Assembly: GCA_903851235.1 (NCBI GenBank) | Contig: CAINNR010000032.1 | Coordinates: 25-64,024, forward strand | Source: an uncultured Candidatus Berkelbacteria bacterium | Lineage (GTDB): Bacteria; Patescibacteriota; UBA1384; XYA2-FULL-43-10; CAINNR01 | Length of the DNA stretch: 64,000 nt | Reading direction: 5' to 3' | Shown here: in pieces, positions 1-64,000 of the stretch | Numbering within the stretch: the stretch's first letter is position 1 | How the letters are laid out: the number at the start of each line of letters is the position of its first letter | Notes under the pieces: model-generated | The model's input: the letters and a program-made list of their open reading frames with translations, nothing else | What the model was told of the DNA's origin: nothing | Databases searched by the model: none | Made by a program: the position numbers and the translations under genes

Positions 1-2121
1 AGCGGTTCCGCTTGCTCCCTCAGTTGTTCCACCGGAGCAGAATCCACCTATACAAAGCGGATTGTGAAAACAAAATGACCCAATGCAAATAGTTGGAGGA
101 ATCGGTTTACAACTGTCACCAGTGCAAGCTTTGCAATTATCACCGACACAAATTTTACAGATGTTTGGGTCAGTGCATTTGCAAGCTTCACCAATGCAAA
201 CACATTTATCGCCGGTGCATTGGCAAGCGTCTCCGACGCAAGGCTTGCAGGCATCACCAGAGCAAGGTTTGCAACTTTCACCGGTGCAAATTTGGCAACT
301 ATCCGGATTACTGCAAGCGCACTCCGGTCCGCTGCATTGGCATTTATCACCAGTGCAGGCGCAATCACTACCAATACAAACCGGTGAACAACTTGAGCCG
401 GTGCAAACCGGTGGTGTTGGCGGCGTTATCGGTGGGACAACCGGTGGTGTTGGCGGACAGGCTGAACAGCCCAAAGTACCACAATGATTCAAACAATATG
501 CTGGTGGAAAAACCCAGGCAACGGTCACCGTGGCTGAAACGCTTTTACCACAGGAACTGGCAGTTACGGTGTATATTCCGGGCAACGCCGGAGCAACAAA
601 CCTGGCAGTGTCATTACCATTATCAACAATCGTTCCACCAGAAGCCGACCAAGCAATTGTCGCATTTGTAATTCTTGTTCCGTCATTGGCGTACAATTTA
701 GCGGAAAAAGTTGTGCCGGAGTTTGGCGTTAGATAAATACTGGAGGGTGAAATTGTTAAATGATTGGCGCTGGCACAAACATCCGGTGGGGTTGGTGGAA
801 CAACCGGTGGGGTTGGTGGTGTGACCGGACATGCGGAACAACTGCCGCCACAGTCTACACCGGTCTCGCTACCATTTTGAATCCTATCAGAACAGGTTGG
901 AGGCGTTGGTGGACAAGCCGGACAACTTCCGCCACAATCAACACCGGTCTCAGAACCATTCTGGATCCCATCACTACAAGTTGGCGGCGTTGGTGGACAA
1001 GCCGGACAACTTCCGCCACAGTCAACACCGGTCTCAGAACCATTCTGGATCCCATCACTACAAGTTGGCGGCGTTGGTGGACAAGCCGGACAACTTCCGC
1101 CACAATCGACTCCAGTTTCATCTTGGTTTTGAATCCCGTCAGAACAGGTGGCAGGTGGAGAATTGTTTGTGGTGTAGTAAACTGTGTAACTGAGTATTGC
1201 GGGGCTTGCGATACCGTCAGCAGTGCTCAAAGTTGAACGCACTTGTAGATATCGATGGCTAGCATCAGCATTTAAACTACTCAAATCTAGTGCGGTACCG
1301 GAATAATCTTGCGGCCCAGTCCATGAAGACCAATTTGTATTTCCGTCGCCACTTCGAAACTCATAAGTGTTGGTGGTGTTGGCGTTACCACTGTTTTGGT
1401 TATGGTCTATTTCATATGGTGAAAAGTTGTCCCAAGAAGTCAGGTCTACAGTTCCATCAATTTGTGTTGGGGCAGAGACGTGGGTACCGATTGTGCCACC
1501 TGAAGCCTGAATTTCAAAAAGTTGATCCATATAATTATATGAATCACCAAAAACAGTGCCGGTAAATCTTAAATATCGTGCGTTAACTGCTGCAAAATCA
1601 AATGTCCACCAAGGAGGTGAGACAATACCAGATCCACCGGCTTGACCACGCTCTGTATAAACGACACCGTCTTCAGAAGTGTAATCATATAATTGTCCTG
1701 ATGTGACATTTATATAATTTTTTATTTCGCTTATTTGGAAGACCTGACCAAGGTCCATTGTCCATGTTATTGTTCCTGAATGAACTGGGCCAATGCCATA
1801 TGGTGTCGAGACGTCTCCATCAATTGCCAGTTCAGGGTTTGGCCAATCGCCAACAAGTCTTGAGGGGTCTTGTTGATATATCGACCATAGGTCAATGTGT
1901 GTGGCAACGGGATCAATTGTAATAGTTCCATTATTAGTTATCACGTCGCTTTTAGTACCTGCATCCCAATCGGCCTGAGTAGTAAGTGTCGTTGAGTTTG
2001 AGGCTGCTTTTATTTCTTTGTTTGGATTAATCCGATTGTATGAAACAAAATAAAAAAGTGCCAAAAAAACAACAACCACAAAAACTACCAACACGTTTTT
2101 TGAAAGTAAAGCCCTCTTCAT
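1..2121 (-). CDS. Secreted/cell-surface protein, 5'-partial (continues past the left edge). It has an N-terminal signal/TM segment, an F5/8 type C (discoidin)-like domain, four 28-aa CGGSCxxC repeats and a long Cys-rich tail.
   Basis: My own minus-strand translation from ATG at 2121 (MKRALLSKNVLVVFVVVVFLALFYF...) stays open to position 1 with no stops. The track misses it because it runs off the edge. The motif '...DGDVSTPYGIG...ITWTMDLGQVFQISEIK...ARYLRFTGT' resembles discoidin domains. The unit TCSDGIQNGSETGVDCGGSCPACPPTPP repeats four times, followed by a CxxC-rich tail. Confidence 0.75.
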   Translation of the reverse strand, partial: MKRALLSKNVLVVFVVVVFLALFYFVSYNRINPNKEIKAASNSTTLTTQADWDAGTKSDVITNNGTITIDPVATHIDLWSIYQQDPSRLVGDWPNPELAIDGDVSTPYGIGPVHSGTITWTMDLGQVFQISEIKNYINVTSGQLYDYTSEDGVVYTERGQAGGSGIVSPPWWTFDFAAVNARYLRFTGTVFGDSYNYMDQLFEIQASGGTIGTHVSAPTQIDGTVDLTSWDNFSPYEIDHNQNSGNANTTNTYEFRSGDGNTNWSSWTGPQDYSGTALDLSSLNADASHRYLQVRSTLSTADGIASPAILSYTVYYTTNNSPPATCSDGIQNQDETGVDCGGSCPACPPTPPTCSDGIQNGSETGVDCGGSCPACPPTPPTCSDGIQNGSETGVDCGGSCPACPPTPPTCSDRIQNGSETGVDCGGSCSACPVTPPTPPVVPPTPPDVCASANHLTISPSSIYLTPNSGTTFSAKLYANDGTRITNATIAWSASGGTIVDNGNDTARFVAPALPGIYTVTASSCGKSVSATVTVAWVFPPAYCLNHCGTLGCSACPPTPPVVPPITPPTPPVCTGSSCSPVCIGSDCACTGDKCQCSGPECACSNPDSCQICTGESCKPCSGDACKPCVGDACQCTGDKCVCIGEACKCTDPNICKICVGDNCKACTGDSCKPIPPTICIGSFCFHNPLCIGGFCSGGTTEGASGTA
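812..1147. repeat. Four tandem copies of an 84-bp coding repeat; the two central copies are near-identical.
   Basis: ccggacaacttccgccaca...ggatcccatcactacaagttggcggcgttggtggacaag recurs with an 84-nt period at ~896, 980 and 1064, with a diverged copy at ~812. It encodes the 28-aa repeat of the minus-strand protein. Confidence 0.8.
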
Positions 2122-2224
2122 AATCAATTTTTTATTACTAATATAAGTATAACAAAATTCAAGATCAACCGCTACTTTGTAAAAATAGAATTAAAAAAGG
2201 GCTCTCTCGTGAGAGCCCAAATGT

Positions 2225-3223
2225 TCAACCGATCACCCTGATCGGTACTACTCCCTGTGGAGCGAATGGTAGCTCCTTAACAGGGATTATTGTGTAGAGC
2301 CAAGGGCCGGGACCCGCCACAAGTTGGATGGTTGGGGTGGCGGTTACGATTGTTTCGACCTGACCGACTCGCAACTTTACTCCGGGTCGAACGGTCTGCC
2401 TAACATCACCGTCGACCAAGAGTTGTTTTTTCCCAAAACGTGACATTTTGGACGTTTCCTTCAATTCCGCCTGAGTCTTCTCGGCCTTGGCAGAAGAGAT
2501 TGTCCATGTCCCGTTTTCGTTCGTTGCGATGACAGTGCCTTGCCCCGCCGGGATGGCGGTACCGAGCATGGAAAACACAGGAGTCTGTTGGCTTGGAGTC
2601 CAGACCTGTACGGTGCCATTACTGGCAGTCACAGCCCAGCTCTGGTACAAGTACTTGTCTCTAGGCGCGAATTCCAGCTCTAACCGATTCTCGAACCGTC
2701 CGCTGGTGGCAAGTGACCGCCACATGCGTTTTGGCGACCAGATGTCGTTCGCACGGCCGGCGACTTCGGCGTAGGGAATTACCACTTGACGCCATTCGTC
2801 TTTGTTGTCGGCGCCGAAAGTGGAATCCATACTGTGATCGGTGTTATCGCCACGGACGATGAGACCGTCGTGGCGAACCTCGGCAACGCGTTTGACTGCC
2901 CAGCCGAGAGTCTGCCCTCGGAGGGCAACCAGGTCGTTGACCCGAAGTTGCTTCGCCGGATCGGTGAGCCGTTCCATGTGGAAGTTGCCACCGATCAGTG
3001 GCAGTGTTGGCTGCATCGACGGTCCAAAGACGGGGTGGTAACCCCAGATCATCGGGATCGTTGCAAACAACCCGAGGGCAACCATTCCTCCCAGGATCAG
3101 GAATGCCAGCCACATTACGATGCGGCCGACGATGTGGGCCGACAAGTCGGCCTGCCACCATGGAACCGTCGTTCGGACAGGTCGACGCAGAACTTCGGTT
3201 CCGGCGTGTGCAAAGATAGCCAT
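2225..3223 (-). CDS. Signal peptidase I (S26 family)-like membrane protein with a long C-terminal extension. Strongly GC-rich compared with its surroundings.
   Basis: 332-aa ORF. The motifs 'GPSMQPTL' (catalytic Ser box) and 'DGLIVRGDNTDHSMDS' are typical of LepB-like peptidases, and there is a TM helix near the N-terminus. GC is visibly higher than in the flanking DNA. Confidence 0.65.
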   Translation of the reverse strand: MAIFAHAGTEVLRRPVRTTVPWWQADLSAHIVGRIVMWLAFLILGGMVALGLFATIPMIWGYHPVFGPSMQPTLPLIGGNFHMERLTDPAKQLRVNDLVALRGQTLGWAVKRVAEVRHDGLIVRGDNTDHSMDSTFGADNKDEWRQVVIPYAEVAGRANDIWSPKRMWRSLATSGRFENRLELEFAPRDKYLYQSWAVTASNGTVQVWTPSQQTPVFSMLGTAIPAGQGTVIATNENGTWTISSAKAEKTQAELKETSKMSRFGKKQLLVDGDVRQTVRPGVKLRVGQVETIVTATPTIQLVAGPGPWLYTIIPVKELPFAPQGVVPIRVIG

Positions 3224-3308
3224 CAGAAACAGCCTCCGTGCCCGTGTTGGGCGGGTTTTGTGTTTGGAAAAGTGCGGTTTTGATAACGCCTGCGCATTTG
3301 CGCGGGTG

Positions 3309-3356
3309 CTACCTAACCCAAGGATTTTCGGTTTTTAGGCTGAAAACTGCTTGGAT
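3309..3356. repeat. Direct repeat copy 1 (48 bp, identical to 4170-4217).
   Basis: ctacctaacccaaggattttcggtttttaggctgaaaactgcttggat. It is followed by a second, diverged similar block (...tagcatacttttaaaaaaaagtcaatgagt). Confidence 0.85.
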
Positions 3357-3404
3357 TAAGTACAAATCGTTACGCTTGCATTATAGCATACTTTTAAAAA
3401 AAAG

Positions 3405-3947
3405 TCAATGAGTTTTCTCTTGAATTTTCTTCACCATCTTAATACTGTAGTCTCTGAAATCATTTTTTAAATAAAAGTTGATGGCATTTTTATTAAATGC
3501 GTGGACGAGAACAATTAAATTATTAATTCCTTTTTTCTTTGCCCAATTCTGAGTATTTTCTATTAACATTGTCCCAACGCCCTGGCGGGAAAAATCTTTC
3601 GAAACCGACATTTCTTCAACTGAAACACGATTATAGGGGTGAGTCCAATCGTCTCCGTCATCTTTTTCTATAATTGCATAAAGTATGCCGACAACTTTTT
3701 CATCAATTTCGGCAACTAAAAGAAGAGCGTTTTTGTCCTCTGTAATATTTAGAAATGTTCCTTTTGGAAGTGTTGGGATTGGCGGATTTTTGTAATCATT
3801 GGAAATGTTTTTGCTGTAAAGCTTATAATTTTGTTGATATAAAAAATCAACAGATTGAAAATCTGTTTCAACTGCTTTTCTGATTTTGATATTTTCTATT
3901 GTCATTTTATTGTATTGTTCTGCCGGTGGACGCTTTAAGGCGTCCAC
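3405..3947 (-). CDS. GNAT family N-acetyltransferase.
   Basis: 'RQGVGTMLIENTQNWAKKKG' matches the acetyl-CoA binding motif A. The first 14 annotated codons overlap a perfect hairpin, so the true start may be the internal Met at ~3905 (MTIENIK...). Confidence 0.7.
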   Translation of the reverse strand: MDALKRPPAEQYNKMTIENIKIRKAVETDFQSVDFLYQQNYKLYSKNISNDYKNPPIPTLPKGTFLNITEDKNALLLVAEIDEKVVGILYAIIEKDDGDDWTHPYNRVSVEEMSVSKDFSRQGVGTMLIENTQNWAKKKGINNLIVLVHAFNKNAINFYLKNDFRDYSIKMVKKIQEKTH

Positions 3948-4169
3948 CGGCAGACTGATGTTCTCCGCCTCTACTTCTTGAACTTTTCCGGTTTGTAGCT
4001 CTCCTTCGTCGGGCCGGGCTTATTCCCGGGACCCCTCGGCACCTTGGTCTGGTGCTTGTCGCGGGTGCTTTTGGGGTTGCCTGTCGACTGCTTCTTCCGA
4101 TCGTGAGTCATGTTCGACACAACCTTTCTTGACGTCTGCGACAGGTCGGTTGGTGCTCGGAAGCGATCC

Positions 4170-4217
4170 TACCTAACCCAAGGATTTTCGGTTTTTAGGC
4201 TGAAAACTGCTTGGATC
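4170..4217. repeat. Direct repeat copy 2 (48 bp, identical to 3309-3356).
   Basis: Same 48-mer, followed by a diverged similar block (...tagcacacttcttgcaaaaagtcaatgagt). GC-rich DNA abuts the left side of both copies. Confidence 0.85.
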
Positions 4218-4493
4218 AGGCTTAAATCATTAACTCCTCCAGTATAGCACACTTCTTGCAAAAAGTCAATGAGTCTGTATATATTTTTATCGCTCTGACA
4301 TTTTTTCTATTACTATTATATCAAATCCCCTACAGATTATCCCTTTGATCCATTAGTAAATAGTAATAGAGCAAAGGAGTAAATCGTAAAGCGGGCAAAA
4401 ATTATAAAAAAAATGAAAAAAACGGGAATTACCGAGTCAAGTAGTTAGAACAGGTAACTTTAGTCGGGGTGTTGCATGATTCATAAGTTCTCC

Positions 4494-4527
4494 GGGGATT
4501 CGAGACGATCGACTCCCCTTTTTTTAT
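4494..4527 (+). terminator. Putative intrinsic terminator (hairpin plus T-run) in a non-coding stretch upstream of yebC.
   Basis: ggggattcgagacgatcgactcccc followed by ttttttt. No upstream ORF was identified. Confidence 0.3.
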
Positions 4528-4601
4528 TGCCAAAAACAACGGAATGAGATAAATTTAAATTAGGTTCCCGCCTTCGCGGGAATGACAGTTAAGGAGAAAC
4601 C

Positions 4602-5321
4602 ATGTCAGGACATTCAAAGTGGGCGACAACTAAACATAAAAAGGCGATTATTGATGCCAAGAGGTCGGCTTCTTTTACCAAATTGGCGAACATCGTCACT
4701 ATCGCCGCTAGAAACGGTGGTGATCCGATTTTAAATTTTGCGTTGCGGTTGGCGATTGATCGGGCAAAAGCCGCTTCAATGCCGAAGGAAAATATTGACA
4801 GGGCGATCAAACGAGGAACCGGCGAAATTGCTGGTATGGCGATCGAAGAGATTATTTATGAAGGTTACGGTCCAGGTGGTGTGGCAATATTGGTTCAGTG
4901 TTTAAGCGATAATCGCCAACGAACGGTCGGAAATGTTCGAGCGGCATTCAGCAAATTTGGCGGATCTTTAGCCGAGGCCGGTAGTGTTGCCTATCTGTTT
5001 GAGAAAAAAGGCCAAATTCTTATCAATCAATCGGAAAATAGTTTATCGGCTGATCAGTTAGAGGAGTTAACTATCGAATCTGCTGCTGATGATTTTCAAA
5101 TAGAAGACGAAAACATCATCATTTATACTTCCGTTTCCGATTTACAATCCGTTTCAAAATTTCTGACCGATGCCGGCGCAAAAATATCATCATCGGAACT
5201 AACTTATTTGCCAAAAACAACTGTTACGGTTCCGGAGGACAAATTAGTGTCATTGGGAAAACTTCTTGATCTACTTGAGGCTGACGATGATGTGACTAAT
5301 GTTTATTCGAATATCGAATAA
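4602..5321 (+). CDS. yebC: YebC/PmpR family DNA-binding transcriptional regulator.
   Basis: 'MSGHSKWATTKHKKAIIDAKR...' is the conserved family N-terminus. RBS aaGGAGaaacc precedes the ATG. Length 239 aa. Confidence 0.9.
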   Translation: MSGHSKWATTKHKKAIIDAKRSASFTKLANIVTIAARNGGDPILNFALRLAIDRAKAASMPKENIDRAIKRGTGEIAGMAIEEIIYEGYGPGGVAILVQCLSDNRQRTVGNVRAAFSKFGGSLAEAGSVAYLFEKKGQILINQSENSLSADQLEELTIESAADDFQIEDENIIIYTSVSDLQSVSKFLTDAGAKISSSELTYLPKTTVTVPEDKLVSLGKLLDLLEADDDVTNVYSNIE

Positions 5322-5363
5322 TTTTTTAGCTCAAAAGATAAATTTGAACTTTAATTTACAGTT

Positions 5364-5855
5364 ATGAAAATTCTTGGCATTGACCCTGGTACGGCGATTG
5401 TTGGTTGGGGAATGATTGAAACTAGCGGCCGGAAGATCGGGAATACAGTTGTTCCGAAGGTTTTGAGTTGTGGAGTTATCACAACCAAATCGGGAACTCC
5501 TGACGCCGATCGGCTGGAGATTATTTTTGATTCCATTTCTGATATAATAAAAGGCGGGAAGCCAGATTCTGTCGCCGTCGAGCAATTATTCTTTTTTAAG
5601 AATCAGAAAACCATTATGACGGTTTCTCAAAGTCGAGGCGCGATTATCCTGGCGGTCAGAAAATCCAGGACGCCGATGTTTGAATTTACGCCGCTTCAAG
5701 TCAAACAAGCGGTTTGCGGTTATGGGCGGGCCGACAAAAATCAAGTTCAGGAGATGGTGAAGGCATTATTACATTTAAAAGAAATTCCCAAACCGGATGA
5801 CGCCGCCGATGCATTGGCAATAGCGCTGTGCTGTGCACAAACAGGAAAATTTTAG
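5364..5855 (+). CDS. ruvC: Holliday junction resolvase RuvC.
   Basis: 'MKILGIDPGTAIVGWG' carries the catalytic Asp motif. Length 163 aa. Confidence 0.9.
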   Translation: MKILGIDPGTAIVGWGMIETSGRKIGNTVVPKVLSCGVITTKSGTPDADRLEIIFDSISDIIKGGKPDSVAVEQLFFFKNQKTIMTVSQSRGAIILAVRKSRTPMFEFTPLQVKQAVCGYGRADKNQVQEMVKALLHLKEIPKPDDAADALAIALCCAQTGKF

Positions 5856-5880
5856 ATATTAATTTCTATTTCTAAACTGT

Positions 5881-6936
5881 TTGGAAGAAAAATATATTCT
5901 AATTTTTATAGTCATGTCTCTAATCGATATCAACAAGCGGATGCAAGAAGAGAGCGGTTTTATTCCGCCGATTTTGCGTCAAAATATTATTACTGGAGAC
6001 TGGATTGTTATTGCCCCCGGCCGTTCTCGCCGGCCGGATGATTTTATCCATCCGAAAATGGAAGCGACAAAATCTAGCGGTAAGTGCCCGTTTTGTGTCG
6101 GCTCCAAGGGTTATAAGGAAAATGAAATAGTTGTAAACCATGGAGATATTTACGTTATTGAAAATAAATTTCCGGCTTTTTACGAAAAACGTTCGGCAAC
6201 CAGAAGTTATTATCCCGAAGACGCTTTCTATCGCGAACGTCCATCAGTTGGTCAACATGAGGTTGTAATCATCAAAGATCACGACACCGGTCTAACGAAG
6301 CTCTCAAAGAGCTTGACTTCGGAAATGTTTTGGATTATTCTAGAGCGGTACCGGAAAATGAAAGAGGACGACCAGGTTGTCTCGATTACGGCGATTTACA
6401 ATCACGGTCCGGAGGCTGGAGCTTCGATTGATCATCCACATGCACAGATTTTCGCTTCGGGGATCGTTGCCAATACAGTCAATCGAGAAATGGATGGTGC
6501 TGAAAGATATTTCGGCATCAATGGTGTTTGTGTTTACTGCGACATAATCAAACATGAACGGAGTGAAAAATCGCGAATAGTCTATCAAAATGATTATTTT
6601 CTAGCTTTTGCGCCTTTTGCTTCGCGTTATCCGTTCGAGACGTGGGTCATTCCCAAGCGTCACCAGAGCCAATTTGAAAACTCATCGCGGAATGAAATTG
6701 ATGAATTTGCCGATGCGGCGACCGAAGTCTTGCACCGATTGGAAAAAGTCTTACCTGGGTTGTCGCTTAACATGTATGTTCGAACTTTGCCGGTCATAAT
6801 GAACGACTGTGGCTATTATCACTGGTATTTGGAAATTGCGCCGCGCCTGACAACTTTTGGCGGTTTTGAAATGGGTTCGGGTGTTATTATCAACATTGTT
6901 CCGCCGGAAAAAGCGGCCGAATATTTAAAAAAATAA
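5881..6936 (+). CDS. galT: Galactose-1-phosphate uridylyltransferase-like (GalT/HIT superfamily).
   Basis: Zinc-site 'CPFCVG' and the HIT-like 'HPHAQIFA' motif. The start could be ATG at ~5911. Confidence 0.75.
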   Translation: MEEKYILIFIVMSLIDINKRMQEESGFIPPILRQNIITGDWIVIAPGRSRRPDDFIHPKMEATKSSGKCPFCVGSKGYKENEIVVNHGDIYVIENKFPAFYEKRSATRSYYPEDAFYRERPSVGQHEVVIIKDHDTGLTKLSKSLTSEMFWIILERYRKMKEDDQVVSITAIYNHGPEAGASIDHPHAQIFASGIVANTVNREMDGAERYFGINGVCVYCDIIKHERSEKSRIVYQNDYFLAFAPFASRYPFETWVIPKRHQSQFENSSRNEIDEFADAATEVLHRLEKVLPGLSLNMYVRTLPVIMNDCGYYHWYLEIAPRLTTFGGFEMGSGVIINIVPPEKAAEYLKK

Positions 6937-6939
6937 ATC

Positions 6940-8214
6940 ATGAAAATACTACAACTTCTATGCGTTCCTCTTTACGGGACCGGAAGTGGAACTTACGTTA
7001 GAAAGCTCTCTGAACGTTTGGTAAAAAGCGGCCACCAAGTCGCAATCGTCACTCCGGATAATCGCGAACTTAAAAAAATAAAGATCTATGAAGTAAAATT
7101 GCCTTTTATGGCGACTTTTCTCGGTCAACCGGAACATCCTGAGGCGAAGCTTTACTCCAAGCTTTCCGGCGAAGAGCTTAATGATGTCCAAACGGCTTTC
7201 GAGTCATCAATTATCAAAGCGGTTGAGGATTTCAGGCCCGATGTTATCCATGTTCATCATGCTGCCAATTTGAGTTGGATCGCAAATTATCTAAAATCGG
7301 TTTATCAAATTCATTATATTATTACCTCTCATAACACTGATGTGATTAATGCAATTCTTGACAAAAGATATATACCGATGACCCAAGACGCTCTAAATCG
7401 GGCAGATGTAATTACGGCGGTTTCAAAAAACACTAAAGATCGGTTGTTGAAAATCTTTGGCAAAGGATTGCCAAAGATGAAATCAAAAACCAAGGTAATC
7501 TCTTGCGGTGTCGACACGAAATTTTATCCATCAAGAGGCAGCGTTGATTTGGCGAATGAAAAATTCAATCTGAAAGGAAAAAAAGTTATTCTTTATTCCG
7601 GCCGAGTAAATATCGTGAAAGGCGTCGGCATATTAATAAAAACGGCAAAATTGTTTCCGGAGATAGCCTTTGTTATTATGGGCAACGGTGAAGATTTGGA
7701 TCAACTAAAACAGTTGGTCAAAGAAATTGGCGTCAAGAATATTATTTTTACCGGTTATCTTGGCCCTGACGATCAAAATTTGATGTGCCAATTATACCGT
7801 CGAGCTGATATTGTCGCCGTTCCATCAATTATTGTTGAAGGTGTTCCACTCTCGGCGCTTGAAGCGATGTCCTCCGGCGCTTTGGTAATTGCCAGTAATA
7901 TCGGCGGAATCCCGACAGCTATCTCCAATTTAAAAAACGGAATTCTGGTTAAACCTAAAAGTGTTAGCGCCTTGGCCGAAGCGATAAAATTCGCATATAA
8001 CAATCCGAGAAAAGTTAAAAAAATGGTTTTGAAAGCTAGAAATGATGTCAAAACAAAGTTTGATTGGAAGGTAATTTCTAAAAAATTTGAACACGCATAT
8101 AATGTTGCTTTCCAGAGAGGATTAAAGAATCGCCTGACAAAGAAACCGTCATTTGTCAGCGAAGAGGAGTATATGGAAAGCAAGGAGTACGCAAAACAAA
8201 AAATTAAACTCTAG
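6940..8214 (+). CDS. Glycosyltransferase family 4 (group 1).
   Basis: C-terminal 'EGVPLSALEAMSSGALVIASNIGGIP' is a typical GT4 EX7E region. Confidence 0.8.
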   Translation: MKILQLLCVPLYGTGSGTYVRKLSERLVKSGHQVAIVTPDNRELKKIKIYEVKLPFMATFLGQPEHPEAKLYSKLSGEELNDVQTAFESSIIKAVEDFRPDVIHVHHAANLSWIANYLKSVYQIHYIITSHNTDVINAILDKRYIPMTQDALNRADVITAVSKNTKDRLLKIFGKGLPKMKSKTKVISCGVDTKFYPSRGSVDLANEKFNLKGKKVILYSGRVNIVKGVGILIKTAKLFPEIAFVIMGNGEDLDQLKQLVKEIGVKNIIFTGYLGPDDQNLMCQLYRRADIVAVPSIIVEGVPLSALEAMSSGALVIASNIGGIPTAISNLKNGILVKPKSVSALAEAIKFAYNNPRKVKKMVLKARNDVKTKFDWKVISKKFEHAYNVAFQRGLKNRLTKKPSFVSEEEYMESKEYAKQKIKL

Positions 8215-8223
8215 GAGGATTGA

Positions 8224-9096
8224 ATGCCGGAACAAATATCTCCCGGTGAAATTGGCCTTTGTCCGCACGGCAGATTGCCGGGGATTTGCAAGGAATGTCT
8301 GGCGACTGACGAAGGAAAAAATCAGCAAACGGAGATTAGAGAATTGGCGAAGGCAATCGGCTCTGAAAAAGCAAAGGAACTCTGGAAAAGTTTGGAAGAT
8401 GAAGGTAAGGATCCTAAAGAATATATTTATGATATGGCTATGGTTTTGGGTGCCGGCTTTCGCGAAGCCAATGAACACCTGAATAAGGAATTTCGCATGA
8501 GATTGATTGCCGCCGCTCAAATGTATATTGAGGGCCGAGTCAGAGTCATTTGTTTAACCGGTGGCATGGGGAGTGAAAAATGGCAACATCTCGGTGCCTT
8601 GTCCGAAGTAGCAAAAAAATACTTAGTTACAAAATTCGGAATTCCAGCGGAAGATATTATCCTCGAAAACAGGTCTGATGCGACTCATGGAAATTTAGCT
8701 CTCGGTCTCCGAGAAGTCTACAAAGAAGATATTCCGGTTGGCAAATTTGCCATTATCTCGACCAATTATCACCTAAATCGTGCCAGAGAAATGGCCAAAG
8801 CAATGGGAATTAAAACCGATTTAGTGCCAGCCGAATCGCAACTCTTGCATCGCAGTCCGCATTACCGCAAGTTTGTTGAGAATTGGTTAGTGAAGGCGCA
8901 AAATGCCGGTATGGAAGAAAATGAGGTTGATAAACTTCAAGACGAAGAGTATTGGGCTGAGCGCAGAGCGGTTTTTGAAACTCCGCTTGATCAGGAACCG
9001 CCACATGTCGATGTTTCGGCAACGATTGCCAAAACGGCGACAAAATTGTCGCAAGCCGGCGGTGAAACCAAAGGAATCCAAACTGATGCGTTTTGA
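8224..9096 (+). CDS. DUF218/YdcF-like (SanA/ElyC family) protein with an N-terminal CxxC...CxxC ribbon.
   Basis: 'ICLTGGMGSEKW' and 'STNYHLNRAREMAKAMG' match the DUF218 pattern. N-terminal CPHG...CKEC. Confidence 0.6.
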   Translation: MPEQISPGEIGLCPHGRLPGICKECLATDEGKNQQTEIRELAKAIGSEKAKELWKSLEDEGKDPKEYIYDMAMVLGAGFREANEHLNKEFRMRLIAAAQMYIEGRVRVICLTGGMGSEKWQHLGALSEVAKKYLVTKFGIPAEDIILENRSDATHGNLALGLREVYKEDIPVGKFAIISTNYHLNRAREMAKAMGIKTDLVPAESQLLHRSPHYRKFVENWLVKAQNAGMEENEVDKLQDEEYWAERRAVFETPLDQEPPHVDVSATIAKTATKLSQAGGETKGIQTDAF

Positions 9097-9163
9097 ATTA
9101 TTTGATTTCTATTTTGGAAAAGTATATTTTATAATAAATAAGAATTAATTTTTGGAGGCGAAA

Positions 9164-9493
9164 ATGAGCGAGCTTGAAGGAGATTTTAAATCTGAGGAAG
9201 AGCGACAAGCGGCACGGGATATGGAGATCAAAAAAAGAGAAGCACAAGCAGGAAGGATGAATCGGAGAAATCTTCGCCACATGGAGCATTTTATCGACAG
9301 AGAAGTAATAGAGAACAACATACCCGGGGTGGCAAATGCGACGGAATCTGACGCGGCTCGTCAAATAGGCACAGAGTTAAAGGAGGTCAACGATCTGAAA
9401 ATTGATAATACTGAAGTTGATGTAGCTCGTCAAGATGCAATAGCTGAAGAAAGGCTGAGAAAAGAAAGAGTTGGATTCGATCCAAGCAAATAG
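9164..9493 (+). CDS. Hypothetical highly charged protein.
   Basis: ATG preceded by tttttGGAGGcgaaa. The track start at 9152 is a TTG upstream of this SD. Confidence 0.45.
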   Translation: MSELEGDFKSEEERQAARDMEIKKREAQAGRMNRRNLRHMEHFIDREVIENNIPGVANATESDAARQIGTELKEVNDLKIDNTEVDVARQDAIAEERLRKERVGFDPSK

Positions 9494-9513
9494 TATCTTA
9501 TCGGATCAATCCA

Positions 9514-10326
9514 TTAATTCTTTGGGATTGAATCTTCCGAGAACCAAATTTCGTGATTTTTATCAAAGTAGAACTCTTTTACTGCCGGTTCGGCGTTGTT
9601 TTTGACGTACTCCGGGTCAACGTCAAATATCTTATTTTTCTCTCTCACTACTTTATTCCAGTATATTCGGTTTTTAATTTTTCCCCTGTCAGATGAATTA
9701 GTTGTTTGGGCTTTGTGCATCGTAAATTGCGACAGAGCAATATTTTTGCAACAAAATTTGAAGCCGGCGCTTTGCGCTCGTAACCACAAATCCCAATCCT
9801 CACCGATTTTTATATTTTCATCATAACCACCGAGTTTATCAAAAACGTATTTATAGTAGGCGGATGATCCGGCGTGGGCGATATAGTTAATATATTTTAG
9901 CATTACGGGATCATATGGCTGAAAATGCCGGAGTGTTCTTTCGCCGGTTTCGGGGTAAAATCTCTCTAAATTGGCGTAAAAAATATCGGCTTTGTTTTTT
10001 TCAAGTTCCGCCACACTGACCTCGGCCCGATTTGGGAAATTCGGATCGTCGGCATCAACGGGAAAAATTATTTCGCCACTGGCAACCCGTGTTCCTAAAT
10101 TTCTCGCTGCTGCGACGCCGGATTTATTTTCCGGGCTTTTGAGAGTGATTAAATTCGGATGACTCCCCACCATCGTTTTTAGAATCTCTGGAGTCCTGTC
10201 ACTACTGTGATCATCAACAACAATTACTTCAAGATTCTGATAATTTTGATTTAGAATTGAATTAATGGTATTCTCAAGGAAATACTCACCATCTTTTACT
10301 GCCAGAACGAATGAAACTTTTTTCAT
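9514..10326 (-). CDS. Glycosyltransferase family 2.
   Basis: 'VIVVDDHSSDRTPEIL' and 'DADD' (the DxD motif). Confidence 0.8.
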   Translation of the reverse strand: MKKVSFVLAVKDGEYFLENTINSILNQNYQNLEVIVVDDHSSDRTPEILKTMVGSHPNLITLKSPENKSGVAAARNLGTRVASGEIIFPVDADDPNFPNRAEVSVAELEKNKADIFYANLERFYPETGERTLRHFQPYDPVMLKYINYIAHAGSSAYYKYVFDKLGGYDENIKIGEDWDLWLRAQSAGFKFCCKNIALSQFTMHKAQTTNSSDRGKIKNRIYWNKVVREKNKIFDVDPEYVKNNAEPAVKEFYFDKNHEIWFSEDSIPKN

Positions 10327-10417
10327 TTCACTTCCTTTCTACTCGGCTTTTTGATATTATTTAGTAAGTCAAACCTAATTTTAGCAGGGATTCGTAATTT
10401 ATGAAATGAGGTGTCTG

Positions 10418-11182
10418 ATGTCAGAGCCGAAAATTAGCTATATTATTGCCACTCGCGACAGGGCTGATTTGATTGGGGAAACCATCTTATCTTTAATTCA
10501 ACAGGACGAAGCTGATTGGGAAGCGATCATTGTTGACGATCATGGAACCGACAAGACGGAGGAGATAATCAAGAATTTTCATGATCAAAGGTTAGTCTAT
10601 CTCAAACTCGGTGATTCAAATGGTAGGGGTGCCAGTTGCGCCAGAAATTTGGCGGCGATTTGGGCCAAAGCTCCTATTATTGCGATTACTGATTCTGATG
10701 ATATTTTATATCCGAACCGAACTTCAGAGACGCTAAAAGCCTTTAGGGACAACCCTGAGATTGAGGTTTTTTATTCAGATTTTGATATCTGGGATGTTGC
10801 AAGTGGTGAAGTTCGAAGCCGCAAAACTCCGGTTTCGGATTATTCATTTGAAAAAATGAAAGCTGATCATTTTATTCCGCACATTACGGTTGCAATGAAA
10901 AAACAGCTTTTACTTGATAACCCTTATAACCAATACTTTCGGATGGCCGAAGATTACGACATTTTGTCACGACTAGCTGTTCAAGGAAGAAAATTTTATT
11001 TTTGCAAGAAAAAGTTGATGAAATATCGCCTCGGAATAAACAATATGTCGATTGGTAAGGAAAGAAAAACCATTGTCGATCTATACGGACAAATGGCAAA
11101 AATGGCTCGAGGCTTTATTCCATTTGGTTTGGAAGTGGCAAAACAAATTCAAGAATTTGAAAATCAAAGGAGCAAAAAATGA
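10418..11182 (+). CDS. Glycosyltransferase family 2.
   Basis: 'IIVDDHGTDKTEEI' and 'ITDSDD'. Start moved to the ATG that follows the GAGGTG SD (MSEPKISY...). Confidence 0.8.
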   Translation: MSEPKISYIIATRDRADLIGETILSLIQQDEADWEAIIVDDHGTDKTEEIIKNFHDQRLVYLKLGDSNGRGASCARNLAAIWAKAPIIAITDSDDILYPNRTSETLKAFRDNPEIEVFYSDFDIWDVASGEVRSRKTPVSDYSFEKMKADHFIPHITVAMKKQLLLDNPYNQYFRMAEDYDILSRLAVQGRKFYFCKKKLMKYRLGINNMSIGKERKTIVDLYGQMAKMARGFIPFGLEVAKQIQEFENQRSKK

Positions 11183-12219
11183 AAATTGCAATTGTTGGTG
11201 CCATCGATACTCCAATCACTAAAGATTCTACCGCCGGTACTGAGGTTTGGACCTATAATCTGGCGGAAAAATTAATCGAACTCGGGCATTCTGTCACCTT
11301 ATTTGCAAATGGTGGAAGCGTTTTTTCCGGAAAGTTGGTTAATATTGTTGAGGAGCAAGAATTGGTAAACGGTGATTCAACAAAAAAGATCTCTCCCGCC
11401 AAGTTTTCGATGTACAGTGTTAAAGAGATGGTCGAAGTAGTAAAAAAGCAAGCAGATTTTGACGTTATCCATATAAGCGTCTACAGCTTTCATTATCTAT
11501 TACCACTAGTTGATCTGATTGAAAAACCGATAGTAATGACAATCCATGGCACCTCTTTTCAGGATTCGGAGATCGGCCAGGTGTTTAAGTTATATCCAAA
11601 AGTCAATTATGTTTTTATCGCTAAACAATACGAAAAGAAATGGCCTCATCCGGAAAAGTATCAAGTTATATATAACGGTATCGAAGTTGAAAAATTTGAT
11701 TTTAGCGACAAAAAATCGGACTACTTTTTTTGGATGAGCCGAATTTCTCCGGAGAAAGGTGTCGATGACGCAATTGATTTTGCGAAAAAAACCGGCGAAA
11801 AATTAATCATCGCCGGGCCGATTCGTGATCAGGGTTATTTTGACAAAACCGTCAAATCGTATCTTTCGGAAAAAATTAAATATGTCGGTGAATTGGATTT
11901 TGCCGCCAAAAACAAGTATTACAAAAATGCCCGCGCGTTTCTAATGCCGATAAAATGGGAGGAACCGTTTGGTATGGTGGTTGTTGAGGCTTTGGCTTGC
12001 GGTACGCCGGTTATTGCCTATAATCGCGGGGCGATGCCAGAATTAATTGACAATGGCGTCAATGGTTTTTTAGTCGATGATGTCGTTGGCATGATTGAAG
12101 CCGAAAAACAATTAGCTAAAATAGATAGCCAATCATGTAAAAAAAGCGCGGAAAATTTTAGCCTTAAAAGAATGGTTGGGCAGTATGTTAAATATTATGA
12201 TGAAATTATTATAGCTTAG
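11179..12219 (+). CDS. Glycosyltransferase family 4.
   Basis: 'EPFGMVVVEALACGTPVIAYNRGAMPELI'. Confidence 0.85.
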   Translation: MKIAIVGAIDTPITKDSTAGTEVWTYNLAEKLIELGHSVTLFANGGSVFSGKLVNIVEEQELVNGDSTKKISPAKFSMYSVKEMVEVVKKQADFDVIHISVYSFHYLLPLVDLIEKPIVMTIHGTSFQDSEIGQVFKLYPKVNYVFIAKQYEKKWPHPEKYQVIYNGIEVEKFDFSDKKSDYFFWMSRISPEKGVDDAIDFAKKTGEKLIIAGPIRDQGYFDKTVKSYLSEKIKYVGELDFAAKNKYYKNARAFLMPIKWEEPFGMVVVEALACGTPVIAYNRGAMPELIDNGVNGFLVDDVVGMIEAEKQLAKIDSQSCKKSAENFSLKRMVGQYVKYYDEIIIA

Positions 12220-12257
12220 GGAAGTCAGAACAGCTTATTTTTAATTCGGGAGAAATA

Positions 12258-13364
12258 ATGAATAAAGAAAAATTACGAATTGCCCAACTTGGCAGTATTT
12301 GGGAGACCACACCTCCGCCACTTTATGGTGGAACCGAAAGAGTTGTCTATAATTTGACTGAAGGATTGGTTGATCGCGGTCACGAAGTGACTCTTTTTGC
12401 CACCGGTGACTCAAAAACTCGCGCCCGTTTAATCTCTGTCACACCGGAAGCGTTGTATCGCCGAGGAATTTCTTGGGGCAATGCGCTTTATCCACTAATG
12501 AACATTTTTAACGCTTTCAATATGAGTGATCAATTTGATCTGATTCATATTCATCTGAATATGCCAACGGATTTTATTGCTCTGGCCTTTGCTAAATTAA
12601 TAAAAATTCCGACGGTTGTAACCATTCATTTTCGTCTGCCGGATAAAATCGAAGATATAACTGATCGCTATGTTGCACTGGAAAAATTTTCTAGTTTGAA
12701 TTATGTCTCAATTAGCAATAATCAACGAACGAACAAAAAACTGCATTATGCGAAAACCGTATATAACGGAATTGATTTCTCCATCTACAAATTTGATCCC
12801 AAGGGCGGAGTCGATCTCGGTTGGATTGGTCGATTTTCGCCGGACAAAGGTGCCAAACAAGCTATTGAGGTTGCAAATCGATTGGACCAACAACTGGTTT
12901 TGGCCGGCAAACTGGATGCCAATGACAAGAATAACCAACAATACTTTAAAGACGAAATCGAACCGAATTTAAAGAAAACCTTAAAAAATTATTACATCGG
13001 CGAGATTAACGATAAACAAAAATCAAATTTCTTTGGTAAAATGCGTTGTTTATTAAACCCAACAAATTGGCGAGAACCATTCGGTTTAGTTGTAGTTGAA
13101 GCCAACGCTTGCGGGACTCCGGTTGTTGCTTTTGATAATGGCGCAATGCGAGAGATTATCAAAGACGGAGTCAACGGTTTTGTTGTCAAGGCCGGAGATG
13201 TAAACGCAATGGCTAAACGTGCGAAAGAAATATATGATATGTCTGACGAAAAATATCAAGCGTTTCGAAAAACTTCTTGGGAATTCTCAAAGAAGAATTT
13301 TTCGTCTGAAAAGATGGTGGAAAATTATGAGAAATTATACCAGAGAATATTAAAAAATATTTAA
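12258..13364 (+). CDS. Glycosyltransferase family 4.
   Basis: 'EPFGLVVVEANACGTPVVAFDNGAMREII'. Confidence 0.85.
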   Translation: MNKEKLRIAQLGSIWETTPPPLYGGTERVVYNLTEGLVDRGHEVTLFATGDSKTRARLISVTPEALYRRGISWGNALYPLMNIFNAFNMSDQFDLIHIHLNMPTDFIALAFAKLIKIPTVVTIHFRLPDKIEDITDRYVALEKFSSLNYVSISNNQRTNKKLHYAKTVYNGIDFSIYKFDPKGGVDLGWIGRFSPDKGAKQAIEVANRLDQQLVLAGKLDANDKNNQQYFKDEIEPNLKKTLKNYYIGEINDKQKSNFFGKMRCLLNPTNWREPFGLVVVEANACGTPVVAFDNGAMREIIKDGVNGFVVKAGDVNAMAKRAKEIYDMSDEKYQAFRKTSWEFSKKNFSSEKMVENYEKLYQRILKNI

Positions 13365-14329
13365 TGATAAATTATCAAAAAGAATCAGAATTGCTGGCAA
13401 AAAAATTGAACTTTATTCCAAAAGAGGTATTTAGAAATGTTCCTGAATTCGGTTATTTTATTACCAAAGGTACGATTGGAAAAGCTGATGTAGTATTGCG
13501 TCTTTCGCCAAAAATCGACAAGGAAAAGAAAATTAAAGCTTTGAGAGAAAAATTAGCAAATGATATTGCAGGAGATCAACTGGTTGCTAAAATTATTGAT
13601 TTTGGCGAAACTAATGTTTTTACTTGGTCAATTAGAAAGTTTTATCCGGAAAAAACTTTAGCCGTTGATTCAAGTTCCGGGGAATTATTTCACAACAGCG
13701 ATATTATACGAGATGAATTCTTAAAAAAATCCGAAGAAATTATCTTTGCAATAACTGAAAATATTAAACATTTAGAAGACTCTGATTGGTCGGAACTCAA
13801 CTTTAAGAAGCTAAAGTCAAGGAAATTTCCGTTTGCGCTAAATATGGTTAATCAAGAATTGATTGAAAAATCAACAGCCGTAAATTTTAATCAACTTGGG
13901 AAATTCTTTTCGAGCAATAAAAAAATATATTTTAATAAAAAAGAGCTTGTTCCTTGTGTCGGCGATCTGTCACCGGCAAATATACTAATTGGAAAATCGA
14001 ACAAGGTTCTATTTTATGATCTCGAATATTTTTCTATCGAACAAAAAACGATTGATATCGCCTATCTTTGGAATTATCTTTGGCGATATCCCGAGTGGCA
14101 AAAGAAAATAGTTAAATTATTAATCACCAATGATGACGATCAGCTAAAATTTCGTTTCAGCTTAATTCGAGTGATTTTGGGAATTTATAATGAAGGTTTA
14201 TCAACTTATTCAAAAAGTCCAAACAAAGATGTTTTAGTAAAAAAAATCAATCTGTATAAAAAACATATTTGCGCCAGATATCTTACTGCTGCTGGGCAGT
14301 CGTTTGATGCAATTATGAAGGTTAAATAA
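13364..14329 (+). CDS. Kinase-like fold protein (APH/choline-kinase-like phosphotransferase) inside the glycan cluster.
   Basis: 'VGDLSPANILIGKSNKVLFYDLEYF' resembles the HGDxxxxN...D catalytic/Mg loops of the APH family. Confidence 0.5.
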   Translation: MINYQKESELLAKKLNFIPKEVFRNVPEFGYFITKGTIGKADVVLRLSPKIDKEKKIKALREKLANDIAGDQLVAKIIDFGETNVFTWSIRKFYPEKTLAVDSSSGELFHNSDIIRDEFLKKSEEIIFAITENIKHLEDSDWSELNFKKLKSRKFPFALNMVNQELIEKSTAVNFNQLGKFFSSNKKIYFNKKELVPCVGDLSPANILIGKSNKVLFYDLEYFSIEQKTIDIAYLWNYLWRYPEWQKKIVKLLITNDDDQLKFRFSLIRVILGIYNEGLSTYSKSPNKDVLVKKINLYKKHICARYLTAAGQSFDAIMKVK

Positions 14330-14339
14330 TTGGAGAAAT

Positions 14340-15716
14340 ATGGCCAGAATTTTGCAATCAATTTTTAAAACCTATGATATTAGAGGGATATACCCCGAGG
14401 AAATTAATGTTTCTGCAATCGAAAAGATTGCCGCGTCTCAAGTTGAATTTCTAAAAGCAAAATCAATTGTTTTGGGCTTTGACGCAAGAAAATCCTCGCC
14501 CGAATTTCATCGTGCGGCAAAAGAAATTTTTGTTTCCCTTGGTATAAAAGTTTTTGACGTCGGGATGGTTCCGATTGAGGTTCTGTACTTTGCTTGCGGA
14601 GATTTTAAGGCCGATGGCGGCTTTTACATTTCTGCGTCTCACAATCCAAGGGAGTATAATGGAGTCAAATTAATTCGCGAAGAAGCGAAGCCATTGACCT
14701 CCGGTTCCGGCTTAGAAGAAGTAATGAAGATTGCTTTGGGACTTACTAAAATAATTCCGGCAAAAAATCCTGGCCTGATTATTACTACTGATCCATGGGT
14801 TGATTATCTAAGAAAGATTTTTTCTGTTGTAGGAGCGGAAAAAATAAAACCGATAAAAATTATCTGTGATGCCTCGAATGGCGTCTCCGGTTTGGCGTTG
14901 GAAAAAATTGTTGAAAAATTACCGATTGAAATAATCAAATTGAATTTTGCTCCCGATGGTGATTTTCCGAATCATCAACCTAACCCCTTGGTTGCGGCAT
15001 ACCGGCAGCAAATTGTCGCGGAATGCCAAAAAAATAAAGATGTCTCTTTAGCGGCGATTTTTGATGGTGATGGTGACCGAGTTGCTTTCCTGGACGAAGC
15101 CGGTGAATTTATTGACACTGATTTTTCCAGCGCTCTGATAACAAAAATTCTTCTTGGAAAAAATCCCGGTGATTCAATAGTTTTTGATTTACGGCGAGGT
15201 TGGGCGATAAAAGATCAAGCGGAAATTTTAGGTTCAAGATATTACCCGACAAAATCTGGTTACCCGTTTATCAAAGAGAAAATGAGGCAAGAAAATGCTG
15301 TTTTTGCTGGCGAAGCGTCGGCACATTATTTTTATCGCGATTTTTTCTTTTCCGATTCCGGGATCATCACATTACTTTTAGTCGTTAAATTTTTATCGGA
15401 AAATAATTTGAAAATGTCTGAGGCGATTGAAGAATATCGGCAGGCTTATTTCATGTTTGAGGAAACCAATTTTAAAGTCAAAAATAGCGATGAAATTGTG
15501 GAAAAATTAAAAAAAGAATTTTCTGATGGTAAAATCAATTTGCTTGATGGCTTGTCAATTGATTACGCTGATTGGCATTTTAATCTTCGGACTTCAAATA
15601 CTCAACCATTGATTCGTTTAAATGTTGAAGGAAAAAATCAGGAGTTAATTGAAGAAATGCGCGATAAAATAATTAATATTATTAATAGTTTCGGCGGGAT
15701 TGAAGTTGAGGAATAG
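14340..15716 (+). CDS. Phosphoglucomutase/phosphomannomutase (alpha-D-phosphohexomutase).
   Basis: 'SASHNPREYNGVKL' is the phosphoserine active-site loop. Length 458 aa. Confidence 0.88.
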   Translation: MARILQSIFKTYDIRGIYPEEINVSAIEKIAASQVEFLKAKSIVLGFDARKSSPEFHRAAKEIFVSLGIKVFDVGMVPIEVLYFACGDFKADGGFYISASHNPREYNGVKLIREEAKPLTSGSGLEEVMKIALGLTKIIPAKNPGLIITTDPWVDYLRKIFSVVGAEKIKPIKIICDASNGVSGLALEKIVEKLPIEIIKLNFAPDGDFPNHQPNPLVAAYRQQIVAECQKNKDVSLAAIFDGDGDRVAFLDEAGEFIDTDFSSALITKILLGKNPGDSIVFDLRRGWAIKDQAEILGSRYYPTKSGYPFIKEKMRQENAVFAGEASAHYFYRDFFFSDSGIITLLLVVKFLSENNLKMSEAIEEYRQAYFMFEETNFKVKNSDEIVEKLKKEFSDGKINLLDGLSIDYADWHFNLRTSNTQPLIRLNVEGKNQELIEEMRDKIINIINSFGGIEVEE

Positions 15717-15725
15717 AAAAATATT

Positions 15726-16295
15726 ATGATCTCATATTTAAAGGGAGGAATAATAATTTCACGGCCGGGTTTTATCATTATCGATGTTGCCGGTGTCGGT
15801 TATAAAGTTGCGGTTTCGCCGCAAGTTGATTTTTTGGAAAGTATGAAAAAGTATGAGCTTTTCATACATCATCATATAAAAGAGGACGCCAGTGATCTCT
15901 ACGGGTTTTTAAAGTTTGAGGAATTGGAATTGTTTGAAAAATTATTATCAGTCAATGGTGTCGGACCGAAAGTGGCGATGACAATTGTTTCGATCGCTCC
16001 GGCGGAAAAAATAATCGATGCAATTATCTCCGAGGATTCAAACTTCTTTCAATCGGCGCCGGGAGTTGGGAAAAAAGTCGCAATAAAAATTATTCTTGAT
16101 TTAAAATCCAAGATTTCAAATTTAAAATATAGCGGAAACATCGGCGGCGGTCAGCATCAAGATATTTATGATGGTTTGGAAATGCTTGGCTACAAGAAAC
16201 AGGAGATTGATAAAATTATTGGTAAGTTGCCGGCAGAATTGAAGTCATCGGAAGAAAAAATCAGATGGTGCCTTAGAAATTTATCCAAAGTGTAA
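15726..16295 (+). CDS. ruvA: Holliday junction branch-migration protein RuvA.
   Basis: N-terminal 'GVGYKV' OB-fold and helix-hairpin-helix 'VNGVGPKVAMTIV'. Confidence 0.88.
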   Translation: MISYLKGGIIISRPGFIIIDVAGVGYKVAVSPQVDFLESMKKYELFIHHHIKEDASDLYGFLKFEELELFEKLLSVNGVGPKVAMTIVSIAPAEKIIDAIISEDSNFFQSAPGVGKKVAIKIILDLKSKISNLKYSGNIGGGQHQDIYDGLEMLGYKKQEIDKIIGKLPAELKSSEEKIRWCLRNLSKV

Positions 16296-16324
16296 AATTA
16301 TTTTTTATTTTTTGATTTATTGTT

Positions 16325-17353
16325 ATGTCAGAAGCAGACCAAAATATAATAAATACAACCGTTGTTGAGGAAGATTTTGACCTTGATAATTCTTTGCGGC
16401 CAAAAAAACTTTCTGACTATGTCGGTCAAGTTGCGATTAAAGAAAATCTTGATATTTTTATTTCTGCGGCCAAAAAAAGAGACGAAGCGGTTGAACATAT
16501 ACTGTTATATGGACCGCCGGGTTTAGGCAAGACAACTCTGGCTCATATTATCGCTAATGAAATGGGAGCTAATATTCGTGTCACCTCTGGAACAGCAATT
16601 GAGCGCGCCGGTGATTTGGCATCAATTTTGACCTCTTTGCAAGATGGCGACATTCTATTTGTTGATGAAATTCATCGTCTAAATCGTAACATCGAAGAGG
16701 TTTTGTATCCGGCGATGGAAGATTTTGCCATCGATATGATTTTGGGCAAGGGCCCATCGGCAAAAACCTTGCGTTTAGATGTGCCAAGATTTACGCTCAT
16801 CGGCGCAACGACGAAAATTGGCGCGCTTTCTTCACCGCTCCGCGACCGTTTCGGTAATATTTTTCGTTTGGAATTTTACACTGATGAAGAATTGGAGGAA
16901 ATTGTAAAACGTTCGGCGAAAATATTAAATATCAAGCATCGCGGTAATGGCCTGAAGGAGATCTCAAAGAGATCGCGAAAAACTCCGCGTGTCGCCAACC
17001 GAATTTTGAAACGGGTTCGCGACTTTGCCGAAGTAAAACACCAAGGCGAAATTGATGAGGAGATTGCCGAGTTGGCGCTTTCAATGTTGGATATTGATAA
17101 GCTTGGTCTTGATAAAACCGACCGAATGATTCTAGAGATCATTATCGATAAATTTTCTGGCGGACCGGTTGGGCTTGACGCTTTGGCCGCCGCCGCGTCT
17201 GAGGATCGGGATACTATCGAAGACGTAATTGAGCCGTATTTGATGCGCTTGGGCTTTATTGACCGGACCCCTCGTGGCCGAATTGCGACGCCGGGAGCGT
17301 ATGAGCATCTGGGCAGGATTAAAGAATCAGATGAAAAACAGAAACTCCTATAG
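16325..17353 (+). CDS. ruvB: Holliday junction branch-migration ATPase RuvB.
   Basis: Walker A '[14 protein letters not shown]' and 'LFVDEIHRL'. Confidence 0.92.
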
Positions 17354-17372
17354 AAAAATCAATACCTAATAA

Positions 17373-17963
17373 ATGATAAAAACTTTTATGTCAAAAAAAA
17401 TTTTGCTTCATACTTGTTGTGTTTCTTGCCTGTCAATTGTCCATAAAAAATTGCTGGATAATGATTTTTCGCCAGTGATTTTTTATTATAATCCATCAAT
17501 TCAGGGCAAAATTGAATATCTCAATCGGTTGAAGGACGTGACTGAATATTGTCAAAAAAATAGTTTGGAAATAATTGTCCCGGAGTACAATGAAGAGGAA
17601 TTTTTTAAGCCGCTTCGCCCTTGGCAGGACAAAAATTCACTGAAATATATTAACGACAACAACCGCTTTCGGCGCAAACGTTGCGAATTTTGTTATCAAT
17701 TAAAAATCTATCGCACCGCTTCCGAAGCAAAGAAAACCAGAGTCAATTTCTTCTCAACAACGCTTTTGGCTTCACCGTATCAAGATCACGAATTCATTGA
17801 TTACATCTCCAGCCAAATTGCCAAAGAAAATGACTTAGAATTTATTTATGAGGATTTTCGAAAAGGTTACTGGCAGGGTCGAAATTTTTCCCGCTCTCAC
17901 AAATATATTATCCCGACTTATTGCGGTTGCACTTTTAGCCAAACAGAAAGGATGCTAGAATAA
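17373..17963 (+). CDS. queH: Epoxyqueuosine reductase QueH (DUF208).
   Basis: 'LLHTCCVSCLS' matches the Cys-cluster start of QueH. It sits near queA. Confidence 0.7.
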   Translation: MIKTFMSKKILLHTCCVSCLSIVHKKLLDNDFSPVIFYYNPSIQGKIEYLNRLKDVTEYCQKNSLEIIVPEYNEEEFFKPLRPWQDKNSLKYINDNNRFRRKRCEFCYQLKIYRTASEAKKTRVNFFSTTLLASPYQDHEFIDYISSQIAKENDLEFIYEDFRKGYWQGRNFSRSHKYIIPTYCGCTFSQTERMLE

Positions 17964-17967
17964 AATT

Positions 17968-18174
17968 ATGATATTTTTATTAGTTTGTTATTTTGTTTTC
18001 CTTGTCGGCTTTATAATTTTTAGCGCTTCCGGGCTTTATCACCTTTGGCGTTTTGGTTATGTTGGCGATCTGACAAAACCGGTAATGGTGGTATATATTA
18101 TTGTCGCAATTTTTATTATCGTTTTGACTTTATTCGCCATCAGCCTCAGATCTTGGCCGGCCACGATTTCATAA
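17968..18174 (+). CDS. Small two-TM membrane protein.
   Basis: 68-aa hydrophobic ORF tightly packed between queH and the next gene. Confidence 0.45.
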   Translation: MIFLLVCYFVFLVGFIIFSASGLYHLWRFGYVGDLTKPVMVVYIIVAIFIIVLTLFAISLRSWPATIS

Positions 18175-18207
18175 TGATGATTTTCATTAAATATTAAAAT
18201 TATATTT

Positions 18208-19098
18208 ATGCCAATTTCCGGAAAGTATTTTCCATCACAATTAAGTGGAGAGCGAGTATTTCTTTTGATCCGACGTCATTGGATTGTTTTTGCGGCAATG
18301 AGTTTGTTGTTAGCCGTACTTATTGTGCCGGTAATAATGTTGTTGATATATTGGAGCGCCAACCCCGATACTTTTTCCGGTTCGCTGGGAAACTTTTTAA
18401 TAATTCTTTCCAGTATGTACACGCTTGCGGTTATCGGTCTTATGCTTTACGGTTTTGTTAATTACTATCTTGATATTTATATCGTTACCAACAAAAGAAT
18501 CGTTGATATCAAACAAAACGGCTTTTTCAAGCGAGAAATCGCAGAGTTGCATCTTCATCAAATTCAAGATGTTGAAGCCAGGGTTGATGGATTTTTGCAA
18601 ACGGTGATCCATTTTGGCGATATTTACATTCAGACTGCCGGCGAACGGGAGAACTTTATTTTTGCCGATGTTCCTCATCCGTACACTCTGGCAAAAGAGA
18701 TTATAGAGTTGCATGAAGCGGCAATTGAGGCTGAATACGAGCCGCAAATGCCGGATGATGAAATCAAAGCTGATGATTACCGGCCGGAGGATTATTCATC
18801 GGGTAAGACAACTACCGATCAAGCCGAGGAACAAAGATTCCAACAAATTCAGAGCCAAGATAATCAGATTGAGGACTCCGGTGGTGCAATTAAGGAACTT
18901 GAGGAGAGTTATTCGCCAAAGGATGCGAAAGATTTTGAGCAACAGGTCTCCAAATCTTCAGCAACTTCCGCTTCCGATCAAACCCAACCAGAAGTTGAAC
19001 TTGGTTTCGGCTCGCATGACAGCGGCAATCAACAAAAAAATCCAACCGGTGAGTTATCTGAGGGTCAGGAGGTAAACTTAAACGATGATCACAACTAA
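18208..19098 (+). CDS. Membrane protein with a bacterial PH (YdbT/DUF304-like) domain and an acidic low-complexity C-terminal tail.
   Basis: Two TM helices, then 'YYLDIYIVTNKRIVDIKQNGFFKREI...IYIQTAG'. Confidence 0.6.
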   Translation: MPISGKYFPSQLSGERVFLLIRRHWIVFAAMSLLLAVLIVPVIMLLIYWSANPDTFSGSLGNFLIILSSMYTLAVIGLMLYGFVNYYLDIYIVTNKRIVDIKQNGFFKREIAELHLHQIQDVEARVDGFLQTVIHFGDIYIQTAGERENFIFADVPHPYTLAKEIIELHEAAIEAEYEPQMPDDEIKADDYRPEDYSSGKTTTDQAEEQRFQQIQSQDNQIEDSGGAIKELEESYSPKDAKDFEQQVSKSSATSASDQTQPEVELGFGSHDSGNQQKNPTGELSEGQEVNLNDDHN

Positions 19099-20134
19099 GG
19101 AGTTTGATTATAATATACCGGCAAATCTGATTGCCGCTTGTCCGGTTAGTCCGCGAGATTCTTCGCGGCTTTTGGTTTTTGAAACCCAAAAAAATACAGT
19201 TTCTGACCAAATTTTTTATAACATCGGAAATTATCTAAAATCTGGTGATCTTCTAATTTTGAACAACTCTAAAGTAATGCCGGCGCGAATAATCGGTAGG
19301 AGACAGACCACCGGGGAAGTTGAAATATTATTGCTGAAAAAAATTGGAAAATATTGGGATGTGTTGATTGGCGGGAAAATTAAGATTAAGGAAAAAATAT
19401 TTTTTGCCGCTGGTCTTGAAGCCTGTGTTATCGCGAAAGATGGGAAGAATGGGCTACTAAAATTTAATTTTTCGGGCGCAAAATTTTGGCAAAAAGTAAA
19501 TAAGATTGGTAAAATGCCGATTCCGCCATATATCAAAAATTCCAAATTGTCAGAGACTGATTTTAGAAGAGAATATCAAACGGTATATGCGAAAACCTTT
19601 GGCTCGGCGGCGGCACCGACTGCCGGCTTGCACTTCACTTTGAGGTTAATCAAAGAATTAAAATCAGCCGGAATCGGATTTGCTTCTGTTGATTTGCATG
19701 TCGGCATCGGAACATTTGCGCCGATAAATGACGAAGAGATTAGAAATAAGAAATTGCATATGGAAAGTTTTTCGATTCCCGCAGTGACTATTAAAAAAAT
19801 TGTTGAGACAAAGAAGACTGGTGGTAGAATTATCGCAGTTGGGACAACCACAGTTCGAGCCCTCGAGTCGGTTGCCAAGAAGATTTTGTCAGCTGAAAAA
19901 ATAGTCTCTGGTTCAACCGACATATTTATTCAACCTGGGGATAATTTTAAAATTGTTGATGGCTTAATTACAAATTTTCACTTGCCAAAATCGAGTTTAA
20001 TGATGCTAGTGGCGGCTTTTTTGCAGCATCGTGGAATCGATAATGGTCGAAAAAAACTTTTGGAGCTCTACAATATCGCCATTAATAAAGAGTATCGTTT
20101 CTACTCGTTCGGCGATGCGATGTTAATAATTTAA
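19085..20134 (+). CDS. queA: S-adenosylmethionine:tRNA ribosyltransferase-isomerase QueA.
   Basis: 349 aa. 'TAGLHFT' and 'GTTTVRALES' motifs. Confidence 0.88.
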   Translation: MITTKEFDYNIPANLIAACPVSPRDSSRLLVFETQKNTVSDQIFYNIGNYLKSGDLLILNNSKVMPARIIGRRQTTGEVEILLLKKIGKYWDVLIGGKIKIKEKIFFAAGLEACVIAKDGKNGLLKFNFSGAKFWQKVNKIGKMPIPPYIKNSKLSETDFRREYQTVYAKTFGSAAAPTAGLHFTLRLIKELKSAGIGFASVDLHVGIGTFAPINDEEIRNKKLHMESFSIPAVTIKKIVETKKTGGRIIAVGTTTVRALESVAKKILSAEKIVSGSTDIFIQPGDNFKIVDGLITNFHLPKSSLMMLVAAFLQHRGIDNGRKKLLELYNIAINKEYRFYSFGDAMLII

Positions 20135-20159
20135 CGACTTGACAGAAAAATCCCTGGAA

Positions 20160-20300
20160 TATAAACTAATAAAGTAAAAACTTTTGGGGAAAAGCTCGAA
20201 GGTTTTTTGTTTTTTAAACCGAAGGGGAAATTACACTGTGTATGGAGCTTAAAGTTCCCGAAGGCCTCGGGACCACCTAGCTTCACCACAGTGTTTTTTT
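20160..20300 (+). ncRNA. Candidate small RNA.
   Basis: A TTGACA...TATAAA-like promoter sits at ~20139-20165. The non-coding transcript ends in a long-stem hairpin (cactgtg...cacagtg) followed by ttttttt. Nothing matched SRP, 6S or RNase P by eye. Confidence 0.3.
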
Positions 20301-20415
20301 CTTGTCTCCACATCTTGCCGGTTGTTCAAAGTAATGTTAGAATTATCTCATCCTCCGGGCTAGCAAATAGCAGTCCGAATTTCCTGGTTGCAATTATTAT
20401 CTAACTGACACTTAG

Positions 20416-20826
20416 ATGGATTTTATTAGCAATTCTCCTGCGGAAACGGAGAAGCTGGCCAAAAAGTTTATCAAAAATTTTCCCGACACAGTTTTAGTTG
20501 GGCTTTCTGGTGATCTCGGCTCCGGCAAGACTGCTTTTGTTAAAGGTTTGTCTAAAGCTTTGGGAATCAAAAAAAATGTTACAAGTCCGACTTTTGTTAT
20601 TGAGAAGATTTATCAGGGCAAAAGTCGTCAGCTAATCCATATCGATGCTTATCGCTTATCAACAGAAAGCGATTTGCAAACTATCGGTTTTTATGAGTTT
20701 ATTCATAACCCCAAAAACATCATTGTCATCGAGTGGCCGGAGAAAGTTTTCAGCAAAATCCCAGAAAGAATGAGGATAATTAAATTTAGTTATGTTGACG
20801 AAAACAAACGAAAAATCAACTGGTAA
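20416..20826 (+). CDS. tsaE: tRNA t6A37 biosynthesis ATPase TsaE.
   Basis: P-loop 'GDLGSGKTAFVKGL'. Length 136 aa. Confidence 0.85.
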   Translation: MDFISNSPAETEKLAKKFIKNFPDTVLVGLSGDLGSGKTAFVKGLSKALGIKKNVTSPTFVIEKIYQGKSRQLIHIDAYRLSTESDLQTIGFYEFIHNPKNIIVIEWPEKVFSKIPERMRIIKFSYVDENKRKINW

Positions 20827-21193
20827 TTCGCTATTTATCAATACCGCTGACGAACAAACAAGGGTCGTCATTTTTTCAGATGGAAAAGCAATCGCCGAAA
20901 AATCTTGGAACGGTCGTTTTGAGCTTTCTGACAGACTTTTAATTGAAATCAATCAATTGGTCAAAAAAAATACTATCGAAATTGATTCGATCAGAGTTTT
21001 CCCCGGCCCCGGATCTTACACTGGTTTGCGGATTGGGGTTACTGTGGCGAATTTTCTTGCCTGGTCTTACCGGGTTCCAATTTTCCCGGCCGATGACAGT
21101 GGTAATATCACCAGTAAACAAAAAGATTTTATTTTGCCGATTTATTTAAACGACGCTCAGATCACTAAGTCAAGATCGAAAATTAAAATATAG
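20792..21193 (+). CDS. tsaB: tRNA t6A37 biosynthesis protein TsaB. The start is uncertain and probably lies downstream of 20792.
   Basis: 'VFPGPGSYTGLRIGVTVANFLAWSYRVPIF' is typical of TsaB/YeaZ. Confidence 0.8.
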   Translation: MLTKTNEKSTGNSLFINTADEQTRVVIFSDGKAIAEKSWNGRFELSDRLLIEINQLVKKNTIEIDSIRVFPGPGSYTGLRIGVTVANFLAWSYRVPIFPADDSGNITSKQKDFILPIYLNDAQITKSRSKIKI

Positions 21194-21255
21194 TACTGGA
21201 CATCTTATTTCGATCTTTGATACAATACAACCACGAAGGATAATTTATTTTTTTT

Positions 21256-22611
21256 ATGTCAAAAATACTTCTCGAAAACCCGGGACAAAAACCAAAACAA
21301 AAATTCAAAAAGAAACTTTGGATTTGGTTTTCGATAATTTTGGTTATCATTTTGGCGATTGTCGGCGGATATTACTACTACGGTGATAAAATTTTTACCA
21401 AAAATTCAACTGCCGGTTCGCCAATTTTGAAAAAAGCTGCTGATGGCAACAGCATTTCACTTTCGCAGGAGGATGATTCGCGAATTAACATTTTGTTCTT
21501 GGGCTACCAGGGTGCCGGTTCACAGGGCGCGTTTTTAACCGACACGATTCAGGTCGCTTCGATCGATCCGATCAACAAAACCTACACCATGATTTCAATT
21601 CCCCGCGATTTGTATGTTAAAATCTCCTCGCCTTCGTACGCTGGAAAAATCAATGGTGTTTATGAACAGGGTGCGCCGATCGGTAACTCGAAATATGATG
21701 GAGCGGCGTTAATCAAGCAGGAAGTCGGAACAATTATCGATGTCCCGATTCACTACTACGTCGGTGTCAGTTTAAATGGTTTTGTTCAAGAGGTTAACAA
21801 CATTGGCGGACTTGATCTTAACGTTGCCAAGCGGTTGGTAGATTACAATTATCCGGCAACGATGTATGACACCGGTCCGGTAAAAACCGTTACTTTCAGC
21901 GCCGGTATGCAACACATGGATGGAGCGACGGCTTTGGAATATGCTCGCAGTCGCGAATCAACCTCGGACTTTGACCGTTCCGGCCGCCAGCAAATTGTGA
22001 TTTCCGCCTTTGTCAAAAAATTATTGTCACTTGGGACTCTGAGTAACCCAGCTAAAATCGCCGGATTGGTTAATATTGCCAGTTCGAGCATTAAAACCGA
22101 TCTTAGCTTATCGGAAATTGACGATGTTGCGACAATTATCAAACAAATCGATACAACAAAAACCACCGACGCCGTAATCGACAATTCGGCAACTGGTCCG
22201 CTTTACGGCGCAACGATTGATGGTCAAGATTGTTTGACGGCAAAAGGTGGCAATTGGACCCAAGTTCAGGAGTTTGCCCATCAATATCTACCAGATCCGT
22301 TTATCACCAAAGAAGCGGCACAAATCGAACTTAAAAACGCTGCCGGCAAAACCGTCAGTGGTAACAATGTTTCAAAATTCTTAAAAAGTTATGGCTACAA
22401 CATCATTGACACAGTAGTTGCACCGGAAACACAAACAAAAACTATCATCTATGATTACTCTGGTGGCAAAAAAAAATATACTTTGCAATTCCTGGCAAGT
22501 CGTCTGAACGCCAAGGTTATCGGCAAATCAAAGCCGGCGGGATCAACTCTTGACCTTGAGATAATTATCGGGCAAGATAAAAAAGATGCCTATGCGAACA
22601 CTTCGAACTAA
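21256..22611 (+). CDS. LytR-CpsA-Psr (LCP) family cell-envelope glycopolymer ligase.
   Basis: N-terminal TM segment. 'NILFLGYQGAGSQGAFLTDTIQVASIDPINKTYTMISIPRDLYV' is the LCP core. Confidence 0.8.
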   Translation: MSKILLENPGQKPKQKFKKKLWIWFSIILVIILAIVGGYYYYGDKIFTKNSTAGSPILKKAADGNSISLSQEDDSRINILFLGYQGAGSQGAFLTDTIQVASIDPINKTYTMISIPRDLYVKISSPSYAGKINGVYEQGAPIGNSKYDGAALIKQEVGTIIDVPIHYYVGVSLNGFVQEVNNIGGLDLNVAKRLVDYNYPATMYDTGPVKTVTFSAGMQHMDGATALEYARSRESTSDFDRSGRQQIVISAFVKKLLSLGTLSNPAKIAGLVNIASSSIKTDLSLSEIDDVATIIKQIDTTKTTDAVIDNSATGPLYGATIDGQDCLTAKGGNWTQVQEFAHQYLPDPFITKEAAQIELKNAAGKTVSGNNVSKFLKSYGYNIIDTVVAPETQTKTIIYDYSGGKKKYTLQFLASRLNAKVIGKSKPAGSTLDLEIIIGQDKKDAYANTSN

Positions 22612-23161
22612 CAACTTGTATTCTTCAATTGTTTTGGTTTTTTTAATTTTATGGGGCACGGCCTCATTTTTTGTTTTTTCAACTTTTTTGAATCTCGGCT
22701 GGGTATTGTTGGCGGTCGGGCTAATTGCAGCCTATTGTGCTGTTACAGAACAAGCCGGATATTTTGTCCTTATTTTGATTACTTTTTATAACTCATATTT
22801 TCTTTATGGGCTGCAATCTGCGACCGAGCTCCCTCTTTGGCTCTTGCTTCTAATTTTGGCCTCTGTCTTGGGATTTACTTTTTTTCTGCTTAAGCAACAG
22901 TTTGTTTCTGACAACGAAAACTCTTTTCTAGTATTGATTTTCTTTCTAATTTCGATGATGGAAATTTATCTATCTCTAAGCTATTGGTTAATAAATCCAC
23001 TAACAAAAAGTTTAATAATGGGAGTTTTTTCCTACCTTTTTGCTGGTTACTTGGCCAATACTCACTCCGACGGTGTTGTCGATAAGAAATTCTATCGATA
23101 CATTTATTTAGCAATTATTGTTCTGGCAGCCTTATTTTTTACCGTCTCCTGGGGACAGTAA
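22586..23161 (+). CDS. Polytopic membrane protein, hypothetical.
   Basis: Entirely hydrophobic 190-aa ORF overlapping the LCP stop. Confidence 0.5.
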   Translation: MPMRTLRTNNLYSSIVLVFLILWGTASFFVFSTFLNLGWVLLAVGLIAAYCAVTEQAGYFVLILITFYNSYFLYGLQSATELPLWLLLLILASVLGFTFFLLKQQFVSDNENSFLVLIFFLISMMEIYLSLSYWLINPLTKSLIMGVFSYLFAGYLANTHSDGVVDKKFYRYIYLAIIVLAALFFTVSWGQ

Positions 23162-23240
23162 TCTGATACTTTCTTATCTCCTGTTTGTTTGGGTTGCATT
23201 TCTACATCTTTTTAGATAAGATTTATATGAGGAAAAAAAT

Positions 23241-24278
23241 ATGGAAAAAATCAAAAAAATGTTTCTAATGGTTTGGAAGTTTTTCATTAAAATCGGTTTT
23301 AGTATTTGGAAGTTTTGTCTGAAAGTCGTTGATGTAATTAAAAAAATCAGAAATGGTCAGGCGTTGGAACTCCACCCTTTGGTTGGTATCTGGGCAAACA
23401 GAGTTTTTTATGCAATTTTTGTTTTATCACTTCTTGTTTTCGCTTTTGGAACTGCGATTGGAATTGGAATTTATAAATACAAAACAAACGATCAGGTTAC
23501 TAGGATAGTGGCAAAAGTCATTCCCTATCCGGCAGCGATTGTTCAGGGCAGAATTGTCACCATGGATAGTTACTATAAGAATTATCAGTATATCAGTAAA
23601 TTTTACTCATCAACCCAGCAAACCGGTGTTGATTACGGCACGGTAAAATCGCAAATAATGGATCAATTGGTTGATAATGAAATAATGGAAAGCCAAGCAA
23701 AAAAATTTGGCGTAACTGTGTCTAACGCCGATATCACCAACGCTTATAGTGATGTTGTGGCGCAAAACGGCGGAGAAGATGAGGTGAAGAAGGTTCTAAA
23801 TGATCTATATGGCTTAAATGTTGCCGATTTCAAGCAGTTAATCGCCGATCAGATTTTGCAACAGAAGTTGCAAGATGCAGTGCCGGTCCAAATTGATGCC
23901 AGCCACATTCTAATTCGAGTCGATCAAAATGCCGATGCGCCAACGGTTGCGGCGGCGAAAGCGAAAATCGATAAAGTTGCCGCCGATCTTAAGGCTGGAG
24001 CTAACTTTGCTGCCGAAGCTAAACAGTATAGCGAAGACACCGGTTCGGCGACTTCGGGTGGTGAGCTGGGATACTTTTCTCGCGGCCAAATGGATAGTGA
24101 TTTTGAAAAGGTTGCATTTACAACTCCCGTCGGACAAATTTCCGCGCCATTTCGGACACAATTCGGTTGGCATATACTAAAGGTCAATGCCAAAAAGGGT
24201 CAAGTTGACGCCAGTTTCACTGATTGGTTGGCTGGCCTGCGCAAAGACAGTCTGATCATCCGAATGTTCAAATCATAA
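23241..24278 (+). CDS. Peptidyl-prolyl cis-trans isomerase, PpiC/parvulin type (PrsA/SurA-like), membrane-anchored.
   Basis: 'ASHILIRV...GGELGYFSRGQM...FGWHILKV' is the parvulin domain. Confidence 0.8.
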   Translation: MEKIKKMFLMVWKFFIKIGFSIWKFCLKVVDVIKKIRNGQALELHPLVGIWANRVFYAIFVLSLLVFAFGTAIGIGIYKYKTNDQVTRIVAKVIPYPAAIVQGRIVTMDSYYKNYQYISKFYSSTQQTGVDYGTVKSQIMDQLVDNEIMESQAKKFGVTVSNADITNAYSDVVAQNGGEDEVKKVLNDLYGLNVADFKQLIADQILQQKLQDAVPVQIDASHILIRVDQNADAPTVAAAKAKIDKVAADLKAGANFAAEAKQYSEDTGSATSGGELGYFSRGQMDSDFEKVAFTTPVGQISAPFRTQFGWHILKVNAKKGQVDASFTDWLAGLRKDSLIIRMFKS

Positions 24279-24402
24279 TTTCCATATCAAATAGTTTTTT
24301 AAAAAAAACGGTGGCAATCATCTTCCCGCCGTTTTTTTCTTTATTTGATTGCAGCAAGTAATTATGATATATATTATTTAGCAAACAACTCCTCTGAAAG
24401 AG

Positions 24403-24765
24403 GTGCTGACGATGCAAAAAGGACCACTGATTGTTATTGCTATTATGTTTTTTTGGCTGAGTTGTGCGTTGGCGGTGGACCATTTTGTTAGAGTTCCGGG
24501 GTTTGATCCCGCGACGCGTTATTGGTTGGGGCTGATTACTGTAATAATCCAGCCGGTAATTGGTTTGATCGCTTTGGTAATCGGAGTGTTACAAGAGAAT
24601 GGGGAATATGCAGAAGTTGTTTCATGGACGATTCCAAGTTGCTTTTTAGTTGGATTATTCTTGACACCGTCAGCGCTAGATGTCAGGTTTGTCGAATTAC
24701 TTGTTGTCTACGCATCAGTTATCGCATTAGGATCATATCTGGCAAGACGTAAAACTGGCAGGTAA
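24403..24765 (+). CDS. Small membrane protein, hypothetical.
   Basis: 120-aa hydrophobic ORF with an upstream terminator and promoter-like sequence. Confidence 0.45.
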   Translation: MLTMQKGPLIVIAIMFFWLSCALAVDHFVRVPGFDPATRYWLGLITVIIQPVIGLIALVIGVLQENGEYAEVVSWTIPSCFLVGLFLTPSALDVRFVELLVVYASVIALGSYLARRKTGR

Positions 24766-25019
24766 CTGATTGTTCTCTGCCGTAGCCCTGACCTCCTCGC
24801 CCTTTGCCGGGCGAGATTTTTTTATCTGGCTTGGGCTTGCCAACTCTTTTAAAATACATCCGAGAGAAAAAATTATCTCTGGGAAAAGTTTATTGGAAAA
24901 AATCCAAATGAATAAAACCGGGGATAAAAACAGCGGCAAGAAATGCCGCCGATAAAACAGTTGGGACTTAATAAATTGGTCTTGCTTTTTCCCCCATCAT
25001 CAACTATTATATAACAGAA

Positions 25020-25481
25020 ATGAAAAAATCCGAGAATAAGAAATATCAAGAGTTGGAGACGAAAATCGCCGAATTGACTGCCGGCTGGCAGCGAACTCAG
25101 GCCGATTTTTTGAACTTTAAAAAACAAACTGCCGACGAGAGAATTCGATTAATAAAATCTGCCGGCGCCGATTTGGTTGATCAGCTTTTACCGGTTTTGG
25201 ATCACTTTCAATTAGCGGCGAGACATTTGCCCAAAGAGTTGGAAAATGATAACTGGGCAATCGGTATTAAACAAATTGAAAAACAGTTTGAAAATATTTT
25301 GTTCGAAAACGGTTTGGAACGGATTATCTCGATTGACCGGGAATTTGATCCCGAGTTTCATGAGGCGGTGGAGGAAGTTGAGTCAGAAAAACCGTCAGGG
25401 ACTATCGTTGATGAGATTCTTTCCGGTTATAAATTTTCCGCTGTTGTAATCCGCCCGGCTAAAGTCAAAGTTGCAAAATAA
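25020..25481 (+). CDS. grpE: Nucleotide exchange factor GrpE.
   Basis: Coiled-coil N-terminus plus the C-terminal 'FDPEFHEAV...G...V.RPA.V.V' GrpE beta-domain. Confidence 0.85.
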   Translation: MKKSENKKYQELETKIAELTAGWQRTQADFLNFKKQTADERIRLIKSAGADLVDQLLPVLDHFQLAARHLPKELENDNWAIGIKQIEKQFENILFENGLERIISIDREFDPEFHEAVEEVESEKPSGTIVDEILSGYKFSAVVIRPAKVKVAK

Positions 25482-25597
25482 CAATTTAGTTAATCTCTTC
25501 AAATATTTTCATTGCAAATAAAAAATAGCGGATTACGGTTGCTGCCATGTTTTGGATTGATGGTGGGGCAGTTATTAAATTCTAATTTTGAATAAAG

Positions 25598-25631
25598 AAA
25601 AAAAATCGGCTCTGACGGCCGATTTTTTCTT
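25598..25631. terminator. Bidirectional intrinsic terminator between grpE and ppdK.
   Basis: aaaaaaaa-tcggc-tctgac-gccga-tttttt. Confidence 0.6.
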
Positions 25632-25659
25632 ATTAACATCATTATTTAAACAAATCATT

Positions 25660-28344
25660 TTATTTCGAAGTATATTCTTTACTATCCCGCTCCTCAATCA
25701 CCGCTTGGGCAGCGGCCAGGCAAGCGATCGGTACTCTAAATGGTGAGCAGGAAACATAATCCATTCCGGCTCGGTGGCAGAATTTGACCGAGTCCGGATC
25801 GCCACCATGTTCGCCGCAAATACCGATTTTCAATTTCGCTTTTACCGATCGACCCTTTTTAATACCGATTTTCACCAATTGACCGACGCCGTCTTGATCC
25901 AAAGTTTGGAACGGATCGGAGGCGAAGATTCTTTTCTCCAAGTAGACTTTGATAAATTTGCCGGCGTCGTCACGGGAGAAACCCATAGTCATTTGGGTCA
26001 GATCATTGGTACCAAAGGAGAAGAACTCGGCGGCTTCGGCGATCTTGTCGGCGGTAATTGCTGCTCGTGGCACTTCAATCATCGTACCAACCAGATATTT
26101 AATTTTTAGGCCGTAAGCTTTCATTGTCTCGTTGGCGACTCGGTCAATTATTTCACGCTGATCACGAAATTCGGCAACATCGCCAACCAATGGCACCATA
26201 ATCTCCGGCACGATTTTAATACCCTTCTTCTTCGCCAGTTCACAAGCGGCGGAAATTATTGCCTTTGTTTGCATTTCGGTTATTTCAGGATAAGTGATTC
26301 CCAGACGGCAACCGCGATGGCCGAGCATCGGATTAAATTCGTGCAAATCTTCGGTTTTCTGCCAGATGGTTTTGGCATCAATACCAATTTTCTGTGACAG
26401 CTCCTTGGCTTCTTCTTTGGTTTTTGGCAAAAATTCATGAAGCGGTGGATCAAGCAGACGAACGGTGACGGCGAAACCTTTCATTTCTTCAAATAATCCG
26501 AGAAAATCGGCTTTCTGAAACGGCAAAAGTTTTTCCAGCGCCGCTTGGCGATCAGCAAGGTCCTCAACCAAAATCATCTTTTGCATCAATGGTAATCTGG
26601 CGGCGTCAAAGAACATGTGCTCGGTGCGACAAAGTCCGATTCCTTCAGCGCCGAATTCGGCGGCAGTTTTAGCGTCGCGCGGAATGTCGGCGTTGGAGCG
26701 GACTCTAAGGCGTCGTGTCTTGTTGACCCAGCCCATCAAAGTGCCAAAATCTCCGGAGAGTTTGGCTTCAATCGTTGGAACTTGACCCAAAATGACTTCA
26801 CCGGTCGAGCCGTTGATTGAAATCCAATCACCGGCTTTGACGGTTTTGCCAGCGACAACCATTTTGCCGTTTTTTTCGTCAACCTTAATGTCTTCGCAGC
26901 CGGCGACGCAACACTTGCCCATGCCGCGAGCGACAACGGCGGCGTGCGAGGTCATCCCACCCCTGCCGGTCAGTATTCCTTGGGCAACTTCCATGCCGGA
27001 AATGTCGTCCGGACAGGTTTCGGTCCGGACCAAAATCAGTTTTTCCTTTTCCTTTTTGACCGCGTCTTCGGAGCTAAAAACTACTCGACCGACAGCGGCA
27101 CCGGGAGAAGCCGGCAGTCCGCTGGCAACAACGTCATATTTTACCTTGGCGTCGAAAACCGGATGCAATAGTTGATTCAAACTTTCTGCTTCAACGCGCA
27201 TGATTGCCTGATCAATCGTAATCATCTTTTCGCCTACCATATCAACGGCGATTTTAACCGCCGCCTCGGCCGTTCGCTTGCCGGTTCGGGTTTGTAACAT
27301 ATATAATTTGCCCTGCTCGATGGTAAATTCAAAATCCTGAATATCTTTGTAGTGTTGCTCCAAATTATCAGTGATTGATTTTAATTCGGCGAAAGCTTTC
27401 GGCAGGTCTTTTTTCAACTCCAAAATCGGTTTCGGCGTTCGAATTCCGGCAACGACATCTTCGCCTTGAGCGTTGGTCAAATATTCACCGTAAAATTCCC
27501 TGGCTCCGGTTGATGGATTTCTGGTAAAGCCGACACCGGTGGCGCAATCATTGCCCATATTGCCAAAAACCATCGCTTGAACATTTACCGCCGTTCCCAG
27601 ATCATCGGCAATCTTATTCATCCGTCGATAGGTGAAAGCTCGCGGATTATTCCAGCTTTTAAACACTGCATCCCTTGCCATATCCAATTGGACCCCAGGG
27701 TCTGTTGGGAATTCACGGCCGGTACGCTTTTTAACTAGCTCTTTGTACCTGCGAATTACGATATCCAAGTCATCTTCGCGAAGCTCGGTATCCAATTTAA
27801 TTTTCGCGCTGTCTTTTACATGATCCAAAATTTCCTCAAACAAAGCTTTTTCAACTTCTAAAACAACGTCGGAGAACATTTGAATAAATCGGCGATAAGC
27901 GTCCAGGGCGAAACGACGATTTCCGGATTTTTCCGCCAATGCCCTGACTGTTTCCTCATTTAATCCCAAGTTCAAAATTGTGTCCATCATTCCCGGCATC
28001 GAAAATTTTGCCCCGGAACGAACTGAAACCAAAAGCGGATTTTCCGCATCGCCGAACTTCTTATCGACAGCTTTTTCCATTTTAGCAATCGCCTTTTTGT
28101 ATTCGCTGTCAAAACCTGTTGGCATTTTGCCCTTGTTATCGGAGAAATAATTGCAAACTTTAGTCGTGATTGTAAAACCCGGAGGAACCGGAACGCCTAA
28201 ATTATCCATCTCCGCTAAGTTAGCACCCTTGCCACCCAGAAGATCCTTCATTTTGCCGTTTCCCTCGGCTTTTTTGCCACCGAAAGAGTAAACCATTTTT
28301 TTTCTATCCGTTGCCATTTTTCTCCTATAAAATAAAAATCCCAA
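25660..28344 (-). CDS. ppdK: Pyruvate, phosphate dikinase.
   Basis: 894 aa. Phosphohistidine loop 'GGMTSHAAVVARGMG' plus PEP-utilising and ATP-grasp regions. Confidence 0.93.
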   Translation of the reverse strand: MGFLFYRRKMATDRKKMVYSFGGKKAEGNGKMKDLLGGKGANLAEMDNLGVPVPPGFTITTKVCNYFSDNKGKMPTGFDSEYKKAIAKMEKAVDKKFGDAENPLLVSVRSGAKFSMPGMMDTILNLGLNEETVRALAEKSGNRRFALDAYRRFIQMFSDVVLEVEKALFEEILDHVKDSAKIKLDTELREDDLDIVIRRYKELVKKRTGREFPTDPGVQLDMARDAVFKSWNNPRAFTYRRMNKIADDLGTAVNVQAMVFGNMGNDCATGVGFTRNPSTGAREFYGEYLTNAQGEDVVAGIRTPKPILELKKDLPKAFAELKSITDNLEQHYKDIQDFEFTIEQGKLYMLQTRTGKRTAEAAVKIAVDMVGEKMITIDQAIMRVEAESLNQLLHPVFDAKVKYDVVASGLPASPGAAVGRVVFSSEDAVKKEKEKLILVRTETCPDDISGMEVAQGILTGRGGMTSHAAVVARGMGKCCVAGCEDIKVDEKNGKMVVAGKTVKAGDWISINGSTGEVILGQVPTIEAKLSGDFGTLMGWVNKTRRLRVRSNADIPRDAKTAAEFGAEGIGLCRTEHMFFDAARLPLMQKMILVEDLADRQAALEKLLPFQKADFLGLFEEMKGFAVTVRLLDPPLHEFLPKTKEEAKELSQKIGIDAKTIWQKTEDLHEFNPMLGHRGCRLGITYPEITEMQTKAIISAACELAKKKGIKIVPEIMVPLVGDVAEFRDQREIIDRVANETMKAYGLKIKYLVGTMIEVPRAAITADKIAEAAEFFSFGTNDLTQMTMGFSRDDAGKFIKVYLEKRIFASDPFQTLDQDGVGQLVKIGIKKGRSVKAKLKIGICGEHGGDPDSVKFCHRAGMDYVSCSPFRVPIACLAAAQAVIEERDSKEYTSK

Positions 28345-28725
28345 TTTTCAAGGTTCAATTTTCAGGAAGTTCCCAATGATTAAATTGCTAAAGACAAAAA
28401 ATTGAAGATTTTAAATTGAAAATTTGTTGATTAATTATTTCCAATTTAGCAAAAAATTTGATATAAATCAAATAAGACCAATACCTAGGGGGCAATTAGA
28501 TGATAAAGGCAAGCGTTCGCAGGATGATATTAAGGGCGATAAGGGCGACAACGCCAGCTGTTTGTTCATCAGCCGTGACAACTCGAAGTTTCCCAGCTTC
28601 CGATTTGAAAACACTGCCACTAAGTCCGCGGTTGGTTGTTGATGCAAGAGTTGCATTCTCAACGAAATCAGGACAGAACACTGAGGTCGCAACGTAGCGG
28701 CCTCATTTTTTTTCCAAAAAAACCC

Positions 28726-28754
28726 TTGACAAGGATAAAAGTATTTGCTATGAT
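28726..28754 (+). promoter_or_regulatory. Perfect-consensus sigma70 promoter driving a structured leader plus the tRNA cluster.
   Basis: TTGACA, 17 nt, TATGAT. Confidence 0.65.
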
Positions 28755-28759
28755 TTATT

Positions 28760-28974
28760 TTGTCGTTTTTAAACGGGAAGGTTGCCAGCGTTTCCTCGGT
28801 AGTGGCTAGACCTCTGGCTACTTGTGACTCTCTTGATTGGGGCAAAGAGTGTCGCCTGCTGTTCCCACCGAGATGTACCTGGCAACTTTCCCGTCCAGCC
28901 AGCTTTGCGTCGCGACCTGCGATCTCTCCCCCCCCCACAGGGGTCGCAGTGTCGCGACGCTTGATCTGTCAGTT
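28760..28974 (+). ncRNA. GC-rich structured RNA (about 215 nt) between the promoter and tRNA-Lys. Function unknown; possibly a precursor leader or a novel ncRNA.
   Basis: Includes a ~20-bp hairpin gcgtcgcgacctgcgatc-[C-rich loop]-ggtcgcagtgtcgcgacgc ending 15 nt before the tRNA. Confidence 0.35.
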
Positions 28975-29050
28975 GAACTCGTAGCTCAGATGGTAGAGCA
29001 GGGGATTCTTAATCCCAAGGTCGAGGGTTCGACCCCCTCCGAGTTTGCCA
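28975..29050 (+). tRNA. tRNA-Lys (anticodon CTT).
   Basis: Manual cloverleaf: acceptor gaactcg/cgagttt, anticodon loop ttCTTaa, T-arm gaggg-ttcgacc-ccctc, encoded CCA. Confidence 0.8.
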
Positions 29051-29255
29051 TCTTAGGGGCAGCCATACATGGTTTGCCCTTTTTTATAACAAGAAAAACC
29101 CATGTCCGTGGGAATGGGGTAAATGATATAGATGCGGCGTAGGCGTAAGTCCGGTTTATCTTATTGCAATAATTTTCCTCAAAACGGAAAATTTCCATTG
29201 CCATATTGACAAATTAATAGTAATTTGCTATACTGTCTTGACAGTGAATGGTGGT

Positions 29256-29340
29256 GCCGGAGTGGCGGAATGGCAGACGCAGGGGACTTAAAATCCCCCG
29301 TCCTCTGGGCGTGAGGGTTCGAGTCCCTCCTCCGGTACCA
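29256..29340 (+). tRNA. tRNA-Leu (anticodon TAA), with a long variable arm.
   Basis: Anticodon loop ctTAAaa, long variable arm, T-arm gaggg-ttcgagt-ccctc, CCA. Confidence 0.8.
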
Positions 29341-29350
29341 ACTTCGTGGT

Positions 29351-29426
29351 GCGCCTGTAGCTCAGCTGGTAGAGCAGCGGACTTTTAATCCGTTGGTCGC
29401 TGGTTCGAATCCAGCCAGGTGCACCA
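29351..29426 (+). tRNA. tRNA-Lys (anticodon TTT).
   Basis: Anticodon loop ctTTTaa, T-arm gctgg-ttcgaat-ccagc, CCA. Confidence 0.8.
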
Positions 29427-29430
29427 AAGC

Positions 29431-29506
29431 GTGCTTGTAGCTCAGTGGATAGAGCAGCGGCCTTCTAAGCCGTTGGTCGGCGGTTCGAATCCGCCCGAGC
29501 ACGCCA
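29431..29506 (+). tRNA. tRNA-Arg (anticodon TCT).
   Basis: Anticodon loop ctTCTaa, T-arm ggcgg-ttcgaat-ccgcc, CCA. Confidence 0.8.
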
Positions 29507-29591
29507 GCACTTATCCTTTTTTCCCAGCCGGACGACCAGAGAGTTGTCCGGTTTTTATTATTGTGCAATAATTATTTTGGAGGTGAACCAA

Positions 29592-29987
29592 GTGGACGAA
29601 CATCCGTGTTACGCTGTAGCTAACGAATGGAGTAGTGCTTGGTTAAATGTTTTTACCGAACAGTTTGAGGAAATTGCAGCGGATATCAAGGGAAGATTCA
29701 GTGTCCGTTATGATGCCAGAATTTGGATGACAACATACGGCAATATCCACGCAGTTAGTTTTGGAGTTAATGTTGAGCGGATTCCAAAAAGCAATTGGTT
29801 TTCCATGCTATGGTCGAGTATAAGCTGTTATGATGTAGAGTTTGTGCGAATTCTACCGCTTTACTCTTCGGATGATTGTTTGACCTTGGCTGTGGTTTGT
29901 AAAAACCCAATAATCTTCGCTTCTATCAGGTCTCACTTCCAAACTCTGGCCGAATCCAAGGGTGTTCGGCTCAACTATCTGTTTTAA
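29592..29987 (+). CDS. Hypothetical protein, GC-richer than the host DNA.
   Basis: GTG start (VDEHPCYAVANEW...) after GGAGGTGAacca. It lies directly downstream of the tRNA cluster. Confidence 0.45.
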   Translation: MDEHPCYAVANEWSSAWLNVFTEQFEEIAADIKGRFSVRYDARIWMTTYGNIHAVSFGVNVERIPKSNWFSMLWSSISCYDVEFVRILPLYSSDDCLTLAVVCKNPIIFASIRSHFQTLAESKGVRLNYLF

Positions 29988-30082
29988 TCGATCCGTCAAT
30001 CGCCACTGATTTGCCGGTTTTCTTTTTGTCGAAAATTTGGTACTATAATACATAGTATATATCAGCACTTGTCTGGGAGGTG

Positions 30083-30424
30083 ATGGCTGTGAGCAAACTG
30101 CTCGGTCCGGACGATTGTGATTGCCTATGTCAGGGAGATACTCCGATCAAAATGGTTCAGGCTGTAGTCTGTTGTAGACGATGTCAAATTTGTGGAAGAA
30201 ATATCTGCACTGGCGCTTTCACACAGCACAAAGAACAATGCGGCGTATCGTCTGCAGAGAGGGAACAGGTGAATCTTCGTGATCGACGTCATTGCGGTGC
30301 CCATGTTGACGGCTTTGACCCGGATCCGTTGGCATTTTTAGCTGGTGTTAATGTTGATGAGTTGACCGGTAAAAAAGTTCGACTTCTTCGGCGATTAGTC
30401 AGAATTTTATTTGGAGGCAAATGA
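30083..30424 (+). CDS. Small Cys-rich (putative zinc-binding) protein, GC-rich.
   Basis: CDCLC...CCRRCQICGRNIC... SD GGGAGGTG precedes the ATG. Terminator at 30431-30458. Confidence 0.5.
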   Translation: MAVSKLLGPDDCDCLCQGDTPIKMVQAVVCCRRCQICGRNICTGAFTQHKEQCGVSSAEREQVNLRDRRHCGAHVDGFDPDPLAFLAGVNVDELTGKKVRLLRRLVRILFGGK

Positions 30425-30694
30425 ATCCGTCCGCAGCCTGATTGGTTGCGGCTTTTTTATCCCAAAATGGAAATTATCCTTTACCAGAATATACATTTTA
30501 CTTACAGATAAGAATTTTGGCAAAAAACTCTTGACAAAATGTAAAGTTTCCTTTACATTTTATATAGGAGCTGGAAACTATCATCGCTGGGTCACCACAT
30601 TCCGCTTTGATTGTCTGGCTCCAATAAATACTATTTAACAAATAAAAAGTAGCTCCCGAAATAAAATCGGGACGACAAAGAAATAAGGAGAATC

Positions 30695-32641
30695 ATGGGA
30701 AAGATTATCGGGATTGATCTTGGAACGACTAATTCGGCGGTTGCGGTAATGGAAGCCGGTGAAGCAAAAATTATTTCGACCTCAGAGGGTGGCAGAACTT
30801 GTCCGTCAGTTGTCGCCGAAAATAAAAAAGGCGAACGGCTGGTTGGTCAGTTGGCGAAACGTCAAGCGGTAACCAATTCGGAAAACACAATTTTTTCCGT
30901 TAAGCGTTTCATTGGTCGCAAATTTGATGATAAGGAATCACAGGACGATTTGAAAAAAATGCCGTATAAAACGATGAAAGCCGCCGACGGTTCGATTCGA
31001 GTCGTAATGAACGGCAAAGAGTATTCTCCTCAGGAGATTTCCGCCTTTATTTTGCAAAAATTAAAAACCGATGCCGAAACTTATCTTGGCGAAAAGGTTA
31101 CCGAGGCGGTTATTACCGTGCCGGCATATTTTAATGACTCGCAACGTCAGGCGACCACCGATGCCGGTAAAATTGCCGGGCTCGACGTAAAACGAATTAT
31201 TAACGAACCGACTGCCGCTGCGCTAGCTTACGGCCTGGAAAAGAATAAAAGTGAGAAAATCGCCGTTTACGATTTGGGTGGTGGAACTTTTGACATCACA
31301 ATTCTGGAGTTAGGCGACGGAGTTTTTGAGGTTAAATCAACCAATGGTGACACTCATTTGGGTGGTGATGATTTTGATCAGACAATCATGGATTACATCA
31401 TCGACGAATTTAAAAAGGATCAGGGTGTCGATTTGCATAATGATAAAGCGGCGATTCAGCGAGTTAAGGAAGCGGCGGAAAAAGCCAAGATCGAACTTTC
31501 CTCTTCAAACGAAACTGAGATCAACTTACCGTTCGTTACCGCTGACGCAAACGGTCCGAAACATCTGCAACTAAATCTCACACGCTCAAAACTTGAACAG
31601 TTGGTGGGAAATTTAATTGAAAAATCTTTGGTCCCATGCGAAAAGGTACTGTCGGACGCCAAACTTACGATTAAAGACATCGACGAAGTAGTTTTGGTTG
31701 GCGGTCAGACTCGAATGCCGGCGGTTCGTGCCGCTGTCAAAAAGTTTTTTGACAAGGAACCAAATCACTCGGTTAATCCGGACGAAGCGGTGGCTCTTGG
31801 CGCCGCGATTCAGGCCGGCGTGCTTGGTGGTGAAGTCAAGGACCTTCTGTTGTTGGATGTTACGCCGCTGTCGCTTGGAATTGAAACTTTAGGTGGTGTT
31901 AGCACCAAGTTAATCGAGCGAAATACAACAATCCCAACATCGAAATCGCAGGTTTTTTCAACCGCGGCCGATAATCAAACTCAAGTCGATATTCACGTTT
32001 TGCAGGGAGAGCGCGAAATGGCGGCTGATAGTAAAACCCTTGGCCGATTCATCTTAGACGGCATTCCACCGGCAGCGCGCGGTATTCCGCAAATTGAGGT
32101 TACTTTTGATATTGATGCCAACGGAATTGTCAATGTTTCCGCCAAAGACAAGGCGACCGGCAAAGAGCAAAAAATTACCATTACGGCGTCGTCCGGTTTG
32201 TCGAAAGAGGAAATTGAAAAGATGACGAAAGATGCTGAAGCTCACGCCGATGAAGATAAGAAAAAACGCGAGTTGATTGAGGCAAAAAACATGGCTGAAA
32301 GTTTAGTATATACTGCCGAAAAGACGATCAAGGATGCCGGTGACAAAGCCGATTCGAACAAAAAATCGGAAGTTGAAGAAAAAGTTAAAGCTTTGAAAGA
32401 TGTGATGAACGAGGAAAATGCAGAGGTGATCAAAAATGCGACTGAAGCATTATCAGCCTCACTTCAGGAGTTGGGTGCATCGATGTACAAACAGGCCGAA
32501 GCGGAACAACAAACATCCGCAGCCGGCGAAAAATCATCCGAAGAAACTTCAAACCAATCATCGAAGGGAAAGTCGACCGAGGAAACACCAGCAGAAAATA
32601 CAGACGAAAATGAAGCAAATAACTCCAATGGGACCAACTAG
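30695..32641 (+). CDS. dnaK: Molecular chaperone DnaK (Hsp70).
   Basis: 648 aa. '[14 protein letters not shown]' and 'DLGGGTFD' signatures. Confidence 0.95.
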
Positions 32642-32700
32642 ACTGATTGAAATTTGCACCCAATAAAATTAATTGCTAGAATTATCTTATAAGGAGGGAA

Positions 32701-33366
32701 GTGTTGGATTTTTTCCGAAAACCGATTTTTCTGATAATTCTGGCCGCGGCCTTAATCGCCGCCGGTGTTTGGGCGTACATTTCCAACCGTGGAAGTCAAA
32801 CCACTTCCACTACAACCACTACAACCACAACGACTTCAACGACAACCGAGACGATAAGCAATTTAACCAACGCTGATGCCTCAACTTTGGCTGACGGCAT
32901 TGCCGCTCAGTTGGCATTGGCCGACGCCAAAGCGGCAGAAGTTGACAAGAAACTTCAACTAGCGGCGATCGAGGTCGATCTGCCGGCGACGATGGATCAA
33001 AATTCCGGCAGCACATACTATATATACACCTCAACCAGTGATACGCTGAACAATTGGGTAATTGCAATTTCCAATTCCGATAATAAGTTTGTTCGTTCCA
33101 GGACGGTCAAAGCCGATTATATGGGCAGTCTGACATCAATCAATCGAAGCTTTGTAAAAAACAATTTTGTCGCTGCCCTGCAAATTGCGGAAAAAAACGC
33201 TGGCAAAGATTTCCGTCAAGGAAACACAATCACCGGTGTAAAATTAACTCTGAAAAATGCCGATCCGAAAGGCTGGCTTTACTGGTTCGTCGATTATTCG
33301 ACATCAACTAATCAAAAAGAGATCCAAATCGACGCTTCAACCGGTGCAGTTGTTCCAGCCAGTTAA
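32701..33366 (+). CDS. Membrane-anchored or secreted protein with a poly-Thr linker, hypothetical.
   Basis: N-terminal TM segment, then a TTSTTTTTTTTTSTTTE linker and a globular domain. It sits between dnaK and the J-protein. Confidence 0.5.
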   Translation: MLDFFRKPIFLIILAAALIAAGVWAYISNRGSQTTSTTTTTTTTTSTTTETISNLTNADASTLADGIAAQLALADAKAAEVDKKLQLAAIEVDLPATMDQNSGSTYYIYTSTSDTLNNWVIAISNSDNKFVRSRTVKADYMGSLTSINRSFVKNNFVAALQIAEKNAGKDFRQGNTITGVKLTLKNADPKGWLYWFVDYSTSTNQKEIQIDASTGAVVPAS

Positions 33367-33412
33367 TTACTCTAGTTAAATATTTTGAGACAACAGCTCA
33401 AAGGCTGTTTTT

Positions 33413-34039
33413 ATGATGGCAAGCGATTATTACAAAATTCTAGGCGTTTCTAAAACCGCCGGCATAGATGAAATTAAAAAAGCTTACAGAAAGCTGGCTT
33501 TGCAGTACCATCCCGATCGTGGCGGTGACGAAGCGACAGCGGAAAAATTTAAAGAAGTGTCCGAAGCCTATCAAGTGCTCTCGGATCCTGAGAAGCGTTC
33601 ACAGTATGATCAATTCGGCCGAACGGATTTTTCCGCCGCTGGAAATCAGGCTGGTTTTGGCGGATTTCAAGGTGGATTTGAAAATATGGATTTCGATTTT
33701 GGCGGTTTTGGCGGATTGGGTGACATCTTCGAAAACTTTTTTGGTCAAGCGTTTTCACAAGTTCAGGCGGAGATTAAAATTACTCCGGCTCAAGCGGTTA
33801 TTGGCGACAAATTGGAGGCCAATATCGGTGGCGAAAAAATAAAATTTGATATTCCGGCTGGTGTTCAAGACGGTCAAGCATTTCGATTTCCCGGCCGTGG
33901 TAGAGCTCATAACAACGGACGTGGCGATCTTATCCTCACTGTTCGGATCGAAATGCCCCGGCACATTTCAAAGGAACAGCGGGAGCTTTGGCAGAAACTT
34001 CGTGAATCGGAAAGCAAAAAACACAGTTGGTGGAATTAA
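33413..34039 (+). CDS. J-domain co-chaperone (a DnaJ/CbpA-like protein without the zinc-finger domain).
   Basis: '[36 protein letters not shown]' (HPD motif) and a G/F-rich region. No CxxCxGxG repeats. Confidence 0.8.
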
Positions 34040-34094
34040 AATTATTAATTAAATCAATCAAAAAAGGACGGCTGAAATTGCCGCCCTGTGTGTT

Positions 34095-34595
34095 TTAATA
34101 AAAACGTATCAAGCGTTCAGCCCTGTAGTTCGGACCATGAACTTCGACTCCAATGCTGACAAACTCGTGCGCAGTCTGAGCAATGAAATTGCCATCCTGT
34201 TGCATCCAGAGTCCGACTATCTCGTCAATTGCAATTTGCTGCTGTTCAACCCCGGGATAATATTGGCTATTTGGATTGCCGACAATCCGGTCTTGCCAAC
34301 AGCGGATGGTTTCAGGTTTGTCGGGATACAGATGAACTAGAAAGATTCCCGAATCCAAAATTTCGGCGACTGCTTCTTTCATATCAGCGACTCCGGGGCA
34401 TGGATGAAGCTGATCTAAAAATGGAGATCGGAAATATCCTATACCGCCGCCTTCAAACTCTTCGAGAAAGGTTGTTTTGCATTTATGCTCTCGGCCACAA
34501 AGTTGGCAAACAAACTCTCCAATGTGCTCTTGTTTCATCCAAATATGATTTGCTCCCCGCCACCTCCAACCGCAACAGTCGCAGTGATTCCACAT
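34095..34595 (-). CDS. Hypothetical protein with an N-terminal CxxC...CxxC ribbon; GC-richer than its neighbours.
   Basis: 166-aa ORF with no recognisable family. Confidence 0.4.
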   Translation of the reverse strand: MWNHCDCCGWRWRGANHIWMKQEHIGEFVCQLCGREHKCKTTFLEEFEGGGIGYFRSPFLDQLHPCPGVADMKEAVAEILDSGIFLVHLYPDKPETIRCWQDRIVGNPNSQYYPGVEQQQIAIDEIVGLWMQQDGNFIAQTAHEFVSIGVEVHGPNYRAERLIRFY

Positions 34596-34663
34596 TGTTA
34601 CCCCTCCTGTGTTGTTTTGTGTCGGACAGGGGAATCATATCAAAAAAATATTTTTTTTTAAAA

Positions 34664-34693
34664 TCAAAAAAAGACGGCCAGTGGTCGGCCGTC
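34664..34693 (-). terminator. Intrinsic terminator of the 34692-35453 gene.
   Basis: gacggccgaccactggccgtc followed by tttttttt on the minus strand. Confidence 0.6.
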
Positions 34694-35453
34694 ATCGGTT
34701 GATGATTTCTTGGTGAGGAATGCGTGATTCGGCGATCACCGCTCCGGTCATTGTCGTCTGATCGGTATTTTCTGCGATCAGAACTTCTGCACTTTGTTGT
34801 AATTGATCTGCAACCGAAAGGTCTTTGCCGATTCGGTCGTTTGAGCAGTGGAAAGTTTTTGCCCAGTCATCAGCTTGTTGCTGGAGTATGATCAGCTGAT
34901 TTTCCAAATGTTCCATTGTTTTTTGTGACCGTTGAATTTCTGTATCAATTGATGGAATTCTAGACATCAACAGAGAGTTTCTTGACCTGTCACAGACTTT
35001 TCGGTCAAGATTCAAGTTGCCAATTGCTTTTTTCAACTTTCTGATGGATTTTTCTGTCTCTCGGATTTGTTCCATTAGACTTCTGTCCATTGGGTTTTTA
35101 TATCTCTGATTCCACGAATGCAACTTCCACTGGAACAGTCGCCAGCAGATTCGCGGGCTGAAGCGGAGGAGTTGGCGAAACAGCGGAACAAGAACAAAGT
35201 CGTAGAGCACGATCTGAATCATTCCGGGAAGTAATATTAACCACATGAAAGTGATAGGTCCTGGGCCGGGATCAGCCGAAAAGTCTGCAAGTCCATTCTT
35301 GCCCCATGGACTCTCCCCCTCTTTGGTCTCATCATATCGAAAATACCATGCGGCAATTGTTGTAATCAGAGACCAAATACCCAGTACACACATCCACCAA
35401 CTCATCAACATCACCTCTCTTACTGAGATACTTGAACCACTAAATATTATCAC
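34692..35453 (-). CDS. Membrane-anchored coiled-coil protein, hypothetical (paralog A).
   Basis: It shares an 'ILLPGMIQIVLYDFVLVPLFRQLLRFSPRICWR' block and about 100 bp of near-identical DNA with the next gene. Confidence 0.55.
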   Translation of the reverse strand: MIIFSGSSISVREVMLMSWWMCVLGIWSLITTIAAWYFRYDETKEGESPWGKNGLADFSADPGPGPITFMWLILLPGMIQIVLYDFVLVPLFRQLLRFSPRICWRLFQWKLHSWNQRYKNPMDRSLMEQIRETEKSIRKLKKAIGNLNLDRKVCDRSRNSLLMSRIPSIDTEIQRSQKTMEHLENQLIILQQQADDWAKTFHCSNDRIGKDLSVADQLQQSAEVLIAENTDQTTMTGAVIAESRIPHQEIINR

Positions 35454-35542
35454 GATTTTATTTTTTTGTCAAGATTTTCATTCACGATAATTAATTACCA
35501 ATAAAAAAAAGACGGCCAGCTTCGGCCGTCATTTGATAGTTG

Positions 35543-36235
35543 CTAGTGTTGTTCACCGCAAACTTTCGCTCTTGCCGCCTTTGTGGCGGTAAGTTTGTCA
35601 TCGATTTCTCGTGCAACTTCATCTGATATTTCCAAGAGTTCGTCAGCATTCAAAACGTCGTTCATGATTAAATCGCTGGGCCGAAAAAGTTCGAGGTGTT
35701 CAAGTTTTGCCGCTTCAATTTTTTGTAATTGAAGCTGTTGATCGGCAATTCTCTGGCGAAGATGTTTAATATCAGCTTCAACTTTTTCTAGCAATGCCTT
35801 GCGGGGAGTCTTCAAGCCTTCCAGAATCGCTCGATCAACCATAAGTGCTTTGATCCTGCTCTCCATTTTTGTGATTAGAGACTGAATTGATCTGGTGCAC
35901 TCATCGAATGAATCGGTTGAAACCTTGTTTTTTGCTCTAACGCGCCGTCCACCACGCCAAAGCTGAAACTTCCGCCAGCAGATTCGTGGGCTGAAGCGGA
36001 GGAGTTGGCGAAACAGCGGAGCAAGAACAAAGTCGTACAGCGCGATCTGGATAATTCCAGGAAAGATTATTAGCCAAAGGAAGCCTAACAACACGTCATA
36101 ATCAGGTGAAAAATCTATAAGGCCGCCATTGCCCCATATATTGCCTTTCTCTCTGACCGAAATATGCCGAAGCCACCATGCGGCAGCTGTCGCAACCAGC
36201 AACCAAATGGCTAATCCTGGCATCCACCAGACCAT
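35543..36235 (-). CDS. Membrane-anchored coiled-coil protein, hypothetical (paralog B).
   Basis: 'IIFPGIIQIALYDFVLAPLFRQLLRFSPRICWR'. Its own terminator at 35503-35530 resembles the paralog A terminator. Confidence 0.55.
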   Translation of the reverse strand: MVWWMPGLAIWLLVATAAAWWLRHISVREKGNIWGNGGLIDFSPDYDVLLGFLWLIIFPGIIQIALYDFVLAPLFRQLLRFSPRICWRKFQLWRGGRRVRAKNKVSTDSFDECTRSIQSLITKMESRIKALMVDRAILEGLKTPRKALLEKVEADIKHLRQRIADQQLQLQKIEAAKLEHLELFRPSDLIMNDVLNADELLEISDEVAREIDDKLTATKAARAKVCGEQH

Positions 36236-36328
36236 TACTACATCACCTCTCTCACTGAGATACTTAAGCCACTAAATATTAGCACGATTTTATTTTCTCG
36301 TCAAGATTTCTTTATCAAATTCTTGAAT

Positions 36329-37237
36329 TTAAATTTTTTCAATCACCCGCATTTTGGCACTACGGGAACGGGGATTCTCTCTAACATCATCATCAGTCGC
36401 TATGAGAGGTTTTTTTGTGAGTACTTTAAACTCCTCCGGATGCGCGTTTTCCAAATTACGAAAAGTGTGTTTGACAATTCTGTCTTCAAGTGAGTGGAAG
36501 GAGATAATTATCAGTCGGCCATTTTTGTTCAACGATTCAACTGCTGCTGGGATAAACTGTTCCAAAACTTGAAGCTCATTATTAACCTCAATCCGCAAAG
36601 CTTGAAAAACTCGCGTCGCAAAGTGAATGCGCGAGCCGAAGCGGTATTTCGGCGGTGTCGCAGCTTTAATAATTTCAACCAGTTTGGCCGTTGTTTTAAT
36701 TGCTGTTTTTTTTCGCTCCTCTATTATCTTTTTGGCGATCTGTCGCGAGTATTTTTCCTCACCGAATTTATAAAAAATATCGGCCAGCTTTTTTTCATCA
36801 TAATAATTTACAATTTCACCGGCAGTTTCTTCGGCATTTTGGTTCATCCGCATATCAAGCGAAGCGTCGGATTGAAAGGAGAATCCTCGCTCGGGATTAT
36901 CAAGTTGATAGCTGGAAACGCCAAGATCAAGCAAAATACCGTCAATTTTGTCAATTTTTTTGCTCGCCAATATTTCCGCTAAATTTGAATAGTTGTCGTG
37001 AACAAAAATTATTTTATCAGCGATTTTTTTCAGATTTTTTTTGGCGGCAATAATCGCTTCCAAATCTTGGTCAATTCCGATTATTTGACATTTGAAATTA
37101 GAAATTTGACATTTTCGAAGCAACGCTTCGCTGTGTCCGCCGCCACCCAAAGTGCCATCGACAAAAATGCCATTATTTTTTAATGGCATATACTCCAAAA
37201 CCTTGTTTAGTAGTACCGGTTGGTGATTAAATTCCAT
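36329..37237 (-). CDS. rsmH: 16S rRNA (cytosine1402-N4)-methyltransferase RsmH (MraW).
   Basis: 'PVLLNKVLEYMPLKNNGIFVDGTLGGGGHSEALL' is the canonical RsmH N-terminus. Confidence 0.9.
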   Translation of the reverse strand: MEFNHQPVLLNKVLEYMPLKNNGIFVDGTLGGGGHSEALLRKCQISNFKCQIIGIDQDLEAIIAAKKNLKKIADKIIFVHDNYSNLAEILASKKIDKIDGILLDLGVSSYQLDNPERGFSFQSDASLDMRMNQNAEETAGEIVNYYDEKKLADIFYKFGEEKYSRQIAKKIIEERKKTAIKTTAKLVEIIKAATPPKYRFGSRIHFATRVFQALRIEVNNELQVLEQFIPAAVESLNKNGRLIIISFHSLEDRIVKHTFRNLENAHPEEFKVLTKKPLIATDDDVRENPRSRSAKMRVIEKI

Positions 37238-37337
37238 AGTTTTAAATTAGCAGAAAAAGCCGAGATTTGATAGTGGATGGACCGGCAGTGCAGAGACTTG
37301 AATTTATTAACCAAAAATGATAAAGTATTTGTGTTAC

Positions 37338-37413
37338 GGGGTCGTAGTGTAGTGGTTATCACGTCTCCCTGTCACGGAGAAGATCGCCGGTTCGAGTCCG
37401 GTCGACCCCGCCA
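37338..37413 (+). tRNA. tRNA-Asp (anticodon GTC). It marks the left boundary of the cassette array.
   Basis: Acceptor ggggtcg/cgacccc, anticodon stem-loop tctcc-ctGTCac-ggaga, T-arm ccggt-tcgagtc-cggt, discriminator g, CCA. A TTGAAT-17-TAAAGT promoter lies upstream. Confidence 0.85.
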
Positions 37414-37476
37414 TTAAAATTAGTCGCTATCAGAGCGTCTTTTTTTGTATCAGGCAGACCGGATGCAGAACTTTTG
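37411..37476 (+). repeat. Boundary element E0: the tRNA-Asp 3' end, its downstream hairpin, T-tract and the right inverted repeat. This is the template that every later boundary element copies.
   Basis: ccattaaaattagtcgctatcagagcgtctttttttgtatcaggcagaccggatgcagaacttttg. Confidence 0.75.
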
Positions 37477-37525
37477 TATTTCTGAATACTAATCAGGTTT
37501 CATTTTATTGCATTGATCTCTAAGT

Positions 37526-38245
37526 TTGGATATTATTGAGGTTATGATAGATGGAATAAAACAGAAATTACTAGATATAAGCCAACCTTGCCCAGAGCGA
37601 GACCGCGTTTTTGTTCTGAAATATTTGGGTACCAACAAAGAATATCTGAACATACCGGCGCCAGCCAGAGATAAAATTATTTCAAAGGTTATTGTCGAAA
37701 CTTCCGATCTTCCGCCAGAAAAGATTATCGAAATTCTAGATGAATTATTTAGTTCCGGGATTTATGACTACATAAATTTTGCGGGAAAATTTCTTTCAAA
37801 AAATAAAACCATTCGCAATTTTATCTCCCTTGATCAGCTTGAAAGTTGGATTGCGCAAACAAAGGGTTGGGCCGAGTGTGATAGTATATGTCAGTCTATG
37901 TTTGGCGGGGTTGAAGTATTAGACCGTTGGAAAGAATGGGCGAGAGCTATCAAAGAGTTTTCCAGTAGCGACAATATTCAAATTCGCAGAGCAAGTCTAG
38001 TTCTGCAAACTCGACCAGCCAGAGAAGTTACTGACTTAAATTTCAGACGGTTGGCATTTATAACCATTGAAAAATTGATGGATGAAAGGGATATTTTAAT
38101 TACTAAAGCAATATCCTGGCTCTTACGAGACCTTTCTATCAAAAACAAAACTGAAGTTAGAAAATTTTTGAAAACAAATCAATCAGTTCTTCCAGCGATT
38201 GCATACCGAGAAACAATGAAGAAGATTGAAACGGGGAAAAAGTAG
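37526..38245 (+). CDS. Cassette 1: DNA alkylation repair enzyme-like (AlkD/AlkC HEAT-like repeat family). Tentative.
   Basis: 239-aa all-helical ORF. Its length and the C-terminal 'ISWLLRDLS...REAMK'-like pattern fit pfam DNA_alkylation. Confidence 0.45.
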   Translation: MDIIEVMIDGIKQKLLDISQPCPERDRVFVLKYLGTNKEYLNIPAPARDKIISKVIVETSDLPPEKIIEILDELFSSGIYDYINFAGKFLSKNKTIRNFISLDQLESWIAQTKGWAECDSICQSMFGGVEVLDRWKEWARAIKEFSSSDNIQIRRASLVLQTRPAREVTDLNFRRLAFITIEKLMDERDILITKAISWLLRDLSIKNKTEVRKFLKTNQSVLPAIAYRETMKKIETGKK

Positions 38246-38273
38246 CGATAACAAAAAACGGCTAGCAATTGAT

Positions 38274-38370
38274 CAAAAAAGTTCTAACATCGTTCGCTAT
38301 TTCCCGCCAGCAAACCGAATGATGTTAGAACTATTCGGTTTAATCGCTCTAGAAGCGATTTTTTTGTTGT
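38274..38370 (+). repeat. Boundary element E1: perfect 11-bp inverted repeats, a tRNA-3' mimic and a terminator.
   Basis: caaaaaaGTTCTAACATC-gttcgctatttcccgcca-...GATGTTAGAAC, then aatcgctctagaagcgattttttt. Confidence 0.8.
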
Positions 38371-38426
38371 GCGCCAGGGCTGAAATAAACTAACTAAACA
38401 TAGAGTTTCAAACAGTCATCGACATA

Positions 38427-38455
38427 TTGACATTTATTAATTAATATGATATTAT
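38427..38455 (+). promoter_or_regulatory. Consensus promoter of cassette 2; leaderless mRNA.
   Basis: TTGACA, 17 nt, TATTAT, with the ATG at 38463 seven nt after the -10. Confidence 0.6.
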
Positions 38456-38462
38456 GCTCATA

Positions 38463-38723
38463 ATGACCACTCAGAAGGAGACTGACATGACACTGCTTGA
38501 GTTCGTGAAGATGTTGGGGACGATCATGATCCGTGCGATCTTTGACGTTGTCCGGCCTCTCTCGCCGATCATCGGCGCGTTGGCCTTGATTGGGTTCGTC
38601 GTCGAGATCGTCCGGCACCATAGTACATCGTGGGAGCTTGCGCTGTCAGCGTTAGCCCTTGGCGCCATGGCTTACCTGACGCGGCGGCCTGAGCTGCGCG
38701 GGTACACAATGTTCCCGAATTGA
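38463..38723 (+). CDS. Cassette 2: small GC-rich membrane protein, hypothetical.
   Basis: MTTQKETDMTLLEF..., two predicted TM helices. Terminator at 38782-38826. Confidence 0.5.
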   Translation: MTTQKETDMTLLEFVKMLGTIMIRAIFDVVRPLSPIIGALALIGFVVEIVRHHSTSWELALSALALGAMAYLTRRPELRGYTMFPN

Positions 38724-38830
38724 CCGCGCCCCCGCTAGGGCAGGTCACAAACCCATCCCCAATACTCTTCAGTTGCGGGGAAGGACCAGAGCAATCAAAA
38801 CATTGATTTTTCTGGTCCTTTTTTAAATCA

Positions 38831-38931
38831 CAATAGTTCTAACGTCATTCGCTATCTCCCGCCATTTAAATTAGTCGCTCTTATAGCGTCTATTTTTTGT
38901 TACGGCAGACCGAATGTAGAACTTTTTATTG
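38831..38931 (+). repeat. Boundary element E2.
   Basis: caatagttctaac...cgctatctcccgccattt...agtcgctcttatagcgtctattttttgttacggcagaccgaatgtagaacttttt. Confidence 0.8.
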
Positions 38932-38982
38932 AGTGTTAACTTTCGAATTAGAATTTTTAACGGTGATGTATCTGAAATCCAG

Positions 38983-39011
38983 TTGACAAACATATTAAAA
39001 GTTGATTATAT
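38983..39011 (+). promoter_or_regulatory. Consensus promoter of cassette 3; leaderless mRNA.
   Basis: TTGACA, 17 nt, TTATAT, with the ATG six nt downstream. Confidence 0.55.
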
Positions 39012-39017
39012 AAGCGT

Positions 39018-39710
39018 ATGCAAGAAAAAGTCTCCAAAATAAAAAAATATTACGACAATCCTGATCAATATCTGGCGGAACATAAGGATTTTTTTTCTAT
39101 CCATAATCCCGAAAAAGATGTGGATTTTTTAATAAAAGTATTGGAAATTGAAAAAAGCGATAATATTCTTGACATAACTTGCGGTCAGGGACGACACACG
39201 ACTGAACTAGCAAAAAGAGGTTATACAGTAAGTGGTGTTGATTTTTCTTCTTCTCTTATTGACGAAGCAAAACAAATAGCTATCGATGCTAATATTAAAT
39301 CACAGTATTATATCCAGAATATCGAGTCACTTAAGTTACCATCAAAGTTTGATATGGCATATTGGTTTTTCTCTGATTTTGCCAACATTGACCTTGCATC
39401 GGCAATAAAATCTATTTCTAATCAGCTCAATCCCGGCGCTAGAGTCCTATTCGATTCAGATAGTCTTTTCCGAATTGTAAGTCATTTGCAAAATAATCCG
39501 GACTCTCCATACAAATTTGACCCAAAGTTACTTCAGTTAATAGACAATTCTCTCGGTCTTAGCATCCCTTATCCAACTTTCCTTATGTGGCAAGATTGGT
39601 TGAACAAAAATGAACTTGAGATTATTAATGTTTGGGGAAATTACGATCTCTCATCTTATGATATTAAAAGTCCTCGTCTGATCATTTTAGCTAATAAAAA
39701 AGCTGCTTAA
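39018..39710 (+). CDS. Cassette 3: class I SAM-dependent methyltransferase.
   Basis: Motif I 'ILDITCGQGRHTTELAKRGYTVSGVDFS'. Confidence 0.75.
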   Translation: MQEKVSKIKKYYDNPDQYLAEHKDFFSIHNPEKDVDFLIKVLEIEKSDNILDITCGQGRHTTELAKRGYTVSGVDFSSSLIDEAKQIAIDANIKSQYYIQNIESLKLPSKFDMAYWFFSDFANIDLASAIKSISNQLNPGARVLFDSDSLFRIVSHLQNNPDSPYKFDPKLLQLIDNSLGLSIPYPTFLMWQDWLNKNELEIINVWGNYDLSSYDIKSPRLIILANKKAA

Positions 39711-39744
39711 GTCAGAATCGACCTAAACAGCTTGTAGTTCTCCG

Positions 39745-41175
39745 CTATGCCGAGGTGGCATGGGAATTGATCGTGTCATAGAGATTGTCGACCTTGCACT
39801 TGAAGAGGCCGGGGTCCTCTGTTAGTATCCACATCAGCTCAAGTACAGAGTCATGGATCTCCTCGCACTTGAAATGAGGCGAACGCAGGTCTCTCGTGGT
39901 CTGATAGTTCTCTCCTCGACAGTTGCCGGCACAGATATACCTGATATCGCAAGCCGCGCATTTTGGATTCATACTATCGATGTTCAGACTGCGAAGATCC
40001 GTCAGAATGGGGGATCCCTTCCAGATCTCAGCCAAACTATCGGTTTTCAGATTGCCCAGGCAGAAATCGGGGACCGCAGTATCGGCGCATGGGTACAGTG
40101 TGCCGTCCGGTTTAACGTAAACCGCTCGATTCGTACCGATTCCACAGCCGAAGCTTTTGACGCCTCCTGCGATTCCCATCACTTGGTTTGCGAAGGTCGA
40201 GTACATCATCAACTGCTGAAGTCGCTGATCATCTCGTATTGCTTCGAAAACCTTCCGGTAGAAATCCGCCAAAGGGACAGCAACGAGTTGTTGCTTCGTT
40301 TCGGCGCTGTTGCCTCGGCCTACATTCATCATGTTTAAACAGTTAAGGCCTTGGACTCCAAGAGAATCGACCAACTTGAGTGTTGGTCGGACCTCATCGA
40401 TATTGCCTGCGTGAATAAACATGTTGACGGCAACTGAGATCCCTGCGTCGCACAGTGCCTTGATGTTGTTGACTGTTGTAGTGAATGTTCCCTCTCCACG
40501 GATGTATTCGTGGCTCTCAGCCCGACATCCGTCAAGGGAAATCGACATTTTCAGCCGGGGATATTTCGCCAGTTGTTTGATATCTGCTGGCGCCAACAGA
40601 GTCGCATTGGTGTTCACTTGAGCGAAATAGCCATGGTTGTGAACATATTCAATCAGATCCATGGCATCGGGGCGGGTAAACAGCTCACCGCCGGTTAGGG
40701 CAACGCGCGATATGCCGTTTTCCCAGGGCATACTCGAAAGTTGATCGATAACTGCTTTGATTTCGACAGAAGTCATCTCGCCGGGGATCTTCTCTTTGGC
40801 CATGGCATAACACATTGCGCATTCCATGTTGCAGAGTTGAGTTGTGGCGATAACCAAGACATTTTCGACTTCATTGACTTGGAAATCCGGCTTATTCTCT
40901 TCGACATCAACCTTCTCACCATCTACTACCAGCACTCCAGCGGAGTGCAGCAGATCGATAGTTTCAGCGACGATGTCGCCAGCCTCCTCTGCTGAGAGTC
41001 CCAATTGGGTTCTGATCTTAGTGACAGCCACATCAGAGTTTCCACAAGCCAACGACTCAAGGATGAGGGCAATCTCCGCCGTTGCAGAGAACCAGTAGGG
41101 TGCTGAGGGAAAGATCACGACTGCTGATTCTTCCCTGAAATAGACCGATGGTTTTTCGGTGAATGCCAACTGCAT
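39745..41175 (-). CDS. Cassette 4: radical SAM enzyme with a C-terminal SPASM domain and a ~110-aa N-terminal extension (a possible RiPP recognition element). Likely a peptide-modifying maturase. GC-rich.
   Basis: 'CNMECAMC' (CxxxCxxC) and C-terminal 'CAACDIRYICAGNCRGENY'. RBS GGGAGA lies before ATG at 41175. Confidence 0.8.
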   Translation of the reverse strand: MQLAFTEKPSVYFREESAVVIFPSAPYWFSATAEIALILESLACGNSDVAVTKIRTQLGLSAEEAGDIVAETIDLLHSAGVLVVDGEKVDVEENKPDFQVNEVENVLVIATTQLCNMECAMCYAMAKEKIPGEMTSVEIKAVIDQLSSMPWENGISRVALTGGELFTRPDAMDLIEYVHNHGYFAQVNTNATLLAPADIKQLAKYPRLKMSISLDGCRAESHEYIRGEGTFTTTVNNIKALCDAGISVAVNMFIHAGNIDEVRPTLKLVDSLGVQGLNCLNMMNVGRGNSAETKQQLVAVPLADFYRKVFEAIRDDQRLQQLMMYSTFANQVMGIAGGVKSFGCGIGTNRAVYVKPDGTLYPCADTAVPDFCLGNLKTDSLAEIWKGSPILTDLRSLNIDSMNPKCAACDIRYICAGNCRGENYQTTRDLRSPHFKCEEIHDSVLELMWILTEDPGLFKCKVDNLYDTINSHATSA

Positions 41176-41198
41176 TTCGGTCTCCCTTCAAAAAAGAT

Positions 41199-41226
41199 CA
41201 GTGAGGCGCGCTCGCGCGCCTCACTG
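41199..41226 (-). terminator. Attenuator/terminator hairpin between the precursor peptide gene and the maturase.
   Basis: Perfect 12-bp stem cagtgaggcgcg-cgag-cgcgcctcactg followed by a U-tract on the minus strand. Confidence 0.6.
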
Positions 41227-41239
41227 TTGTTACGTGGAG

Positions 41240-41332
41240 CTACTGGCCCCGGTAGTACATCGTCCCTTGTGACTCCTTAGTCAAGACGACGATACGACGA
41301 TTGCCACGGTTCAAAATCCGAAACTTCCGCAT
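41240..41332 (-). CDS. 30-aa candidate RiPP precursor peptide (MRKFRILNRGNRRIVVLTKESQGTMYYRGQ). It is not in the supplied ORF track.
   Basis: A strong SD (AGGAGGagcgtcATG) and a TTGACA promoter on the minus strand at ~41408. It lies directly upstream of the radical-SAM/SPASM gene and is separated from it by an attenuator hairpin. Confidence 0.55.
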   Translation of the reverse strand: MRKFRILNRGNRRIVVLTKESQGTMYYRGQ

Positions 41333-41478
41333 GACGCTCCTCCTGTCAGATGGTGTAAGCTGTCGAAACAGCTTCACTATTATTATTAACATACTTTTTT
41401 TACTTTTGTCAACAGCATCGAGTAAATCTGATAACTTTATGAGGATATTTTTATTAATTTTTATGCTAAAATTTGATT

Positions 41479-42153
41479 ATGAATTGGAAAATTTATAAAA
41501 CACAACATTATACTTTTCACTACTTCTCAGGAACTTTGGCAGAAAAGGAAATTGAGAAAATAGCGGATGAACAGGAAGCGTTTTATCGTCATATTTTGTC
41601 GTAACTAAATTTGAAAAATGAGCGTACCATAAACTATTTTTTATATCCAGCGAATCAACTAAAGGGTGAAATAATGGGCGATGATGGTAATGGCAATACT
41701 AATCGAGAAAAATTTGAAGTCTACGCTGTCTACAATGAAAATATAAAATGTATTGGTGCGCATGAAGATACTCATCTCCTATCTCTTCCATTGGGATTGG
41801 CAACTAAACTATTTCGAGAAGGCCTGGCAGAGTTTATGAGTAAAGAATGACATGGAAAAACTCATGATTTTTGGGCTAAAAAATTTCTGAGTGAAAAAAA
41901 GATTCCTGGACTAGCGAAAATTTTAGATGATAAAGAGGGGGATAAAATCAGCGACTTAATTTCTTATCCTTGCGCCGGCTCTTTTTACATATTTTTAATA
42001 TCTAAAATTGGTAAAGGTATTTTTTTAAAACTTTATGGAGCCCTAGACCGAAATATAAATGTTGAAATAAACTTAGTAACAATTAAAGATATCACAAGTA
42101 AATCTTTAGACCAGTGGCAAAAAGAATGGGCAGAAAAAGTGTTGTACCAGTAA
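41479..42153 (+). pseudogene. Cassette 5: decayed gene. One continuous frame is interrupted by TAA (41602-41604) and TGA (41848-41850).
   Basis: My translation reads MNWKIYKTQHYTFHYFSGTLAEKEIEKIADEQEAFYRHILS*LNLKNERTINYF...AEFMSKE*HGKTHDFWAKKF...KVLYQ* in a single frame. No boundary element separates it from cassette 4. Confidence 0.5.
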
Positions 42154-42200
42154 AATATCTGCCTCTTGTTCATCAACTAGTCCAACCTTAGGGAGCCATA

Positions 42201-42297
42201 CAAAAAGTTCTAACTTCCCCCGCTGTGTTCCGCCATTGAAAAAGTCTCTCTGGAAGAGATTATTTTTGTATACGGCAGACTGGATATAGAACTTTTG
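42201..42297 (+). repeat. Boundary element E5.
   Basis: caaaaagttctaacttcccccgctgtgttccgccattgaaaaagtctctctggaagagattatttttgtatacggcagactggatatagaacttttg. Confidence 0.8.
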
Positions 42298-42414
42298 TTT
42301 TTAAACGTAAAACTTCGGATTGGATTTGAAACGAAATGTATGGGCTATTGTCCAAGAGGTCGTCATCATGTACAGATGTTTGACAAAACTGTTGATTGCC
42401 AATAGACTTAGACT

Positions 42415-42756
42415 ATGAAAACAATCGAAGACAAAATAAGTATCAAAGATTTGCAGGAGATGGCAGAAAAGATGTTCGGCAATTTGGTTAAAGCGGTAAT
42501 TGACATAGAGAAAGAGGCGATGGTCGTTGACGCCGAGCTTTATTCAGACGAGGAAGCGGTTCTAATTGAAAACGGATCAAAACAAAAAGATCTTTGGGGA
42601 ATAAATATCTATCCAAATTTACCCAAAGCCGACCAAATTGAATTTGATTCAATGATTAATTTGCGACCAAAACAGAACAACAGAAGCCGGAGTGTTGATG
42701 ATCCAAAAATCAGAGAAATAATACTAAAAATTTGTGATAAATTAATCAAACAATGA
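42415..42756 (+). CDS. Cassette 6a: hypothetical protein, first gene of a two-gene cassette; leaderless.
   Basis: 113 aa. TTGACA-17-TAGACT promoter with the ATG six nt after the -10. Confidence 0.5.
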   Translation: MKTIEDKISIKDLQEMAEKMFGNLVKAVIDIEKEAMVVDAELYSDEEAVLIENGSKQKDLWGINIYPNLPKADQIEFDSMINLRPKQNNRSRSVDDPKIREIILKICDKLIKQ

Positions 42757-43082
42757 CATATGAACATCAAAATTTGGCCGAAGGCAAGTGGAATAAAATT
42801 CCATTTTTTGAGCAGATGGCTAATATCGGAAGTGAGGTTTTTCGCACAATCAGTTGGAAGAAAAAAAACATTGATTATTCAAATAAAGCTTTTGACAGAA
42901 CTCTCGAACTACTGGATATGACGATTGAAGATTCTAAAAATCGAGGACGACTAAAAGAATTAGTTCGTTTGCGTGAAGTCCTGACCGATTATTTTGTCTT
43001 TGACAATGAGTACAAATCAAATGATGAATTATGGCAGAAGTATTTTTACGCGTTCAATTATGTCGCTAGAATAAATTGTTAG
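42753..43082 (+). CDS. Cassette 6b: hypothetical protein, start overlapping 6a (ATGA).
   Basis: 109 aa, translationally coupled to 6a. Confidence 0.5.
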   Translation: MTYEHQNLAEGKWNKIPFFEQMANIGSEVFRTISWKKKNIDYSNKAFDRTLELLDMTIEDSKNRGRLKELVRLREVLTDYFVFDNEYKSNDELWQKYFYAFNYVARINC

Positions 43083-43083
43083 A

Positions 43084-43150
43084 CAAAAAGTTCTAAATTT
43101 AATCGGCGCTCTAAATCTCCGCCAATGAAAAAGTTAGTCCAGTGCTAGTT
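43084..43150 (+). repeat. Degenerate boundary element E6 (left half only).
   Basis: aaaaagttctaaatt...cgctctaaatctccgccaatgaaaaagttagtccagtgctagttttttt. Confidence 0.5.
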
Positions 43151-43216
43151 TTTTTGCGTACTAAAATAGTATATTCTAATTATCTTTTAGCAAATTGTCC
43201 CTGTCCAAAGTGGTAT

Positions 43217-43888
43217 TGTAGATATATGAAATTATTTTTATCACTAGCTCTGATTGCTTTGCTAACAATAGCTGTCTATTTTTGTTTAACCAAAAAACCT
43301 AGCGATAAAAAATACAATAATATATCCAGAAAAAAAGCTATTATGATATCCGCAACAATATGCATTATTCTGGTTGGAACACTGGCTTATTTAATGTATA
43401 AATCGGCGACAGCTCCAGATATGCAATGTACTACAGTTCACACAACTTCACTGATGCCACCAAAGTCTCTGGCTAGTGCTATGGATTATTACCTTCAGGG
43501 CAATTATGATTATGAAACCGGAAATTGTCAGAAAGCGATTGTTAATTTTAATGCCTCAATTCAACTTGATCCGAATTATCCACAAGCATATAACAACCGG
43601 GCATACACTTTTATGCGAATGCAAAATTATAAAGACGCATTATCAGATCTAGACAAAGCCATTGCCCTCAATCCAAATTATATCAACGCCTTAATGAACA
43701 GGGGCGACATTCACAATTATTACTATGCGATTGATCGCAAAAGCTCGACTGAGGACTACGAAAAAGTAATTTCCCTGGGCGGTGAAAAAGATACAAGCGT
43801 GTGTGGACATCTACTTTTGGCGAAACATGATGGCTGGAATTTGGGCACTCTTTTAGCTCTTCACCAAACTTTGTACAGTTGCAATTAA
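43217..43888 (+). CDS. Cassette 7: membrane-anchored TPR-repeat protein.
   Basis: N-terminal TM (MKLFLSLALIALLTIAVYF), then tandem TPRs (AIVNFNASIQLDPNYPQAYNNRAYTFMRMQNYKDALSDLDKAIALNPNYINALMNRG). Confidence 0.65.
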   Translation, partial: CRYMKLFLSLALIALLTIAVYFCLTKKPSDKKYNNISRKKAIMISATICIILVGTLAYLMYKSATAPDMQCTTVHTTSLMPPKSLASAMDYYLQGNYDYETGNCQKAIVNFNASIQLDPNYPQAYNNRAYTFMRMQNYKDALSDLDKAIALNPNYINALMNRGDIHNYYYAIDRKSSTEDYEKVISLGGEKDTSVCGHLLLAKHDGWNLGTLLALHQTLYSCN

Positions 43889-43911
43889 CTTGTGCACTCA
43901 TCATAAAATAA

Positions 43912-44060
43912 ACTGGTTCTGACATCATCCGCTATACCTCGCCATTTTGCCCGGGTCTAGCGGAGGGCGTTAGAACCGGAGGAATAATCGCTTTCAGAGC
44001 GGTTATTTTTGTTTTTACAAGTACAAAATTATTTCACAAAATAGATGTTAGAACTAAAAA
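43912..44060 (+). repeat. Boundary element E7: an extended form with two right-IR copies.
   Basis: ggttctgacatcatccgctatacctcgccatttt...gcgttagaacc...aatcgctttcagagcggttattttt...atagatgttagaact. Confidence 0.7.
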
Positions 44061-44094
44061 AGTGTTTCCGAGCTCTTGAATCATTGCGCGGCTG

Positions 44095-44123
44095 TTGACA
44101 TGTGAATGTATTTATGATAAACT
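44095..44123 (+). promoter_or_regulatory. Promoter of cassette 8.
   Basis: TTGACA, 17 nt, TAAACT. Confidence 0.45.
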
Positions 44124-44161
44124 AATTGAAGTTTTCACCAACCCAGAAAGAGTGATGCCAC

Positions 44162-44503
44162 ATGATGTTGCTCCAGATTGTCGGCATGCCAAAGGACGCA
44201 CCCGAACTGGATTGCCTGAGGAAGAGGATAGCTGAGACAATGGCCCCTGTTCTTGAACAGGATCTGCTGGTTACCTTCGTGTGCGACATGGAACCAGTTG
44301 AGGTATGCGCTGGACTGTTGTTCAGACTGGAGCCATTTGGTGAAATGACACAAAAGCTCGAGCAAGATGCTGCCGGTCTGTCGGAGCCTCTTGGTGAGCT
44401 TATCCAGGGGTATGCCAAGCAACATGGACATCAGTTCTGTTGTCCGTTCGAGATCACATATGTTCATCCCAAGACTCAGTATGTTTTGGGGGTGAATGGG
44501 TGA
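44162..44503 (+). CDS. Cassette 8: GC-rich hypothetical protein (a weak MIF/tautomerase-like N-terminal pattern).
   Basis: 113 aa. GC content clearly above the host. A terminator gcccc-ttgatc-ggggc-ctttttt follows. Confidence 0.45.
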   Translation: MMLLQIVGMPKDAPELDCLRKRIAETMAPVLEQDLLVTFVCDMEPVEVCAGLLFRLEPFGEMTQKLEQDAAGLSEPLGELIQGYAKQHGHQFCCPFEITYVHPKTQYVLGVNG

Positions 44504-44574
44504 CCAGTCACCAATTCTGCTTCTTTCACACTCGCCCCTTGATCGGGGCCTTTTTTAATTCAAATTTCCATTAC

Positions 44575-44672
44575 CAGAGTTCTATCATTGTTCGCTATTT
44601 CTCGCCATTGAAAATAGTCGCTTCCAGAGCGTCTGTTTTGCATCCGGCAGACCGGACGTAGAGCTTTTTTTA
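44575..44672 (+). repeat. Boundary element E8.
   Basis: cagagttctatcattgttcgctatttctcgccattgaaaatagtcgcttccagagcgtctgttttgcatccggcagaccggacgtagagcttttttt. Confidence 0.8.
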
Positions 44673-44709
44673 AATGTAAAGCTTCGAATTAGAATTTTTC
44701 ACAGCAGTA

Positions 44710-44738
44710 TTGACTTTTGAGTCTGAATATGATATTAT
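44710..44738 (+). promoter_or_regulatory. Promoter of cassette 9, followed by a ~185-nt structured leader.
   Basis: TTGACT, 17 nt, TATTAT. The leader contains several hairpins and a strong SD (aaGGAGGcgtttaggATG). Confidence 0.5.
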
Positions 44739-44929
44739 ATAGTAATCTCAGAATAAGCTGATGGGTATCGAATTTCTGGCGTAAATTAAGACAAATATAG
44801 GCACGAGAGTCTTTAAAACTTGTTTTTTAGAGATTCTCCCGCCTGTATAGGCGGCTATCACATAGCTGGGGTACTTTCATCCTCTACCCCTGAAGCCTAG
44901 AGCTTAAAGCTACAAAGGAGGCGTTTAGG

Positions 44930-45460
44930 ATGAACGCCAGCAAAGTGATTAGAATGCAGTTGACCAAAAGAAGGCTTCCGGCCGTGTGGGAGCGCGGCGG
45001 TTACACTGGCATCAGTATTGACAGTGAGCCAGTGGGTATTGGGATCGTCTGGGCTAACCCGGATGGTATGCCCTATCGCCCATATTTCATTCAGGACACC
45101 GAACCGAACGACCAGCAGGCATTGGTTCCTGTCGAGAACGGGAGCTGGATGGTCGTTGCGAGACAGTGGCATCCTGGTAGATTCAACTATGAGGTCTGCC
45201 AGGTTACCGATGTTCGCACCGATCCAGACTCGTACGGCTTGTCTTTGAGTGAAGTGTTTCAGATGACCGATGGTGAGCCAGACTATCAGTGGCGTCATGA
45301 ATGGCTCAGCTGTTGGTCTCAACAGAAGTCGCACGGCCACCCTCAATCCGTGATCTCAGCCGTACCCATCACACTGAAGGCGGCTATCGACGCCGCCCTG
45401 GCCAAATGCCAGTGCCCGGGTTGCAGGGAAGCACACTATGTGCTGCCTCGCAAGAAGTAG
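44930..45460 (+). CDS. Cassette 9: GC-rich hypothetical protein.
   Basis: 176 aa with a strong SD and no family recognised. Confidence 0.55.
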   Translation: MNASKVIRMQLTKRRLPAVWERGGYTGISIDSEPVGIGIVWANPDGMPYRPYFIQDTEPNDQQALVPVENGSWMVVARQWHPGRFNYEVCQVTDVRTDPDSYGLSLSEVFQMTDGEPDYQWRHEWLSCWSQQKSHGHPQSVISAVPITLKAAIDAALAKCQCPGCREAHYVLPRKK

Positions 45461-45498
45461 CAACAACAAGGAGGACGGACATCAGTTGTTCGTCTTCC

Positions 45499-45549
45499 CC
45501 CTCAACACATTAAGTGTTCTGATGAGTCGTTGAAATTACGACGAAAGGG
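45499..45549 (+). ncRNA. Hammerhead ribozyme (type III, open helix III), copy 1.
   Basis: CCCU-C|AACAC-auuaa-GUGUU-CUGAUGA-G-UCG-uugaaauua-CGA-C-GAAA-GGG. All core nucleotides are present. Helix I is a 5-bp hairpin, helix II is 4 bp closed by the conserved G10.1-C11.1 pair, and helix III is CCCU/AGGG. The predicted cleavage is after C at 45503. Confidence 0.75.
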
Positions 45550-45554
45550 ATAAA

Positions 45555-45653
45555 CAAAATAGTTCTAACTCCCTTCGCTATGCTCCGCCATTAAAAATAG
45601 TCGCTCTAGAAGCGATTATTTTTCTATGTGATAGACAGGATGTAAAACTTTTG
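45555..45653 (+). repeat. Boundary element E9.
   Basis: caaaatagttctaactcccttcgctatgctccgccattaaaaatagtcgctctagaagcgattatttttctatgtgatagacaggatgtaaaacttttg. Confidence 0.8.
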
Positions 45654-45685
45654 TATTCTTAAGCAATTAAAATATAATGTAACTA

Positions 45686-45714
45686 TTGACATTTTATAAC
45701 TTTCTTGCTATAAC
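45686..45714 (+). promoter_or_regulatory. Promoter of cassette 10.
   Basis: aactaTTGACA, 17 nt, TATAAC. An SD (AGGGAGG) then precedes the GTG start. Confidence 0.5.
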
Positions 45715-45750
45715 TATTATACATTCTGAGAATACAAGGGAGGTCATCAC

Positions 45751-46077
45751 GTGACCAGTCAGGAAATACGAGATGCATTGACCGGCGTCGTCGCGGGCAC
45801 CAAGCTACGCCTTACCTTCAACGCTGGGAGTGGCAAGAAGGGCTTTCTCGATGGTGAGACCAAGGCGGCAGTCTGCTACTTCGTAATGATGAAGGACGCG
45901 AACATCATCTTTCCGGACGAGATGGACTGGGCCGTGATGTACGCCGTCGGGTTGTCAGGGTATTGGGATCACGATTCGAACCGCATTGTCGAGGTTCTGA
46001 TCCCAGAGGGTTTCAATCTCGACTGGTTCTCCCAGCGTCTCGAAGGCGGGTTGGAGAAGCTCGAAGTCATCGGATGA
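45751..46077 (+). CDS. Cassette 10: GC-rich hypothetical protein.
   Basis: 108 aa, GTG start. The terminator caccacctagc...ggctggtggtttttgtttt (46104-46140) belongs to the same family as the one after cassette 16. Confidence 0.5.
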   Translation: MTSQEIRDALTGVVAGTKLRLTFNAGSGKKGFLDGETKAAVCYFVMMKDANIIFPDEMDWAVMYAVGLSGYWDHDSNRIVEVLIPEGFNLDWFSQRLEGGLEKLEVIG

Positions 46078-46160
46078 GTTACTCCGACGACAGGTGTAAA
46101 GATCACCACCTAGCTGTAACAGGCTGGTGGTTTTTGTTTTAGACAGCGAAATTCTTGAAA

Positions 46161-46232
46161 CAAAATGTTCCAACTTCCTCTGCTGTCTACTGCCAATAAA
46201 TTAGTCTCTGATAGAGAGTCTTTTTTTGTGTA
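46161..46232 (+). repeat. Degenerate boundary element E10.
   Basis: aaatgttccaacttcctctgctgtctactgccaataaattagtctctgatagagagtctttttttgtgtact. Confidence 0.5.
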
Positions 46233-46283
46233 CTATTGGTTCCACTTGGTCTATAAATCGACTTTGTATGGTAGAATGAAGCC

Positions 46284-46745
46284 ATGAGAATGATAATTAT
46301 ATATCAATCATTTCACCACAAGAACACAGAAAAAGTGGTAAATGCAGTAGCCCCAATTCTTAATTGTGAAGCAATCCCGCTCTCAAAAGCGAAACCTGAA
46401 ATATTAGCCGATTATGACGTTATAGGTTTTGCCAGCGGAGTTTATTATGCAAAGCCGCATGTTGGATTCGAGAAGCTAATTGCCAAAAACAACTTTCAAG
46501 GGAAAATGTGTTTTATCATCGCTACAAGCGGTGGACCTGATACTTTCTATAATAAATTCCATGACAATTTTAGAAAAACTTTTACAGACGCTGGATTTGA
46601 GATAATCGACTTTTTTCAATGCCTCGGTTTTGATACCTATCCTGCGATTTCAAAGCCTTTTGGTGGTTTTGCCAAAGGACACCCCAATAAAGACGACCTT
46701 GAAACGGCGAGATTATGGGCAAAAAAACTAATTGACAAGATATAG
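46284..46745 (+). CDS. Cassette 11: flavodoxin-like fold protein (flavodoxin/NAD(P)H-FMN reductase-like); leaderless.
   Basis: 'MRMIIIYQSFHHKNTEKVVNAVA...DVIGFASGVYYAKP'. A -10 TAGAAT sits six nt before the ATG. Confidence 0.6.
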   Translation: MRMIIIYQSFHHKNTEKVVNAVAPILNCEAIPLSKAKPEILADYDVIGFASGVYYAKPHVGFEKLIAKNNFQGKMCFIIATSGGPDTFYNKFHDNFRKTFTDAGFEIIDFFQCLGFDTYPAISKPFGGFAKGHPNKDDLETARLWAKKLIDKI

Positions 46746-46837
46746 AGCTGCAACTTATATCAGGACTACGGAATTGTTTTGAAATCAAATTAATCAGAAC
46801 GTTCAAAGAAGGTCTTGGCTCCATATTGTTGATAATC

Positions 46838-46905
46838 CAGTTCTAACATTGTTTGCTGTTCCCCGTCAACGAAAACAGTCGCTACCAGAGCGACTGTTTT
46901 TAATT
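46838..46905 (+). repeat. Boundary element E11 (left IR, mimic, perfect 7-bp terminator hairpin).
   Basis: ccagttctaacattgtttgctgttccccgtcaacgaaaacAGTCGCTaccagAGCGACTgtttttaatt. Confidence 0.7.
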
Positions 46906-46956
46906 TAAGCCGGGAAATTTTTACTAAAAAACGCAAAAGATCTTGCCACTTTACTT

Positions 46957-47328
46957 CTACTTCTTCGCCTTTGACTGGTTGTTGCTTATGGCTGCGCGAA
47001 CAAGAGCCGCAATCTTTCCTTCTTGTACCTGATCACTTTCAGAAAAATCAATAGCCCGCCACTTATTACCAGCCAGTCCGGCGTTGAAGAGTTTGTCAGT
47101 ATCACTAATTGCCGCACCGTCCGGAAAAACAAGCTTCACTTTATTTTTAAAAATATTTCCGACACAAATAATCCCGCCCAACGACCAGATTGGTGACCCC
47201 ATCCATTTCCAGTCTTCAATAATTTTAGGGTCAACAGTGAGAATAATCTTGCGAAGTTTAGCCAGTGTGGCGCCGCGCCAGTCGTGATTCTTTGCGATCA
47301 AATTGTCAATTTCTTCACTTGGATTCAT
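46957..47328 (-). CDS. Cassette 12 (reverse orientation): DUF1801 (YdhG-like) domain protein.
   Basis: The start is set at the Met preceded by GGAGGcggcc (MNPSEEIDNLIAKNHDW...). The track's 47370 start is 14 codons further up. Size and 'W..GSPIW' pattern fit DUF1801. Confidence 0.55.
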   Translation of the reverse strand: MNPSEEIDNLIAKNHDWRGATLAKLRKIILTVDPKIIEDWKWMGSPIWSLGGIICVGNIFKNKVKLVFPDGAAISDTDKLFNAGLAGNKWRAIDFSESDQVQEGKIAALVRAAISNNQSKAKK

Positions 47329-47452
47329 GGCCGCCTCCATATGTTTCCATGTTGTTTGGGTTAAATTCATTCATCTTACTCCTCGTATTAATCTATCTTA
47401 AAACTATCACATTTGATATTTAGGCACAAGCTTCTATTAAACTATTATTAAA

Positions 47453-47540
47453 ACAAAAAGTTCTAACATCCTCCACTATCTGACACCGAATGCCCGAGTC
47501 TAGTGGAGTATATAAATGCTACGAGCGGATATCTTTGTTT
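47453..47540 (+). repeat. Boundary element E12 (partly degenerate).
   Basis: caaaaagttctaacatcctccactatctgacaccgaatgcccgagtctagtggag...cggatatctttgttttt. Confidence 0.6.
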
Positions 47541-47609
47541 TTAAGACGCAATATAATTTCAGAAATTTGTAGGTTAAAACTAAAAATGTTGGCACTTTAC
47601 TCGAAACCC

Positions 47610-47638
47610 TTGACATTATGTAAATAATTTAGTATAGT
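47610..47638 (+). promoter_or_regulatory. Consensus promoter of cassette 14.
   Basis: TTGACA, 17 nt, TATAGT. The leader has an SD (cGGAGGcacaagATG). Confidence 0.6.
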
Positions 47639-47679
47639 TTTTCGTACAAGGTTGTTAATACCGTCTTCGGAGGCACAAG

Positions 47680-47913
47680 ATGACACTCGGACTCATACTG
47701 CTGGTCGCTGGAGTTATTGCATTTTTGGTAGGATTTGCCATTGCAGCGAACAACATGGCTTCAGTCGCCAAGAACCCTGACGACATGCTTGACAGCCAGA
47801 ACAACCCGTTCGTGAAGCATCTTGGCGCCATGGTAGTCATGGCCTTCGGTGGTGGTAGCGCGCTCATCGGCCTTGTCCTAATCGTCATTGCGCTGGTCGG
47901 CAAACACGCGTAG
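47680..47913 (+). CDS. Cassette 14: small GC-rich two-TM membrane protein.
   Basis: 77 aa, MTLGLILLVAGVIAFLVGFAIAA... Confidence 0.55.
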   Translation: MTLGLILLVAGVIAFLVGFAIAANNMASVAKNPDDMLDSQNNPFVKHLGAMVVMAFGGGSALIGLVLIVIALVGKHA

Positions 47914-47966
47914 TAAGCACAACAACAGAGGGGATTCACTAAGAGGGTACGAAGTTGTACTCTCCC

Positions 47967-48017
47967 CCCTCAACATTAAATTGTTCTGATGAGTCGTTGA
48001 AAATTACGACGAAAGGG
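47967..48017 (+). ncRNA. Hammerhead ribozyme (type III), copy 2.
   Basis: CCCU-C|AACA-uuaaau-UGUU-CUGAUGA-G-UCG-uugaaaauua-CGA-C-GAAA-GGG. Helix I is 4 bp; in copy 1 a compensatory change makes it 5 bp. Confidence 0.75.
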
Positions 48018-48021
48018 ATAA

Positions 48022-48112
48022 ACAAATAGTTCTATCATCCTCCATTACCTCTTACCATGAAAAAGTAGCCTTGGAAGCTATTTTTTTGTATATGGCAGAC
48101 CGAATGTAGAAC
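48022..48112 (+). repeat. Boundary element E14.
   Basis: caaatagttctatcatcctccattacctcttaccatgaaaaagtagccttggaagctatttttttgtatatggcagaccgaatgtagaacg. Confidence 0.8.
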
Positions 48113-48136
48113 GTCTGTCCTTCTAGGCTCACAACT

Positions 48137-48165
48137 ATTGACACACTTGGCACTTTTTGTTATAG
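48137..48165 (+). promoter_or_regulatory. Perfect-consensus promoter of cassette 15, duplicated at 62890-62918.
   Basis: aactaTTGACA-cacttggcactttttgt-TATAGT-gatttgcgaagac. The 46-bp segment 48133-48178 is almost identical to 62886-62931. Confidence 0.7.
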
Positions 48166-48196
48166 TGATTTGCGAAGACAGAATCCTGAAAGGATG

Positions 48197-48712
48197 TGTT
48201 TGTTTATGTCCTGCGGATGTCCGAGACCGTTGCTACTAGATGTTGATCTGCCGTTTCTGATCGAGACCGTCTTACCCCACGTGCTGGCCGAGGTTGCCAG
48301 AGTCAGCGACATGCGAGATCGAGAGGGTGGCATGTTCGTGTTGATGCGAGCCGTCACCGGCGAGATCATCGTCGGCCCGAAGCAGGTCGGCCAGATTAAC
48401 AACGGTAAGGAAGATAAGTACGCCGAGTTCGCTCAGGAGAAACCGGTTCGGCTCCTCGAACACCCAGATCACTGTCTGAGCTGGGAGAGTCGAGATCCGG
48501 ACAACAACAAGTGGGGTGGCGCCGTCAATGATGGCCTCTTCGTCTGGTCCTTCTCCGGACTCTCGGAGGAACAGGACGAAGCGCTCGTGCTGATGGCATC
48601 CCATCTCTGCGGCCGCATTCGCAACGGCGACCCCAAGGCAATGGCAGAGATTTCCAATAACAGAATCATCATCGACAATCCCTACCTCTTCTGGTGTCCT
48701 CGGGAGAGTTAG
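48197..48712 (+). CDS. Cassette 15: GC-rich hypothetical protein.
   Basis: About 170 aa (MCLFMSCGCPRPLLLDV...). The start is ambiguous between ATGs at 48197 and 48209; the track uses TTG at 48170. Confidence 0.5.
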   Translation, partial: CLFMSCGCPRPLLLDVDLPFLIETVLPHVLAEVARVSDMRDREGGMFVLMRAVTGEIIVGPKQVGQINNGKEDKYAEFAQEKPVRLLEHPDHCLSWESRDPDNNKWGGAVNDGLFVWSFSGLSEEQDEALVLMASHLCGRIRNGDPKAMAEISNNRIIIDNPYLFWCPRES

Positions 48713-48762
48713 AGTGTCGGCGACACGGGGACTTACCCAAATGGGCACGACCTGTGCCCATT

Positions 48763-48813
48763 CCCTCAACATTAAATTGTTCTGATGAGTCGTTGAAAAT
48801 TACGACGAAAGGG
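48763..48813 (+). ncRNA. Hammerhead ribozyme (type III), copy 3.
   Basis: CCCU-C|AACA-uuaaau-UGUU-CUGAUGA-G-UCG-uugaaaauua-CGA-C-GAAA-GGG. It is preceded by the terminator-like hairpin gggcac-gacct-gtgccc. Confidence 0.75.
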
Positions 48814-48818
48814 ATGAG

Positions 48819-48918
48819 CAAATTGTTCTAGCTTACTACGCTATCTTCCGCCAATAAAAATAGTCGTTCTACGAGAGGTTATTTTTTTGTATATTGCGGA
48901 CCGGATGCAGAACTTTTG
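48819..48918 (+). repeat. Boundary element E15.
   Basis: caaattgttctagcttactacgctatcttccgccaataaaaatagtcgttctacgagaggttatttttttgtatattgcggaccggatgcagaacttttg. Confidence 0.8.
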
Positions 48919-48950
48919 TCTTTATTGACCATTGAAACATCACAAATCTA

Positions 48951-48979
48951 TTGACATTATATGATATACGTGATATATT
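48951..48979 (+). promoter_or_regulatory. Consensus promoter of cassette 16.
   Basis: tctaTTGACA, 17 nt, TATATT. The leader has an SD (taGGAGtctgcaATG). Confidence 0.55.
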
Positions 48980-49048
48980 ACCGAAGTAATATCGGGAACG
49001 GTAGACGTCTGGTATAACATCAAGTAAATTCTCTGATAGGAGTCTGCA

Positions 49049-49282
49049 ATGGCCACGCCTAAGAAAATCGCCATGCTTCTCTTCGGAGCAGGGTACCGTT
49101 TGTCCTTGACAGATGGGCACTACCGCTTCAGCGACAGATCAGGCAAGACGCTGCTTCAGCGCGACCAACCACCATCACGCTTTGATTTCGAAGTTCTTCA
49201 ATTTGCTAAGGGATCTGGGATTATCATCTCGAGCAATACCGATGTTGCCGAAGTAGCACGAGAACTAGCACAGATGGAGTAG
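49049..49282 (+). CDS. Cassette 16: GC-rich hypothetical protein.
   Basis: 77 aa. Terminator cccaccacctagccatatcaggctggtggtttttgtttt at 49295-49333. Confidence 0.5.
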   Translation: MATPKKIAMLLFGAGYRLSLTDGHYRFSDRSGKTLLQRDQPPSRFDFEVLQFAKGSGIIISSNTDVAEVARELAQME

Positions 49283-49354
49283 CGCGACTTGCGACCCACC
49301 ACCTAGCCATATCAGGCTGGTGGTTTTTGTTTTATCGGCCAAAATTATCGAGGC

Positions 49355-49400
49355 AAAAAAATTCTAACTTCCTAGTTGATCTCCGACAATGAAAAATCGC
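49355..49400 (+). repeat. Degenerate boundary element E16 (left half).
   Basis: aaaaaaattctaacttcctagttgatctccgacaatgaaaaat. Confidence 0.45.
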
Positions 49401-49823
49401 GTGCCTGTTGAAATACCAGTTTTTTCATTCTTGTGGCATTTATGGAAATCTGGTTATGAAGGACAAACCTTTATTGTTTTATCCAAAAAACTTCTGAAAT
49501 ATAAAAAAATATATTCAATCTTTGTAAAAATTAATCCTAACCCTTCAAAGGCTGGCGGACATCATTTGCTTAATTTAGCCCTTTGTTAATTAAAGCTTTT
49601 TCAAGGCCAGTGATTTTATAATGGAAAAGTATCAATTTGACAACTATTTCAACCGGTTGTAACATATGAAGTATAATAAGGAAAAATAAACAATACACGA
49701 CTCTCTTTCTTAATTTCTATATTACTAAATACGCCAGAGTTAAGCTGTTGTTTGACCAGTTATTTGCTCCAAAAATACAGTGATTGAGAAAGAAAATATT
49801 ATGATAACAAGGGGAGGTTAAAA

Positions 49824-50090
49824 ATGGGCTGGATTGTATTTATTTTGGTTGGTGCTTTAATCGGCTGGTTAGCCAGTCTTGTTATGAGTACTGACAAGCA
49901 GCAAGGTTCCCTGGCGAATATTGCCATTGGTATTGTTGGTTCACTGCTCGGCAGTTGGTTGTTCGGTTCGGTGCTAGGTATCGGTGGTGCCGTGGTCGCC
50001 GGAACGCTTAGTGTCTGGGGCATTATTTGGGGGGTTTTTGGAGCAGTTGTTCTGATTGCACTTTTGAAAGTGCTGAAGATTTTAAAATAA
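49824..50090 (+). CDS. Cassette 17a: GlsB/YeaQ/YmgE family stress-response membrane protein (transglycosylase-associated protein).
   Basis: '[21 protein letters not shown]...[16 protein letters not shown]' is the family signature. SD GGGGAGG. Confidence 0.75.
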
Positions 50091-50105
50091 TAAAAGGAGG
50101 CAATA

Positions 50106-50534
50106 ATGCCTGTTAACGTTCAAAAGGAAACTACTAAAACCAGTAGTGGACCGGTTTCCGATCAGGTTAGCCAAACATCAACTGCTGCTCAAGTACCAAC
50201 CAGTGGCGAAGTAATAGCTGCAAAGCAAGAAGCGGAGTCAGATAGGGGAAACGCCTGGGTCTGGTACATCGTTGGGGTTATTGATCTGTTGCTTTTGCTA
50301 AGAATAGTCTTCTACCTGGCCGGCGCCGAGTCAGTTGGGTTTGCCAATCTGCTCTACGGTATTACCGGTCCTTTAGTTGCACCCTTCCGTGGGATCTTCC
50401 CCAACCCCGACGCCGCGGGATCTTATTTCGATATGGCCGCTCTTGCTGCCATCGTCATTTTTGCCTTGCTTGGTTGGATAGTATCACGGCTGATAGATTT
50501 AGCCACCAGACCAGCGAATAGCAAGAAAATCTAG
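50106..50534 (+). CDS. Cassette 17b: YggT-like membrane protein with a Thr/Ser/Gln-rich N-terminus.
   Basis: 'LLLLLRIVFYLAG...LLYGITGPLVAPFRGIFPNPDAAGSYFDMAALAAIVIFALL' resembles YggT/Ycf19. Confidence 0.5.
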   Translation: MPVNVQKETTKTSSGPVSDQVSQTSTAAQVPTSGEVIAAKQEAESDRGNAWVWYIVGVIDLLLLLRIVFYLAGAESVGFANLLYGITGPLVAPFRGIFPNPDAAGSYFDMAALAAIVIFALLGWIVSRLIDLATRPANSKKI

Positions 50535-50552
50535 TATCTAGTTTTGAGCTAA

Positions 50553-50650
50553 AAATCATCTCTAACATCGTTTTCTGCCCCCAGACATTAAAAATAGTCG
50601 CTCTGAAAGCGTCTATTTTTAATACTCCAGACCGGATGCAAAACTATAGA
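50553..50650 (+). repeat. Boundary element E18.
   Basis: catctctaacatcgttttctgcccccagacattaaaaatagtcgctctgaaagcgtctatttttaatactccagaccggatgcaaaactatag. Confidence 0.75.
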
Positions 50651-50813
50651 ATATTCTAATTGTATTTGCTAGGATGAAATTATATTGCTTATTAAGTCTT
50701 AATTGATGACTTCTTGGGGTAAATTTTACAAATTTATCATTAAAGTATATACTCAAAAGCAAAGAAGTGGGGGGGCAGATCAAGGCTCCGATTTTTAATT
50801 ATGAAGGGAGATT

Positions 50814-52088
50814 ATGAATCGATCGATCTCAGTAATTGGCTTGGGATATGTTGGCTTACCGCTTGCAATCTTGGCGGATCAGAAAAACTATCATGTAATA
50901 GGCATTGATACTGATCCTAAAAAGATTGCATTGCTAAACAAAAAACTATCACCTTTCCATGATAAAAAAATATCCAAGGATTTAAAAACTAGCGGTATCA
51001 TTGCCAGCCAAGATTATAATAATATCCAAAAATCTTCGATTATAATAATATGTGTTCCCACTCCGGTGAATGATGATCATACTCCAAACCTTAGCCCGGT
51101 TATAAATGCCTGCAAATCACTAGCTCCTTTTTTGCAAAAAGGCCAATTAATCATCCTTGAATCAACTGTTAATCCCGGCGTATCAGAAGATATCGTTCTG
51201 CCAATCTTAGAAAAAATATCAGGATTAAAGTGCGGGCCGGATTTTTCACTGGCTCACTGTCCAGAGAGAATCAACCCAGGTGATAAGAAATGGACTGTTG
51301 AGAATATTCCTAGAGTTATCGGCGCAACGGATGAAACCGGGTTGAAAAGAGCAGCTGAATTCTATCGCTCAATCATCAAAGGTGAAATAAAAGAAATGAA
51401 AACTATCAAAGAAGCAGAGGCTGTAAAAGTGGTTGAAAATTCATTTCGTGATATAAATATTGCTTTCGTCAATGAGCTCGCGATGTCTTTTGACAACCTG
51501 GGTATTGATGTCGTTAATGTCATCAACGGTGCCGCTACCAAACCCTTCGCCTTTATGGCCCACTACCCCGGTTGTGGAGTCGGTGGACATTGTATTCCGG
51601 TTGATCCATACTATCTTATTGAGTACGCTAGAAAGCATGGCTTTCAAAACGACTTTTTGTTGATGGCTCGTAATGTAAATAACAAAATGCCAAAATATAC
51701 TGCTGACAAAGTTTCTGATGAATTAAACCAAAAGAAGATAGCAATCAATGGCACCAAAGTCGCCGTATTGGGTTTGTCGTATAAATCAAATGTTGGTGAT
51801 GATCGGGAAAGTCCGTCATACAAAATCATACAAAATCTCGAAAAACTTGGCGCTGAAGTTGCCAGTTTCGACTCATATATTCCAGACAAATCCAGCGCTA
51901 GCACTCTGGAAGACGCTATCAACGGGGCCAAAGCGGTTGTAATTGCGACCTGCCATAAGGAATTTAGGAAGTTGACGCCAGAATATCTACGATCGTCTGG
52001 AATTGAAGTTGTAGTTGATGGGCGGAATTGCTTAAGTAAGGAGATTTTTTCCAGCTCTGGAATTATATATAAAGGTATTGGGCAGTAA
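50814..52088 (+). CDS. Nucleotide-sugar dehydrogenase (UDP-glucose/GDP-mannose dehydrogenase family).
   Basis: 'ISVIGLGYVGLPLAILADQ' Rossmann N-terminus and the catalytic-Cys region 'GGHCIPVDPYYL'. Confidence 0.85.
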   Translation: MNRSISVIGLGYVGLPLAILADQKNYHVIGIDTDPKKIALLNKKLSPFHDKKISKDLKTSGIIASQDYNNIQKSSIIIICVPTPVNDDHTPNLSPVINACKSLAPFLQKGQLIILESTVNPGVSEDIVLPILEKISGLKCGPDFSLAHCPERINPGDKKWTVENIPRVIGATDETGLKRAAEFYRSIIKGEIKEMKTIKEAEAVKVVENSFRDINIAFVNELAMSFDNLGIDVVNVINGAATKPFAFMAHYPGCGVGGHCIPVDPYYLIEYARKHGFQNDFLLMARNVNNKMPKYTADKVSDELNQKKIAINGTKVAVLGLSYKSNVGDDRESPSYKIIQNLEKLGAEVASFDSYIPDKSSASTLEDAINGAKAVVIATCHKEFRKLTPEYLRSSGIEVVVDGRNCLSKEIFSSSGIIYKGIGQ

Positions 52089-52091
52089 ATA

Positions 52092-53486
52092 ATGAATCTT
52101 TTATTCTCCAAAATTTCTCAGATATTAGACAAATTAATACGAAAAGAGGAAAAGCTCCGGCTTATTCCGCATTTTATTGTTATCTGTATTTTTACATTTC
52201 TAATTGCTAAAGTAGTTTTCAGGTCACCTACTTCCAATACAATATTATTTACTTATGGGATCACGGTCACATCAATATTATTTATGACTTTTACCGTCGC
52301 ATTTATCTTCTACAGGGATCCTTATGAAAAAGCTATGAAGGAAGCTAAAAAACTTTCCAAAATGGCGGACCCATTGGTTAGTTGCATGGTTGCAGTATTT
52401 AATGAAGAAAAAATTATTGAACAATGTGTTTTGTCAATTGTAAATCAAACATATCAGAATAAGGAAGTCATCTTCGTAAATGATAAAAGTACTGATAAAA
52501 CCGGCAAAATTCTCGATCGACTTGAAAAAAAATACAACTTCCGAACAATCCATCTGAAACAGAATCTTGGCAAGAAAGGTGCGCTTGCTCGCGCATGTCA
52601 TGAAGCAAAAGGCGATATACTGGCTTTTTCCGATAGTGATTCAATATGGGCCCCTGATGCGATAGAAAAAATTGTACCAATTTTTAAACACGACTCAAAA
52701 GTGGGGGCAGTTAGCGGTCATACACTGGCATTAAATGCCACTAAAAATCTACTCACAAGAGTCCAAGATTCCTGGTACGAAGGTCAATACTCCATCAGGA
52801 AAGCGTTTGAAAGTGTTTTCGGATGTGTAACTTGTGTTTCAGGTCCCCTAGCCGTTTTTCGTAGAGAAAGTATTTATAATTATATACCGGCATGGGAACA
52901 TGATAAGTTTTTGGGTCAACCATTTCGCTTTGCTACCGATCGAACTCTGACCGGCTTTGTCCTGGGTAGTAAATATATTAGTAAACGCATAAAGAAGAAA
53001 TACGCTACATCACCATTTATGAGCATTGATTATCCAGCGCAGGATTGGAAGATAGTATATTGCAAAGCTGCGCATGCCTGGACAGAAGTACCTGATACTT
53101 TTCGTGGGGTGATAAAACAACAAACGCGTTGGAAGAAGAGTTTTATCCGAAACATTTTTTTCACAGGCCGTTTCTATTGGCATAAACCACTTTTGCCTAC
53201 TCTGGTATATTACTTGCATATTGTCTTTGTTGTACTGGGCCCATTCGTTGTTTTTCGTCATCTAATTTACTTACCACTAAATGGAAATCTGTATTCAATG
53301 TTTCTCTACTTGGCTGGTATCTGTTTTATCGGTTTAATGTTCGGATTGGCAATAAAGCTTGAAGATCCAAAATCTCACCGTTGGATTTATCGACCGCTTA
53401 TGAGTCTGTTTTCAACACTGGTTTTGTCATGGCTTATTTTTTATTCAGCCTTAACTATCCGCAAGATGTTTTGGTCAAGGAATTAG
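52092..53486 (+). CDS. Processive family-2 glycosyltransferase (cellulose/chitin/hyaluronan-synthase-like), membrane-embedded.
   Basis: 'VAVFNEEKIIEQCVLSIVNQTY', 'VNDKSTD', 'FSDSDS', 'QQTRWKKSF' (QxxRW motif). Flanking TM helices. Confidence 0.8.
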   Translation: MNLLFSKISQILDKLIRKEEKLRLIPHFIVICIFTFLIAKVVFRSPTSNTILFTYGITVTSILFMTFTVAFIFYRDPYEKAMKEAKKLSKMADPLVSCMVAVFNEEKIIEQCVLSIVNQTYQNKEVIFVNDKSTDKTGKILDRLEKKYNFRTIHLKQNLGKKGALARACHEAKGDILAFSDSDSIWAPDAIEKIVPIFKHDSKVGAVSGHTLALNATKNLLTRVQDSWYEGQYSIRKAFESVFGCVTCVSGPLAVFRRESIYNYIPAWEHDKFLGQPFRFATDRTLTGFVLGSKYISKRIKKKYATSPFMSIDYPAQDWKIVYCKAAHAWTEVPDTFRGVIKQQTRWKKSFIRNIFFTGRFYWHKPLLPTLVYYLHIVFVVLGPFVVFRHLIYLPLNGNLYSMFLYLAGICFIGLMFGLAIKLEDPKSHRWIYRPLMSLFSTLVLSWLIFYSALTIRKMFWSRN

Positions 53487-53487
53487 T

Positions 53488-56400
53488 GTGAAAATCTTAC
53501 ACTTGAGAAAATTGGAAAAAAAAGCGAAGAAAATTAATAAAAGCAGCGCCAAAAAAGTAAGGCGTTTCTTTCGGAGACCTTCAACTCGCTGGATTGAAGT
53601 TGGAGTTTTTATTTTGTTGCTGCTTATATTCATCATAAAAACCACAAACTACATACATTGGGATGTCTTGAGTCCAGCACATGTTGCAGACTCGATTAAG
53701 AAAACTTTTGTACTAACAAAAAGAGATATTGCTGAGTTAAAATACTTCAAAAAATGTCCGGAAGGAGAGATTAAGGTCGATATCGGTATGAGCTATCTAT
53801 GTAGAGGTGAAACTAGCCCCGGCGTAGACCAAAAGATATATGATACATATCCAATCCACGGTAATGGCCGTGAGATAATTTATCCTTCGCTCGATGATGG
53901 CGATATTCAATCAGCTAATGACTTTGTAAACAACAAAATTGATATCAGTCGATATGATACGGTGTCATTGCCAGATGACCCTCAGTGGGATGAAGACCCA
54001 TATAATGATCGTTATTGGCGTATGAACTATTACAGTTTACGTCCAGTACTGGATCTGCTCTATGCCAGTAGAACAACCCACGACCCAAAGTACAACGATA
54101 AACTAATTACGACAGTTAATAGTTTTGTCACCACCGGCATAAACCGGCCTGACAGCTGGGATGATGCCCATGCAGTTGCTTTCCGGACAATGGCTCTTAC
54201 GGATATTTGGTGGAAAATGCGTGAGGAGCGAATACTTTCTATCGACGAAAGTAACAAGCTGCTAACTGCCCTCGAACAGCATGGTGAATATTTAGCGGAT
54301 CGTAATCATTATGACCCGGGGCAAAACCATGGGACAAACGAAGCAGCGGCGTTATACCTTCTGGCAAATAGTTTTCCTGATCTTCCCGGCTCATCAGGCT
54401 GGCTTAGCGTATCACAAGACAGGATCAATACCAGCATGGATAATCTTATCGATCAAGATGGTGCTTTAACTGAGAACTCTCCTTATTATCATTTCTACAC
54501 ATTACAAAAGTACTGGGATATTTACCAATATTCCAATCAACAGCGGCAGTATTTTAATCCAGAGTTTAAAAATAAACTCTACCAGATGATCTCTTATGCT
54601 ACGTATATCTTACAGCCTGATGACAGCCCCCCTCTCTTAGGGGCTTCACTGCAAACAATAATCAATAAGCATGCTGAATATGGTGAAATGGCTGCGATAG
54701 ATCCGCAATTTTTATATGTTCTTACTCAGGGCAAAAAAGGCAAAAAACCGAAGAATCTTAACAAATTCTATTCTGACACCGGTCAAACCATTATGCGTTC
54801 TGGCTGGGGTATGGGTGATGAGTTTATTAACCAGACTCAACTAATTTATGATGTAGGAGCTTATCGCACGGATCACAGCGATTACGACGCATTGAGTTTT
54901 TCTTTGTACTCAAACGGGATAACGCTTCTGCCTGATTCTGGTTTGTGTACATATGCCCCGGGACCTTACCGTGATTATTTTCATGGTACCGCCGCCCATA
55001 ATACCGTAGTAGTGGATGACAAAGACCAGGCAACGGGTTCAGCTTCGGCTGGTGATTTTGTGACGAATAAAGATTATACCCTGCAGACTGCTCAGCATCA
55101 GCTATATGCGGGCGTAACCCATGAACGCAGCATAATCATGCTGGATAAGTCACACAGCTTGATTATTGATAAGCTGATTTCGGAACAGGTTCATAATTAC
55201 AAGCAAATGTTTCATCTATTTCCAGGTGCTGTCTTTAGTAAAGATGGTTTAACCGTTAAGGGAGTGGGGGATAACCCAGAACAATCCATAACCGTCCAAC
55301 AGTTAAAGACAGATGGTATTACAGAGTCAGATTCTATCAATCAGACTTCTCCACCAGCTGGCATATGCTCAGAGGAGTACAATAGATACGTCCCGTGCGA
55401 ATCGGTTGCCTATAGCCAAAATGGAAAAGATGCTTATTTTGTGACTTTGCTAACCATCGGTAGTGGGGACCCGCAATTCCATGCAACATTAAGTGCAGAC
55501 CAATCAGAAATCACTATTGATCAAAACCACAAACATCTCAATTTCAAAGTCGGCCAGACTGAACAAAAAGCTGAAGTAATAAGGGCAACTGACCCTAAAG
55601 CCCCCGACTTCGCAAAAAACTCTGTGGCGGGATTTGACGACCTAAATAACTGGACTAGCGATCTTGGCACTCTCTCAAAAGATTCAACCTCTGGGGCGGT
55701 GTCTCTTCAACTAGCCGGTACAACAAAAGATCAAACAATGGAGAATAATAAGGTAAATATTGATTTATCTCACGCAAACATGGCGGTGCAAATGCGCATC
55801 ACGAATAGAGTAAACGTAAAAGATTTTGAACTGTCTCTATCTAATAATCACTGGTCAACTTTTGCCACAAACAATATTGATTATGCCTACGGTGCTGATT
55901 ATTATGGAGAATGGATCAACATTTCTCTCGGCAAAGGTACAGAAAGAGACAGGAATGGTCATTGGTCAATAAGTGGCCAATTCGATTGGGGCAAAATCGA
56001 TGGAGTGCGTCTAAAAATCACGGGGAAAGAAAATAGCAACAGTACCGTAGAGTTGGGATCTCTCTACACCACTCCAGAGCAGCAGCAGGGTGGAGTGGTT
56101 ATTGTCTTTGACGATGGTTACGATTCTGTTTTACCGGCAGCTGATTATCTCCGCCAACTGAATCTCAAAGCGAACATCGCTGTAATTGCCAAAGATGTTG
56201 TGACGCCCACGAGAGGATATCTTGGGTTAAATGACCTCAAGAATCTTCAGAATCAATTTGGCTGGAACATTGCAAGCCACTCCTATGATCACGTTGATGC
56301 CGTTCAAGCATATTTTCAGACGGGCGAACTGGATCAATACCAAGCAGATATTCTTGCTGGGGCAAAGTTTCTTTCAGATAATAAAATCGATAGTGCTCCC

Positions 56401-56919
56401 AATTGGTTTATATACCCTCACGGAACCACCAACAGTGCATTAAAAGCTGTAGTAAGTAAATACTACAAGTTTGCCAGAGTTACGACTAATGAGCCCGAGG
56501 TTTATCCTTTCGGTGACCCTTATCTTGTCAAAACTATGTCTGTGCAAAATAATTCGGATGGCTCTGAAGATATAGCTGATCAAAAGGTTGCAACAACGCC
56601 TGATGATGTTGCAAAAGCTGTTAGCGATGCTAAAAACTTTAAGACCACTTTATTCCTAACTTTCCACCGTATCCACTCTAAGCCATCAGACAGGCCAGGT
56701 TATGAGCTGACCGATTTTAAAAAAATCGCCGATAACCTTAAGCAGCAAAATATTTCAGTTTTAACACTTAGTGATCTAGACAAGCAAAATGGTGTTCCGC
56801 TTGATAATAAGATTATTTTTGGCGATAATAAACCTGCACAGTTGTCAATAGAGGTACAAGTTACATCAGACAGCATATTTAAAAGAATTAAAAGCTTATT
56901 CTCATGGCTAAAAATATAA
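53488..56919 (+). CDS. Large membrane-anchored fusion protein: a heparinase II/III-like (polysaccharide lyase or epimerase fold) domain plus a C-terminal NodB-type polysaccharide deacetylase.
   Basis: 1143 aa. N-terminal TM; 'DDAHAVAFRTMALTDIWW'; 'NHGTNEAAALYLLANSF'; C-terminal 'VVIVFDDGYDSVLPAADYL...IASHSYDHVD' (NodB motifs 1-3). Confidence 0.65.
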   Translation: MKILHLRKLEKKAKKINKSSAKKVRRFFRRPSTRWIEVGVFILLLLIFIIKTTNYIHWDVLSPAHVADSIKKTFVLTKRDIAELKYFKKCPEGEIKVDIGMSYLCRGETSPGVDQKIYDTYPIHGNGREIIYPSLDDGDIQSANDFVNNKIDISRYDTVSLPDDPQWDEDPYNDRYWRMNYYSLRPVLDLLYASRTTHDPKYNDKLITTVNSFVTTGINRPDSWDDAHAVAFRTMALTDIWWKMREERILSIDESNKLLTALEQHGEYLADRNHYDPGQNHGTNEAAALYLLANSFPDLPGSSGWLSVSQDRINTSMDNLIDQDGALTENSPYYHFYTLQKYWDIYQYSNQQRQYFNPEFKNKLYQMISYATYILQPDDSPPLLGASLQTIINKHAEYGEMAAIDPQFLYVLTQGKKGKKPKNLNKFYSDTGQTIMRSGWGMGDEFINQTQLIYDVGAYRTDHSDYDALSFSLYSNGITLLPDSGLCTYAPGPYRDYFHGTAAHNTVVVDDKDQATGSASAGDFVTNKDYTLQTAQHQLYAGVTHERSIIMLDKSHSLIIDKLISEQVHNYKQMFHLFPGAVFSKDGLTVKGVGDNPEQSITVQQLKTDGITESDSINQTSPPAGICSEEYNRYVPCESVAYSQNGKDAYFVTLLTIGSGDPQFHATLSADQSEITIDQNHKHLNFKVGQTEQKAEVIRATDPKAPDFAKNSVAGFDDLNNWTSDLGTLSKDSTSGAVSLQLAGTTKDQTMENNKVNIDLSHANMAVQMRITNRVNVKDFELSLSNNHWSTFATNNIDYAYGADYYGEWINISLGKGTERDRNGHWSISGQFDWGKIDGVRLKITGKENSNSTVELGSLYTTPEQQQGGVVIVFDDGYDSVLPAADYLRQLNLKANIAVIAKDVVTPTRGYLGLNDLKNLQNQFGWNIASHSYDHVDAVQAYFQTGELDQYQADILAGAKFLSDNKIDSAPNWFIYPHGTTNSALKAVVSKYYKFARVTTNEPEVYPFGDPYLVKTMSVQNNSDGSEDIADQKVATTPDDVAKAVSDAKNFKTTLFLTFHRIHSKPSDRPGYELTDFKKIADNLKQQNISVLTLSDLDKQNGVPLDNKIIFGDNKPAQLSIEVQVTSDSIFKRIKSLFSWLKI

Positions 56920-57731
56920 AAATATCGGCAATAGTTTTATTAATAATTATTGCGACCGTGGCCATAGGCAGCCTCTATTATTATCTGCATCGGACGAAAC
57001 AGGTTGATAAGAATAGTCAGACCCTGTTTCTTGATAAACTTGATGGATCTGACCGCCTAGTCACCAACGAGTATGTGTATTGGAATCCTAACTCAACTTG
57101 TCCGTATAAATCAGATAAGTGGGATATGACAAGCGGCACACTGCTGATCAAAAATGGAGTTGGTTATTCAGGGCTGCCTAACAAAGAGAGCCGATCTGTA
57201 TGTGAATCAAATAATCAAACAAATTCTTATACTTTTAGGCTTAATACCAAAGATGCTAGCTTCACTAACACAGTTACATCTCTAGATTACGAAATGCTCA
57301 AACATGGTGATGCTTCCAGTAATACCGAAAATTCCTATGACGGTTTACATATTTGGGTTCGATACCAAAGCCAATATGCGCTCTATGCAGTATCAATTAG
57401 TCGATGGGATGGTAACTTAGCGATTAAAAAGAAGGTACCCGTAGAGATAGCTCACTGCAGCGATCCATCAAATGAAGGCTGCTATTATGATCTTGTTAGT
57501 CAAGTCAATCGACCCGATCTTACAAAATCTGCTGTATGGCATCATGCAGACATCACCACTGAGGATAGATCGGATGGCAAACTTCAGATTAAATTAGTTA
57601 TAGATGGTCAGACCGCTCTTGAAGCAACCGATGGTGGTGAACATGATTCTGTTTATCACACTGGTGCAGTTGGTGTACGCGGAGACAACACAGAATTTTA
57701 CTTTAAAAATTTTTTGGTTAAAAAAACCTAA
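56904..57731 (+). CDS. Membrane-anchored secreted protein, hypothetical (a possible concanavalin/LamG-like carbohydrate-binding or lyase fold).
   Basis: N-terminal TM; a beta-rich sequence; its start overlaps the upstream gene. Confidence 0.45.
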   Translation: MAKNIKISAIVLLIIIATVAIGSLYYYLHRTKQVDKNSQTLFLDKLDGSDRLVTNEYVYWNPNSTCPYKSDKWDMTSGTLLIKNGVGYSGLPNKESRSVCESNNQTNSYTFRLNTKDASFTNTVTSLDYEMLKHGDASSNTENSYDGLHIWVRYQSQYALYAVSISRWDGNLAIKKKVPVEIAHCSDPSNEGCYYDLVSQVNRPDLTKSAVWHHADITTEDRSDGKLQIKLVIDGQTALEATDGGEHDSVYHTGAVGVRGDNTEFYFKNFLVKKT

Positions 57732-57857
57732 AGAGCCAGATATCGATCTCAACAACGGCAAAAATTGGGCACTTAATTTAAAAGTTACAGATGTTGGCAA
57801 TGGTTTTGCTGGGCTCCAGTAATTAAACTATTAATTCTTCTGACCGGAAGATCAGAA

Positions 57858-57925
57858 AAGGTCTAAACTTCAATCGCTATGCTCCTCCATAATATAAAAT
57901 AGCCGTTTGGGCTTTTTTGTTTAGT
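57858..57925 (+). repeat. Boundary element E22 (degenerate right half).
   Basis: ggtctaaacttcaatcgctatgctcctccataatataaaatagccgtttgggcttttttgtttag. Confidence 0.6.
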
Positions 57926-57981
57926 TTCAGTTTTGTCCTGTGCTACAATGTAATTAAGAATAACTATTATCGGAGGGCGGA

Positions 57982-60516
57982 ATGTCTATGTTTTGGTTTG
58001 TGTTGCCGATTTTTGCTCTACTAGTAGCTATAGTCCGCAAGGATTTGCGCTTCCAAATGTTTTTGGCCGCCGTACTTTCAATTCCGATATTGATAATTAA
58101 ACCCCTAACCGATCCGAATTTTTTGCAAATAATAGCCGGTCTCGATCTAATAATTTTCTTTGCTGCTAGATTAATTATTGTTGCCTCATTTGCAGCCCTG
58201 GCGGCTGCGGTTTATGAACTATTTTTTCATAATAAAATTTCTCCTGTCCCGCACTCACAACGACCACGACTGCTCTGGTTGCTGAGTGGTCTTTTGTTCT
58301 TGGCTATATTGCTACTTTTGGGTCAAAGCTTTATTGTCGCTATTTTGGCGGCACTTTTGGTTGATCTGATAATAGTGATAATACTGCGCCCCGGTTTGAT
58401 TTGGGATGTCATCTTCTCCGGATTTTTCATGGGGTTTTTATATCTTTTTATTTATTTAATTGCATTTCGCGGTTTCCCCGGCGGACTAAATAATATTTGG
58501 TTTACGGATAGACTTTCCGGTCTAACGCTTTGGTCGCTGCCGGTTGAGGAGCTTCTGGCTGTGGTTTTGTTTGGTGCACTCGTTGGTCCGCTCTACACTG
58601 CAATTAAAACTTTAAAACTGCCAACTAAAATTATCCCATCAGAAGTCTCCGAAAAGAAGCTTGCAAATCCTAAAGTTATTTTTGGTTGGTTGATAATAGT
58701 TTTTTCTTTGCTTGCAATTTTGTTTGGGGCTTATTATTTTGTGATTCCACCGAAGGTCTCTACTTCAACGCCAAAAAATAGTACTTCCAGTGTTGGTTTG
58801 GTTGATGACATCGGTCTTAAATTCAACAAACCAATAAATCGTGATGTCATAAATTTTTCAATTCTACCAGACGTTTCCGGAGTCTGGCATTTTTCCAACG
58901 GAACATTGGCTAATCATTTATTTAGCCAAGCAAATTTTACGCCGGACAAACCACTTGCGGCAGAACAAGAATATACGATTAAAGTCACTAATATCCGTAA
59001 TTTAATCAATACTTCTTCCGGTGCCGATTTTCAATTTTCTTTCCGAACTGAGAGTTTGCCGAAAATCGATCATGCATCAATTGCCGATGGACAAACTGGT
59101 GTGATGCTAAATGATCCGATTAATATTTATTTGAGTCAGAAAAATAATAAAGTCGTAGATTTTAATTTCAAATTTGATCCAGCCGTTGATTTTACACCGT
59201 CAATTTCGGCTGATGGAATGCAGTATACTCTAAAATTAAACCAGCCGCTGACTCAAGGCGCAGTTTACAAATTAACGACGCTTGGTTGGATTTTGCCTGG
59301 TGCTGGAAATCCGGCCCCAGACGCTAATTGGCAAATGGCTTTTACCACAAAAGAGCCGCCAGCGCTTGCCAGTTACACCCCTCAAGGCAGTGGAATTTTG
59401 ACTGACAGTGGAAATATCACTTTGAATTTTGTTCAACCAATGGTTCAAGATGATGTATTGGGTCATATTTCAATTACTCCGGAGATAAAAGGCAGTTGGA
59501 AATGGCAGACTTCGACGAAACTGGTTTACAGCATCAACCAAAAATTATCGTTTGCTACCGGATACACAATTTTAATTGCTAAAGGTGTCCACGATCAATC
59601 GGGCGGTTTTATTGATAATGATATCAAAGCCACTTTTACTACTATCGGGAGTGTTCAAGTCAGTATTTTTTCGCCGAAAAACGCTGGTAGTAATGTCGCT
59701 ACCGATGCAAAAATATCAATTACTTTTGATCAGGCAGTTGACCACGGTTCAGCCGAGCGTGCTTTTTCAGTTTCACCGACTCTAAGTGGCAATTTTTCTT
59801 GGAGCGGTAATAAGATGATTTTTTCTCCCGATGGATTAAAGAAAGATTCGACTTACAATATCAATCTCGCGGCCGGCATCAAAAGTATCTCCGGTCTTGA
59901 TTCGAACAAAATCTTTTCCGCCAGTTTTTCCACTATTACCAGTTCTATTATTCTAAATATTGGAATTGATTATCAGGACCAGGCGCTTTCCTGCGAAGCG
60001 GCGTCGCTGAAAATGGCACTGAACTACCGTGGTGTCGGCGTGACTGAAAACGATATCATGGCTCGAATCGGTTACGACCCAACAATCCGAAATGGCAACA
60101 TTTGGGGTAATCCGAATAATGCTTTTGTCGGCAGTATTAACGGTCGGCAAGATACTACCGGCTATGGTGTTTACTGGCAGCCGATTGCCAGGGCTGCAAA
60201 TGTTTGGCGATCGGCAATTGCTTTTTCCGGCTGGTCGCCAAGCCAAATTGCCGGAGCGATCGCCGACAATAATCCGGTTATTTTGTGGGGAACTTACGGC
60301 AACGCTTCGCGTGATGATTGGCAAACGCCGGACGGCCAGCATATTCTCGCTTGGAAGGGAGAACATGCCAGAACAATTATCGGTTTTTTGGGCACAGCTG
60401 ACAACCCTACTAGCTTTGTTATCAATGATCCTGTCGCCGGACGAATAACCTGGACCGCTGCCCAACTTGCCGGTAACATGTCAGCTTTCGCTGGTAGCGG
60501 AGTCGTAGTTTATTGA
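57982..60516 (+). CDS. Large membrane protein: an N-terminal polytopic domain, bacterial Ig-like repeats and a C-terminal C39-like (Peptidase_C39_2) domain.
   Basis: 844 aa. Repeated Big-like '...S.S..I.I.F...V' segments. The C-terminal 'YQDQALSCEAASLKMALNYRGVGVTENDIMARIGYD' carries a catalytic Cys context. An extended -10 (TGcTACAAT) lies upstream. Confidence 0.6.
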   Translation: MSMFWFVLPIFALLVAIVRKDLRFQMFLAAVLSIPILIIKPLTDPNFLQIIAGLDLIIFFAARLIIVASFAALAAAVYELFFHNKISPVPHSQRPRLLWLLSGLLFLAILLLLGQSFIVAILAALLVDLIIVIILRPGLIWDVIFSGFFMGFLYLFIYLIAFRGFPGGLNNIWFTDRLSGLTLWSLPVEELLAVVLFGALVGPLYTAIKTLKLPTKIIPSEVSEKKLANPKVIFGWLIIVFSLLAILFGAYYFVIPPKVSTSTPKNSTSSVGLVDDIGLKFNKPINRDVINFSILPDVSGVWHFSNGTLANHLFSQANFTPDKPLAAEQEYTIKVTNIRNLINTSSGADFQFSFRTESLPKIDHASIADGQTGVMLNDPINIYLSQKNNKVVDFNFKFDPAVDFTPSISADGMQYTLKLNQPLTQGAVYKLTTLGWILPGAGNPAPDANWQMAFTTKEPPALASYTPQGSGILTDSGNITLNFVQPMVQDDVLGHISITPEIKGSWKWQTSTKLVYSINQKLSFATGYTILIAKGVHDQSGGFIDNDIKATFTTIGSVQVSIFSPKNAGSNVATDAKISITFDQAVDHGSAERAFSVSPTLSGNFSWSGNKMIFSPDGLKKDSTYNINLAAGIKSISGLDSNKIFSASFSTITSSIILNIGIDYQDQALSCEAASLKMALNYRGVGVTENDIMARIGYDPTIRNGNIWGNPNNAFVGSINGRQDTTGYGVYWQPIARAANVWRSAIAFSGWSPSQIAGAIADNNPVILWGTYGNASRDDWQTPDGQHILAWKGEHARTIIGFLGTADNPTSFVINDPVAGRITWTAAQLAGNMSAFAGSGVVVY

Positions 60517-61400
60517 CACCAATATTAATTTATAGTACAGTAAGGATTAAGCAAATCAATCAAAAAAAACAAATGGATAATAACGATAATTCTATTGGGA
60601 GAGAAGAAATCAAAACTTTTGGCGATTATTATTACCGGCCAAAAGCTAAACGCAATTCCTGGTTGAAAATTACCGGGCTGATTTTGCTTGTCGCAATTTT
60701 TCTTGGCGCTGGTTACTATGGGTATCGTCGTTGGCGTTCAAATAGATTAACAGAGAATAACTCCATTGTCGATGTTCCGGTGATAGAAAAGCCAGCCATT
60801 GTCTCGCCGTCAAATCCGGTTATCACACCAGCGGCAATTCCGGCTTCCGGTATGCTTATCGTACCATTTACGACTCAAGCGCCGTTTGCCAATTGGGATG
60901 CCACACACGAGGAGGCTTGTGAAGAAGCCAGTTTAATTATGCTTCATCATTATCAAAACGGAACTGCGATTGACTCCCCAACTTCGGCCGACAAAGAGAT
61001 TTTGGATTTAATCAGTTGGGAAACCGATAATGGTTATGGTGTTGATGTTACACTTGAACAACTTTCTGATATTGCCAGACGGTATTATGGTATGAGCAGT
61101 GGCCGAATTATTACCGATGTTACTACCGACACGATCAAAAAGGAGATCTCGGCCGGTCATCCGATAATTATACCGGCTGCGGGAAAAATCCTGCCGAATC
61201 CGAATTTCCGCGATGGCGGTCCAAACTATCACATGCTGGTTATAATCGGATATAATCAAACAGACTTTATCACCAACGATCCCGGTACCAGAAATGGCCA
61301 AAATTTTCACTATACTTACGATGGTCTCTTAAATGCTGTCCATGATTGGAACCCTGACAATATTCTTAACGGTCCAAAAGAACTCCTAGTTTTTGACTGA
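60513..61400 (+). CDS. Membrane-anchored C39-like peptidase domain protein.
   Basis: 'FTTQAPFANWDATHEEACEEASLIMLHHY' (Cys) ... 'HMLVIIGYN...DP' (His). The start may be ATG at 60573. Confidence 0.6.
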   Translation: MTPILIYSTVRIKQINQKKQMDNNDNSIGREEIKTFGDYYYRPKAKRNSWLKITGLILLVAIFLGAGYYGYRRWRSNRLTENNSIVDVPVIEKPAIVSPSNPVITPAAIPASGMLIVPFTTQAPFANWDATHEEACEEASLIMLHHYQNGTAIDSPTSADKEILDLISWETDNGYGVDVTLEQLSDIARRYYGMSSGRIITDVTTDTIKKEISAGHPIIIPAAGKILPNPNFRDGGPNYHMLVIIGYNQTDFITNDPGTRNGQNFHYTYDGLLNAVHDWNPDNILNGPKELLVFD

Positions 61401-61576
61401 AAATAGTATAATTGGTTATTTTTCGCAATAGTTTTAACTAAAGATTGTGATCAGTGCCCATTTAGAATTATATTAAGGCAAAGTTAGTTTGGAGATTGTT
61501 CGCCACTCCTCATCCCTAGAACATTAATATATTCTCTGCTCGGCGAGAATTGAAAAATATCTGCTACAATTAAACA

Positions 61577-62098
61577 ATGAAGAAAAAACTGCCACATAAA
61601 TTGGATGTCGGTTGCGCTTTCAGAAAACCTAAAGGTTATTGGGGAATCGATAAAGTCAAAGTTAAAGACGTTGATCAGTTTATTGACTTGTCCAAATTTC
61701 CTTGGCCGCTACCGGATAACCATTTTGAGGAAATCAGGGTTTGGCATATTTTACAATTTCTTCCGGATACGGTAAAAACAATGGAGGAAATTTGGCGGAT
61801 CGCTAAATCGGGGGCAAAAATAACGATTGGCGTTCCATATTATATGTCTGCATTGGCTTTTGGTGATCCAGCACACATTCGATATTTTACCGAAGAAACT
61901 TTCAAATTTTTTACCGATGATTCCTGGTATATTTCAAATCACAGCGCATATACTGTTGCAAAATTCAAAATTATCAAACAGAAATTGCGTACCACCGGCC
62001 GTTTACGCCGATTTTTACCTTTTAAGAGGTTCTTACGTTTTTTTGTTTGGAATTTGGTTGATGAACTGGTTATTGAGATGGAAGTAGAGAAACATTGA
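61577..62098 (+). CDS. Class I SAM-dependent methyltransferase-like protein.
   Basis: 'LDVGCAFRKPKGYWGIDK' (motif I) and 'GAKITIGVP'. Confidence 0.55.
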   Translation: MKKKLPHKLDVGCAFRKPKGYWGIDKVKVKDVDQFIDLSKFPWPLPDNHFEEIRVWHILQFLPDTVKTMEEIWRIAKSGAKITIGVPYYMSALAFGDPAHIRYFTEETFKFFTDDSWYISNHSAYTVAKFKIIKQKLRTTGRLRRFLPFKRFLRFFVWNLVDELVIEMEVEKH

Positions 62099-62117
62099 CG
62101 ATATAATAAGTTTTAAT

Positions 62118-62200
62118 TTTGTTCCGCTCTGCCCCATCAATAAAAAAGTAGCTCTGGTAGCTATTTTTTCTTTACAGCAGACAGGGTATAGAACTTTTGT
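62118..62200 (+). repeat. Boundary element E25.
   Basis: tttgttccgctctgccccatcaataaaaaagtagctctggtagctattttttctttacagcagacagggtatagaacttttg. Confidence 0.75.
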
Positions 62201-62231
62201 CTTCCTAGGTTGTTGAAGCGTAGCGAAACTA

Positions 62232-62260
62232 TTGACAAAAAATATATATTATGTTAGCAT
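62232..62260 (+). promoter_or_regulatory. Promoter of cassette 26.
   Basis: aactaTTGACA, 17 nt, TAGCAT. The leader has an SD (gAGAAGGAGcgatcgacgATG). Confidence 0.5.
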
Positions 62261-62294
62261 TTGGATATCCCGCCGTGAGAAGGAGCGATCGACG

Positions 62295-62708
62295 ATGCTG
62301 ACCAAGAAAGCAGTTGTATCAGCAGTAGTTTTACCGTTTCTTTCGATTGTACTGTCTCTGATTGTGGAATTTCTCGCCTGGTTCGTTTGGAGAGTTCTTC
62401 TTTCTAGGCCATTTGAATTTCTTTCTGTTTGGAAATGGTTCTACATCGACACACTAATCGTTTGTTTAAGTTTTGAAATTCTTCTTGTCGCAGCCTGTTA
62501 TATTACCTTCACCATCTACGCTAAGAAGTGGGATGTCAGTTACAAAGAAGCTGAAAAAGCTTTCTTGAAATATAATATCATTCAGAATTGTCCAGCAGAA
62601 GAAGGAATAAAATCATGGAAGGAATGGACAGCTGAAGACTACCATCTCCAAATGACCATCAGAGGAGTTGCGGAGGCGATGGTTGATCGAATTTTTGGGA
62701 ACCTTTGA
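62295..62708 (+). CDS. Cassette 26: membrane protein, hypothetical.
   Basis: The ATG after the SD gives MLTKKAVVSAVVLPFLSIVLSL... The track's 62232 start would overlap the promoter. Terminator at 62727-62757. Confidence 0.5.
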   Translation: MLTKKAVVSAVVLPFLSIVLSLIVEFLAWFVWRVLLSRPFEFLSVWKWFYIDTLIVCLSFEILLVAACYITFTIYAKKWDVSYKEAEKAFLKYNIIQNCPAEEGIKSWKEWTAEDYHLQMTIRGVAEAMVDRIFGNL

Positions 62709-62794
62709 TTTGACTCACAGAAACGTATACTGCCTTGCTTAAGGCAGTATTTTTTTGTCGGGGAACCTACCAATTAACCCGGTTATAAGCTTCC

Positions 62795-62873
62795 CCTACT
62801 GCGCTTTGCTATTGAATTTTATTTTCTTCTAGAGCGTCTTTTTTTGTGTCTGGCAGACTGGATGCAAAACTTT
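62795..62873 (+). repeat. Boundary element E26.
   Basis: ctactgcgctttgctattgaattttattttcttctagagcgtctttttttgtgtctggcagactggatgcaaaacttttt. Confidence 0.7.
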
Positions 62874-62889
62874 TTCTTTTCCTAAACTA

Positions 62890-62918
62890 TTGACATGCTA
62901 GGCACTTTTTGTTATAGT
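62890..62918 (+). promoter_or_regulatory. Second copy of the perfect-consensus promoter (see 48137-48165).
   Basis: aactaTTGACA-tgctaggcactttttgt-TATAGT-gatttgcgaagac. Confidence 0.7.
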
Positions 62919-63016
62919 GATTTGCGAAGACGAACACCAACACGGGAGGCTTGAAAATGCCATTGGCAAAAGGACTTATAACTAAGCGTGGTGGCTCGCC
63001 GGTATCAGTATAAGAA

Positions 63017-63229
63017 GTGATCGATGCCTTAAGAGAGGCATACGACATTGAATCCGTTGAACTTCTCCCTTCGGGAGCGACACTTGTCACGACATCTGTC
63101 GGTAGCATTGTTGCCCATACAGCCGTCGTTATGGTGCCTCAAGAGCCAGGATGGCTGGCACACGCTGAACCCTGCGTCTTGGAAAGGGATATGAGATTCT
63201 TGGCCTTCATAGATGAGGTTGGGCGATAA
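63017..63229 (+). CDS. Cassette 27: GC-rich hypothetical protein, preceded by an 18-codon uORF (62957-63013).
   Basis: 70 aa. An SD (GGGAGG) serves the uORF MPLAKGLITKRGGSPVSV*, whose stop sits 3 nt before the GTG/ATG of the main ORF. Terminator gggccgtcag-taat-ctgacggcc-tttttt at 63241-63269. Confidence 0.45.
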   Translation: MIDALREAYDIESVELLPSGATLVTTSVGSIVAHTAVVMVPQEPGWLAHAEPCVLERDMRFLAFIDEVGR

Positions 63230-63445
63230 CAGTACCCGATATGTGCATCAGGGCCGTCAGTAATCTGACGGCCTTTTTTAATTACCAGTAAACCCCGCAC
63301 GAAAGCGTGCGTCGCGGCCGTAAGTTTAGTCGCTGAAGTGCGGGGATGAATGGCGTATTGAACGCAAGCTTGTCTTGCGCGTGGCGGAGCCAAGAAAACC
63401 CGGAATTAACGAAGTGGTTTCCGGGGAGGACGTCATTTAATTTTA

Positions 63446-63548
63446 AAAAGTCGGATATAAAAGTTCTCATTTCTTTCCTTTGACCTGTTAACCAAATAAT
63501 CTTATAGAAGAGACTATTTTTCTGGCAAAGCGGATATAAAACTTTTTG
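63446..63548 (+). repeat. Boundary element E27.
   Basis: aaaagttctcatttctttcctttgacctgttaaccaaataatcttatagaagagactatttttctggcaaagcggatataaaactttttg. Confidence 0.65.
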
Positions 63549-63671
63549 CCTTCCCAAACTATCGAAATATAATCTTGAGGTGATATTGACATTTATATAA
63601 ATTTGTGATACGGTGGCATCAGCATGCAGTCGTTGATATCAGAAGGCAGGATAAAGGGAGGCGACTAGCGG

Positions 63672-63992
63672 ATGGAGGATCTCTTGGGCAAACACATCTT
63701 TACCATAAGGGAGCGTACCAAGCCCGGGACCGGCCATTTCGGCCAATTCAGTCCGACCAGGCAGTATGAATATGCTGTTGTCAGGTGCCTGGTCACCAGT
63801 CAAAATGGCGATCAGGTGGGACTCTTGGCAGATGGGAACAATAACCCCGAGTTGGACAACAAAACTGGTTGGAGATTAACATCTGGCCTCATCCTCATGC
63901 CCGGAACAAACACTATCCGGGTTGAGGAAGTTCACGGCTCTGACGGCCTGGGTCTGATTGGTATTTGGAAGGAGCGCGGCGCTACCGACTGA
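63672..63992 (+). CDS. Cassette 28: GC-rich hypothetical protein.
   Basis: 106 aa. SD GGGAGGcgactagcggATG. It ends with TGA at the window edge. Confidence 0.5.
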   Translation: MEDLLGKHIFTIRERTKPGTGHFGQFSPTRQYEYAVVRCLVTSQNGDQVGLLADGNNNPELDNKTGWRLTSGLILMPGTNTIRVEEVHGSDGLGLIGIWKERGATD

Positions 63993-64000
63993 ACCAGTGC

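Follow-up and report, generated by a model that had tools for sequence, protein, structure and literature searches.

Two in-frame stops in the gene of a predicted gluzincin metallopeptidase beside a radical-SAM maturase gene in Candidatus Berkelbacteria

A broken frame in a four-ORF unit

The window analysed here is a 64,000-nt stretch of a contig from an uncultured Candidatus Berkelbacteria bacterium. It carries an array of short units separated by boundary repeats of ~100 nt, and one of these units, extending from 38981 to at least 42367, contains four ORFs, the last of which is interrupted by two stop codons. The limits given for the unit are those of the sequence held in common, at 99.9% identity, with a second contig (L013, see below). 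The unit and the repeats on its two sides comprise the following features.

38830–38927 (+), boundary repeat on the left of the unit, detected with the repeat profile
39018–39710 (+), gene of a SAM-dependent methyltransferase of 230 aa, the first gene of the unit
39745–41175 (−), intact gene of a radical-SAM/SPASM protein of 476 aa, peptide-maturase-like, 50% GC
41199–41226 (−), hairpin with a 12-bp GC-rich stem followed by a T-run, attenuator- or terminator-like, between the precursor-like ORF and the maturase gene
41248–41340 (−), precursor-like ORF of 30 aa, MRKFRILNRGNRRIVVLTKESQGTMYYRGQ, preceded by a GGAGG ribosome-binding site
41479–42153 (+), putative pseudogene of a ~224-aa zinc metallopeptidase of clan MA (gluzincin), assigned by homology; one frame with two stops
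41602–41604 (+), in-frame TAA at codon 42, a position at which most close homologues have Tyr or Phe
41848–41850 (+), in-frame TGA at codon 124, a near-invariant Trp (TGG) in homologues
42201–42300 (+), boundary repeat directly past the pseudogene, composed of an arm resembling the 3′ end of tRNA-Asp, a terminator hairpin and an inverted arm

Counted from its ATG, the broken frame has 224 codons, sense or stop, and ends at a TAA (42151–42153). A random frame of this length and local base composition is expected to contain ~19 stops. Only 2 occur internally, while the five remaining frames of the same segment have 8–24 each, showing that 41479–42153 is clearly a coding remnant. The closest intact homologue, used as a tblastn query, gave a single HSP that spans both stops (residues 1–220, 66.5% identity), and no frameshift is therefore present. 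With the same query, no second copy of the gene was found in the 64,000-nt window. A preliminary description of this DNA had reported a ~224-codon frame with two in-frame stops and no frameshift, which it took for a nonsense-decayed gene. The exact translation and the single HSP agree with the first part of this statement, and the full-length homologues, which form single chains and have a sense codon at each of the two stop positions, agree with the second. The homology search that it had proposed as a check, performed with the conceptually repaired protein, returned 93 matching proteins (best match P0002, 67% identity, E 2e-93). The complete ones are uninterrupted and do not correspond to three genes; those of 222–233 aa span 94–99% of the repaired protein.

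Codon 42 is TAC in P0002 and TAC or TTT among the homologues, with a few more distant members differing. As read from this comparison, the first stop would have arisen by a one-base change of a Tyr codon (TAY to TAA) and the second by a one-base G>A change (TGG to TGA). These two independent nonsense mutations would have inactivated the gene: translation from the native ATG would end after 41 residues, and the last 100 codons, corresponding to the C-terminal helical half, have no start codon, so that no functional enzyme could be made.

Apart from the stops, the gene appears hardly degraded. Scored against a profile of 15 close homologues, the repaired protein reaches 343 bits, within the range of the family (leave-one-out mean of the homologues 360 +/- 20), which suggests a recent decay. 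Among 64 well-conserved columns it deviates at 7, including the Trp replaced by a stop, compared to 0–3 in 16 close homologues. This column count gives a weak hint of excess change, and hence of relaxed constraint, while the profile score is normal. The frame would thus represent a young, recently inactivated pseudogene.

The peptidase family

The HEDTH zinc-binding motif (codons 95–99, 41761–41775, +) is intact in the broken copy, and its H, E, D and H are invariant across 85 homologues. It is followed by a REGLAE motif (41818–41832, +) in which E114 is invariant and E118 near-invariant, placing a Glu 15–19 residues past HEDTH. Both residues lie on helix 109–120 of the model predicted for P0002, and the third zinc ligand may be one of these two candidates, E114 or E118. 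In an alignment of 20 sequences, the window sequence keeps all 18 invariant columns, including H95-E-D-T-H99 and E114-G-L-A117. PF13485 (Peptidase_MA_2) is matched by 10 of the 20 aligned family members (best E 2.8e-6). The repaired window protein itself gave nothing significant in Pfam or NCBIfam scans, with no PF13485 hit at E<=1, and a sequence-profile search of the PDB returned a chance hit only and no sequence-level relative of solved structure.

The fold was tested on the intact homologue P0002 and not on the broken copy. The AlphaFold model of this 67%-identical protein (85 homologues in the alignment) is a single compact domain with a pLDDT of 97.3. In Foldseek, peptidase domains of M9 collagenases rank first among its PDB matches and M1 aminopeptidases next (E 6e-5, TMq 0.68–0.72). 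Together, the motif and the predicted fold of the homologue identify the family as a minimal gluzincin (MA-clan) metallopeptidase, and the gene product is predicted to be a small zinc metallopeptidase of cytoplasmic type, ~225 aa in length. With Peptidase_MA_2, the M9 collagenases (ColH/ColG, Vibrio) and the M1 aminopeptidases it shares HExxH with a downstream Glu and the catalytic fold. In contrast to the M9 and M1 enzymes, the family consists of a single ~225-aa domain without accessory domains, and the window copy carries two stops. On the P0002 model, the first stop comes where the first long helix ends, so that the N-terminal sheet is split; the second lies just past the Glu-bearing helix and cuts off the C-terminal helical bundle.

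The two stops in other assemblies and alternative readings

The only near-identical database protein is P0001, a sequence of 159 aa that starts at Met66 and has a Trp at the TGA position. Its own contig, L001, an ENA sequence of 719 nt recorded in 3 samples, matches window positions 41478–42196 with 100% identity and carries both the TAA and the TGA; the Trp in P0001 is therefore an artefact of a gene caller using translation table 4. This public record (L001 197–676) owes its existence to the in-frame TGA being read as Trp by the metagenomic gene caller. Further ENA contigs encode a radical-SAM protein identical to that of the window.

Contig L013 (3415 nt), from a different assembly, corresponds to window positions 38981–42367 at 99.9% identity and again carries both stops; the 3 SNPs that distinguish the two sequences are all located in the methyltransferase gene. 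To the left of 38981, L013 and the window diverge completely and have different neighbours, indicating that the order of the array units differs between populations. In L013, which comes from another sample, the unit is preceded by AAGCCACCTTTTAATTGAGGCGGCTTTT, unlike window positions 38953–38980, and the junction lies ~50 nt past the boundary repeat, just ahead of the promoter-like TTGACA of the unit. Since two haplotypes with different neighbours share the stops, these are not random assembly errors, and the mutations predate the divergence of the haplotypes. As judged from the assembled contigs, the stops thus appear to belong to the DNA of the organism.

Since errors most commonly take the form of single-base differences, one could suppose that the organism has an intact gene and that the stops were introduced by sequencing or assembly. 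This is very unlikely given the recovery of both stops in L001 (3 samples) and in the other haplotype of L013, from another assembly run. Moreover, neither stop site contains a homopolymer, and 5.8 billion protein clusters contain no near-identical intact allele, the next best match having 67% identity. Alternatively, the nonsense alleles could be polymorphic, with an intact allele persisting alongside them, either within the population or among sister strains, and the gene thereby kept in the lineage. The overall sequence is not degraded, as would be the case for very recent mutations, and the assemblies compared are few (the window, L001 and L013). Nevertheless, every recovered copy, in two haplotypes, has both stops and the protein collection holds no intact allele above 67% identity, and we regard such a polymorphism as improbable.

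A functional gene could also result from stop reassignment or readthrough, with UGA read as Trp (code 4) and UAA as Tyr. At both stops the reassigned residue would match the conserved one, a public gene caller rendered the TGA as Trp in P0001, and in the maturase gene of a related locus (L012) the Tyr codon of a CxxxCxxCY motif is replaced by an in-frame TAA. However, Tyr and Trp codons are among those one step away from a stop, so that such a coincidence is to be expected, and the homologues use TGG and TAC/TTT at the two positions. Furthermore, among 48 non-overlapping ORFs of at least 150 aa in the window, the terminator is TAA in 24, TAG in 13 and TGA in 11. Under the standard code, ORFs of up to 1143 aa are unbroken, and consecutive genes overlap by 4 nt at ATGA (10406–11182/11179–12219 and 57982–60516/60513–61400). 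None of the 5 tRNAs found in the window is a suppressor, and we know of no bacterium in which UAA is read as Tyr. The genome uses the standard code with TAA, TAG and TGA all as terminators, and the earlier statement that TGA is a genuine stop here, without UGA recoding, is thus upheld. An in-frame TGA at a conserved Trp, together with the P0001 call, recalls the UGA-recoding lineages (table 4; table 25, Gracilibacteria/Absconditabacteria); unlike these, the window ends genes with TGA, the same frame also contains a TAA, and the homologues use TGG. Recoding of the two stops is accordingly highly improbable. Finally, the three segments might be separate small genes or form a functional split enzyme, since ORFs of 43 aa (41473–41604) and 79 aa (41611–41850) do exist and the second segment holds HEDTH and the conserved Glu residues. 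In the third segment (codons 125–224), however, no ATG, GTG or TTG occurs in frame before the last four codons, and this segment thus cannot be a gene of its own; it also lacks any listed ORF of at least 30 aa. Considering in addition that the complete homologues are all single chains (222–261 aa) and that both stops would dismember the one compact domain of the P0002 model, a split arrangement is extremely unlikely.

By itself, the pseudogene at 41479–42153 is ordinary and young and belongs to an accessory region. In practice it matters mainly for annotation: the frame is best recorded as a pseudogene rather than as three hypothetical proteins, and the P0001 record should be flagged as an artefact.

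A proposed RiPP-like module around the peptidase

Taken together, these results make it very probable that the frame is a pseudogene of a gluzincin peptidase, broken by two single-base nonsense mutations, and that this peptidase was part of a RiPP-like module. The three parts of this module would be a short precursor, a radical-SAM/SPASM maturase and the peptidase, which would share one array unit with the methyltransferase gene. The maturase (39745–41175, −) matches PF04055 (3e-20) and PF13186 (4e-12). Its best NCBIfam matches are peptide maturases, including the mycofactocin maturase, all below the family cut-offs. In the 30-aa ORF, FRILNRG aligns with the F-x-[IV]-L-x-x-G leader motif of 13 other precursors, while the core is unrelated and overall identity is low; the ORF ends in ...GTMYYRGQ, with a Cys-free core.

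The preliminary description had treated the broken frame as a cassette of its own that, unusually, lacked a boundary element towards the preceding cassette. The absence is real: a profile built from seven repeats gave strong copies at 38830–38927 and 42201–42300 and none between 38927 and 42201, even degenerate (nhmmer, E<=10). The separate cassette, on the other hand, did not stand. The peptidase pseudogene belongs to the same unit as the maturase gene and the precursor-like ORF, so that no boundary element is expected between them.

We examined the association of the peptidase with maturases in 80 loci, taken from one genome per species. In 38 of the 80 species-representative genomes, mostly Patescibacteria, a radical-SAM/SPASM ORF lies no more than 600 nt away from the family gene, and the partner maturase is almost always located upstream and in the same direction as the peptidase gene. 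Such a recurrent linkage suggests that the pairing is not accidental. In the other 42 genomes the peptidase has no adjacent maturase, and the functional link is thus statistical and not obligatory. The peptidase gene is also present in the cultured Minisyncoccus archaeiphilus (L048), where no maturase was detected beside it, so that this species does not offer the full module. Peptidase homologues also adjoin radical-SAM genes in loci L002, L003/L005, L012 and L016. The partner maturases are usually preceded by short ORFs that end in ...GKD[GSTAQ]CGY or, less often, in the variant ...KD[SG]CCG.R.; this conserved family of ORFs occurs upstream of maturase ORFs in many genomes of Patescibacteria (L030, L031, L038, L041, L042, L065–L069 and others), with L031 and L038 as examples of the standard ...GKDGCGY module. 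Three of these precursors, compared with the NCBIfam models, gave no match.

The arrangement in the window departs from this usual layout. Instead of a tight co-directional operon, the maturase gene is divergently oriented to the peptidase gene with a 303-nt spacer, and its product is only 22–24% identical to the usual partner maturases. In one locus (L049), a family member adjoins the maturase most similar to that of the window. The neighbouring radical-SAM genes, for which we considered orthology, are orthologous only in part: the maturases of L003, L012 and L016 share 34–72% identity with each other, compared to the 22–24% of the window enzyme, and the L002 enzyme is of an unrelated, B12-binding type. 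Furthermore, the maturase gene and the precursor-like ORF are exactly the contents of a block (~39735–41375) of ~50% GC with sharp edges, lying between flanks of ~33%. This block is bracketed by mutually similar AAGCTG...CAGCTT palindromes at 39701–39734 (AAGCTGCTTAAGTC...AAACAGCTT) and 41357–41374 (AAGCTGTCGAAACAGCTT). Similar blocks, GC-rich and with a radical-SAM gene, adjoin peptidase genes of low GC in L002 and L003.

The sharp GC block and the divergent orientation fit an insertion or a replacement of partner genes. The usual co-directional partners could have been replaced by, or joined to, a GC-rich divergent maturase and precursor of a different subfamily; the resident peptidase, which would normally remove the leader from the modified precursor, may then have become dispensable and decayed. 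A role of the peptidase in leader or tail processing is what its gene context would suggest. Tentatively, the pseudogene might represent a leader peptidase dedicated to a RiPP module that is widespread in Patescibacteria and seems undescribed; in this genome the module would be caught in the course of turnover, with a maturase and precursor of a different subfamily inserted. With a similar degree of doubt, the core types of such a module could be C-terminal ...GKDGCGY or ...KDSCCGGR, with F-x-[IV]-L-x-x-G as leader motif. In the literature on RiPP modules in Patescibacteria, we found no description of a precursor/maturase/gluzincin module.

The closest known parallel in logic is mycofactocin, in which the MftA precursor ends in ...CGVY, MftC is the maturase and MftE the peptidase. 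The window, with its candidate precursor, and related loci show the same combination of precursor, radical-SAM/SPASM maturase and peptidase, and the ...GKDGCGY end of the related loci recalls the C-terminal Gly-Val-Tyr of MftA. In contrast, MftE is creatininase-like whereas the window family is a gluzincin, no MftB-like partner was seen, and no maturase reached an NCBIfam cut-off. The window precursor, ending in ...GTMYYRGQ, also differs in having no Cys.

Broken parts of the module were observed elsewhere. The contig of L016 is binned as an ANME-1 archaeon; there (1689–3516), insertion of an IS with a DDE transposase splits the peptidase gene into a 74-aa N-terminal fragment and the 171-aa P0042, while the upstream precursor and maturase are intact. 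In L012, the radical-SAM gene (2607–3938) adjoining the peptidase homologue is interrupted in frame by a TAA that takes precisely the place of the Tyr in CxxxCxxCY, where the L016 orthologue (72% identical) reads CPYCYETG; this second Tyr-to-TAA event in such a module is probably a coincidence. In L094 the peptidase is frameshifted and accompanied by a fragment of a maturase, L079 contains a maturase fragment, and the peptidase of L047 may be truncated at its N-terminus.

A hypothetical protein family common in Patescibacteria thus gains a predicted function. The presence of the ~225-aa gluzincin beside maturases and precursors in about half of the sampled genomes leads to leader or tail processing as a function hypothesis, and the module is a candidate for a peptide natural product in organisms with very small genomes. 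The RiPP-like module and the architecture of the array are more interesting leads than the pseudogene itself.

The array and its boundary repeats

The array (37338–49400) begins directly at a tRNA-Asp gene (37338–37413), and further copies of its repeat are located at 50561–50645, 62121–62202 and 62788–62874. The ~100-nt boundary repeats copy the 3′ end of this tRNA (T-arm, acceptor and CCA: GTTCTAAC..CGCTAT..CCCGCCA), followed by the terminator hairpin found downstream of the tRNA and by an inverted arm, GGCAGACCGGATGTAGAAC. Each repeat forms an imperfect palindrome with GTTCTAAC and TAGAAC as conserved cores. The units carry promoter-like TTGACA-N17-TATGAT sequences and may hold several genes.

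A broken accessory gene among short units separated by ~100-nt imperfect palindromes resembles the situation in chromosomal integron arrays. However, no integron integrase or recombinase domain was detected in the 30 larger ORFs of the window that were scanned, including those flanking the array. The repeats also differ from those of integron cassettes in lacking canonical RYYYAAC/GTTRRRY boxes and in having arms derived from the 3′ end of tRNA-Asp. In addition, whereas integron cassettes carry a single promoterless gene, the units have promoter-like sites and that of the pseudogene holds four ORFs. The surrounding array is therefore not demonstrably an integron.

No copy of the boundary repeat was found in L001–L008, seven of which are homologue loci. 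A search of JGI metagenomes with the 19-nt right-arm consensus returned 11 unrelated contigs, mostly of high GC, with no sister arrays and no intact allele, and the literature yielded nothing specific on hammerheads or integrons in Patescibacteria. Three motifs resembling type III hammerhead ribozymes are present on the + strand of the window, at 45496–45552, 47964–48020 and 48760–48816, with intact CUGAUGA...GAAA cores. Their Rfam scores (40.6, 32.4 and 36.1 bits, respectively; E 5e-6 to 1e-3) are below the gathering score of 48.5. Each of the three is located directly upstream of a boundary repeat.

Follow-up and report, generated by a model that had tools for sequence, protein, structure and literature searches.

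Type III hammerhead motifs in a proposed 3'-end module of tRNA-Asp-anchored, attC-like cassettes on a Candidatus Berkelbacteria chromosome

Known hammerhead clusters and the chromosomal setting

Hundreds of bacterial hammerheads located near integrases and prophages were described by Perreault et al. in 2011, and individual genes were often found to be flanked by multiple copies (PMC3088659). Such arrangements cleave transcripts of about 2 kb (polycistronic) in vitro and, for one arrangement, also in vivo. It was proposed that these ribozymes may process long transcripts into gene-length mRNAs, and the biological roles of bacterial hammerheads are still unclear (PMC3088659). Since these clusters have been described, the ribozyme class and the general idea were already known.

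The author of an earlier note on this DNA knew of no established link between hammerheads and integron-like cassette boundaries. In the searched literature, no paper was found that connects hammerheads with integron or cassette boundaries or with Patescibacteria, and no report of a ribozyme in an attC context was found; the arrangement in general is nevertheless less novel than the note suggested, as prophage clusters flanking single genes are known (PMC3088659). Relative to the searched literature, what appears to be new is the hammerhead as a modular 3'-end element of tRNA-Asp-anchored, attC-like cassettes.

The window, i.e., the whole stretch of 64,000 nucleotides (64 kb) analyzed here, carries genes for DnaK/DnaJ, pyruvate phosphate dikinase (PPDK), RuvB, QueA, MraW and LytR, together with many glycosyltransferase and envelope genes. 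Its RuvB shares 86–91% identity with proteins of Candidatus Berkelbacteria MAGs, which places the organism most likely among the Patescibacteria (CPR). A phage origin of the window was considered and rejected on account of these chromosomal genes (DnaK, PPDK, RuvB, MraW, envelope) and of the absence of any blastn match to phage records; the window is bacterial chromosome.

Compared with prophage and phage hammerheads (PMC3088659), the copies in the window have the same catalytic core and three-helix topology and share the segment of helix II and loop II, GUCGUUGAAAAUUACGAC. This segment was identical in 30 of 121 hammerheads from viral contigs and was present with a U-A to C-G variant in a further 31. 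These viral-contig hammerheads included types I and III, and several phage loci held two to four of them. In both settings, several copies occur per few kb around single small genes on horizontally acquired DNA, and the role inferred is the processing of transcripts into gene-length mRNAs.

In contrast to the prophage copies, those in the window lie on a Patescibacteria chromosome, in register with an attC-like boundary and with an abutting stem-loop nearly always on the 5' side, and their composite with the boundary was absent from the viral contigs scanned. Because the cassettes of the window are their own transcription units, the ribozyme would trim a 3' UTR and would not split a polycistron.

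A second resemblance is to the PeSL motifs of T4-type phages, composite promoter-terminator modules that act by homologous recombination between repeats (PMC2839356, PMC4122927). There, too, small orphan ORFs of a hyperplastic region lie between repeated intergenic modules, each made up of a terminator stem-loop plus a promoter, which appear to mediate modular shuffling. PeSLs are phage elements without a ribozyme, whereas the repeats of the window lie on a chromosome, form palindromes and are related to a tRNA end.

Hammerhead motifs and their relatives

Three type III hammerheads were found in the window (Table 1), with sequences exactly as described in the earlier note and with a complete invariant core. 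In all three, the layout is CCCU-C/AACA..UGUU-CUGAUGA-GUCGU..ACGAC-GAA-AGGG (slash, predicted cut), where CCCU represents positions 16.4–16.1, followed by C17, and AGGG positions 15.1–15.4. The core nucleotides C3 U4 G5 A6 N7 G8 A9, G12 A13 A14 and C17 are present in each copy, as are the core-adjacent pairs A15.1-U16.1, G10.1-C11.1 and A-U at 1.1-2.1. The core pattern CTGATGAG..CGAAA occurred three times in the window, versus 0.05 occurrences expected from shuffles.

Table 1. Coordinates of the features of the cassette array and of its hammerhead modules (positions in the window; cuts are predicted after C17).
Feature	Position	Strand	Remarks
tRNA-Asp(GTC), array anchor	37338-37410	+	
Cassette array	37411 to ~50650	+	~15 small cassettes, boundary repeat between; three with hairpin and hammerhead
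Cassette ORF 5' of hammerhead 1	44930-45460	+	176 aa, GC-rich, orphan; promoter-like site 44710-44738
Stem-loop 1	45470-45498	+	Adjoins helix III of hammerhead 1; RNAfold -18.2 kcal/mol, z = -5.6
Hammerhead 1 (type III)	45499-45549	+	Predicted cut 45503/45504 (C17 = 45503); RF00008 40.6 bits, E 2.2e-6 (6 kb search); R1 81.9 bits
Boundary after hammerhead 1	45561-45649	+	Repeat families D1-D9, DNA fold; terminator hairpin 45598-45622 and T run
Cassette ORF 5' of hammerhead 2	47680-47913	+	77 aa; promoter-like site 47610-47638 (11/12 match)
Stem-loop 2	47943-47964	+	Ends 2 nt 5' of hammerhead 2 helix III; -11.1 kcal/mol, z = -2.8
Hammerhead 2 (type III)	47967-48017	+	Predicted cut 47971/47972 (C17 = 47971); RF00008 32.4 bits; R1 84.8 bits
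Boundary after hammerhead 2	48028-48113	+	Terminator 48063-48087
Cassette ORF 5' of hammerhead 3	48170-48712	+	168-180 aa; promoter-like site 48138-48166 (11/12 match)
Stem-loop 3	48740-48762	+	Adjoins helix III of hammerhead 3; -15.1 kcal/mol, z = -4.4
Hammerhead 3 (type III)	48763-48813	+	Predicted cut 48767/48768 (C17 = 48767); RF00008 36.1 bits; R1 80.5 bits
Boundary after hammerhead 3	48824-48914	+	Terminator 48861-48885

The outer helices of the window copies are short. Helix I (4–5 bp, AU-rich) is an AACAC-AUUAA-GUGUU hairpin with AACAC/GUGUU paired in hammerhead 1, and reads AACA(U)-UAAA-(U)UGUU in hammerheads 2 and 3, where AACA/UGUU is accompanied by a U.U mismatch. Helix III (4–5 bp) is CCCU/AGGG in hammerhead 1 and extends to 5 bp (UCCCU/AGGGA) in hammerhead 3. 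Helix II is GUCGU/ACGAC. A tertiary contact between loop I and loop II is required for hammerhead activity at physiological Mg2+; loop II of the window copies, UGAAA(A)UU, recurs in over 60 phage hammerheads and is similar to the Rfam consensus, and loop I is A/U-rich, but no specific contact between the two emerged.

Hammerheads 2 and 3 have the same sequence across the motif, and hammerhead 1 is little different. Compensatory covariation of helix I, which the earlier note had read from the three copies, was not borne out within the window: the change is from C-G in hammerhead 1 to U.U in the other two, with no pair-to-pair replacement. The window alone therefore provides little evolutionary evidence.

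Single-sequence folding recovered the three-way junction just roughly, and minimum free energy folds in longer context recovered the hammerhead fold partly, with the strands of helix III also pairing otherwise. One such pairing, between the 3' strand of helix III of hammerhead 1 and a downstream CUCCCUU, was dropped because the other copies are without it.

When compared with the Rfam model Hammerhead_3 (RF00008), all three window hammerheads aligned end to end (model positions 1–54 of 54). E-values ranged from 2e-6 to 4e-4 in a 6 kb search, and were 2.4e-5, 4.7e-3 and 4.4e-4 for hammerheads 1, 2 and 3, respectively, when the whole 64 kb was searched against all 4227 Rfam families. In this check against RF00008, which the earlier note had proposed, all three scores (32.4–40.6 bits) nevertheless fall below the curated gathering score of 48.5 bits, and default Rfam annotation consequently reports no hammerhead here. 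Helix I, short and rich in A and U, and helix III, with its 4 bp, lower the scores. No other ribozyme class or known RNA family was detected at the boundaries at E ≤ 1 in the same search against 4227 families.

Relatives were obtained by a metagenome scan with the pattern CTGATGAGTCG..CGACGAAA followed by GTTCTA 11–18 nt further on, for which about 0.1 chance matches were expected. Six loci were found, five of them distinct. In all of them a stem-loop and a complete type III hammerhead are followed by a boundary of the window kind (AGTTCTAAC..CGCT..CCGCCA), and in one contig (L137) two consecutive cassettes both end in hammerhead and boundary. The ORFs 5' of these hammerheads are mutually unrelated, as in the window. 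The same composite gave zero matches in viral contigs. The claim that the hammerheads stand between cassette ORF and boundary was thus upheld: they lie on the coding strand in fixed register, and five further metagenomic contigs contain the composite.

The ORF upstream of the hammerhead in L138 and L140 has more than 100 homologues, and every taxon-bearing source name among them is Patescibacteria, Parcubacteria or Azambacteria. Seven homologue contexts of this ORF were inspected. The question raised earlier, whether homologous cassettes carry the same ribozyme, received a divided answer. A hammerhead of the window kind lies downstream of the homologue in L140 and L142, strongly diverged type III hammerheads with helices entirely different in sequence are present in L144 and L152, and L148, L150 and L153 have terminators or nothing in place of the hammerhead. 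The diverged helix I variants are UCGGA/UCCGA, UCUCG/CGAGA or UCCGCC/GGCGGA, with CUCUGU/ACAGAG as helix III. The gene in L152 has one hammerhead on either side.

The scan and the homologue contexts together added eight distinct relatives, in which the core is conserved and position 17 is C or U. On RF00008, the relatives scored 29.6–46 bits, all below 48.5. A covariance model (R1) was built from eight hammerhead copies; with it, the nine close copies scored 68–88 bits, and nothing else in 75 kb exceeded 11 bits.

Covariation was evaluated on one alignment fitted to R1 and another parsed by hand, which is a caveat for both results; the two were used because MAFFT mis-registered L139, which has a shorter loop I. 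In the model-fitted alignment of the nine close copies, changes on both sides were observed in 5 of 15 pairs, and 92.6% of the cells were paired, versus 24–49% with partners slid. When 11 distinct sequences, L144 and L152a/b among them, were aligned by hand over the helices only, 9 of 13 pairs were compensatory and 95.8% of the cells were paired, versus 27–56% when slid. Compensatory pairing, lacking within the window, was therefore recovered once more homologues were aligned. It resides in helices I and III; helix II varies at its fourth pair alone among the 11 sequences, and in the close set its covariation is uninformative because helix II was fixed by the search pattern. Judged from these alignments, the window elements are genuine type III hammerhead motifs whose relatives covary in helices I and III.

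These data also bear on whether the motif serves RNA at all. It could instead extend a folded single-stranded attC-like site or bind a protein at the DNA level, the hammerhead match being incidental. The motif directly adjoins an imperfect palindrome for which a good ssDNA fold is obtained, and RNA-motif searches also catch ssDNA attC sites, as noted by Weinberg et al. (PMC5737381). It is implausible, however, that 13 core positions and three covarying helices should match by chance in 11 distinct sequences, and the motif lies outside the palindrome pairing and is missing from most boundaries, so that a DNA-level role is considered very improbable.

The hammerheads might also be functionless hitch-hikers from a phage or other mobile source, spread between cassettes by recombination of boundary modules. 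The identity of hammerheads 2 and 3, with hammerhead 1 nearly the same, would fit such spreading, as would the match of helix II and loop II to common phage hammerheads. Some relatives also carry changes close to or within the motif: in L137b the near-invariant A15.1-U16.1 pair is swapped to U15.1-A16.1, and loop II of L142 is enlarged by a 35-nt insertion. On the other hand, 11 of 12 diverged copies retain every core nucleotide, pairing of helices I and III is preserved through compensatory changes, and the adjoining stem-loop is maintained with unrelated sequences. No degenerate hammerhead was found at the remaining boundaries, where an unfiltered covariance-model search gave nothing above 11 bits. 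Hitch-hiking without function is therefore regarded as unlikely.

The tRNA-Asp-anchored cassette array and its shared 3' module

The cassettes of the array (Table 1) are 0.5–3 kb in length and contain one or two small ORFs, mostly in one orientation; a second run of boundary repeats begins at about position 62100. Many of the cassette ORFs are GC-rich (50–60%) compared with a backbone of 30–40% GC, and most are orphans. Most plus-strand cassettes have their own promoter-like site on the same strand, and at least seven of these sites match 10–11 of 12 positions. The same cassette array was also observed in several samples of one metagenome series.

The boundaries are imperfect palindromes of 55–100 nt, in which the hammerhead takes no part. 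Their general order is AGTTCTAAC, N, CGCTAT, N, CCGCCA(TT), a terminator hairpin with T run, and GGCAGACCGGATGTAGAACT, the outer arms being inverted repeats. The boundary after hammerhead 1 consists of the left arm AGTTCTAAC, CGCTAT, the CCGCCA core, the terminator hairpin and the right arm GGATGTAAAACT. Copies at 38280 and 43915 are compact hairpins without the central terminator. When folded as ssDNA, the boundaries gave z = -2.0 to -7.5, and the outer boxes TTCTAAC and GTTAGAA (often GTAGAAC) agree with the attC boxes R'' (RYYYAAC) and R' (GTTRRRY) at six of seven positions each. The right-arm pattern had zero matches in viral contigs, and in 185,579 species genomes it gave six single matches in unrelated taxa, with about four expected by chance.

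The 3' end of tRNA-Asp with its flank (CCGCCATT, terminator, GGCAGACCGGATGCAGAACTTTTG; 37405-37477) is homologous to the right half of every boundary, and CCGCCA(TT) is found both at the tRNA-Asp end and in the boundaries. The sequence GTTCG ... CCGCCA suggests that the boundary may be a decayed copy of a tRNA 3' half. In L140 and L142, a cassette insertion beside tRNA-Asp is bracketed by (C)CCGCCA, which by its sequence is a signature of site-specific integration into the tRNA 3' end.

The earlier view of the array as integron-like holds for its architecture. As in integrons and in CALINs, which lack an integrase, single-ORF cassettes stand in tandem, mostly in one orientation, are separated by imperfect palindromes and mostly contain orphan ORFs. 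In several defining features, the array departs from integrons. Its anchor is the tRNA-Asp 3' end and not an attI beside intI, an intrinsic terminator and a copy of the tRNA end (CCGCCA) are included in its boundaries, and its cassettes carry their own promoters, whereas integron cassettes are mostly promoterless under a common Pc. A Pfam scan of 40 window ORFs (64 kb) gave no match to an integrase family such as that of the intI tyrosine recombinase, nor to a reverse transcriptase domain; an integrase may be encoded elsewhere in the genome.

Integrative elements that target tRNA genes are comparable in that direct repeats of the tRNA 3' end flank the insert, as in the window, L140 and L142. 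They differ in encoding their own integrase, while no recombinase domain was found by Pfam in the cassettes of the window. This tRNA-Asp-anchored, attC-like array, with a recombinase not among the window ORFs scanned, may be a more novel object than the hammerheads themselves.

The hammerheads occupy a constant place in this array. All three are located between the ORF and the boundary terminator, in fixed register with the boundary repeat, and each cassette has a plus-strand promoter-like site 5' and a boundary terminator 3' of the motif. The distances from stop codon to hammerhead are 38, 53 and 50 nt for hammerheads 1, 2 and 3, respectively. A gap of 10–11 nt, A-rich, leads from the hammerhead to AGTTCTA of the boundary (TGTTCTA at the third site); the corresponding spacing to the left arm is 7–10 nt in the relatives. 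Hammerhead, spacer and left arm together span 98 nt and form repeat family D6. The module order is therefore a stem-loop without U-tract, the hammerhead, an A-rich spacer and a recombination-site-like boundary.

The three ORFs 5' of the window hammerheads are mutually unrelated, so that the hammerhead module is shared rather than inherited along with one gene. A search for homologues of the 176-aa ORF retrieved the query alone, no Pfam family was assigned to the ORF at 48170-48712, and the 77-aa product is probably a small membrane protein. No gene of the P0011 family was found in viral contigs.

A stem-loop ends 0–2 nt before the 5' strand of helix III in 10–11 of 12 instances (window and relatives), and a comparable stem-loop precedes the motif in only about 5 of the 16 type III hammerheads from phages. 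The stem-loops of the window and its relatives differ in sequence and fold with -11 to -22 kcal/mol (z = -2.8 to -7.0). In the earlier note, this hairpin had been called a terminator. It has no U-tract, and is therefore not a canonical intrinsic terminator; for stem-loop 1, the prediction is instead that it forms the 3' terminus of the mRNA after cleavage.

Among the seven GC-rich cassettes of the window, the slot directly ahead of the boundary is filled in two ways. Four cassettes, with ORFs ending at 38723, 44503, 46077 and 49282, terminate in a hairpin with U-tract, and three, with ORFs ending at 45460, 47913 and 48712, in a hairpin with hammerhead. A terminator-type module is common to two unrelated cassettes (46104-46165 and 49297-49358), and a promoter/leader module to two further ones (48085-48183 and 62843-62935). 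As cassettes share 5' and 3' modules, they are put together from interchangeable parts, the hammerhead being one 3' variant. It is present at 3 of about 17 window boundaries, and the hammerhead module is thus dispensable for the array.

An origin or movement of cassettes through RNA, the transcripts being cut out, perhaps circularised, and reverse-transcribed, was also considered. Retroelements flanked by hammerheads, namely retrozymes and Penelope-like elements, exist in eukaryotes. In the window, the hammerheads at 47967 and 48763 are 796 nt apart and bracket one cassette, and pairs also occur in L137 and L152. Promoters and terminators lie between the two, however, so that no transcript spanning both is expected, and cleavage would part the ORF from the boundary that is needed. 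No Pfam reverse transcriptase was found in the 40 window ORFs or in the gene-call annotations of L140 and L142, and the direct tRNA-end repeats point to site-specific integration at the DNA level. Mobility through RNA is accordingly rated as extremely unlikely. The suggestion in the earlier note that the ribozymes may be relics of cassette genesis through an RNA intermediate is likewise unsupported: Pfam gave no hit to either enzyme, reverse transcriptase or integrase, and the ribozymes show conservation instead of decay.

Proposed role in 3'-end formation

The three elements are probably functional type III hammerheads which, as indicated by their sequence and context, would belong to a reusable 3'-end module of self-transcribed mobile cassettes and would trim the mRNA. 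Direct observations in favor of this reading are the covarying motif in a fixed position, the stem-loops, the promoter-like sites and terminators of the cassettes, and a modular make-up in which the module recurs behind unrelated ORFs; cleavage, its stabilising effect and the fate of the 3' fragment are the parts of the mechanism that we infer. Points that weigh against it are the RF00008 scores short of the gathering cut-off, the short helices I and III, the partial recovery of the fold in longer context, the presence of the module at 3 of about 17 boundaries, and the changes in L137b and L142.

Transcription would start at the sigma-70-like promoter of the cassette itself and proceed through ORF, stem-loop and hammerhead to the boundary terminator. 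The hammerhead would then fold and cut after C17, and the short helix III (4–5 bp) would let the cleavage products part. The upstream product would be an mRNA ending in the stem-loop and CCCUC with a 2',3'-cyclic phosphate, an end that would be shielded from 3' exonucleases and independent of the sequence past the junction. The downstream product, about 120 nt with a 5'-OH, would extend from the ribozyme body through the left arm and the CCGCCA core to the terminator; it would be released and probably discarded.

The hammerhead module would in this way provide the same service as the hairpin with U-tract in the neighbouring GC-rich cassettes, and a mobile cassette landing in varied contexts would keep a 3' end unaffected by downstream sequence. 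In synthetic insulators of the RiboJ type, a hammerhead-type ribozyme and a hairpin are engineered into the 5' UTR and yield context-independent transcript ends. The likeness to these is functional alone, as the arrangement in the window is natural and located in the 3' UTR.

The purpose of cleavage might alternatively lie in the downstream fragment, a small RNA (about 120 nt) given a defined 5'-OH end and composed of the ribozyme body, the left arm AGTTCTAAC, the CCGCCA core and the terminator. It would act in cassette recombination or in regulation, and could guide a recombinase, serve as its cofactor or mimic a tRNA end. The fixed spacing between hammerhead and left arm in the window and in the relatives is consistent with this, as are the stop of such a fragment at the boundary's own terminator and the copy of the tRNA-Asp 3' end inside the boundary. 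Against it, about 14 of 17 boundaries have no hammerhead although they belong to the same array, cleavage would leave the conserved stem-loop with the mRNA, and the more distant relatives L144 and L152b keep the hammerhead without the full boundary; neither a recombinase nor an RNA-binding partner was identified. A function centered on the downstream RNA is regarded as unlikely.

A wider proposal would combine both products. Patescibacteria would possess a hitherto unrecognised integron-like, tRNA-Asp-anchored system for cassette capture with a recombinase encoded elsewhere, in which ribozymes are a standard interchangeable part and the hammerhead also releases a boundary RNA (core and tRNA-end mimic) that acts in recombination or regulates it. 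This proposal is distinctly unlikely as a whole, and trimming of the cassette mRNA remains the preferred reading.

As the Patescibacteria hammerhead lineage scores below the Rfam gathering cut-off, searches that apply this threshold miss the whole lineage. The hammerheads also point to an attC-like array of cassettes, anchored at tRNA-Asp, in ultra-small bacteria. Their setting is very legible here: transcription units hold single genes, promoter-like and terminator-like sites are mapped, a stem-loop abuts the ribozyme, and sister cassettes end in an ordinary terminator. In such a setting, the purpose of the ribozyme becomes a testable question on 3'-end formation and on the context insulation of mobile genes.

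A tRNA-Asp-anchored array of modular cassettes

The window carries a cassette array from the tRNA-Asp(GTC) 3' end onward, and a second run with the same boundary type begins near 62100. Across the array and this second run, the boundaries are formed by about 17 attC-like imperfect palindromes; every one includes a terminator and repeats the tRNA end (CCGCCA). No integrase was found among the 40 ORFs scanned in the window. In the related contigs L140 and L142, cassette insertions were likewise anchored at tRNA-Asp.

The ends of the window's cassettes were modular, with 3' and promoter/leader modules recurring between cassettes. A terminator-type 3' module of 62 nt was common to two unrelated ORFs, while a promoter/leader module (GGCACTTTTTGTTATAGTGATTTGCGAAGAC) was common to two other cassettes, with one copy per array. 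The cassette of hammerhead 1, a type III motif of the window, has a long 5' leader (~190 nt). A short GAATTTCTGGCGTAAATTA-like stretch was present both in this leader and in that of the L140 hammerhead cassette, and it could represent a shared leader element. Despite this common stretch, the ORFs of the two cassettes were unrelated.

Coordinates of cassette features, hammerhead variants and other loci in the window and related contigs
Feature	Contig	Position	Strand	Remark
Cassette array	window	37338-50650		
Second run of boundaries	window	62100-64000		
Terminator-type 3' module	window	46104-46165; 49297-49358		
Promoter/leader module	window	48085-48183; 62843-62935		
Hammerhead 1 cassette leader	window	44740-44929		
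Hammerhead cassette leader	L140	9800-10000		
Hammerhead L137b	L137	640-700		strand-oriented coordinates
Hammerhead	L142	8545-8639		
Hammerheads	L152	9842-9922; 10904-10963		
Radical SAM/SPASM gene (476 aa) and 50-aa ORF	window	39745-41392	-	within array
DUF5674 gene and 109-aa partner	window	42415-43082	+	stop and start overlap
DUF5674 gene and 109-aa partner	L140	12538-13148		
Four-tRNA cluster	window	28975-29503		upstream of dnaK
YrlA-like match	window	29391-29459		spans two of the four tRNAs

Hammerhead variants in relatives and viral contigs

In L137b, one of the two hammerheads of relative L137, the near-invariant, core-adjacent A15.1-U16.1 pair was swapped to U-A, and the L142 hammerhead carried a 35-nt insertion in loop II. 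In relative L152, where two hammerheads flank one gene, helix II was long and contained an inserted hairpin.

Among the IMG/VR matches listed (viral loci L014-L133), the helix II/loop II module GUCG[U/C]UGAAAAUU[A/G]CGAC was very common and occurred in type I and type III topologies alike; several of these viral contigs held two to four hammerheads within a few kilobases.

Other RNAs and cassette genes

A weak, sub-threshold Rfam match to Y RNA-like (YrlA) RNA scored 37 bits, where the gathering score is 69, and probably reflects the tRNA-like fold rather than a genuine YrlA RNA. The DUF5674 gene and its partner, present as a cassette in both the window and L140, may constitute a two-gene module. 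A 50-aa ORF lies on the minus strand directly upstream of the radical SAM/SPASM gene, also within the array. Together, this ORF and the enzyme gene may form a small RiPP-type cassette.

Follow-up and report, generated by a model that had tools for sequence, protein, structure and literature searches.

A predicted terminator hairpin recurs behind unrelated genes in a tRNA-Asp-anchored cassette array of a Candidatus Berkelbacteria bacterium

Background

The attC recombination sites of integrons have core sites with the consensus RYYYAAC (R'') and GTTRRRY (R'), and they belong, with the hairpins of IS200/IS605 elements and REP sequences, to the recognition hairpins that carry extrahelical bases. 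How an arbitrary open reading frame (ORF) comes to be joined to a recombination repeat, which is the question of cassette genesis, is still open for integrons; Leon and Roy reportedly proposed in 2009 that cassettes arise via group IIC-attC introns, which target terminators and attC sites. Among hairpins behind genes, inverted pairs of the uptake sequences DUS of Neisseria and USS of Haemophilus, which occur about once per kb throughout the genome, double as terminators.

In sedentary chromosomal integrons the attC sites are homogeneous within one array, according to what PMC5737381 cites from Escudero et al. 2015. In the tycheposons of Prochlorococcus, tandem integration at tRNA genes leaves partial tRNA copies (bioRxiv 10.1101/2020.12.28.424599). 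Perreault et al. (2011, PMC3088659) described clustered bacterial hammerhead ribozymes that flank single genes of non-constant identity in prophage regions, an arrangement that suggests cleavage of the transcripts into mRNAs the length of one gene.

We analysed a stretch of 64,000 nt (hereafter the window) from the chromosome of an uncultivated freshwater bacterium, in which small gene cassettes follow a tRNA-Asp gene. The first-pass annotation of this DNA had pointed to an unusual terminator shared by two GC-rich cassettes, numbered 10 and 16, and had proposed either common donors or a common cassette-forming mechanism. We call this terminator hairpin of 35-41 nt T1. A literature search returned no description of this type of array. 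T1 itself adds a member to the intrinsic terminators, and its use as a conserved, exchangeable 3' module beside a hammerhead, in cassettes behind a tRNA gene, is a variation on systems of known kinds.

Results and Discussion

An array of cassettes begins at tRNA-Asp

The window has a GC content of about 42% and encodes RuvB, QueA, QueH, GrpE, DnaK, DnaJ, pyruvate phosphate dikinase and RsmH, as an ordinary chromosome segment would. The gene for tRNA-Asp(GTC), with its CCA encoded, lies at 37338-37413 on the + strand, and from there to the end of the window runs an array of at least 17 units separated by a boundary repeat of about 100 nt. Since the 3' end of the tRNA itself, with about 70 nt downstream, is the first copy of the boundary repeat (repeat families D1-D4 align there), tRNA-Asp anchors the array.

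The boundary repeat is composed of a copy of the tRNA-Asp 3' end, a copy of the terminator of that tRNA and an inverted copy of the T-arm. In order, it has AAAAAGTTCTAAC and a stretch ending in CCGCCA that is a degenerate copy of the region from the T-arm through CCA; an A-run then leads to the hairpin AGTCGCTCTAGAAGCGAT, behind which come a T-run and GGCAGACCGGATGTAGAACTTTTGT. AAAAGTTCTA and TAGAACTTTT, the two outer arms, repeat each other in inverted orientation, and one unit folds into a long, imperfect hairpin with DNA fold z-scores of -2.7 to -5.6; in the named structure 75.6% of the cells pair, as against 33-47% in slid controls. Because covariation was not above that of shuffles, the boundary repeat should be described as a conserved palindrome and not as a proven structure. 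The repeat pattern was found in none of the species-genome contigs. Three IMG/VR contigs matched a degenerate form of it, but they had neither a match to the boundary-repeat HMM nor a tRNA, and were therefore rejected as chance matches.

The array resembles an integron in its mostly single-gene units of unrelated functions and mostly one orientation, in the imperfect palindrome, about 100 nt long, with which each unit ends and which is specific to the array and not to the cargo, in a cargo composition unlike that of the host, and in the different array contents of related genomes. However, no IntI-type integrase adjoins it. Its neighbour at the start is rsmH (RsmH/MraW), and no recombinase family was found among the 58 window ORFs run against Pfam, a set that takes in almost every ORF of 150 aa or more. 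Moreover, the repeat derives from a tRNA 3' end; its left arm contains TTCTAAC, which agrees with the attC core in six of seven positions, and its right arm is GTAGAAC and not GTTRRRY. The cassettes have their own promoter and terminator, unlike the usual promoterless integron cassettes expressed from Pc, and a conserved extra 3' module (T1 or hammerhead) stands between ORF and repeat. Neither the core sites nor the lack of an integrase thus allows the locus to be read as a classical attC array or integron.

The likeness to tycheposons lies in an array that begins at an intact tRNA and whose units are split by partial 3' copies of it, and a second array, L007, has the same layout behind tRNA-Glu. 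Unlike tycheposons, the units here are 0.5-1 kb long with a single ORF and contain no integrase or replication genes, the repeat reaches about 70 nt beyond the tRNA and includes the inverted T-arm copy, and the pseudo-tRNA copies are too divergent to restore a tRNA.

GC-rich cassettes carry one of several 3' modules

The small ORFs of the GC-rich cassettes have GC contents of 0.51-0.57 (DnaK, 0.45), and each is preceded by a near-consensus promoter-like site (TTGACA, 17 nt, a TATAAT-like box), a 5' UTR and a ribosome-binding site. The promoter-like sites upstream of individual cassette ORFs also appear as repeat families D10 and D17. An extra 3' module in front of the boundary repeat is present in all seven GC-rich cassettes, namely a hammerhead in three, T1 in two and a unique terminator (38779-38826 and 44534-44556) in the remaining two, so that the proposed division of the GC-rich cassettes into sub-families by their 3' ends holds. 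The AT-rich cassettes that were inspected have no extra module and run up to the repeat, which carries a terminator of its own.

The three cassettes numbered 9, 14 and 15 were indeed found to share a hammerhead. The type III hammerhead-like modules, all on the + strand, are located at 45496-45552 behind ORF 44930-45460 (40.6 bits, E 1e-5; it ends 10-11 nt before the boundary repeat), at 47964-48020 behind ORF 47680-47913 (32.4 bits) and at 48760-48816 behind ORF 48170-48712 (36.1 bits). Their matches to Rfam Hammerhead_3 (RF00008) have E values of 1e-5 to 2e-3 and all stay below the gathering score of 48.5; the catalytic core is nevertheless complete, with CUGAUGAG...CGAAA, the CUC cleavage triplet and stems I-III, of which stem III has 3-4 bp. 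Cleavage is predicted after CUC, at about 45503, 47971 and 48767, and the predicted sites of two of the three are 796 nt apart, which is one cassette length. The hammerhead pattern was absent from the viral contigs searched. As in the prophage cases, the hammerheads stand between single genes of varying identity, with the same logic of an exchangeable module at the 3' end. Unlike those cases, the array has no prophage or integrase context, and its hammerheads, whose stem III is short and whose scores do not reach the Rfam threshold, alternate with T1 in one slot.

T1 has the architecture of an intrinsic terminator

The first copy of T1 lies at 46104-46140 (+), exactly where it had been annotated, and the second at 49296-49333 (+), which is 38 nt long and starts one nucleotide later than the 49295 given before. 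Copy 1 forms the hairpin CCACC-U-AGCU / loop GUAACA / GGCU-GGUGG followed by UUUUUGUUUU (73.1 bits with the covariance model); copy 2 has the same stem and U-run with the loop AUAUCA (69.3 bits). Both copies have a stem of 9-10 bp with seven G:C pairs and a bulged U, followed by UUUUUGUUUU, and their U-runs lie at 46136-46140 and 49329-49333. The string CCACCTAGC-N5-CAGGCTGGTGGTTTTTGTTTT occurs on the + strand at 46106-46140 and 49299-49333, and these are the sole matches of the pattern CCACCTAGCNNNNNCAGGCTGGTGGTTTTTGTTTT in the window.

The hairpin energies are -13 to -22 kcal/mol, with a minimum free energy of -15 to -22 kcal/mol, and the U-run follows directly on the 3' side of the hairpin. 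Both window copies scored as terminator-like in the consensus scan. The distance from the stop codon to the T1 string is 26 nt for ORF 45751-46077 and 13 nt for ORF 49049-49282, and in the metagenome contigs L001 and L002 (see below) the hairpin starts about 30 nt past the end of the ORF. T1 therefore shows two of the features that characterise an intrinsic terminator: a G+C-rich hairpin with a U-run, and a place just downstream of a coding region and co-oriented with it. The earlier description of the terminator as unusual is accordingly inapt for its architecture, which is canonical, and apt for the invariance of its sequence. T1 is located right at the switch from GC-rich cargo to AT-rich, host-like sequence.

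The probability that the resemblance of the copies is due to chance, convergence or an assembly artefact is practically negligible. The number of copies is small, which is the one point in favour of such an explanation, but none of 100 dinucleotide-preserving shuffles contained a match to the T1 pattern (0 expected by chance), and the core is identical in four copies outside five variable columns. Each window copy was also recovered in several independent ENA and Logan assemblies (L003-L006 and L014), so that the copies are not an assembly artefact. To judge by their names (BUCK21-1_SAMEA68727xx), the ENA records may belong to the stratified-lake data of Buck et al. 2021 (PMC8121793).

One arm of T1, GCTGGTGG, is the same as the Chi octamer of Escherichia coli. 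It occurs five times in the 64 kb, against 0.84 expected, and two of the five sites are within T1. This enrichment is too low to support a role as Chi or as an uptake sequence, three non-T1 sites in 64 kb being far below Chi or DUS densities, and we treat the identity with Chi as a coincidence. The likeness of T1 to the DUS and USS pairs is that terminators behind unrelated genes have a conserved stem sequence, which in DUS and USS is conserved for a second function; the difference is that the T1 arm is found only those five times in the window.

The two T1 cassettes carry unrelated genes

The first T1 cassette is preceded by a boundary repeat at 45556-45665 (+; 91 bits) and has a promoter-like site at 45686-45714 (+; TTGACA, 17 nt, TATAAC; repeat family D10). 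Its cargo ORF at 45751-46077 (+) codes for 108 aa with a GC content of 0.557 and a GC3 of 0.725, and its GTG start lies 7 nt after GGGAGG. Behind T1 follows the boundary repeat at 46161-46266 (+), with a pseudo tRNA 3' end, the hairpin AGTCTCTGATAGAGAGTC with a T-run, and a degenerate right arm. In the second cassette the preceding repeat lies at 48819-48929 (+; 81 bits) and the promoter-like site at 48951-48979 (+; TTGACA, 17 nt, TATATT, with TG in front), which agrees with the consensus in 11 of 12 positions. The cargo ORF at 49049-49282 (+) codes for an orphan of 77 aa with a GC content of 0.509, and the boundary repeat after its T1, at 49356-49400 (+), is degenerate and matches weakly (9 bits).

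BLASTP between the two cargo proteins gave no alignment at E<=100, and an all-against-all comparison of the array cassette ORFs gave no paralogous pair; both results refute ORF paralogy as the cause of the shared T1. The terminator shared by cassettes 10 and 16, as first annotated, is thus present behind two unrelated ORFs. For none of the GC-rich cargos was a credible Pfam or PHROG family found. A search of 5.8 billion proteins yielded two homologues of the 108-aa cargo (66% and 59% identity), and both are encoded in cassette-like units with their own TTGACA promoters and with terminators unrelated to T1; one of them is in L007, the array behind tRNA-Glu, where the boundaries repeat the tRNA-Glu 3' end. 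The predicted structure of the 108-aa protein has a mean pLDDT of 58, with residues 27-74 below 50.

The two window cassettes are alike in the hammerhead and boundary repeat in front of them (86% over 95 nt), in the -35 region and in T1 (92%); their 5' UTRs and ORFs are unrelated. A joint duplication of the whole scaffold was tested for; the repeats after T1 are 0.63 identical and the repeats before the cassettes 0.77. These values lie inside the general range of 0.56-0.80 among the repeats, so that there is no sign of a recent block duplication.

The position of T1 also invites comparison with the model of group IIC-attC introns, in which the formation of a cassette would bring the terminator of a gene right up to the recombination repeat; the unique terminators of two cassettes agree with this model. 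The window contains no intron or reverse transcriptase, however, and an identical T1 behind unrelated genes differs from the captured terminator that each gene would have brought with it.

T1 occurs in related arrays of metagenomes

The exact T1 pattern was found neither in one genome per species of 185,579 species nor in 2.9 million IMG/VR contigs, and BLASTN of the block from hammerhead to T1 against phage and plasmid records gave no match. In metagenomes it occurs in at least two contigs, Ga0265297_10049227 (L001) and Ga0172381_10024399 (L002), and both are arrays of the same type in which T1 follows other GC-rich cargo. The 3' module is thus attached to different ORFs in other DNA, as the first-pass annotation had suggested looking for, and the similarity is not limited to the two window copies. 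Its own ground for abandoning the idea, a resemblance confined to two paralogous ORFs, falls away, because the ORFs are not paralogous and T1 stands behind other cargo in the two metagenome contigs.

In L002, T1 follows a GC-rich ORF of 136 aa, and the boundary repeat begins 25 nt further. In L001, where T1 is 26 nt from the boundary repeat, it is preceded by an ORF of 560 aa for an OMP-decarboxylase/phosphoribosyltransferase (59% GC), and between this ORF and T1 lies a remnant of the L002 ORF, 39 codons from its C-terminus (tblastn E 2e-16). Apart from this remnant, no relatives of the 136-aa ORF were found. The presence of the remnant between the new ORF and T1 suggests that the cargo changed and T1 stayed, and the cargo of L001 thus appears to have been replaced ahead of a retained T1.

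The tRNA-Asp of L002 is 100% identical to that of the window. Behind it are different cassettes and in front of it the synteny is different, and the SurA-like gene has a DNA identity of about 74%; L002 therefore comes from a moderately distant relative whose array is differently filled. L002 and the longer contig L010 are 99% identical over their common blocks. They differ by a GTPase cassette of 1446 bp, which is flanked by repeats in L010, and the empty site in L002 has no repeat. The difference is not a clean excision at repeats.

These searches bear on the proposal of common donors, under which a single donor lineage or vector, one where T1 is common, supplied both T1 and the ORFs. The position of T1 at the transition from cargo to host-like sequence would fit such an origin, as would the high GC content of all T1-linked cargos relative to the host. 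Nevertheless, we regard it as quite improbable. Neither the 185,579 species nor the viral, phage and plasmid records yielded T1, and both of the metagenome matches listed are in arrays of this type. The T1-linked cargos range in GC3 from 0.53 to 0.73, and the homologues of ORF 45751-46077 have other terminators. Furthermore, the homology between copies does not stop at T1 but runs through the spacer into the host-specific boundary repeat. The common donors of the first-pass annotation are thus disfavoured on several counts.

T1 is conserved at a constant distance from the boundary repeat

Four independent copies of T1 are available, namely those at 46104 and 49296 of the window, that of L001 and that of L002 (the same as in L010). 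All four are downstream of GC-rich cargo on the + strand and 25-27 nt upstream of a boundary repeat. In the window, the spacer behind copy 1 (46141-46166, +) is AT-rich and 26 nt long and that behind copy 2 (49334-49360, +) is 27 nt long; over the four copies the lengths are 25, 26, 26 and 27 nt. The mean pairwise identity of the four copies is 0.93 in T1, as against 0.56 in the 30 nt upstream and 0.56 in the spacer, a value near the random level under gapped alignment, and it is 0.66 in the first 35 nt of the boundary repeat after T1. When the spacers were compared by hand without gaps, they were 50-58% identical with length changes of at most 2 nt. Such small length changes, together with the ungapped identity, indicate that T1, spacer and boundary repeat share a common descent as one block.

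The variable columns of T1 are five, of which three are in the loop and two in the stem (A:U to G.U and C:G to U.G). Both stem changes preserve the pair and neither is a double change, among four copies only. The remaining stem positions, the bulged T and the U-run are invariant.

Identity of 93% confined to T1, with hardly alignable sequence on either side, could also be expected if T1 were a very small MITE- or REP-like element, mobile or converting, and had been inserted independently behind different genes. This is very improbable, in our judgement. T1 has no terminal inverted repeats beyond its hairpin and no target-site duplications, its orientation and its distance of 25-27 nt to the repeat are constant, and it is not dispersed: a covariance model built from the four copies and run unfiltered on 99 kb, made up of the window and four other loci, revealed no diverged copies beyond the four known. 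The single weak extra match, at 6651-6684 of L010 (24 bits), stands in a different context and is possibly an internally deleted relic of T1, which would be a point in favour of such an element.

The reading that we favour, and hold to be somewhat better than an even guess, is that T1 is a predicted Rho-independent terminator that belongs to the scaffold of some cassettes of a hypervariable array anchored at tRNA-Asp and is kept while the cargo is exchanged. The recurrence of T1 in two metagenomes at the same distance from the repeat argues that it is part of a reusable non-coding scaffold of the array and was not imported with the genes. Each such cassette is a self-contained expression unit of a near-consensus, predicted sigma-70-type promoter, a 5' UTR with ribosome-binding site, a foreign GC-rich ORF, a 3' module of one of the three kinds described above and a boundary repeat. 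Termination at T1 would fall 25-27 nt short of the boundary repeat and would keep a strongly promoted cargo transcript out of the repeat and the next cassette; a hammerhead in the T1 slot may reach an equal outcome by cutting the mRNA. The block of T1, spacer and repeat would persist while the cargo upstream is swapped, and unrelated ORFs would share T1 because the block was inherited whole during this exchange, and not through paralogy or a shared donor.

This reading leaves one feature to be accounted for. A generic terminator needs its structure and not an exact sequence, and the invariance of the T1 stem and U-run amid near-saturated flanks is not explained by insulation alone. T1 also looks redundant, since the boundary repeat already carries a terminator. 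The constraint on the exact sequence hints at an additional recognition role.

T1 could therefore be primarily, or additionally, a hairpin recognised in a sequence-specific way by the cassette machinery or another protein, with termination secondary. The recognised form would be either RNA or folded single-stranded DNA, set at a constant spacing to the repeat. Stem (save for the two pair-preserving changes), bulged T and T-run are invariant while the loop varies and the flanks are about 56% identical, the 25-27 nt to the repeat have been held although the spacer sequence was free to change, the boundary repeat, too, is palindromic, if imperfectly (75.6% against 33-47% pairing, z-scores down to -5.6), and T1 would be dispensable as a terminator; all of this would suit such a role. 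On the other hand, no partner protein was identified, the hammerhead found in the same slot points to a function at an RNA 3' end and not to a DNA site, a terminator requires just such a U-run as the conserved one, and four copies are too few to tell strong purifying selection from limited sampling. T1 is present in a minority of the cassettes, and thus is not required for cassette mobility in general. We consider a primary or additional recognition role unlikely.

With respect to the common cassette-forming mechanism proposed at the outset, T1 travels with the boundary repeat at 25-27 nt and the cargo upstream can change, as in L001, and the proposal is plausible to that extent; no enzyme or intermediate of cassette formation was identified.

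Conclusions

In a broader but unlikely interpretation, the window represents a new system, similar to integrons, by which an uncultivated freshwater bacterium captures genes and in which T1 is functional in cassette formation. The tRNA 3' end would then be the primary attachment site, the cassettes would come with promoters of their own and have at their ends a palindrome that is derived from the tRNA and resembles attC, and an exchangeable, sequence-constrained module, T1 or hammerhead, would stand between cargo and palindrome. This module might be recognised by the capture machinery, or it might define the ends of an RNA intermediate, for which the hammerhead sites 796 nt apart could be considered. 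If this were true, T1 would not be merely a terminator.

If T1 is only a terminator, the array illustrates, neatly but modestly, how a hypervariable island can reuse its scaffold. The non-coding parts of the array (promoter, 3' module and tRNA-derived repeat) are modular and conserved and its cargo is foreign and unrelated. If the pattern holds more widely, such arrays would be a tractable system for the study of cassette genesis and insulation, and they would provide a functional context for the bacterial hammerheads, whose role is still unclear.

Extent of the array and a second array behind tRNA-Glu

The array anchored at the tRNA-Asp gene comprises at least 17 units and fills the entire stretch downstream of this gene (window 37338-64000), and its units are separated by a boundary repeat of about 100 nt, which combines a degenerate 3' end of tRNA-Asp with a terminator and an inverted copy of the T-arm. 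Among the cargo of larger units are a polysaccharide operon (50814-57731) and genes for C39-like peptidases (57982-61400). None of the window ORFs submitted to Pfam matched a recombinase family. Within a 3.4-kb unit that is otherwise AT-rich, a GC-rich (0.505) radical SAM/SPASM gene (39745-41175, minus strand), which adjoins a methyltransferase gene, runs in the opposite orientation.

A second array built on this plan was found behind tRNA-Glu in an unrelated genome (L007, positions 6317-13595; NCBI GCA_040961635.1, contig JBFOMZ010000015.1). The sequence GGTTCGATTCCCCTATGCGCTACA is repeated at its cassette boundaries, and an inverted T-arm copy (GGGGAATCGAA) lies downstream, as in the window array. 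A 131-nt unit is present twice (6433-6563 and 8088-8218, 98% identical), and one cassette contains a homologue (59% identity) of window ORF 45751-46077, the cargo of the first of the two window cassettes sharing the predicted terminator hairpin T1.

Boundary repeats and cassette differences

In the further locus L009, a motif of about 80 nt (GGGGTTGAGAAACCNCGACA...CCGCCAACGGAAAGTTGGCA...CCTGGCC) occurs three times (1-80, 730-810 and about 2210-2285) and takes the same position as the boundary repeat in the window array; a comparison of this motif with Rfam gave no match at E<=1. In the related arrays of the metagenome contigs L002 and L010, the boundary repeats contain inserted small GC-rich hairpin repeats, either CCGTAACCCGAAGGGTGAAGGAGGG-like or CCCGAAGGGG...CCTTCGGGG (L002 4110-4190 and 4895-4920; L010 1080-1215, 1835-1860 and 3150-3180), which look like miniature invasive elements. 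The arrays of these two contigs are 99% identical; the difference between them is a single cassette of 1446 bp (L010 1749-3193), whose product is an RsgA-like GTPase. Boundary repeats flank this cassette on both sides in L010; at the corresponding empty site of L002 (3227-3241) no repeat is left, only 13 unrelated nucleotides.

Surroundings of T1 and spacing of the hammerheads

The 3' arm of T1 includes the E. coli Chi octamer GCTGGTGG (window 46123-46130 and 49316-49323), which occurs five times in the window against 0.84 expected, two of the five copies belonging to T1 itself. Among the assemblies reproducing the window T1, L004 is interrupted within T1 by a scaffold gap of Ns. L006 (1331-1491; Logan assembly ERR4193245) departs from the window about 45 nt after T1 copy 1 and lacks the boundary repeat; a difference between strains or a break in the assembly at the repeat may account for this. 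Ahead of the independent T1 copy in contig L001, a 39-codon ORF (290-412, minus strand) overlaps the stop codon of an OMP-decarboxylase/PRTase gene (TGATG) and keeps the C-terminal motif of the L002 protein, YDPxDxPWCSVxFRxxNRTGRMxVFQxxPNPV; this ORF is possibly either a remnant or a mini-domain that has been retained.

Two successive type III-like hammerheads (window 47964-48816) have cleavage sites separated by 796 nt, the length of exactly one cassette. The hammerheads would cut a read-through transcript into RNA of unit length whose ends, 5'-OH and 2',3'-cyclic phosphate, are the substrates for closure into a circle by ligation.

Follow-up and report, generated by a model that had tools for sequence, protein, structure and literature searches.

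Correia- and NEMIS-type MITEs are repeats of about 100-200 nt with inverted ends, which provide terminator and promoter functions for neighbouring genes. The tycheposons of Prochlorococcus are tRNA-targeted integrative elements of several kb that accumulate in tandem and encode their own recombinase (bioRxiv 10.1101/2020.12.28.424599), and the rAID-1 loci of Bacteroidales are recombinase-associated arrays of immunity genes that have been called 'reminiscent of integrons' (bioRxiv 10.1101/471110). The DUF1874 motif is a structured element occupying consecutive intergenic regions without an adjacent integrase, and the authors describing it suggested that it might be an unusual attC (Weinberg et al. 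2017, PMC5737381). In the literature on integrons or attC sites in Patescibacteria, on tRNA genes with integrases in Berkelbacteria, and on hammerheads in Patescibacteria, we found no description of arrays of the kind reported below, and their arrangement in CPR bacteria appears undescribed.

Here we report the analysis of a 47-nt repeat and its surroundings in a 64-kb stretch of DNA (64,000 nt, hereafter the window). We consider it probable, at roughly 0.65, that the repeat is one non-coding chassis module of a co-oriented array, which is anchored at a tRNA-Asp gene, resembles both integrons and tRNA islands, and resides in a Berkelbacteria-like chromosome. The taxonomic placement is based on protein similarity, the best named homologues of the RsmH protein being from Berkelbacteria (65-66% identity). 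Housekeeping genes in the window include those for DnaK/DnaJ, PPDK, RuvABC and QueA/QueH, and the same clone was found at 100% identity in several samples among ENA metagenome assemblies.

The repeated promoter block and its cargo genes

The two copies of the repeat, a related promoter, and the genes behind the two copies are located as follows.

48133..48179, + strand: shared promoter and initial-transcribed block, copy 1 (site 1); -35 at 48138-48143, -10 at 48161-48166, TG before the -10
62885..62931, + strand: shared promoter and initial-transcribed block, copy 2 (site 2); -35 at 62890-62895, -10 at 62913-62918
45681..45717, + strand: class-II promoter sharing the AACTATTGACA -35 block; more copies at 48946 and 62227
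48188..48712, + strand: cargo 1, RBS GAAAGGA (48188-48194) and 168-aa ORF (48206-48712); GC 0.57, GC3 0.71
62944..63229, + strand: cargo 2, RBS GGGAGG, 18-codon ORF (62957-63013) and 70-aa GTG ORF (63017-63229)

The two blocks are identical at 44 of 47 positions, including a perfect run of 31 nt (GGCACTTTTTGTTATAGTGATTTGCGAAGAC), and have the common layout AACTA-TTGACA-17 nt-TATAGT-13 nt. Agreement is complete in the -35 hexamer (6/6), in the -10 hexamer (6/6) and in the bases after it (13/13), and reaches 14/17 in the spacer. With the hexamers excluded, 27 of 30 positions still match (binomial P~2e-13), and the remaining AACTATTGACA promoters in the window agree with site 1 at just 8-10 of the 30 non-hexamer positions. 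When the two sites were compared in 15-nt sliding segments, 11-15 of 15 positions matched across -5 to +47 and 2-6 of 15 outside. The framework upstream of the block, realigned with indels, is identical at 35 of 52 positions (~67% over ~50 nt), significantly less than the block itself (Fisher P=0.001). Only two genomic copies of the block were found; further copies diverged by up to 7 mismatches in 31 nt were detected neither in the window nor in any fetched locus, and an exact 26-mer from the block was absent in JGI metagenomes.

Both sites have hexamers 16-18 nt apart with a gene downstream on the same strand, as in sigma-70-type promoters. At 48138-48166, TTGACA-17-TATAGT scores 11/12 of the sigma-70 consensus and is accompanied by TG before the -10, and identical hexamers and spacing are present at 62890-62918. 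The 47-nt repeat is read as a sigma-70-type promoter together with the first few transcribed bases, its promoter activity being predicted from the consensus. An earlier note on this DNA had described the reuse of a promoter and leader at these positions, which is borne out by the alignment; the promoter was there called perfect-consensus, and the TATAGT of its -10 makes it near-consensus instead. The note further counted the first 15 nt of the leader as shared: the 13 nt after the -10 are indeed identical, but since transcription was assumed to start ~7 nt past the -10, ~6-8 of them are predicted to be transcribed. A sigma-54 reading of the spacer sequence TGGCAC was rejected, there being no downstream GC element and AGGCAC taking its place at site 2.

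The AACTATTGACA block, with at most one mismatch allowed, occurs 8 times in the window against 1.2 expected, and 5 of these occurrences stand before cassettes. Copies are present at the positions 45681, 62227 and 48946, for which a similar -35 block had already been claimed. Near-consensus promoters on the + strand precede cassettes, and promoter-like sites number 44 compared with 29.4 +/- 5.6 in shuffles, a modest enrichment.

The genes behind the two sites were said in the earlier note to be unrelated, and no protein alignment between them was obtained at E<=100. The ORF of cargo 1 had been started at 48197; its most likely start is the ATG at 48206, which is aligned with the ATG of its homologue. 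It has no Pfam match, and its single homologue among 5.8e9 proteins is P0122 (74% identity), encoded on contig L018 next to genes for a Replic_Relax protein and a TraG/VirD4-type coupling protein. At site 2, the ORF previously placed at 63017-63229 is present as a GTG ORF, but it is preceded by the 18-codon ORF, whose GGGAGG RBS is strong. No homologue was found for the 70-aa ORF, an ORFan, hence the mapping of the boundary between promoter and cargo presented below rests on the cargo of site 1 and on those of contigs L019 and L011.

Junctions of the cassette array and the tRNA-Asp anchor

The promoter block forms the 3' part of a longer junction, the full form of which consists, from 5' to 3', of a left arm, an intrinsic terminator, a right arm, a TTTTGT... 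spacer, and a near-consensus promoter. The left arm (AAAAAGTTCTAACATCGTTCGCTATTTCCCGCCA) mimics a tRNA 3' end and terminates in ...CCGCCA, the terminator has the form AAAATAGTCGCT-loop-AGCGACTATTTTT, and the right arm is GGCAGACCGGATGYAGAAC. Reverse-complemented, the right arm reads GTTCTGCATCCGGTCTGCC and reproduces imperfectly the T-arm and the 3' half of the acceptor of tRNA-Asp (GTTCGAGTCCGGTCGACC), and the tRNA-Asp gene itself has the same terminator and right arm directly 3' of it. Each full junction combines a predicted terminator with a predicted near-consensus promoter. The anchor, the array, and the junction parts around the two sites are listed below.

37338..37413, + strand: tRNA-Asp(GTC), anchor and first 'left arm' of the array (ARAGORN; Rfam tRNA, 68.9 bits)
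37414..37471, + strand: post-tRNA intrinsic terminator, then right arm GGCAGACCGGATGCAGAAC (37453-37471), which imperfectly repeats the T-arm/acceptor 3' half of tRNA-Asp in inverted form
37338..64000, + strand: co-oriented cassette array, which runs past the window end (repeat families D2-D9; arm-motif counts)
48024..48057, + strand: left arm of the junction before site 1, degenerate, ...CTTACCA (family D2; junction alignment)
48060..48087, + strand: intrinsic terminator hairpin and T-run, apex of the junction palindrome (pairing across 10 junctions)
48094..48112, + strand: right arm GGCAGACCGAATGTAGAAC before site 1 (right-arm motif; arm-arm pairing)
48760..48816, + strand: motif resembling the type III hammerhead, 3' of cargo 1; also present at 45496-45552 and 47964-48020
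48820..48853, + strand: left arm ...TCCGCCA closing the site-1 cassette (families D2/D10)
62852..62870, + strand: right arm GGCAGACTGGATGCAAAAC upstream of site 2 (right-arm motif)
63460..63494, + strand: end of the site-2 cassette, a degenerate left arm (AAAGTTCTCATTT...AACCA); behind it stand a terminator, the right arm at 63524 and the next promoter

Across ten junctions, 94% of cells in the terminator helix are paired and three pairs show compensatory changes; the arm-arm helices have 70-80% of cells paired compared with 33-43% in slid controls, with few compensatory changes, so that a folded-ssDNA site is at most a candidate. The junction before site 2 is decayed in its left arm and in the 5' half of its terminator stem. 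At the junctions 38276, 43911 and 47455 the right arm precedes the terminator, which produces compact hairpins of the form GTTCTAAC...GTTAGAAC. An attC site is an imperfect palindrome, R''(RYYYAAC)-L''...L'-R'(GTTRRRY), with extrahelical bases and a central spacer left unpaired. The compact junctions fit attC loosely (TTCTAAC/GTTAGAA, fold z -5.0 and -2.4), and the type-A junctions carry GTAGAAC or GCAGAAC, with no GTT. Two other interpretations of the left arm were rejected: a 28-bp dif/Xer site, as its two half-sites are not inverted copies of each other and the partner arm is at least 40 nt off, and a tRNA-like fold, as the T-stem pairing is absent.

The arms are confined to one part of the window. 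A 21-mer of the left arm has 7 matches against 0 expected, and a 17-mer of the right arm has 10 against 0.08 expected, all on the + strand; they lie between 37.4 and 62.9 kb, and the preceding 37 kb, which comprise core genes, contain none. Contig L022 continues for 252 nt beyond the window end and adds one more right arm. In a genome collection, matches to the right-arm box (Treponema, Thermoguttaceae and Endomicrobiaceae MAGs, 3 single matches) were attributed to chance, with ~1 expected and no other framework element present, and viral contigs were found without the left arm, the inverted T-arm box or the hammerhead module.

The cassette ORFs are short, with GC3 ranging from 0.24 to 0.76, and are mutually unrelated, often GC-rich and often ORFans; no paralogues were found among 24 of them. 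Their functions are mixed and include methyltransferases, radical SAM/SPASM and TPR proteins, DUF1801, DUF5674, and small membrane proteins. Cargo units carry their own 3' stem-loop or hammerhead-like motif, the latter standing between the ORF and the left arm in three cassettes of the window. The three copies match the full Rfam model RF00008 with 36.1, 40.6 and 32.4 bits (E of 1e-4, 5e-6 and 1e-3), below the gathering score of 48.5, and possess the conserved core (CUGAUGA...GAAA, with the NUH cleavage triplet) and all three stems; they are candidate ribozymes. A fourth copy is present on JGI contig L015, and no covariation was seen among the four, all 13 of 13 pairs being invariant. Rfam returned tRNAs only at the gathering threshold and, at a permissive threshold, the three hammerhead-like matches and nothing else credible.

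No integrase, resolvase or transposase domain was found in the ~65 ORFs scanned in the 64-kb window, the few ORFs left out being of 120-153 aa. The neighbourhoods of L011, L019 and L021 likewise gave no recombinase. Since none was found in the window, a recombinase acting on these junctions would have to do so in trans.

The chassis/cargo seam and the origin of the repeat

Alignment of the 5' regions of six class-II cassettes, an analysis which the earlier note had proposed, revealed that the terminator, right arm, TTTTGTCTTnCTA, AACTATTGACA, 17-nt spacing and -10 are common to all of them. Sites 1 and 2 have further in common the spacer sequence, the -10, the following 13 nt, and a deletion of ~19 nt ('ATTGAAACAT') relative to the other class-II copies, which points to their common descent. 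Three comparisons locate the end of this framework. On contig L018 the homologue of cargo 1 stands behind another promoter (TGGACA-17-TATTAT) and another leader, and nucleotide homology with the window begins at ~48187 at the RBS, ~20 nt before the ATG and at most 8 nt past the end of the shared block at 48179, and reaches near the C-terminus. In L019, which represents another species, the junctions j8031 and j8610 are ~92% identical through terminator, promoter and leader, and diverge at the RBS into different GC-rich ORFs. Finally, one of these L019 ORFs is homologous to an L011 ORF that lies behind a different chassis, and the homology starts at the RBS ACACGGAGG. As read from these alignments, the chassis/cargo seam is a few bases past the -10 region and just 5' of the RBS, one cargo can follow different chassis, and one chassis module can precede different cargo. 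The six-cassette alignment and the L018 and L019/L011 comparisons support the earlier proposal, in which the promoter is assigned to the conserved framework of the cassettes instead of to the cargo gene.

Related contigs extend the comparison to the anchor. In L009, a strain variant, the tRNA and RsmH flank is identical to that of the window, and divergence begins immediately after ...CCCCGCCA; the tRNA end recurs ~150 nt downstream as a perfect 17-nt copy. Perfect 17-nt repeats of this kind (TCCGGTCGAYCCCGCCA), ~150-180 nt past tRNA-Asp, are present in both L009 and L019, and L011 has one that matches at 16/17. Direct repeats of a tRNA 3' end, as in tRNA islands, are found in L009 and L019, and the copies in the window are diverged mimics ending in CCGCCA. 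A conserved post-tRNA element with GACCGGRCGAGAACC, an inverted T-arm copy, is common to L009, L011 and L019. The flanking synteny is the same in L011 and L019 (HIT...Ser_hydrolase on one side, RsmH-DnaJ-DnaK on the other), and between tRNA-Asp and RsmH they contain different GC-rich genes (GC 0.53-0.61 versus 0.34-0.42 in the flanks). The left arms of L014 (RsmH 68% identical) and of the JGI contigs L015-L017 are identical or nearly so to those of the window, L017 has the order tRNA-Asp, terminator, promoter, ORF, left arm, and the DNA upstream of the other class of promoters (ACTAAAAAAGTGTTTCC...TTGAAACATTGCG...TTGACA) occurs in window junctions, L014 and L015. At the level of these contigs, the same junction grammar is present at tRNA-Asp in other Berkelbacteria-like lineages.

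Variation was also observed among close relatives. The short contigs L003 and L004, from other samples, match the window downstream of a junction and differ upstream, the break being exactly at AAAAAGTTCTAAC (47455) in L004 and 32 nt 5' of the left arm at 46835 in L003, where GC of 0.58 replaces 0.32. To test for a deletion between junctions, matches to their variant heads were sought elsewhere in the array; the heads proved unique, with no match to anything else in the window. The breakpoints disagree, since L009 diverges after ...CCGCCA and L003/L004 at the 5' edge of the left arm, and none falls at the right arm; in integrons the crossover is at G|TT of R', and attC moves 3' of its ORF. No direct sign of ongoing cassette movement was detected, population contigs being otherwise 100% identical. 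Between co-occurring strains, as between species, the contigs compared differ in array content within conserved synteny.

Under the explanation that we favour, a chassis module in a tRNA-anchored array, site-specific recombination at the tRNA-like sites would build the array through a recombinase encoded outside the window. Footprints that speak for such recombination are the divergence of L009 right after the CCA, the second tRNA ends in L009, L019 and L011, the different genes between the conserved flanks of L011 and L019, and the breaks upstream of unchanged junctions in L003 and L004. The terminator would insulate every cassette, and expression would be driven by the cassette's own chassis promoter. 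Sites 1 and 2 would be sister copies of one chassis 5' module, the promoter segment of which may have stayed identical, or undergone recent homogenisation, as different RBS-ORF units became attached downstream.

A possible, clearly less likely, account is that a promoter patch of ~50 nt passed recently from one otherwise independent cassette to the other, by gene conversion or homologous recombination, so that the sharing would be accidental in repeat-rich DNA. The 31-nt perfect tract within a 67%-identical framework is consistent with such an event, as are other short modules common to differing cassettes, namely an identical 53-nt hammerhead segment (47967/48763) and the 3' module D15 (46104/49297). 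However, the tract stops, on its 3' side, at the seam that was mapped independently against L018. A conversion tract would stop at the seam only if homology ends there, which again makes the promoter part of the chassis; gene conversion would then be a sub-mechanism of the chassis explanation and not a true alternative to it.

It is more doubtful that the region from left arm to promoter is a promoter-containing attachment site with the crossover at its 3' edge, just past the -10. Promoterless RBS-ORF units would then be caught behind a resident promoter, as in an integron whose every attC analogue has a Pc. The three seams do fall within a few nt 5' of the RBS, like integron cassette boundaries relative to their ORFs, and in L003/L004 the junction is identical and the upstream cargo different, as if the junction moved with the downstream ORF. 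Against this, the sequences at the seams (marked by a slash: GAAGAC/AGAATCC, GAAGAC/GAACACC, ATCACAG/TCC, ATCACCAC/GAC) have no conserved motif, the distance from right arm to seam varies from ~60 to ~110 nt, and L009 diverges past the CCA, not past the promoter.

The tRNA-anchored chassis could also be viewed more broadly, as a previously undescribed gene-capture platform of Berkelbacteria that is analogous to the integron yet distinct from it, with the tRNA-Asp 3' end as the entry site and the tRNA-mimic palindromic junctions as cassette sites, each having a terminator and a promoter that would insulate and express whatever RBS-ORF unit is captured. We regard this platform as speculative and improbable. 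In its most radical version, cargo would be acquired at the RNA level by retro-capture of processed transcripts between the resident promoter and the ribozyme: the 5' seam of the cargo is ~6-14 nt past the predicted transcription start, and in three cassettes the 3' seam is within ~10 nt of the predicted hammerhead cleavage site.

Improbable, too, is the insertion of the junction as a MITE- or Correia-like mobile intergenic repeat, with an internal terminator and an outward promoter, between pre-existing genes that are not cassettes. The arms are inverted repeats around ~60 nt, and terminator and promoter are both carried, as in Correia elements. But MITEs are dispersed in both orientations, whereas here the + strand carries every arm, right (10 of 10) and left, in the direction of the genes, between 37.4 and 62.9 kb and absent from the 37 kb of upstream core genes. 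The first copy is the tRNA itself, the GC3 of intervening ORFs runs from 0.24 to 0.76, and the gene content between conserved flanks varies among species.

Similarly improbable in our view is selection instead of descent, in which the same regulator would bind both promoters and an operator over the spacer and +1 region would be conserved or have converged. The identity spans the spacer and initial transcribed bases, which are frequent operator positions, and a weak palindrome, CACT-N9-AGTG, can be read across the -10 of the shared block; yet 31 nt of perfect identity far exceed the needs of an operator, and the 'ATTGAAACAT' deletion in both copies speaks for common descent. Lastly, cryptic homology of the two ORFs or a local segmental duplication, which the earlier note had named as the outcomes that would speak against a framework promoter, is negligible: the proteins do not align, the flanking genes differ, and the sole BLASTN match between the regions of the two sites, 103 nt at 80.6% identity, excludes a segmental duplication.

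Comparison with described systems

The genomes of CPR/Patescibacteria are tiny, and we found no description of a gene-capture system for them. If confirmed, the array would help to account for the way in which these episymbionts gain and express foreign genes, GC-rich ones included. The sharp, recurrent seam between the chassis and the RBS-ORF unit bears on the long-standing question of cassette origin, which becomes testable in a new system, and the chassis parts (near-consensus promoter, terminator, and hammerhead-like insulator) resemble natural counterparts of the expression cassettes of synthetic biology.

Unlike Correia/NEMIS elements, the junctions occur in one orientation only, within a single tRNA-anchored array with turnover of the intervening genes. 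The DUF1874 motif differs from them in sequence and structure, and Rfam gave no such match here. With rAID-1 the array has in common co-directional small genes, skewed GC, and repetitive intergenic sequences; rAID-1, however, has a 5' XerD-like recombinase and low-GC immunity genes, whereas here no such recombinase is found and the cargo is mixed and GC-rich relative to the host.

Like tRNA islands and tycheposons, the locus is an island at a tRNA 3' end with partial copies of the tRNA end inside (perfect 17-mers in L009 and L019), its content is strain-variable within conserved synteny, and newer material adjoins the tRNA. It differs from tycheposons in that the units are single-gene cassettes of 0.6-1 kb without integrase or replication module, and in that the repeat, instead of being a plain att site of ~40 nt, comprises a diverged tRNA mimic, a T-arm copy in inverted orientation and a promoter.

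The likeness to integrons and CALINs lies in the co-oriented, short, unrelated and heterogeneous ORFs, often ORFans, between imperfect-palindrome repeats. The compact junctions at 38276 and 43911, with unpaired spacers and an inner CGCTA/TAGCG box, resemble R''/L''/L'/R', and the seam is just 5' of the RBS. As in CALINs, which are clusters of attC sites without an integrase, no integrase is adjacent, and the IntI-type tyrosine recombinase of integrons was not found here. In contrast to integrons, the array is anchored by a tRNA gene and not by intI/attI, and its junctions mimic a tRNA 3' end. Most junctions hold a terminator and a dedicated promoter, so that cassettes are predicted to be insulated and self-expressed, not read from Pc; the type-A right arms are without the GTT of R', some cassettes have a hammerhead-like motif, and the host is a CPR bacterium. 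If these predictions are confirmed, the array would be a second, independent answer to the problem that integrons solve.

Modules shared between cassettes

Reuse of sequence among cassettes with different cargo is not confined to the promoter. In the window, it also concerns the following elements:

46104-46165 and 49297-49358, shared 3' module with terminator CACCACCTAGC...GGCTGGTGGTTTTTGTTTTA
38904-38990, 42274-42360 and 44646-44730, second class of post-right-arm sequence, AACTTCGAATTAGAATTTTTNAC

The two copies of the 3' module are 79% identical over 62 nt and follow unrelated ORFs, and this reuse is the 3'-side mirror of the promoter reuse. A similar terminator, CCACCAGC...GGTGG, recurs at the junctions of L019, a contig from another species. 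The AACTTCGAATTAGAATTTTTNAC class is common to three other cassettes, in each of which it is followed by a different promoter; thus, the chassis 5' regions fall into at least three families.

Both copies of the shared promoter block end in GAAGAC (48174-48179 and 62926-62931), directly ahead of the seam, the chassis/cargo boundary just 5' of the RBS. This hexamer is the site recognised by type IIS enzymes of the BbsI kind, which cut 2/6 nt downstream; it is absent from the other seams, and its match at this position is probably a coincidence.

Candidate RNA elements and a leader ORF

Site 2, the downstream copy of the promoter block with its 70-aa GTG ORF, contains two further features:

62957-63013, 18-codon ORF MPLAKGLITKRGGSPVSV, directly behind the promoter, with a strong GGGAGG RBS
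63283-63450, GC-rich non-coding stretch of ~168 nt, between the terminator of the site-2 ORF and the next left arm

Since the stop codon of the 18-codon ORF lies 3 nt ahead of the GTG of the 70-aa ORF, it may encode a leader peptide or be translationally coupled. The non-coding stretch folds on the plus strand more stably than its shuffles (-59 kcal/mol, z -2.7), and an Rfam search with it returned no match.

Motifs resembling type III hammerheads were found in the window and in the JGI contig L015:

45496-45552, 47964-48020 and 48760-48816, window
~66-130, reverse strand, L015

The motif comes directly after three GC-rich cassette ORFs, on their 3' side, and ahead of the left arm. A stretch of 53 nt is identical between the copies at 47967 and 48763, although the left arms that follow them are only ~60% alike. 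Cleavage, if it occurs, would release the left arm and the terminator from the mRNA.

Repeats and strain variation

Three unrelated repeats lie outside the array:

812-1147, 84-nt tandem repeat in three copies, within ORF 760-1236
34692-36309, minus strand, two adjacent paralogous ORFs of 253 and 230 aa (repeats 86-91% identical, 832 nt spacing; no Pfam hit)
3309-3413 and 4169-4274, repeat pair of 64 plus 42 nt, 860 nt spacing

Within the array, the embedded polysaccharide cluster was compared with L002, a contig from the same sample. The two sequences (L002 9242-9389; window from 52883 onward) diverge inside the family-2 glycosyltransferase gene (52092-53486), which suggests strain-level allelic replacement.

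The tRNA-Asp locus and cargo homologue in other contigs

The compared contigs carry the following features at tRNA-Asp:

L009 (reverse strand), L011 7882-8010 and L019 6702-6880, conserved non-coding element of ~150-180 nt
L017 ~74-453, reverse strand, small GIY-YIG-like ORF

The conserved element separates the end of tRNA-Asp from the 17-nt repeat of that end. It includes a terminator, TGTAGAATTT..GACCGGRCGAGAACC, and the hairpin GGTCGGGAAAC...GTTTCCCG. It matches no Rfam family, and the corresponding locus in the window lacks it. In L017, the ORF is flanked by an intact tRNA-Asp and a partial 5' copy broken by a ~42-nt GC-rich insert, and may represent an insertion of the homing-endonuclease type at this same tRNA.

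The site-1 cargo, the ORF behind the upstream promoter copy, has a single homologue, a GC-rich gene of the AT-rich contig L018 (1-3164). Because the neighbours of this gene encode a Replic_Relax protein and a coupling protein similar to TraG/VirD4, L018 appears to be a conjugative or mobilisable element drawing on the same cargo pool.
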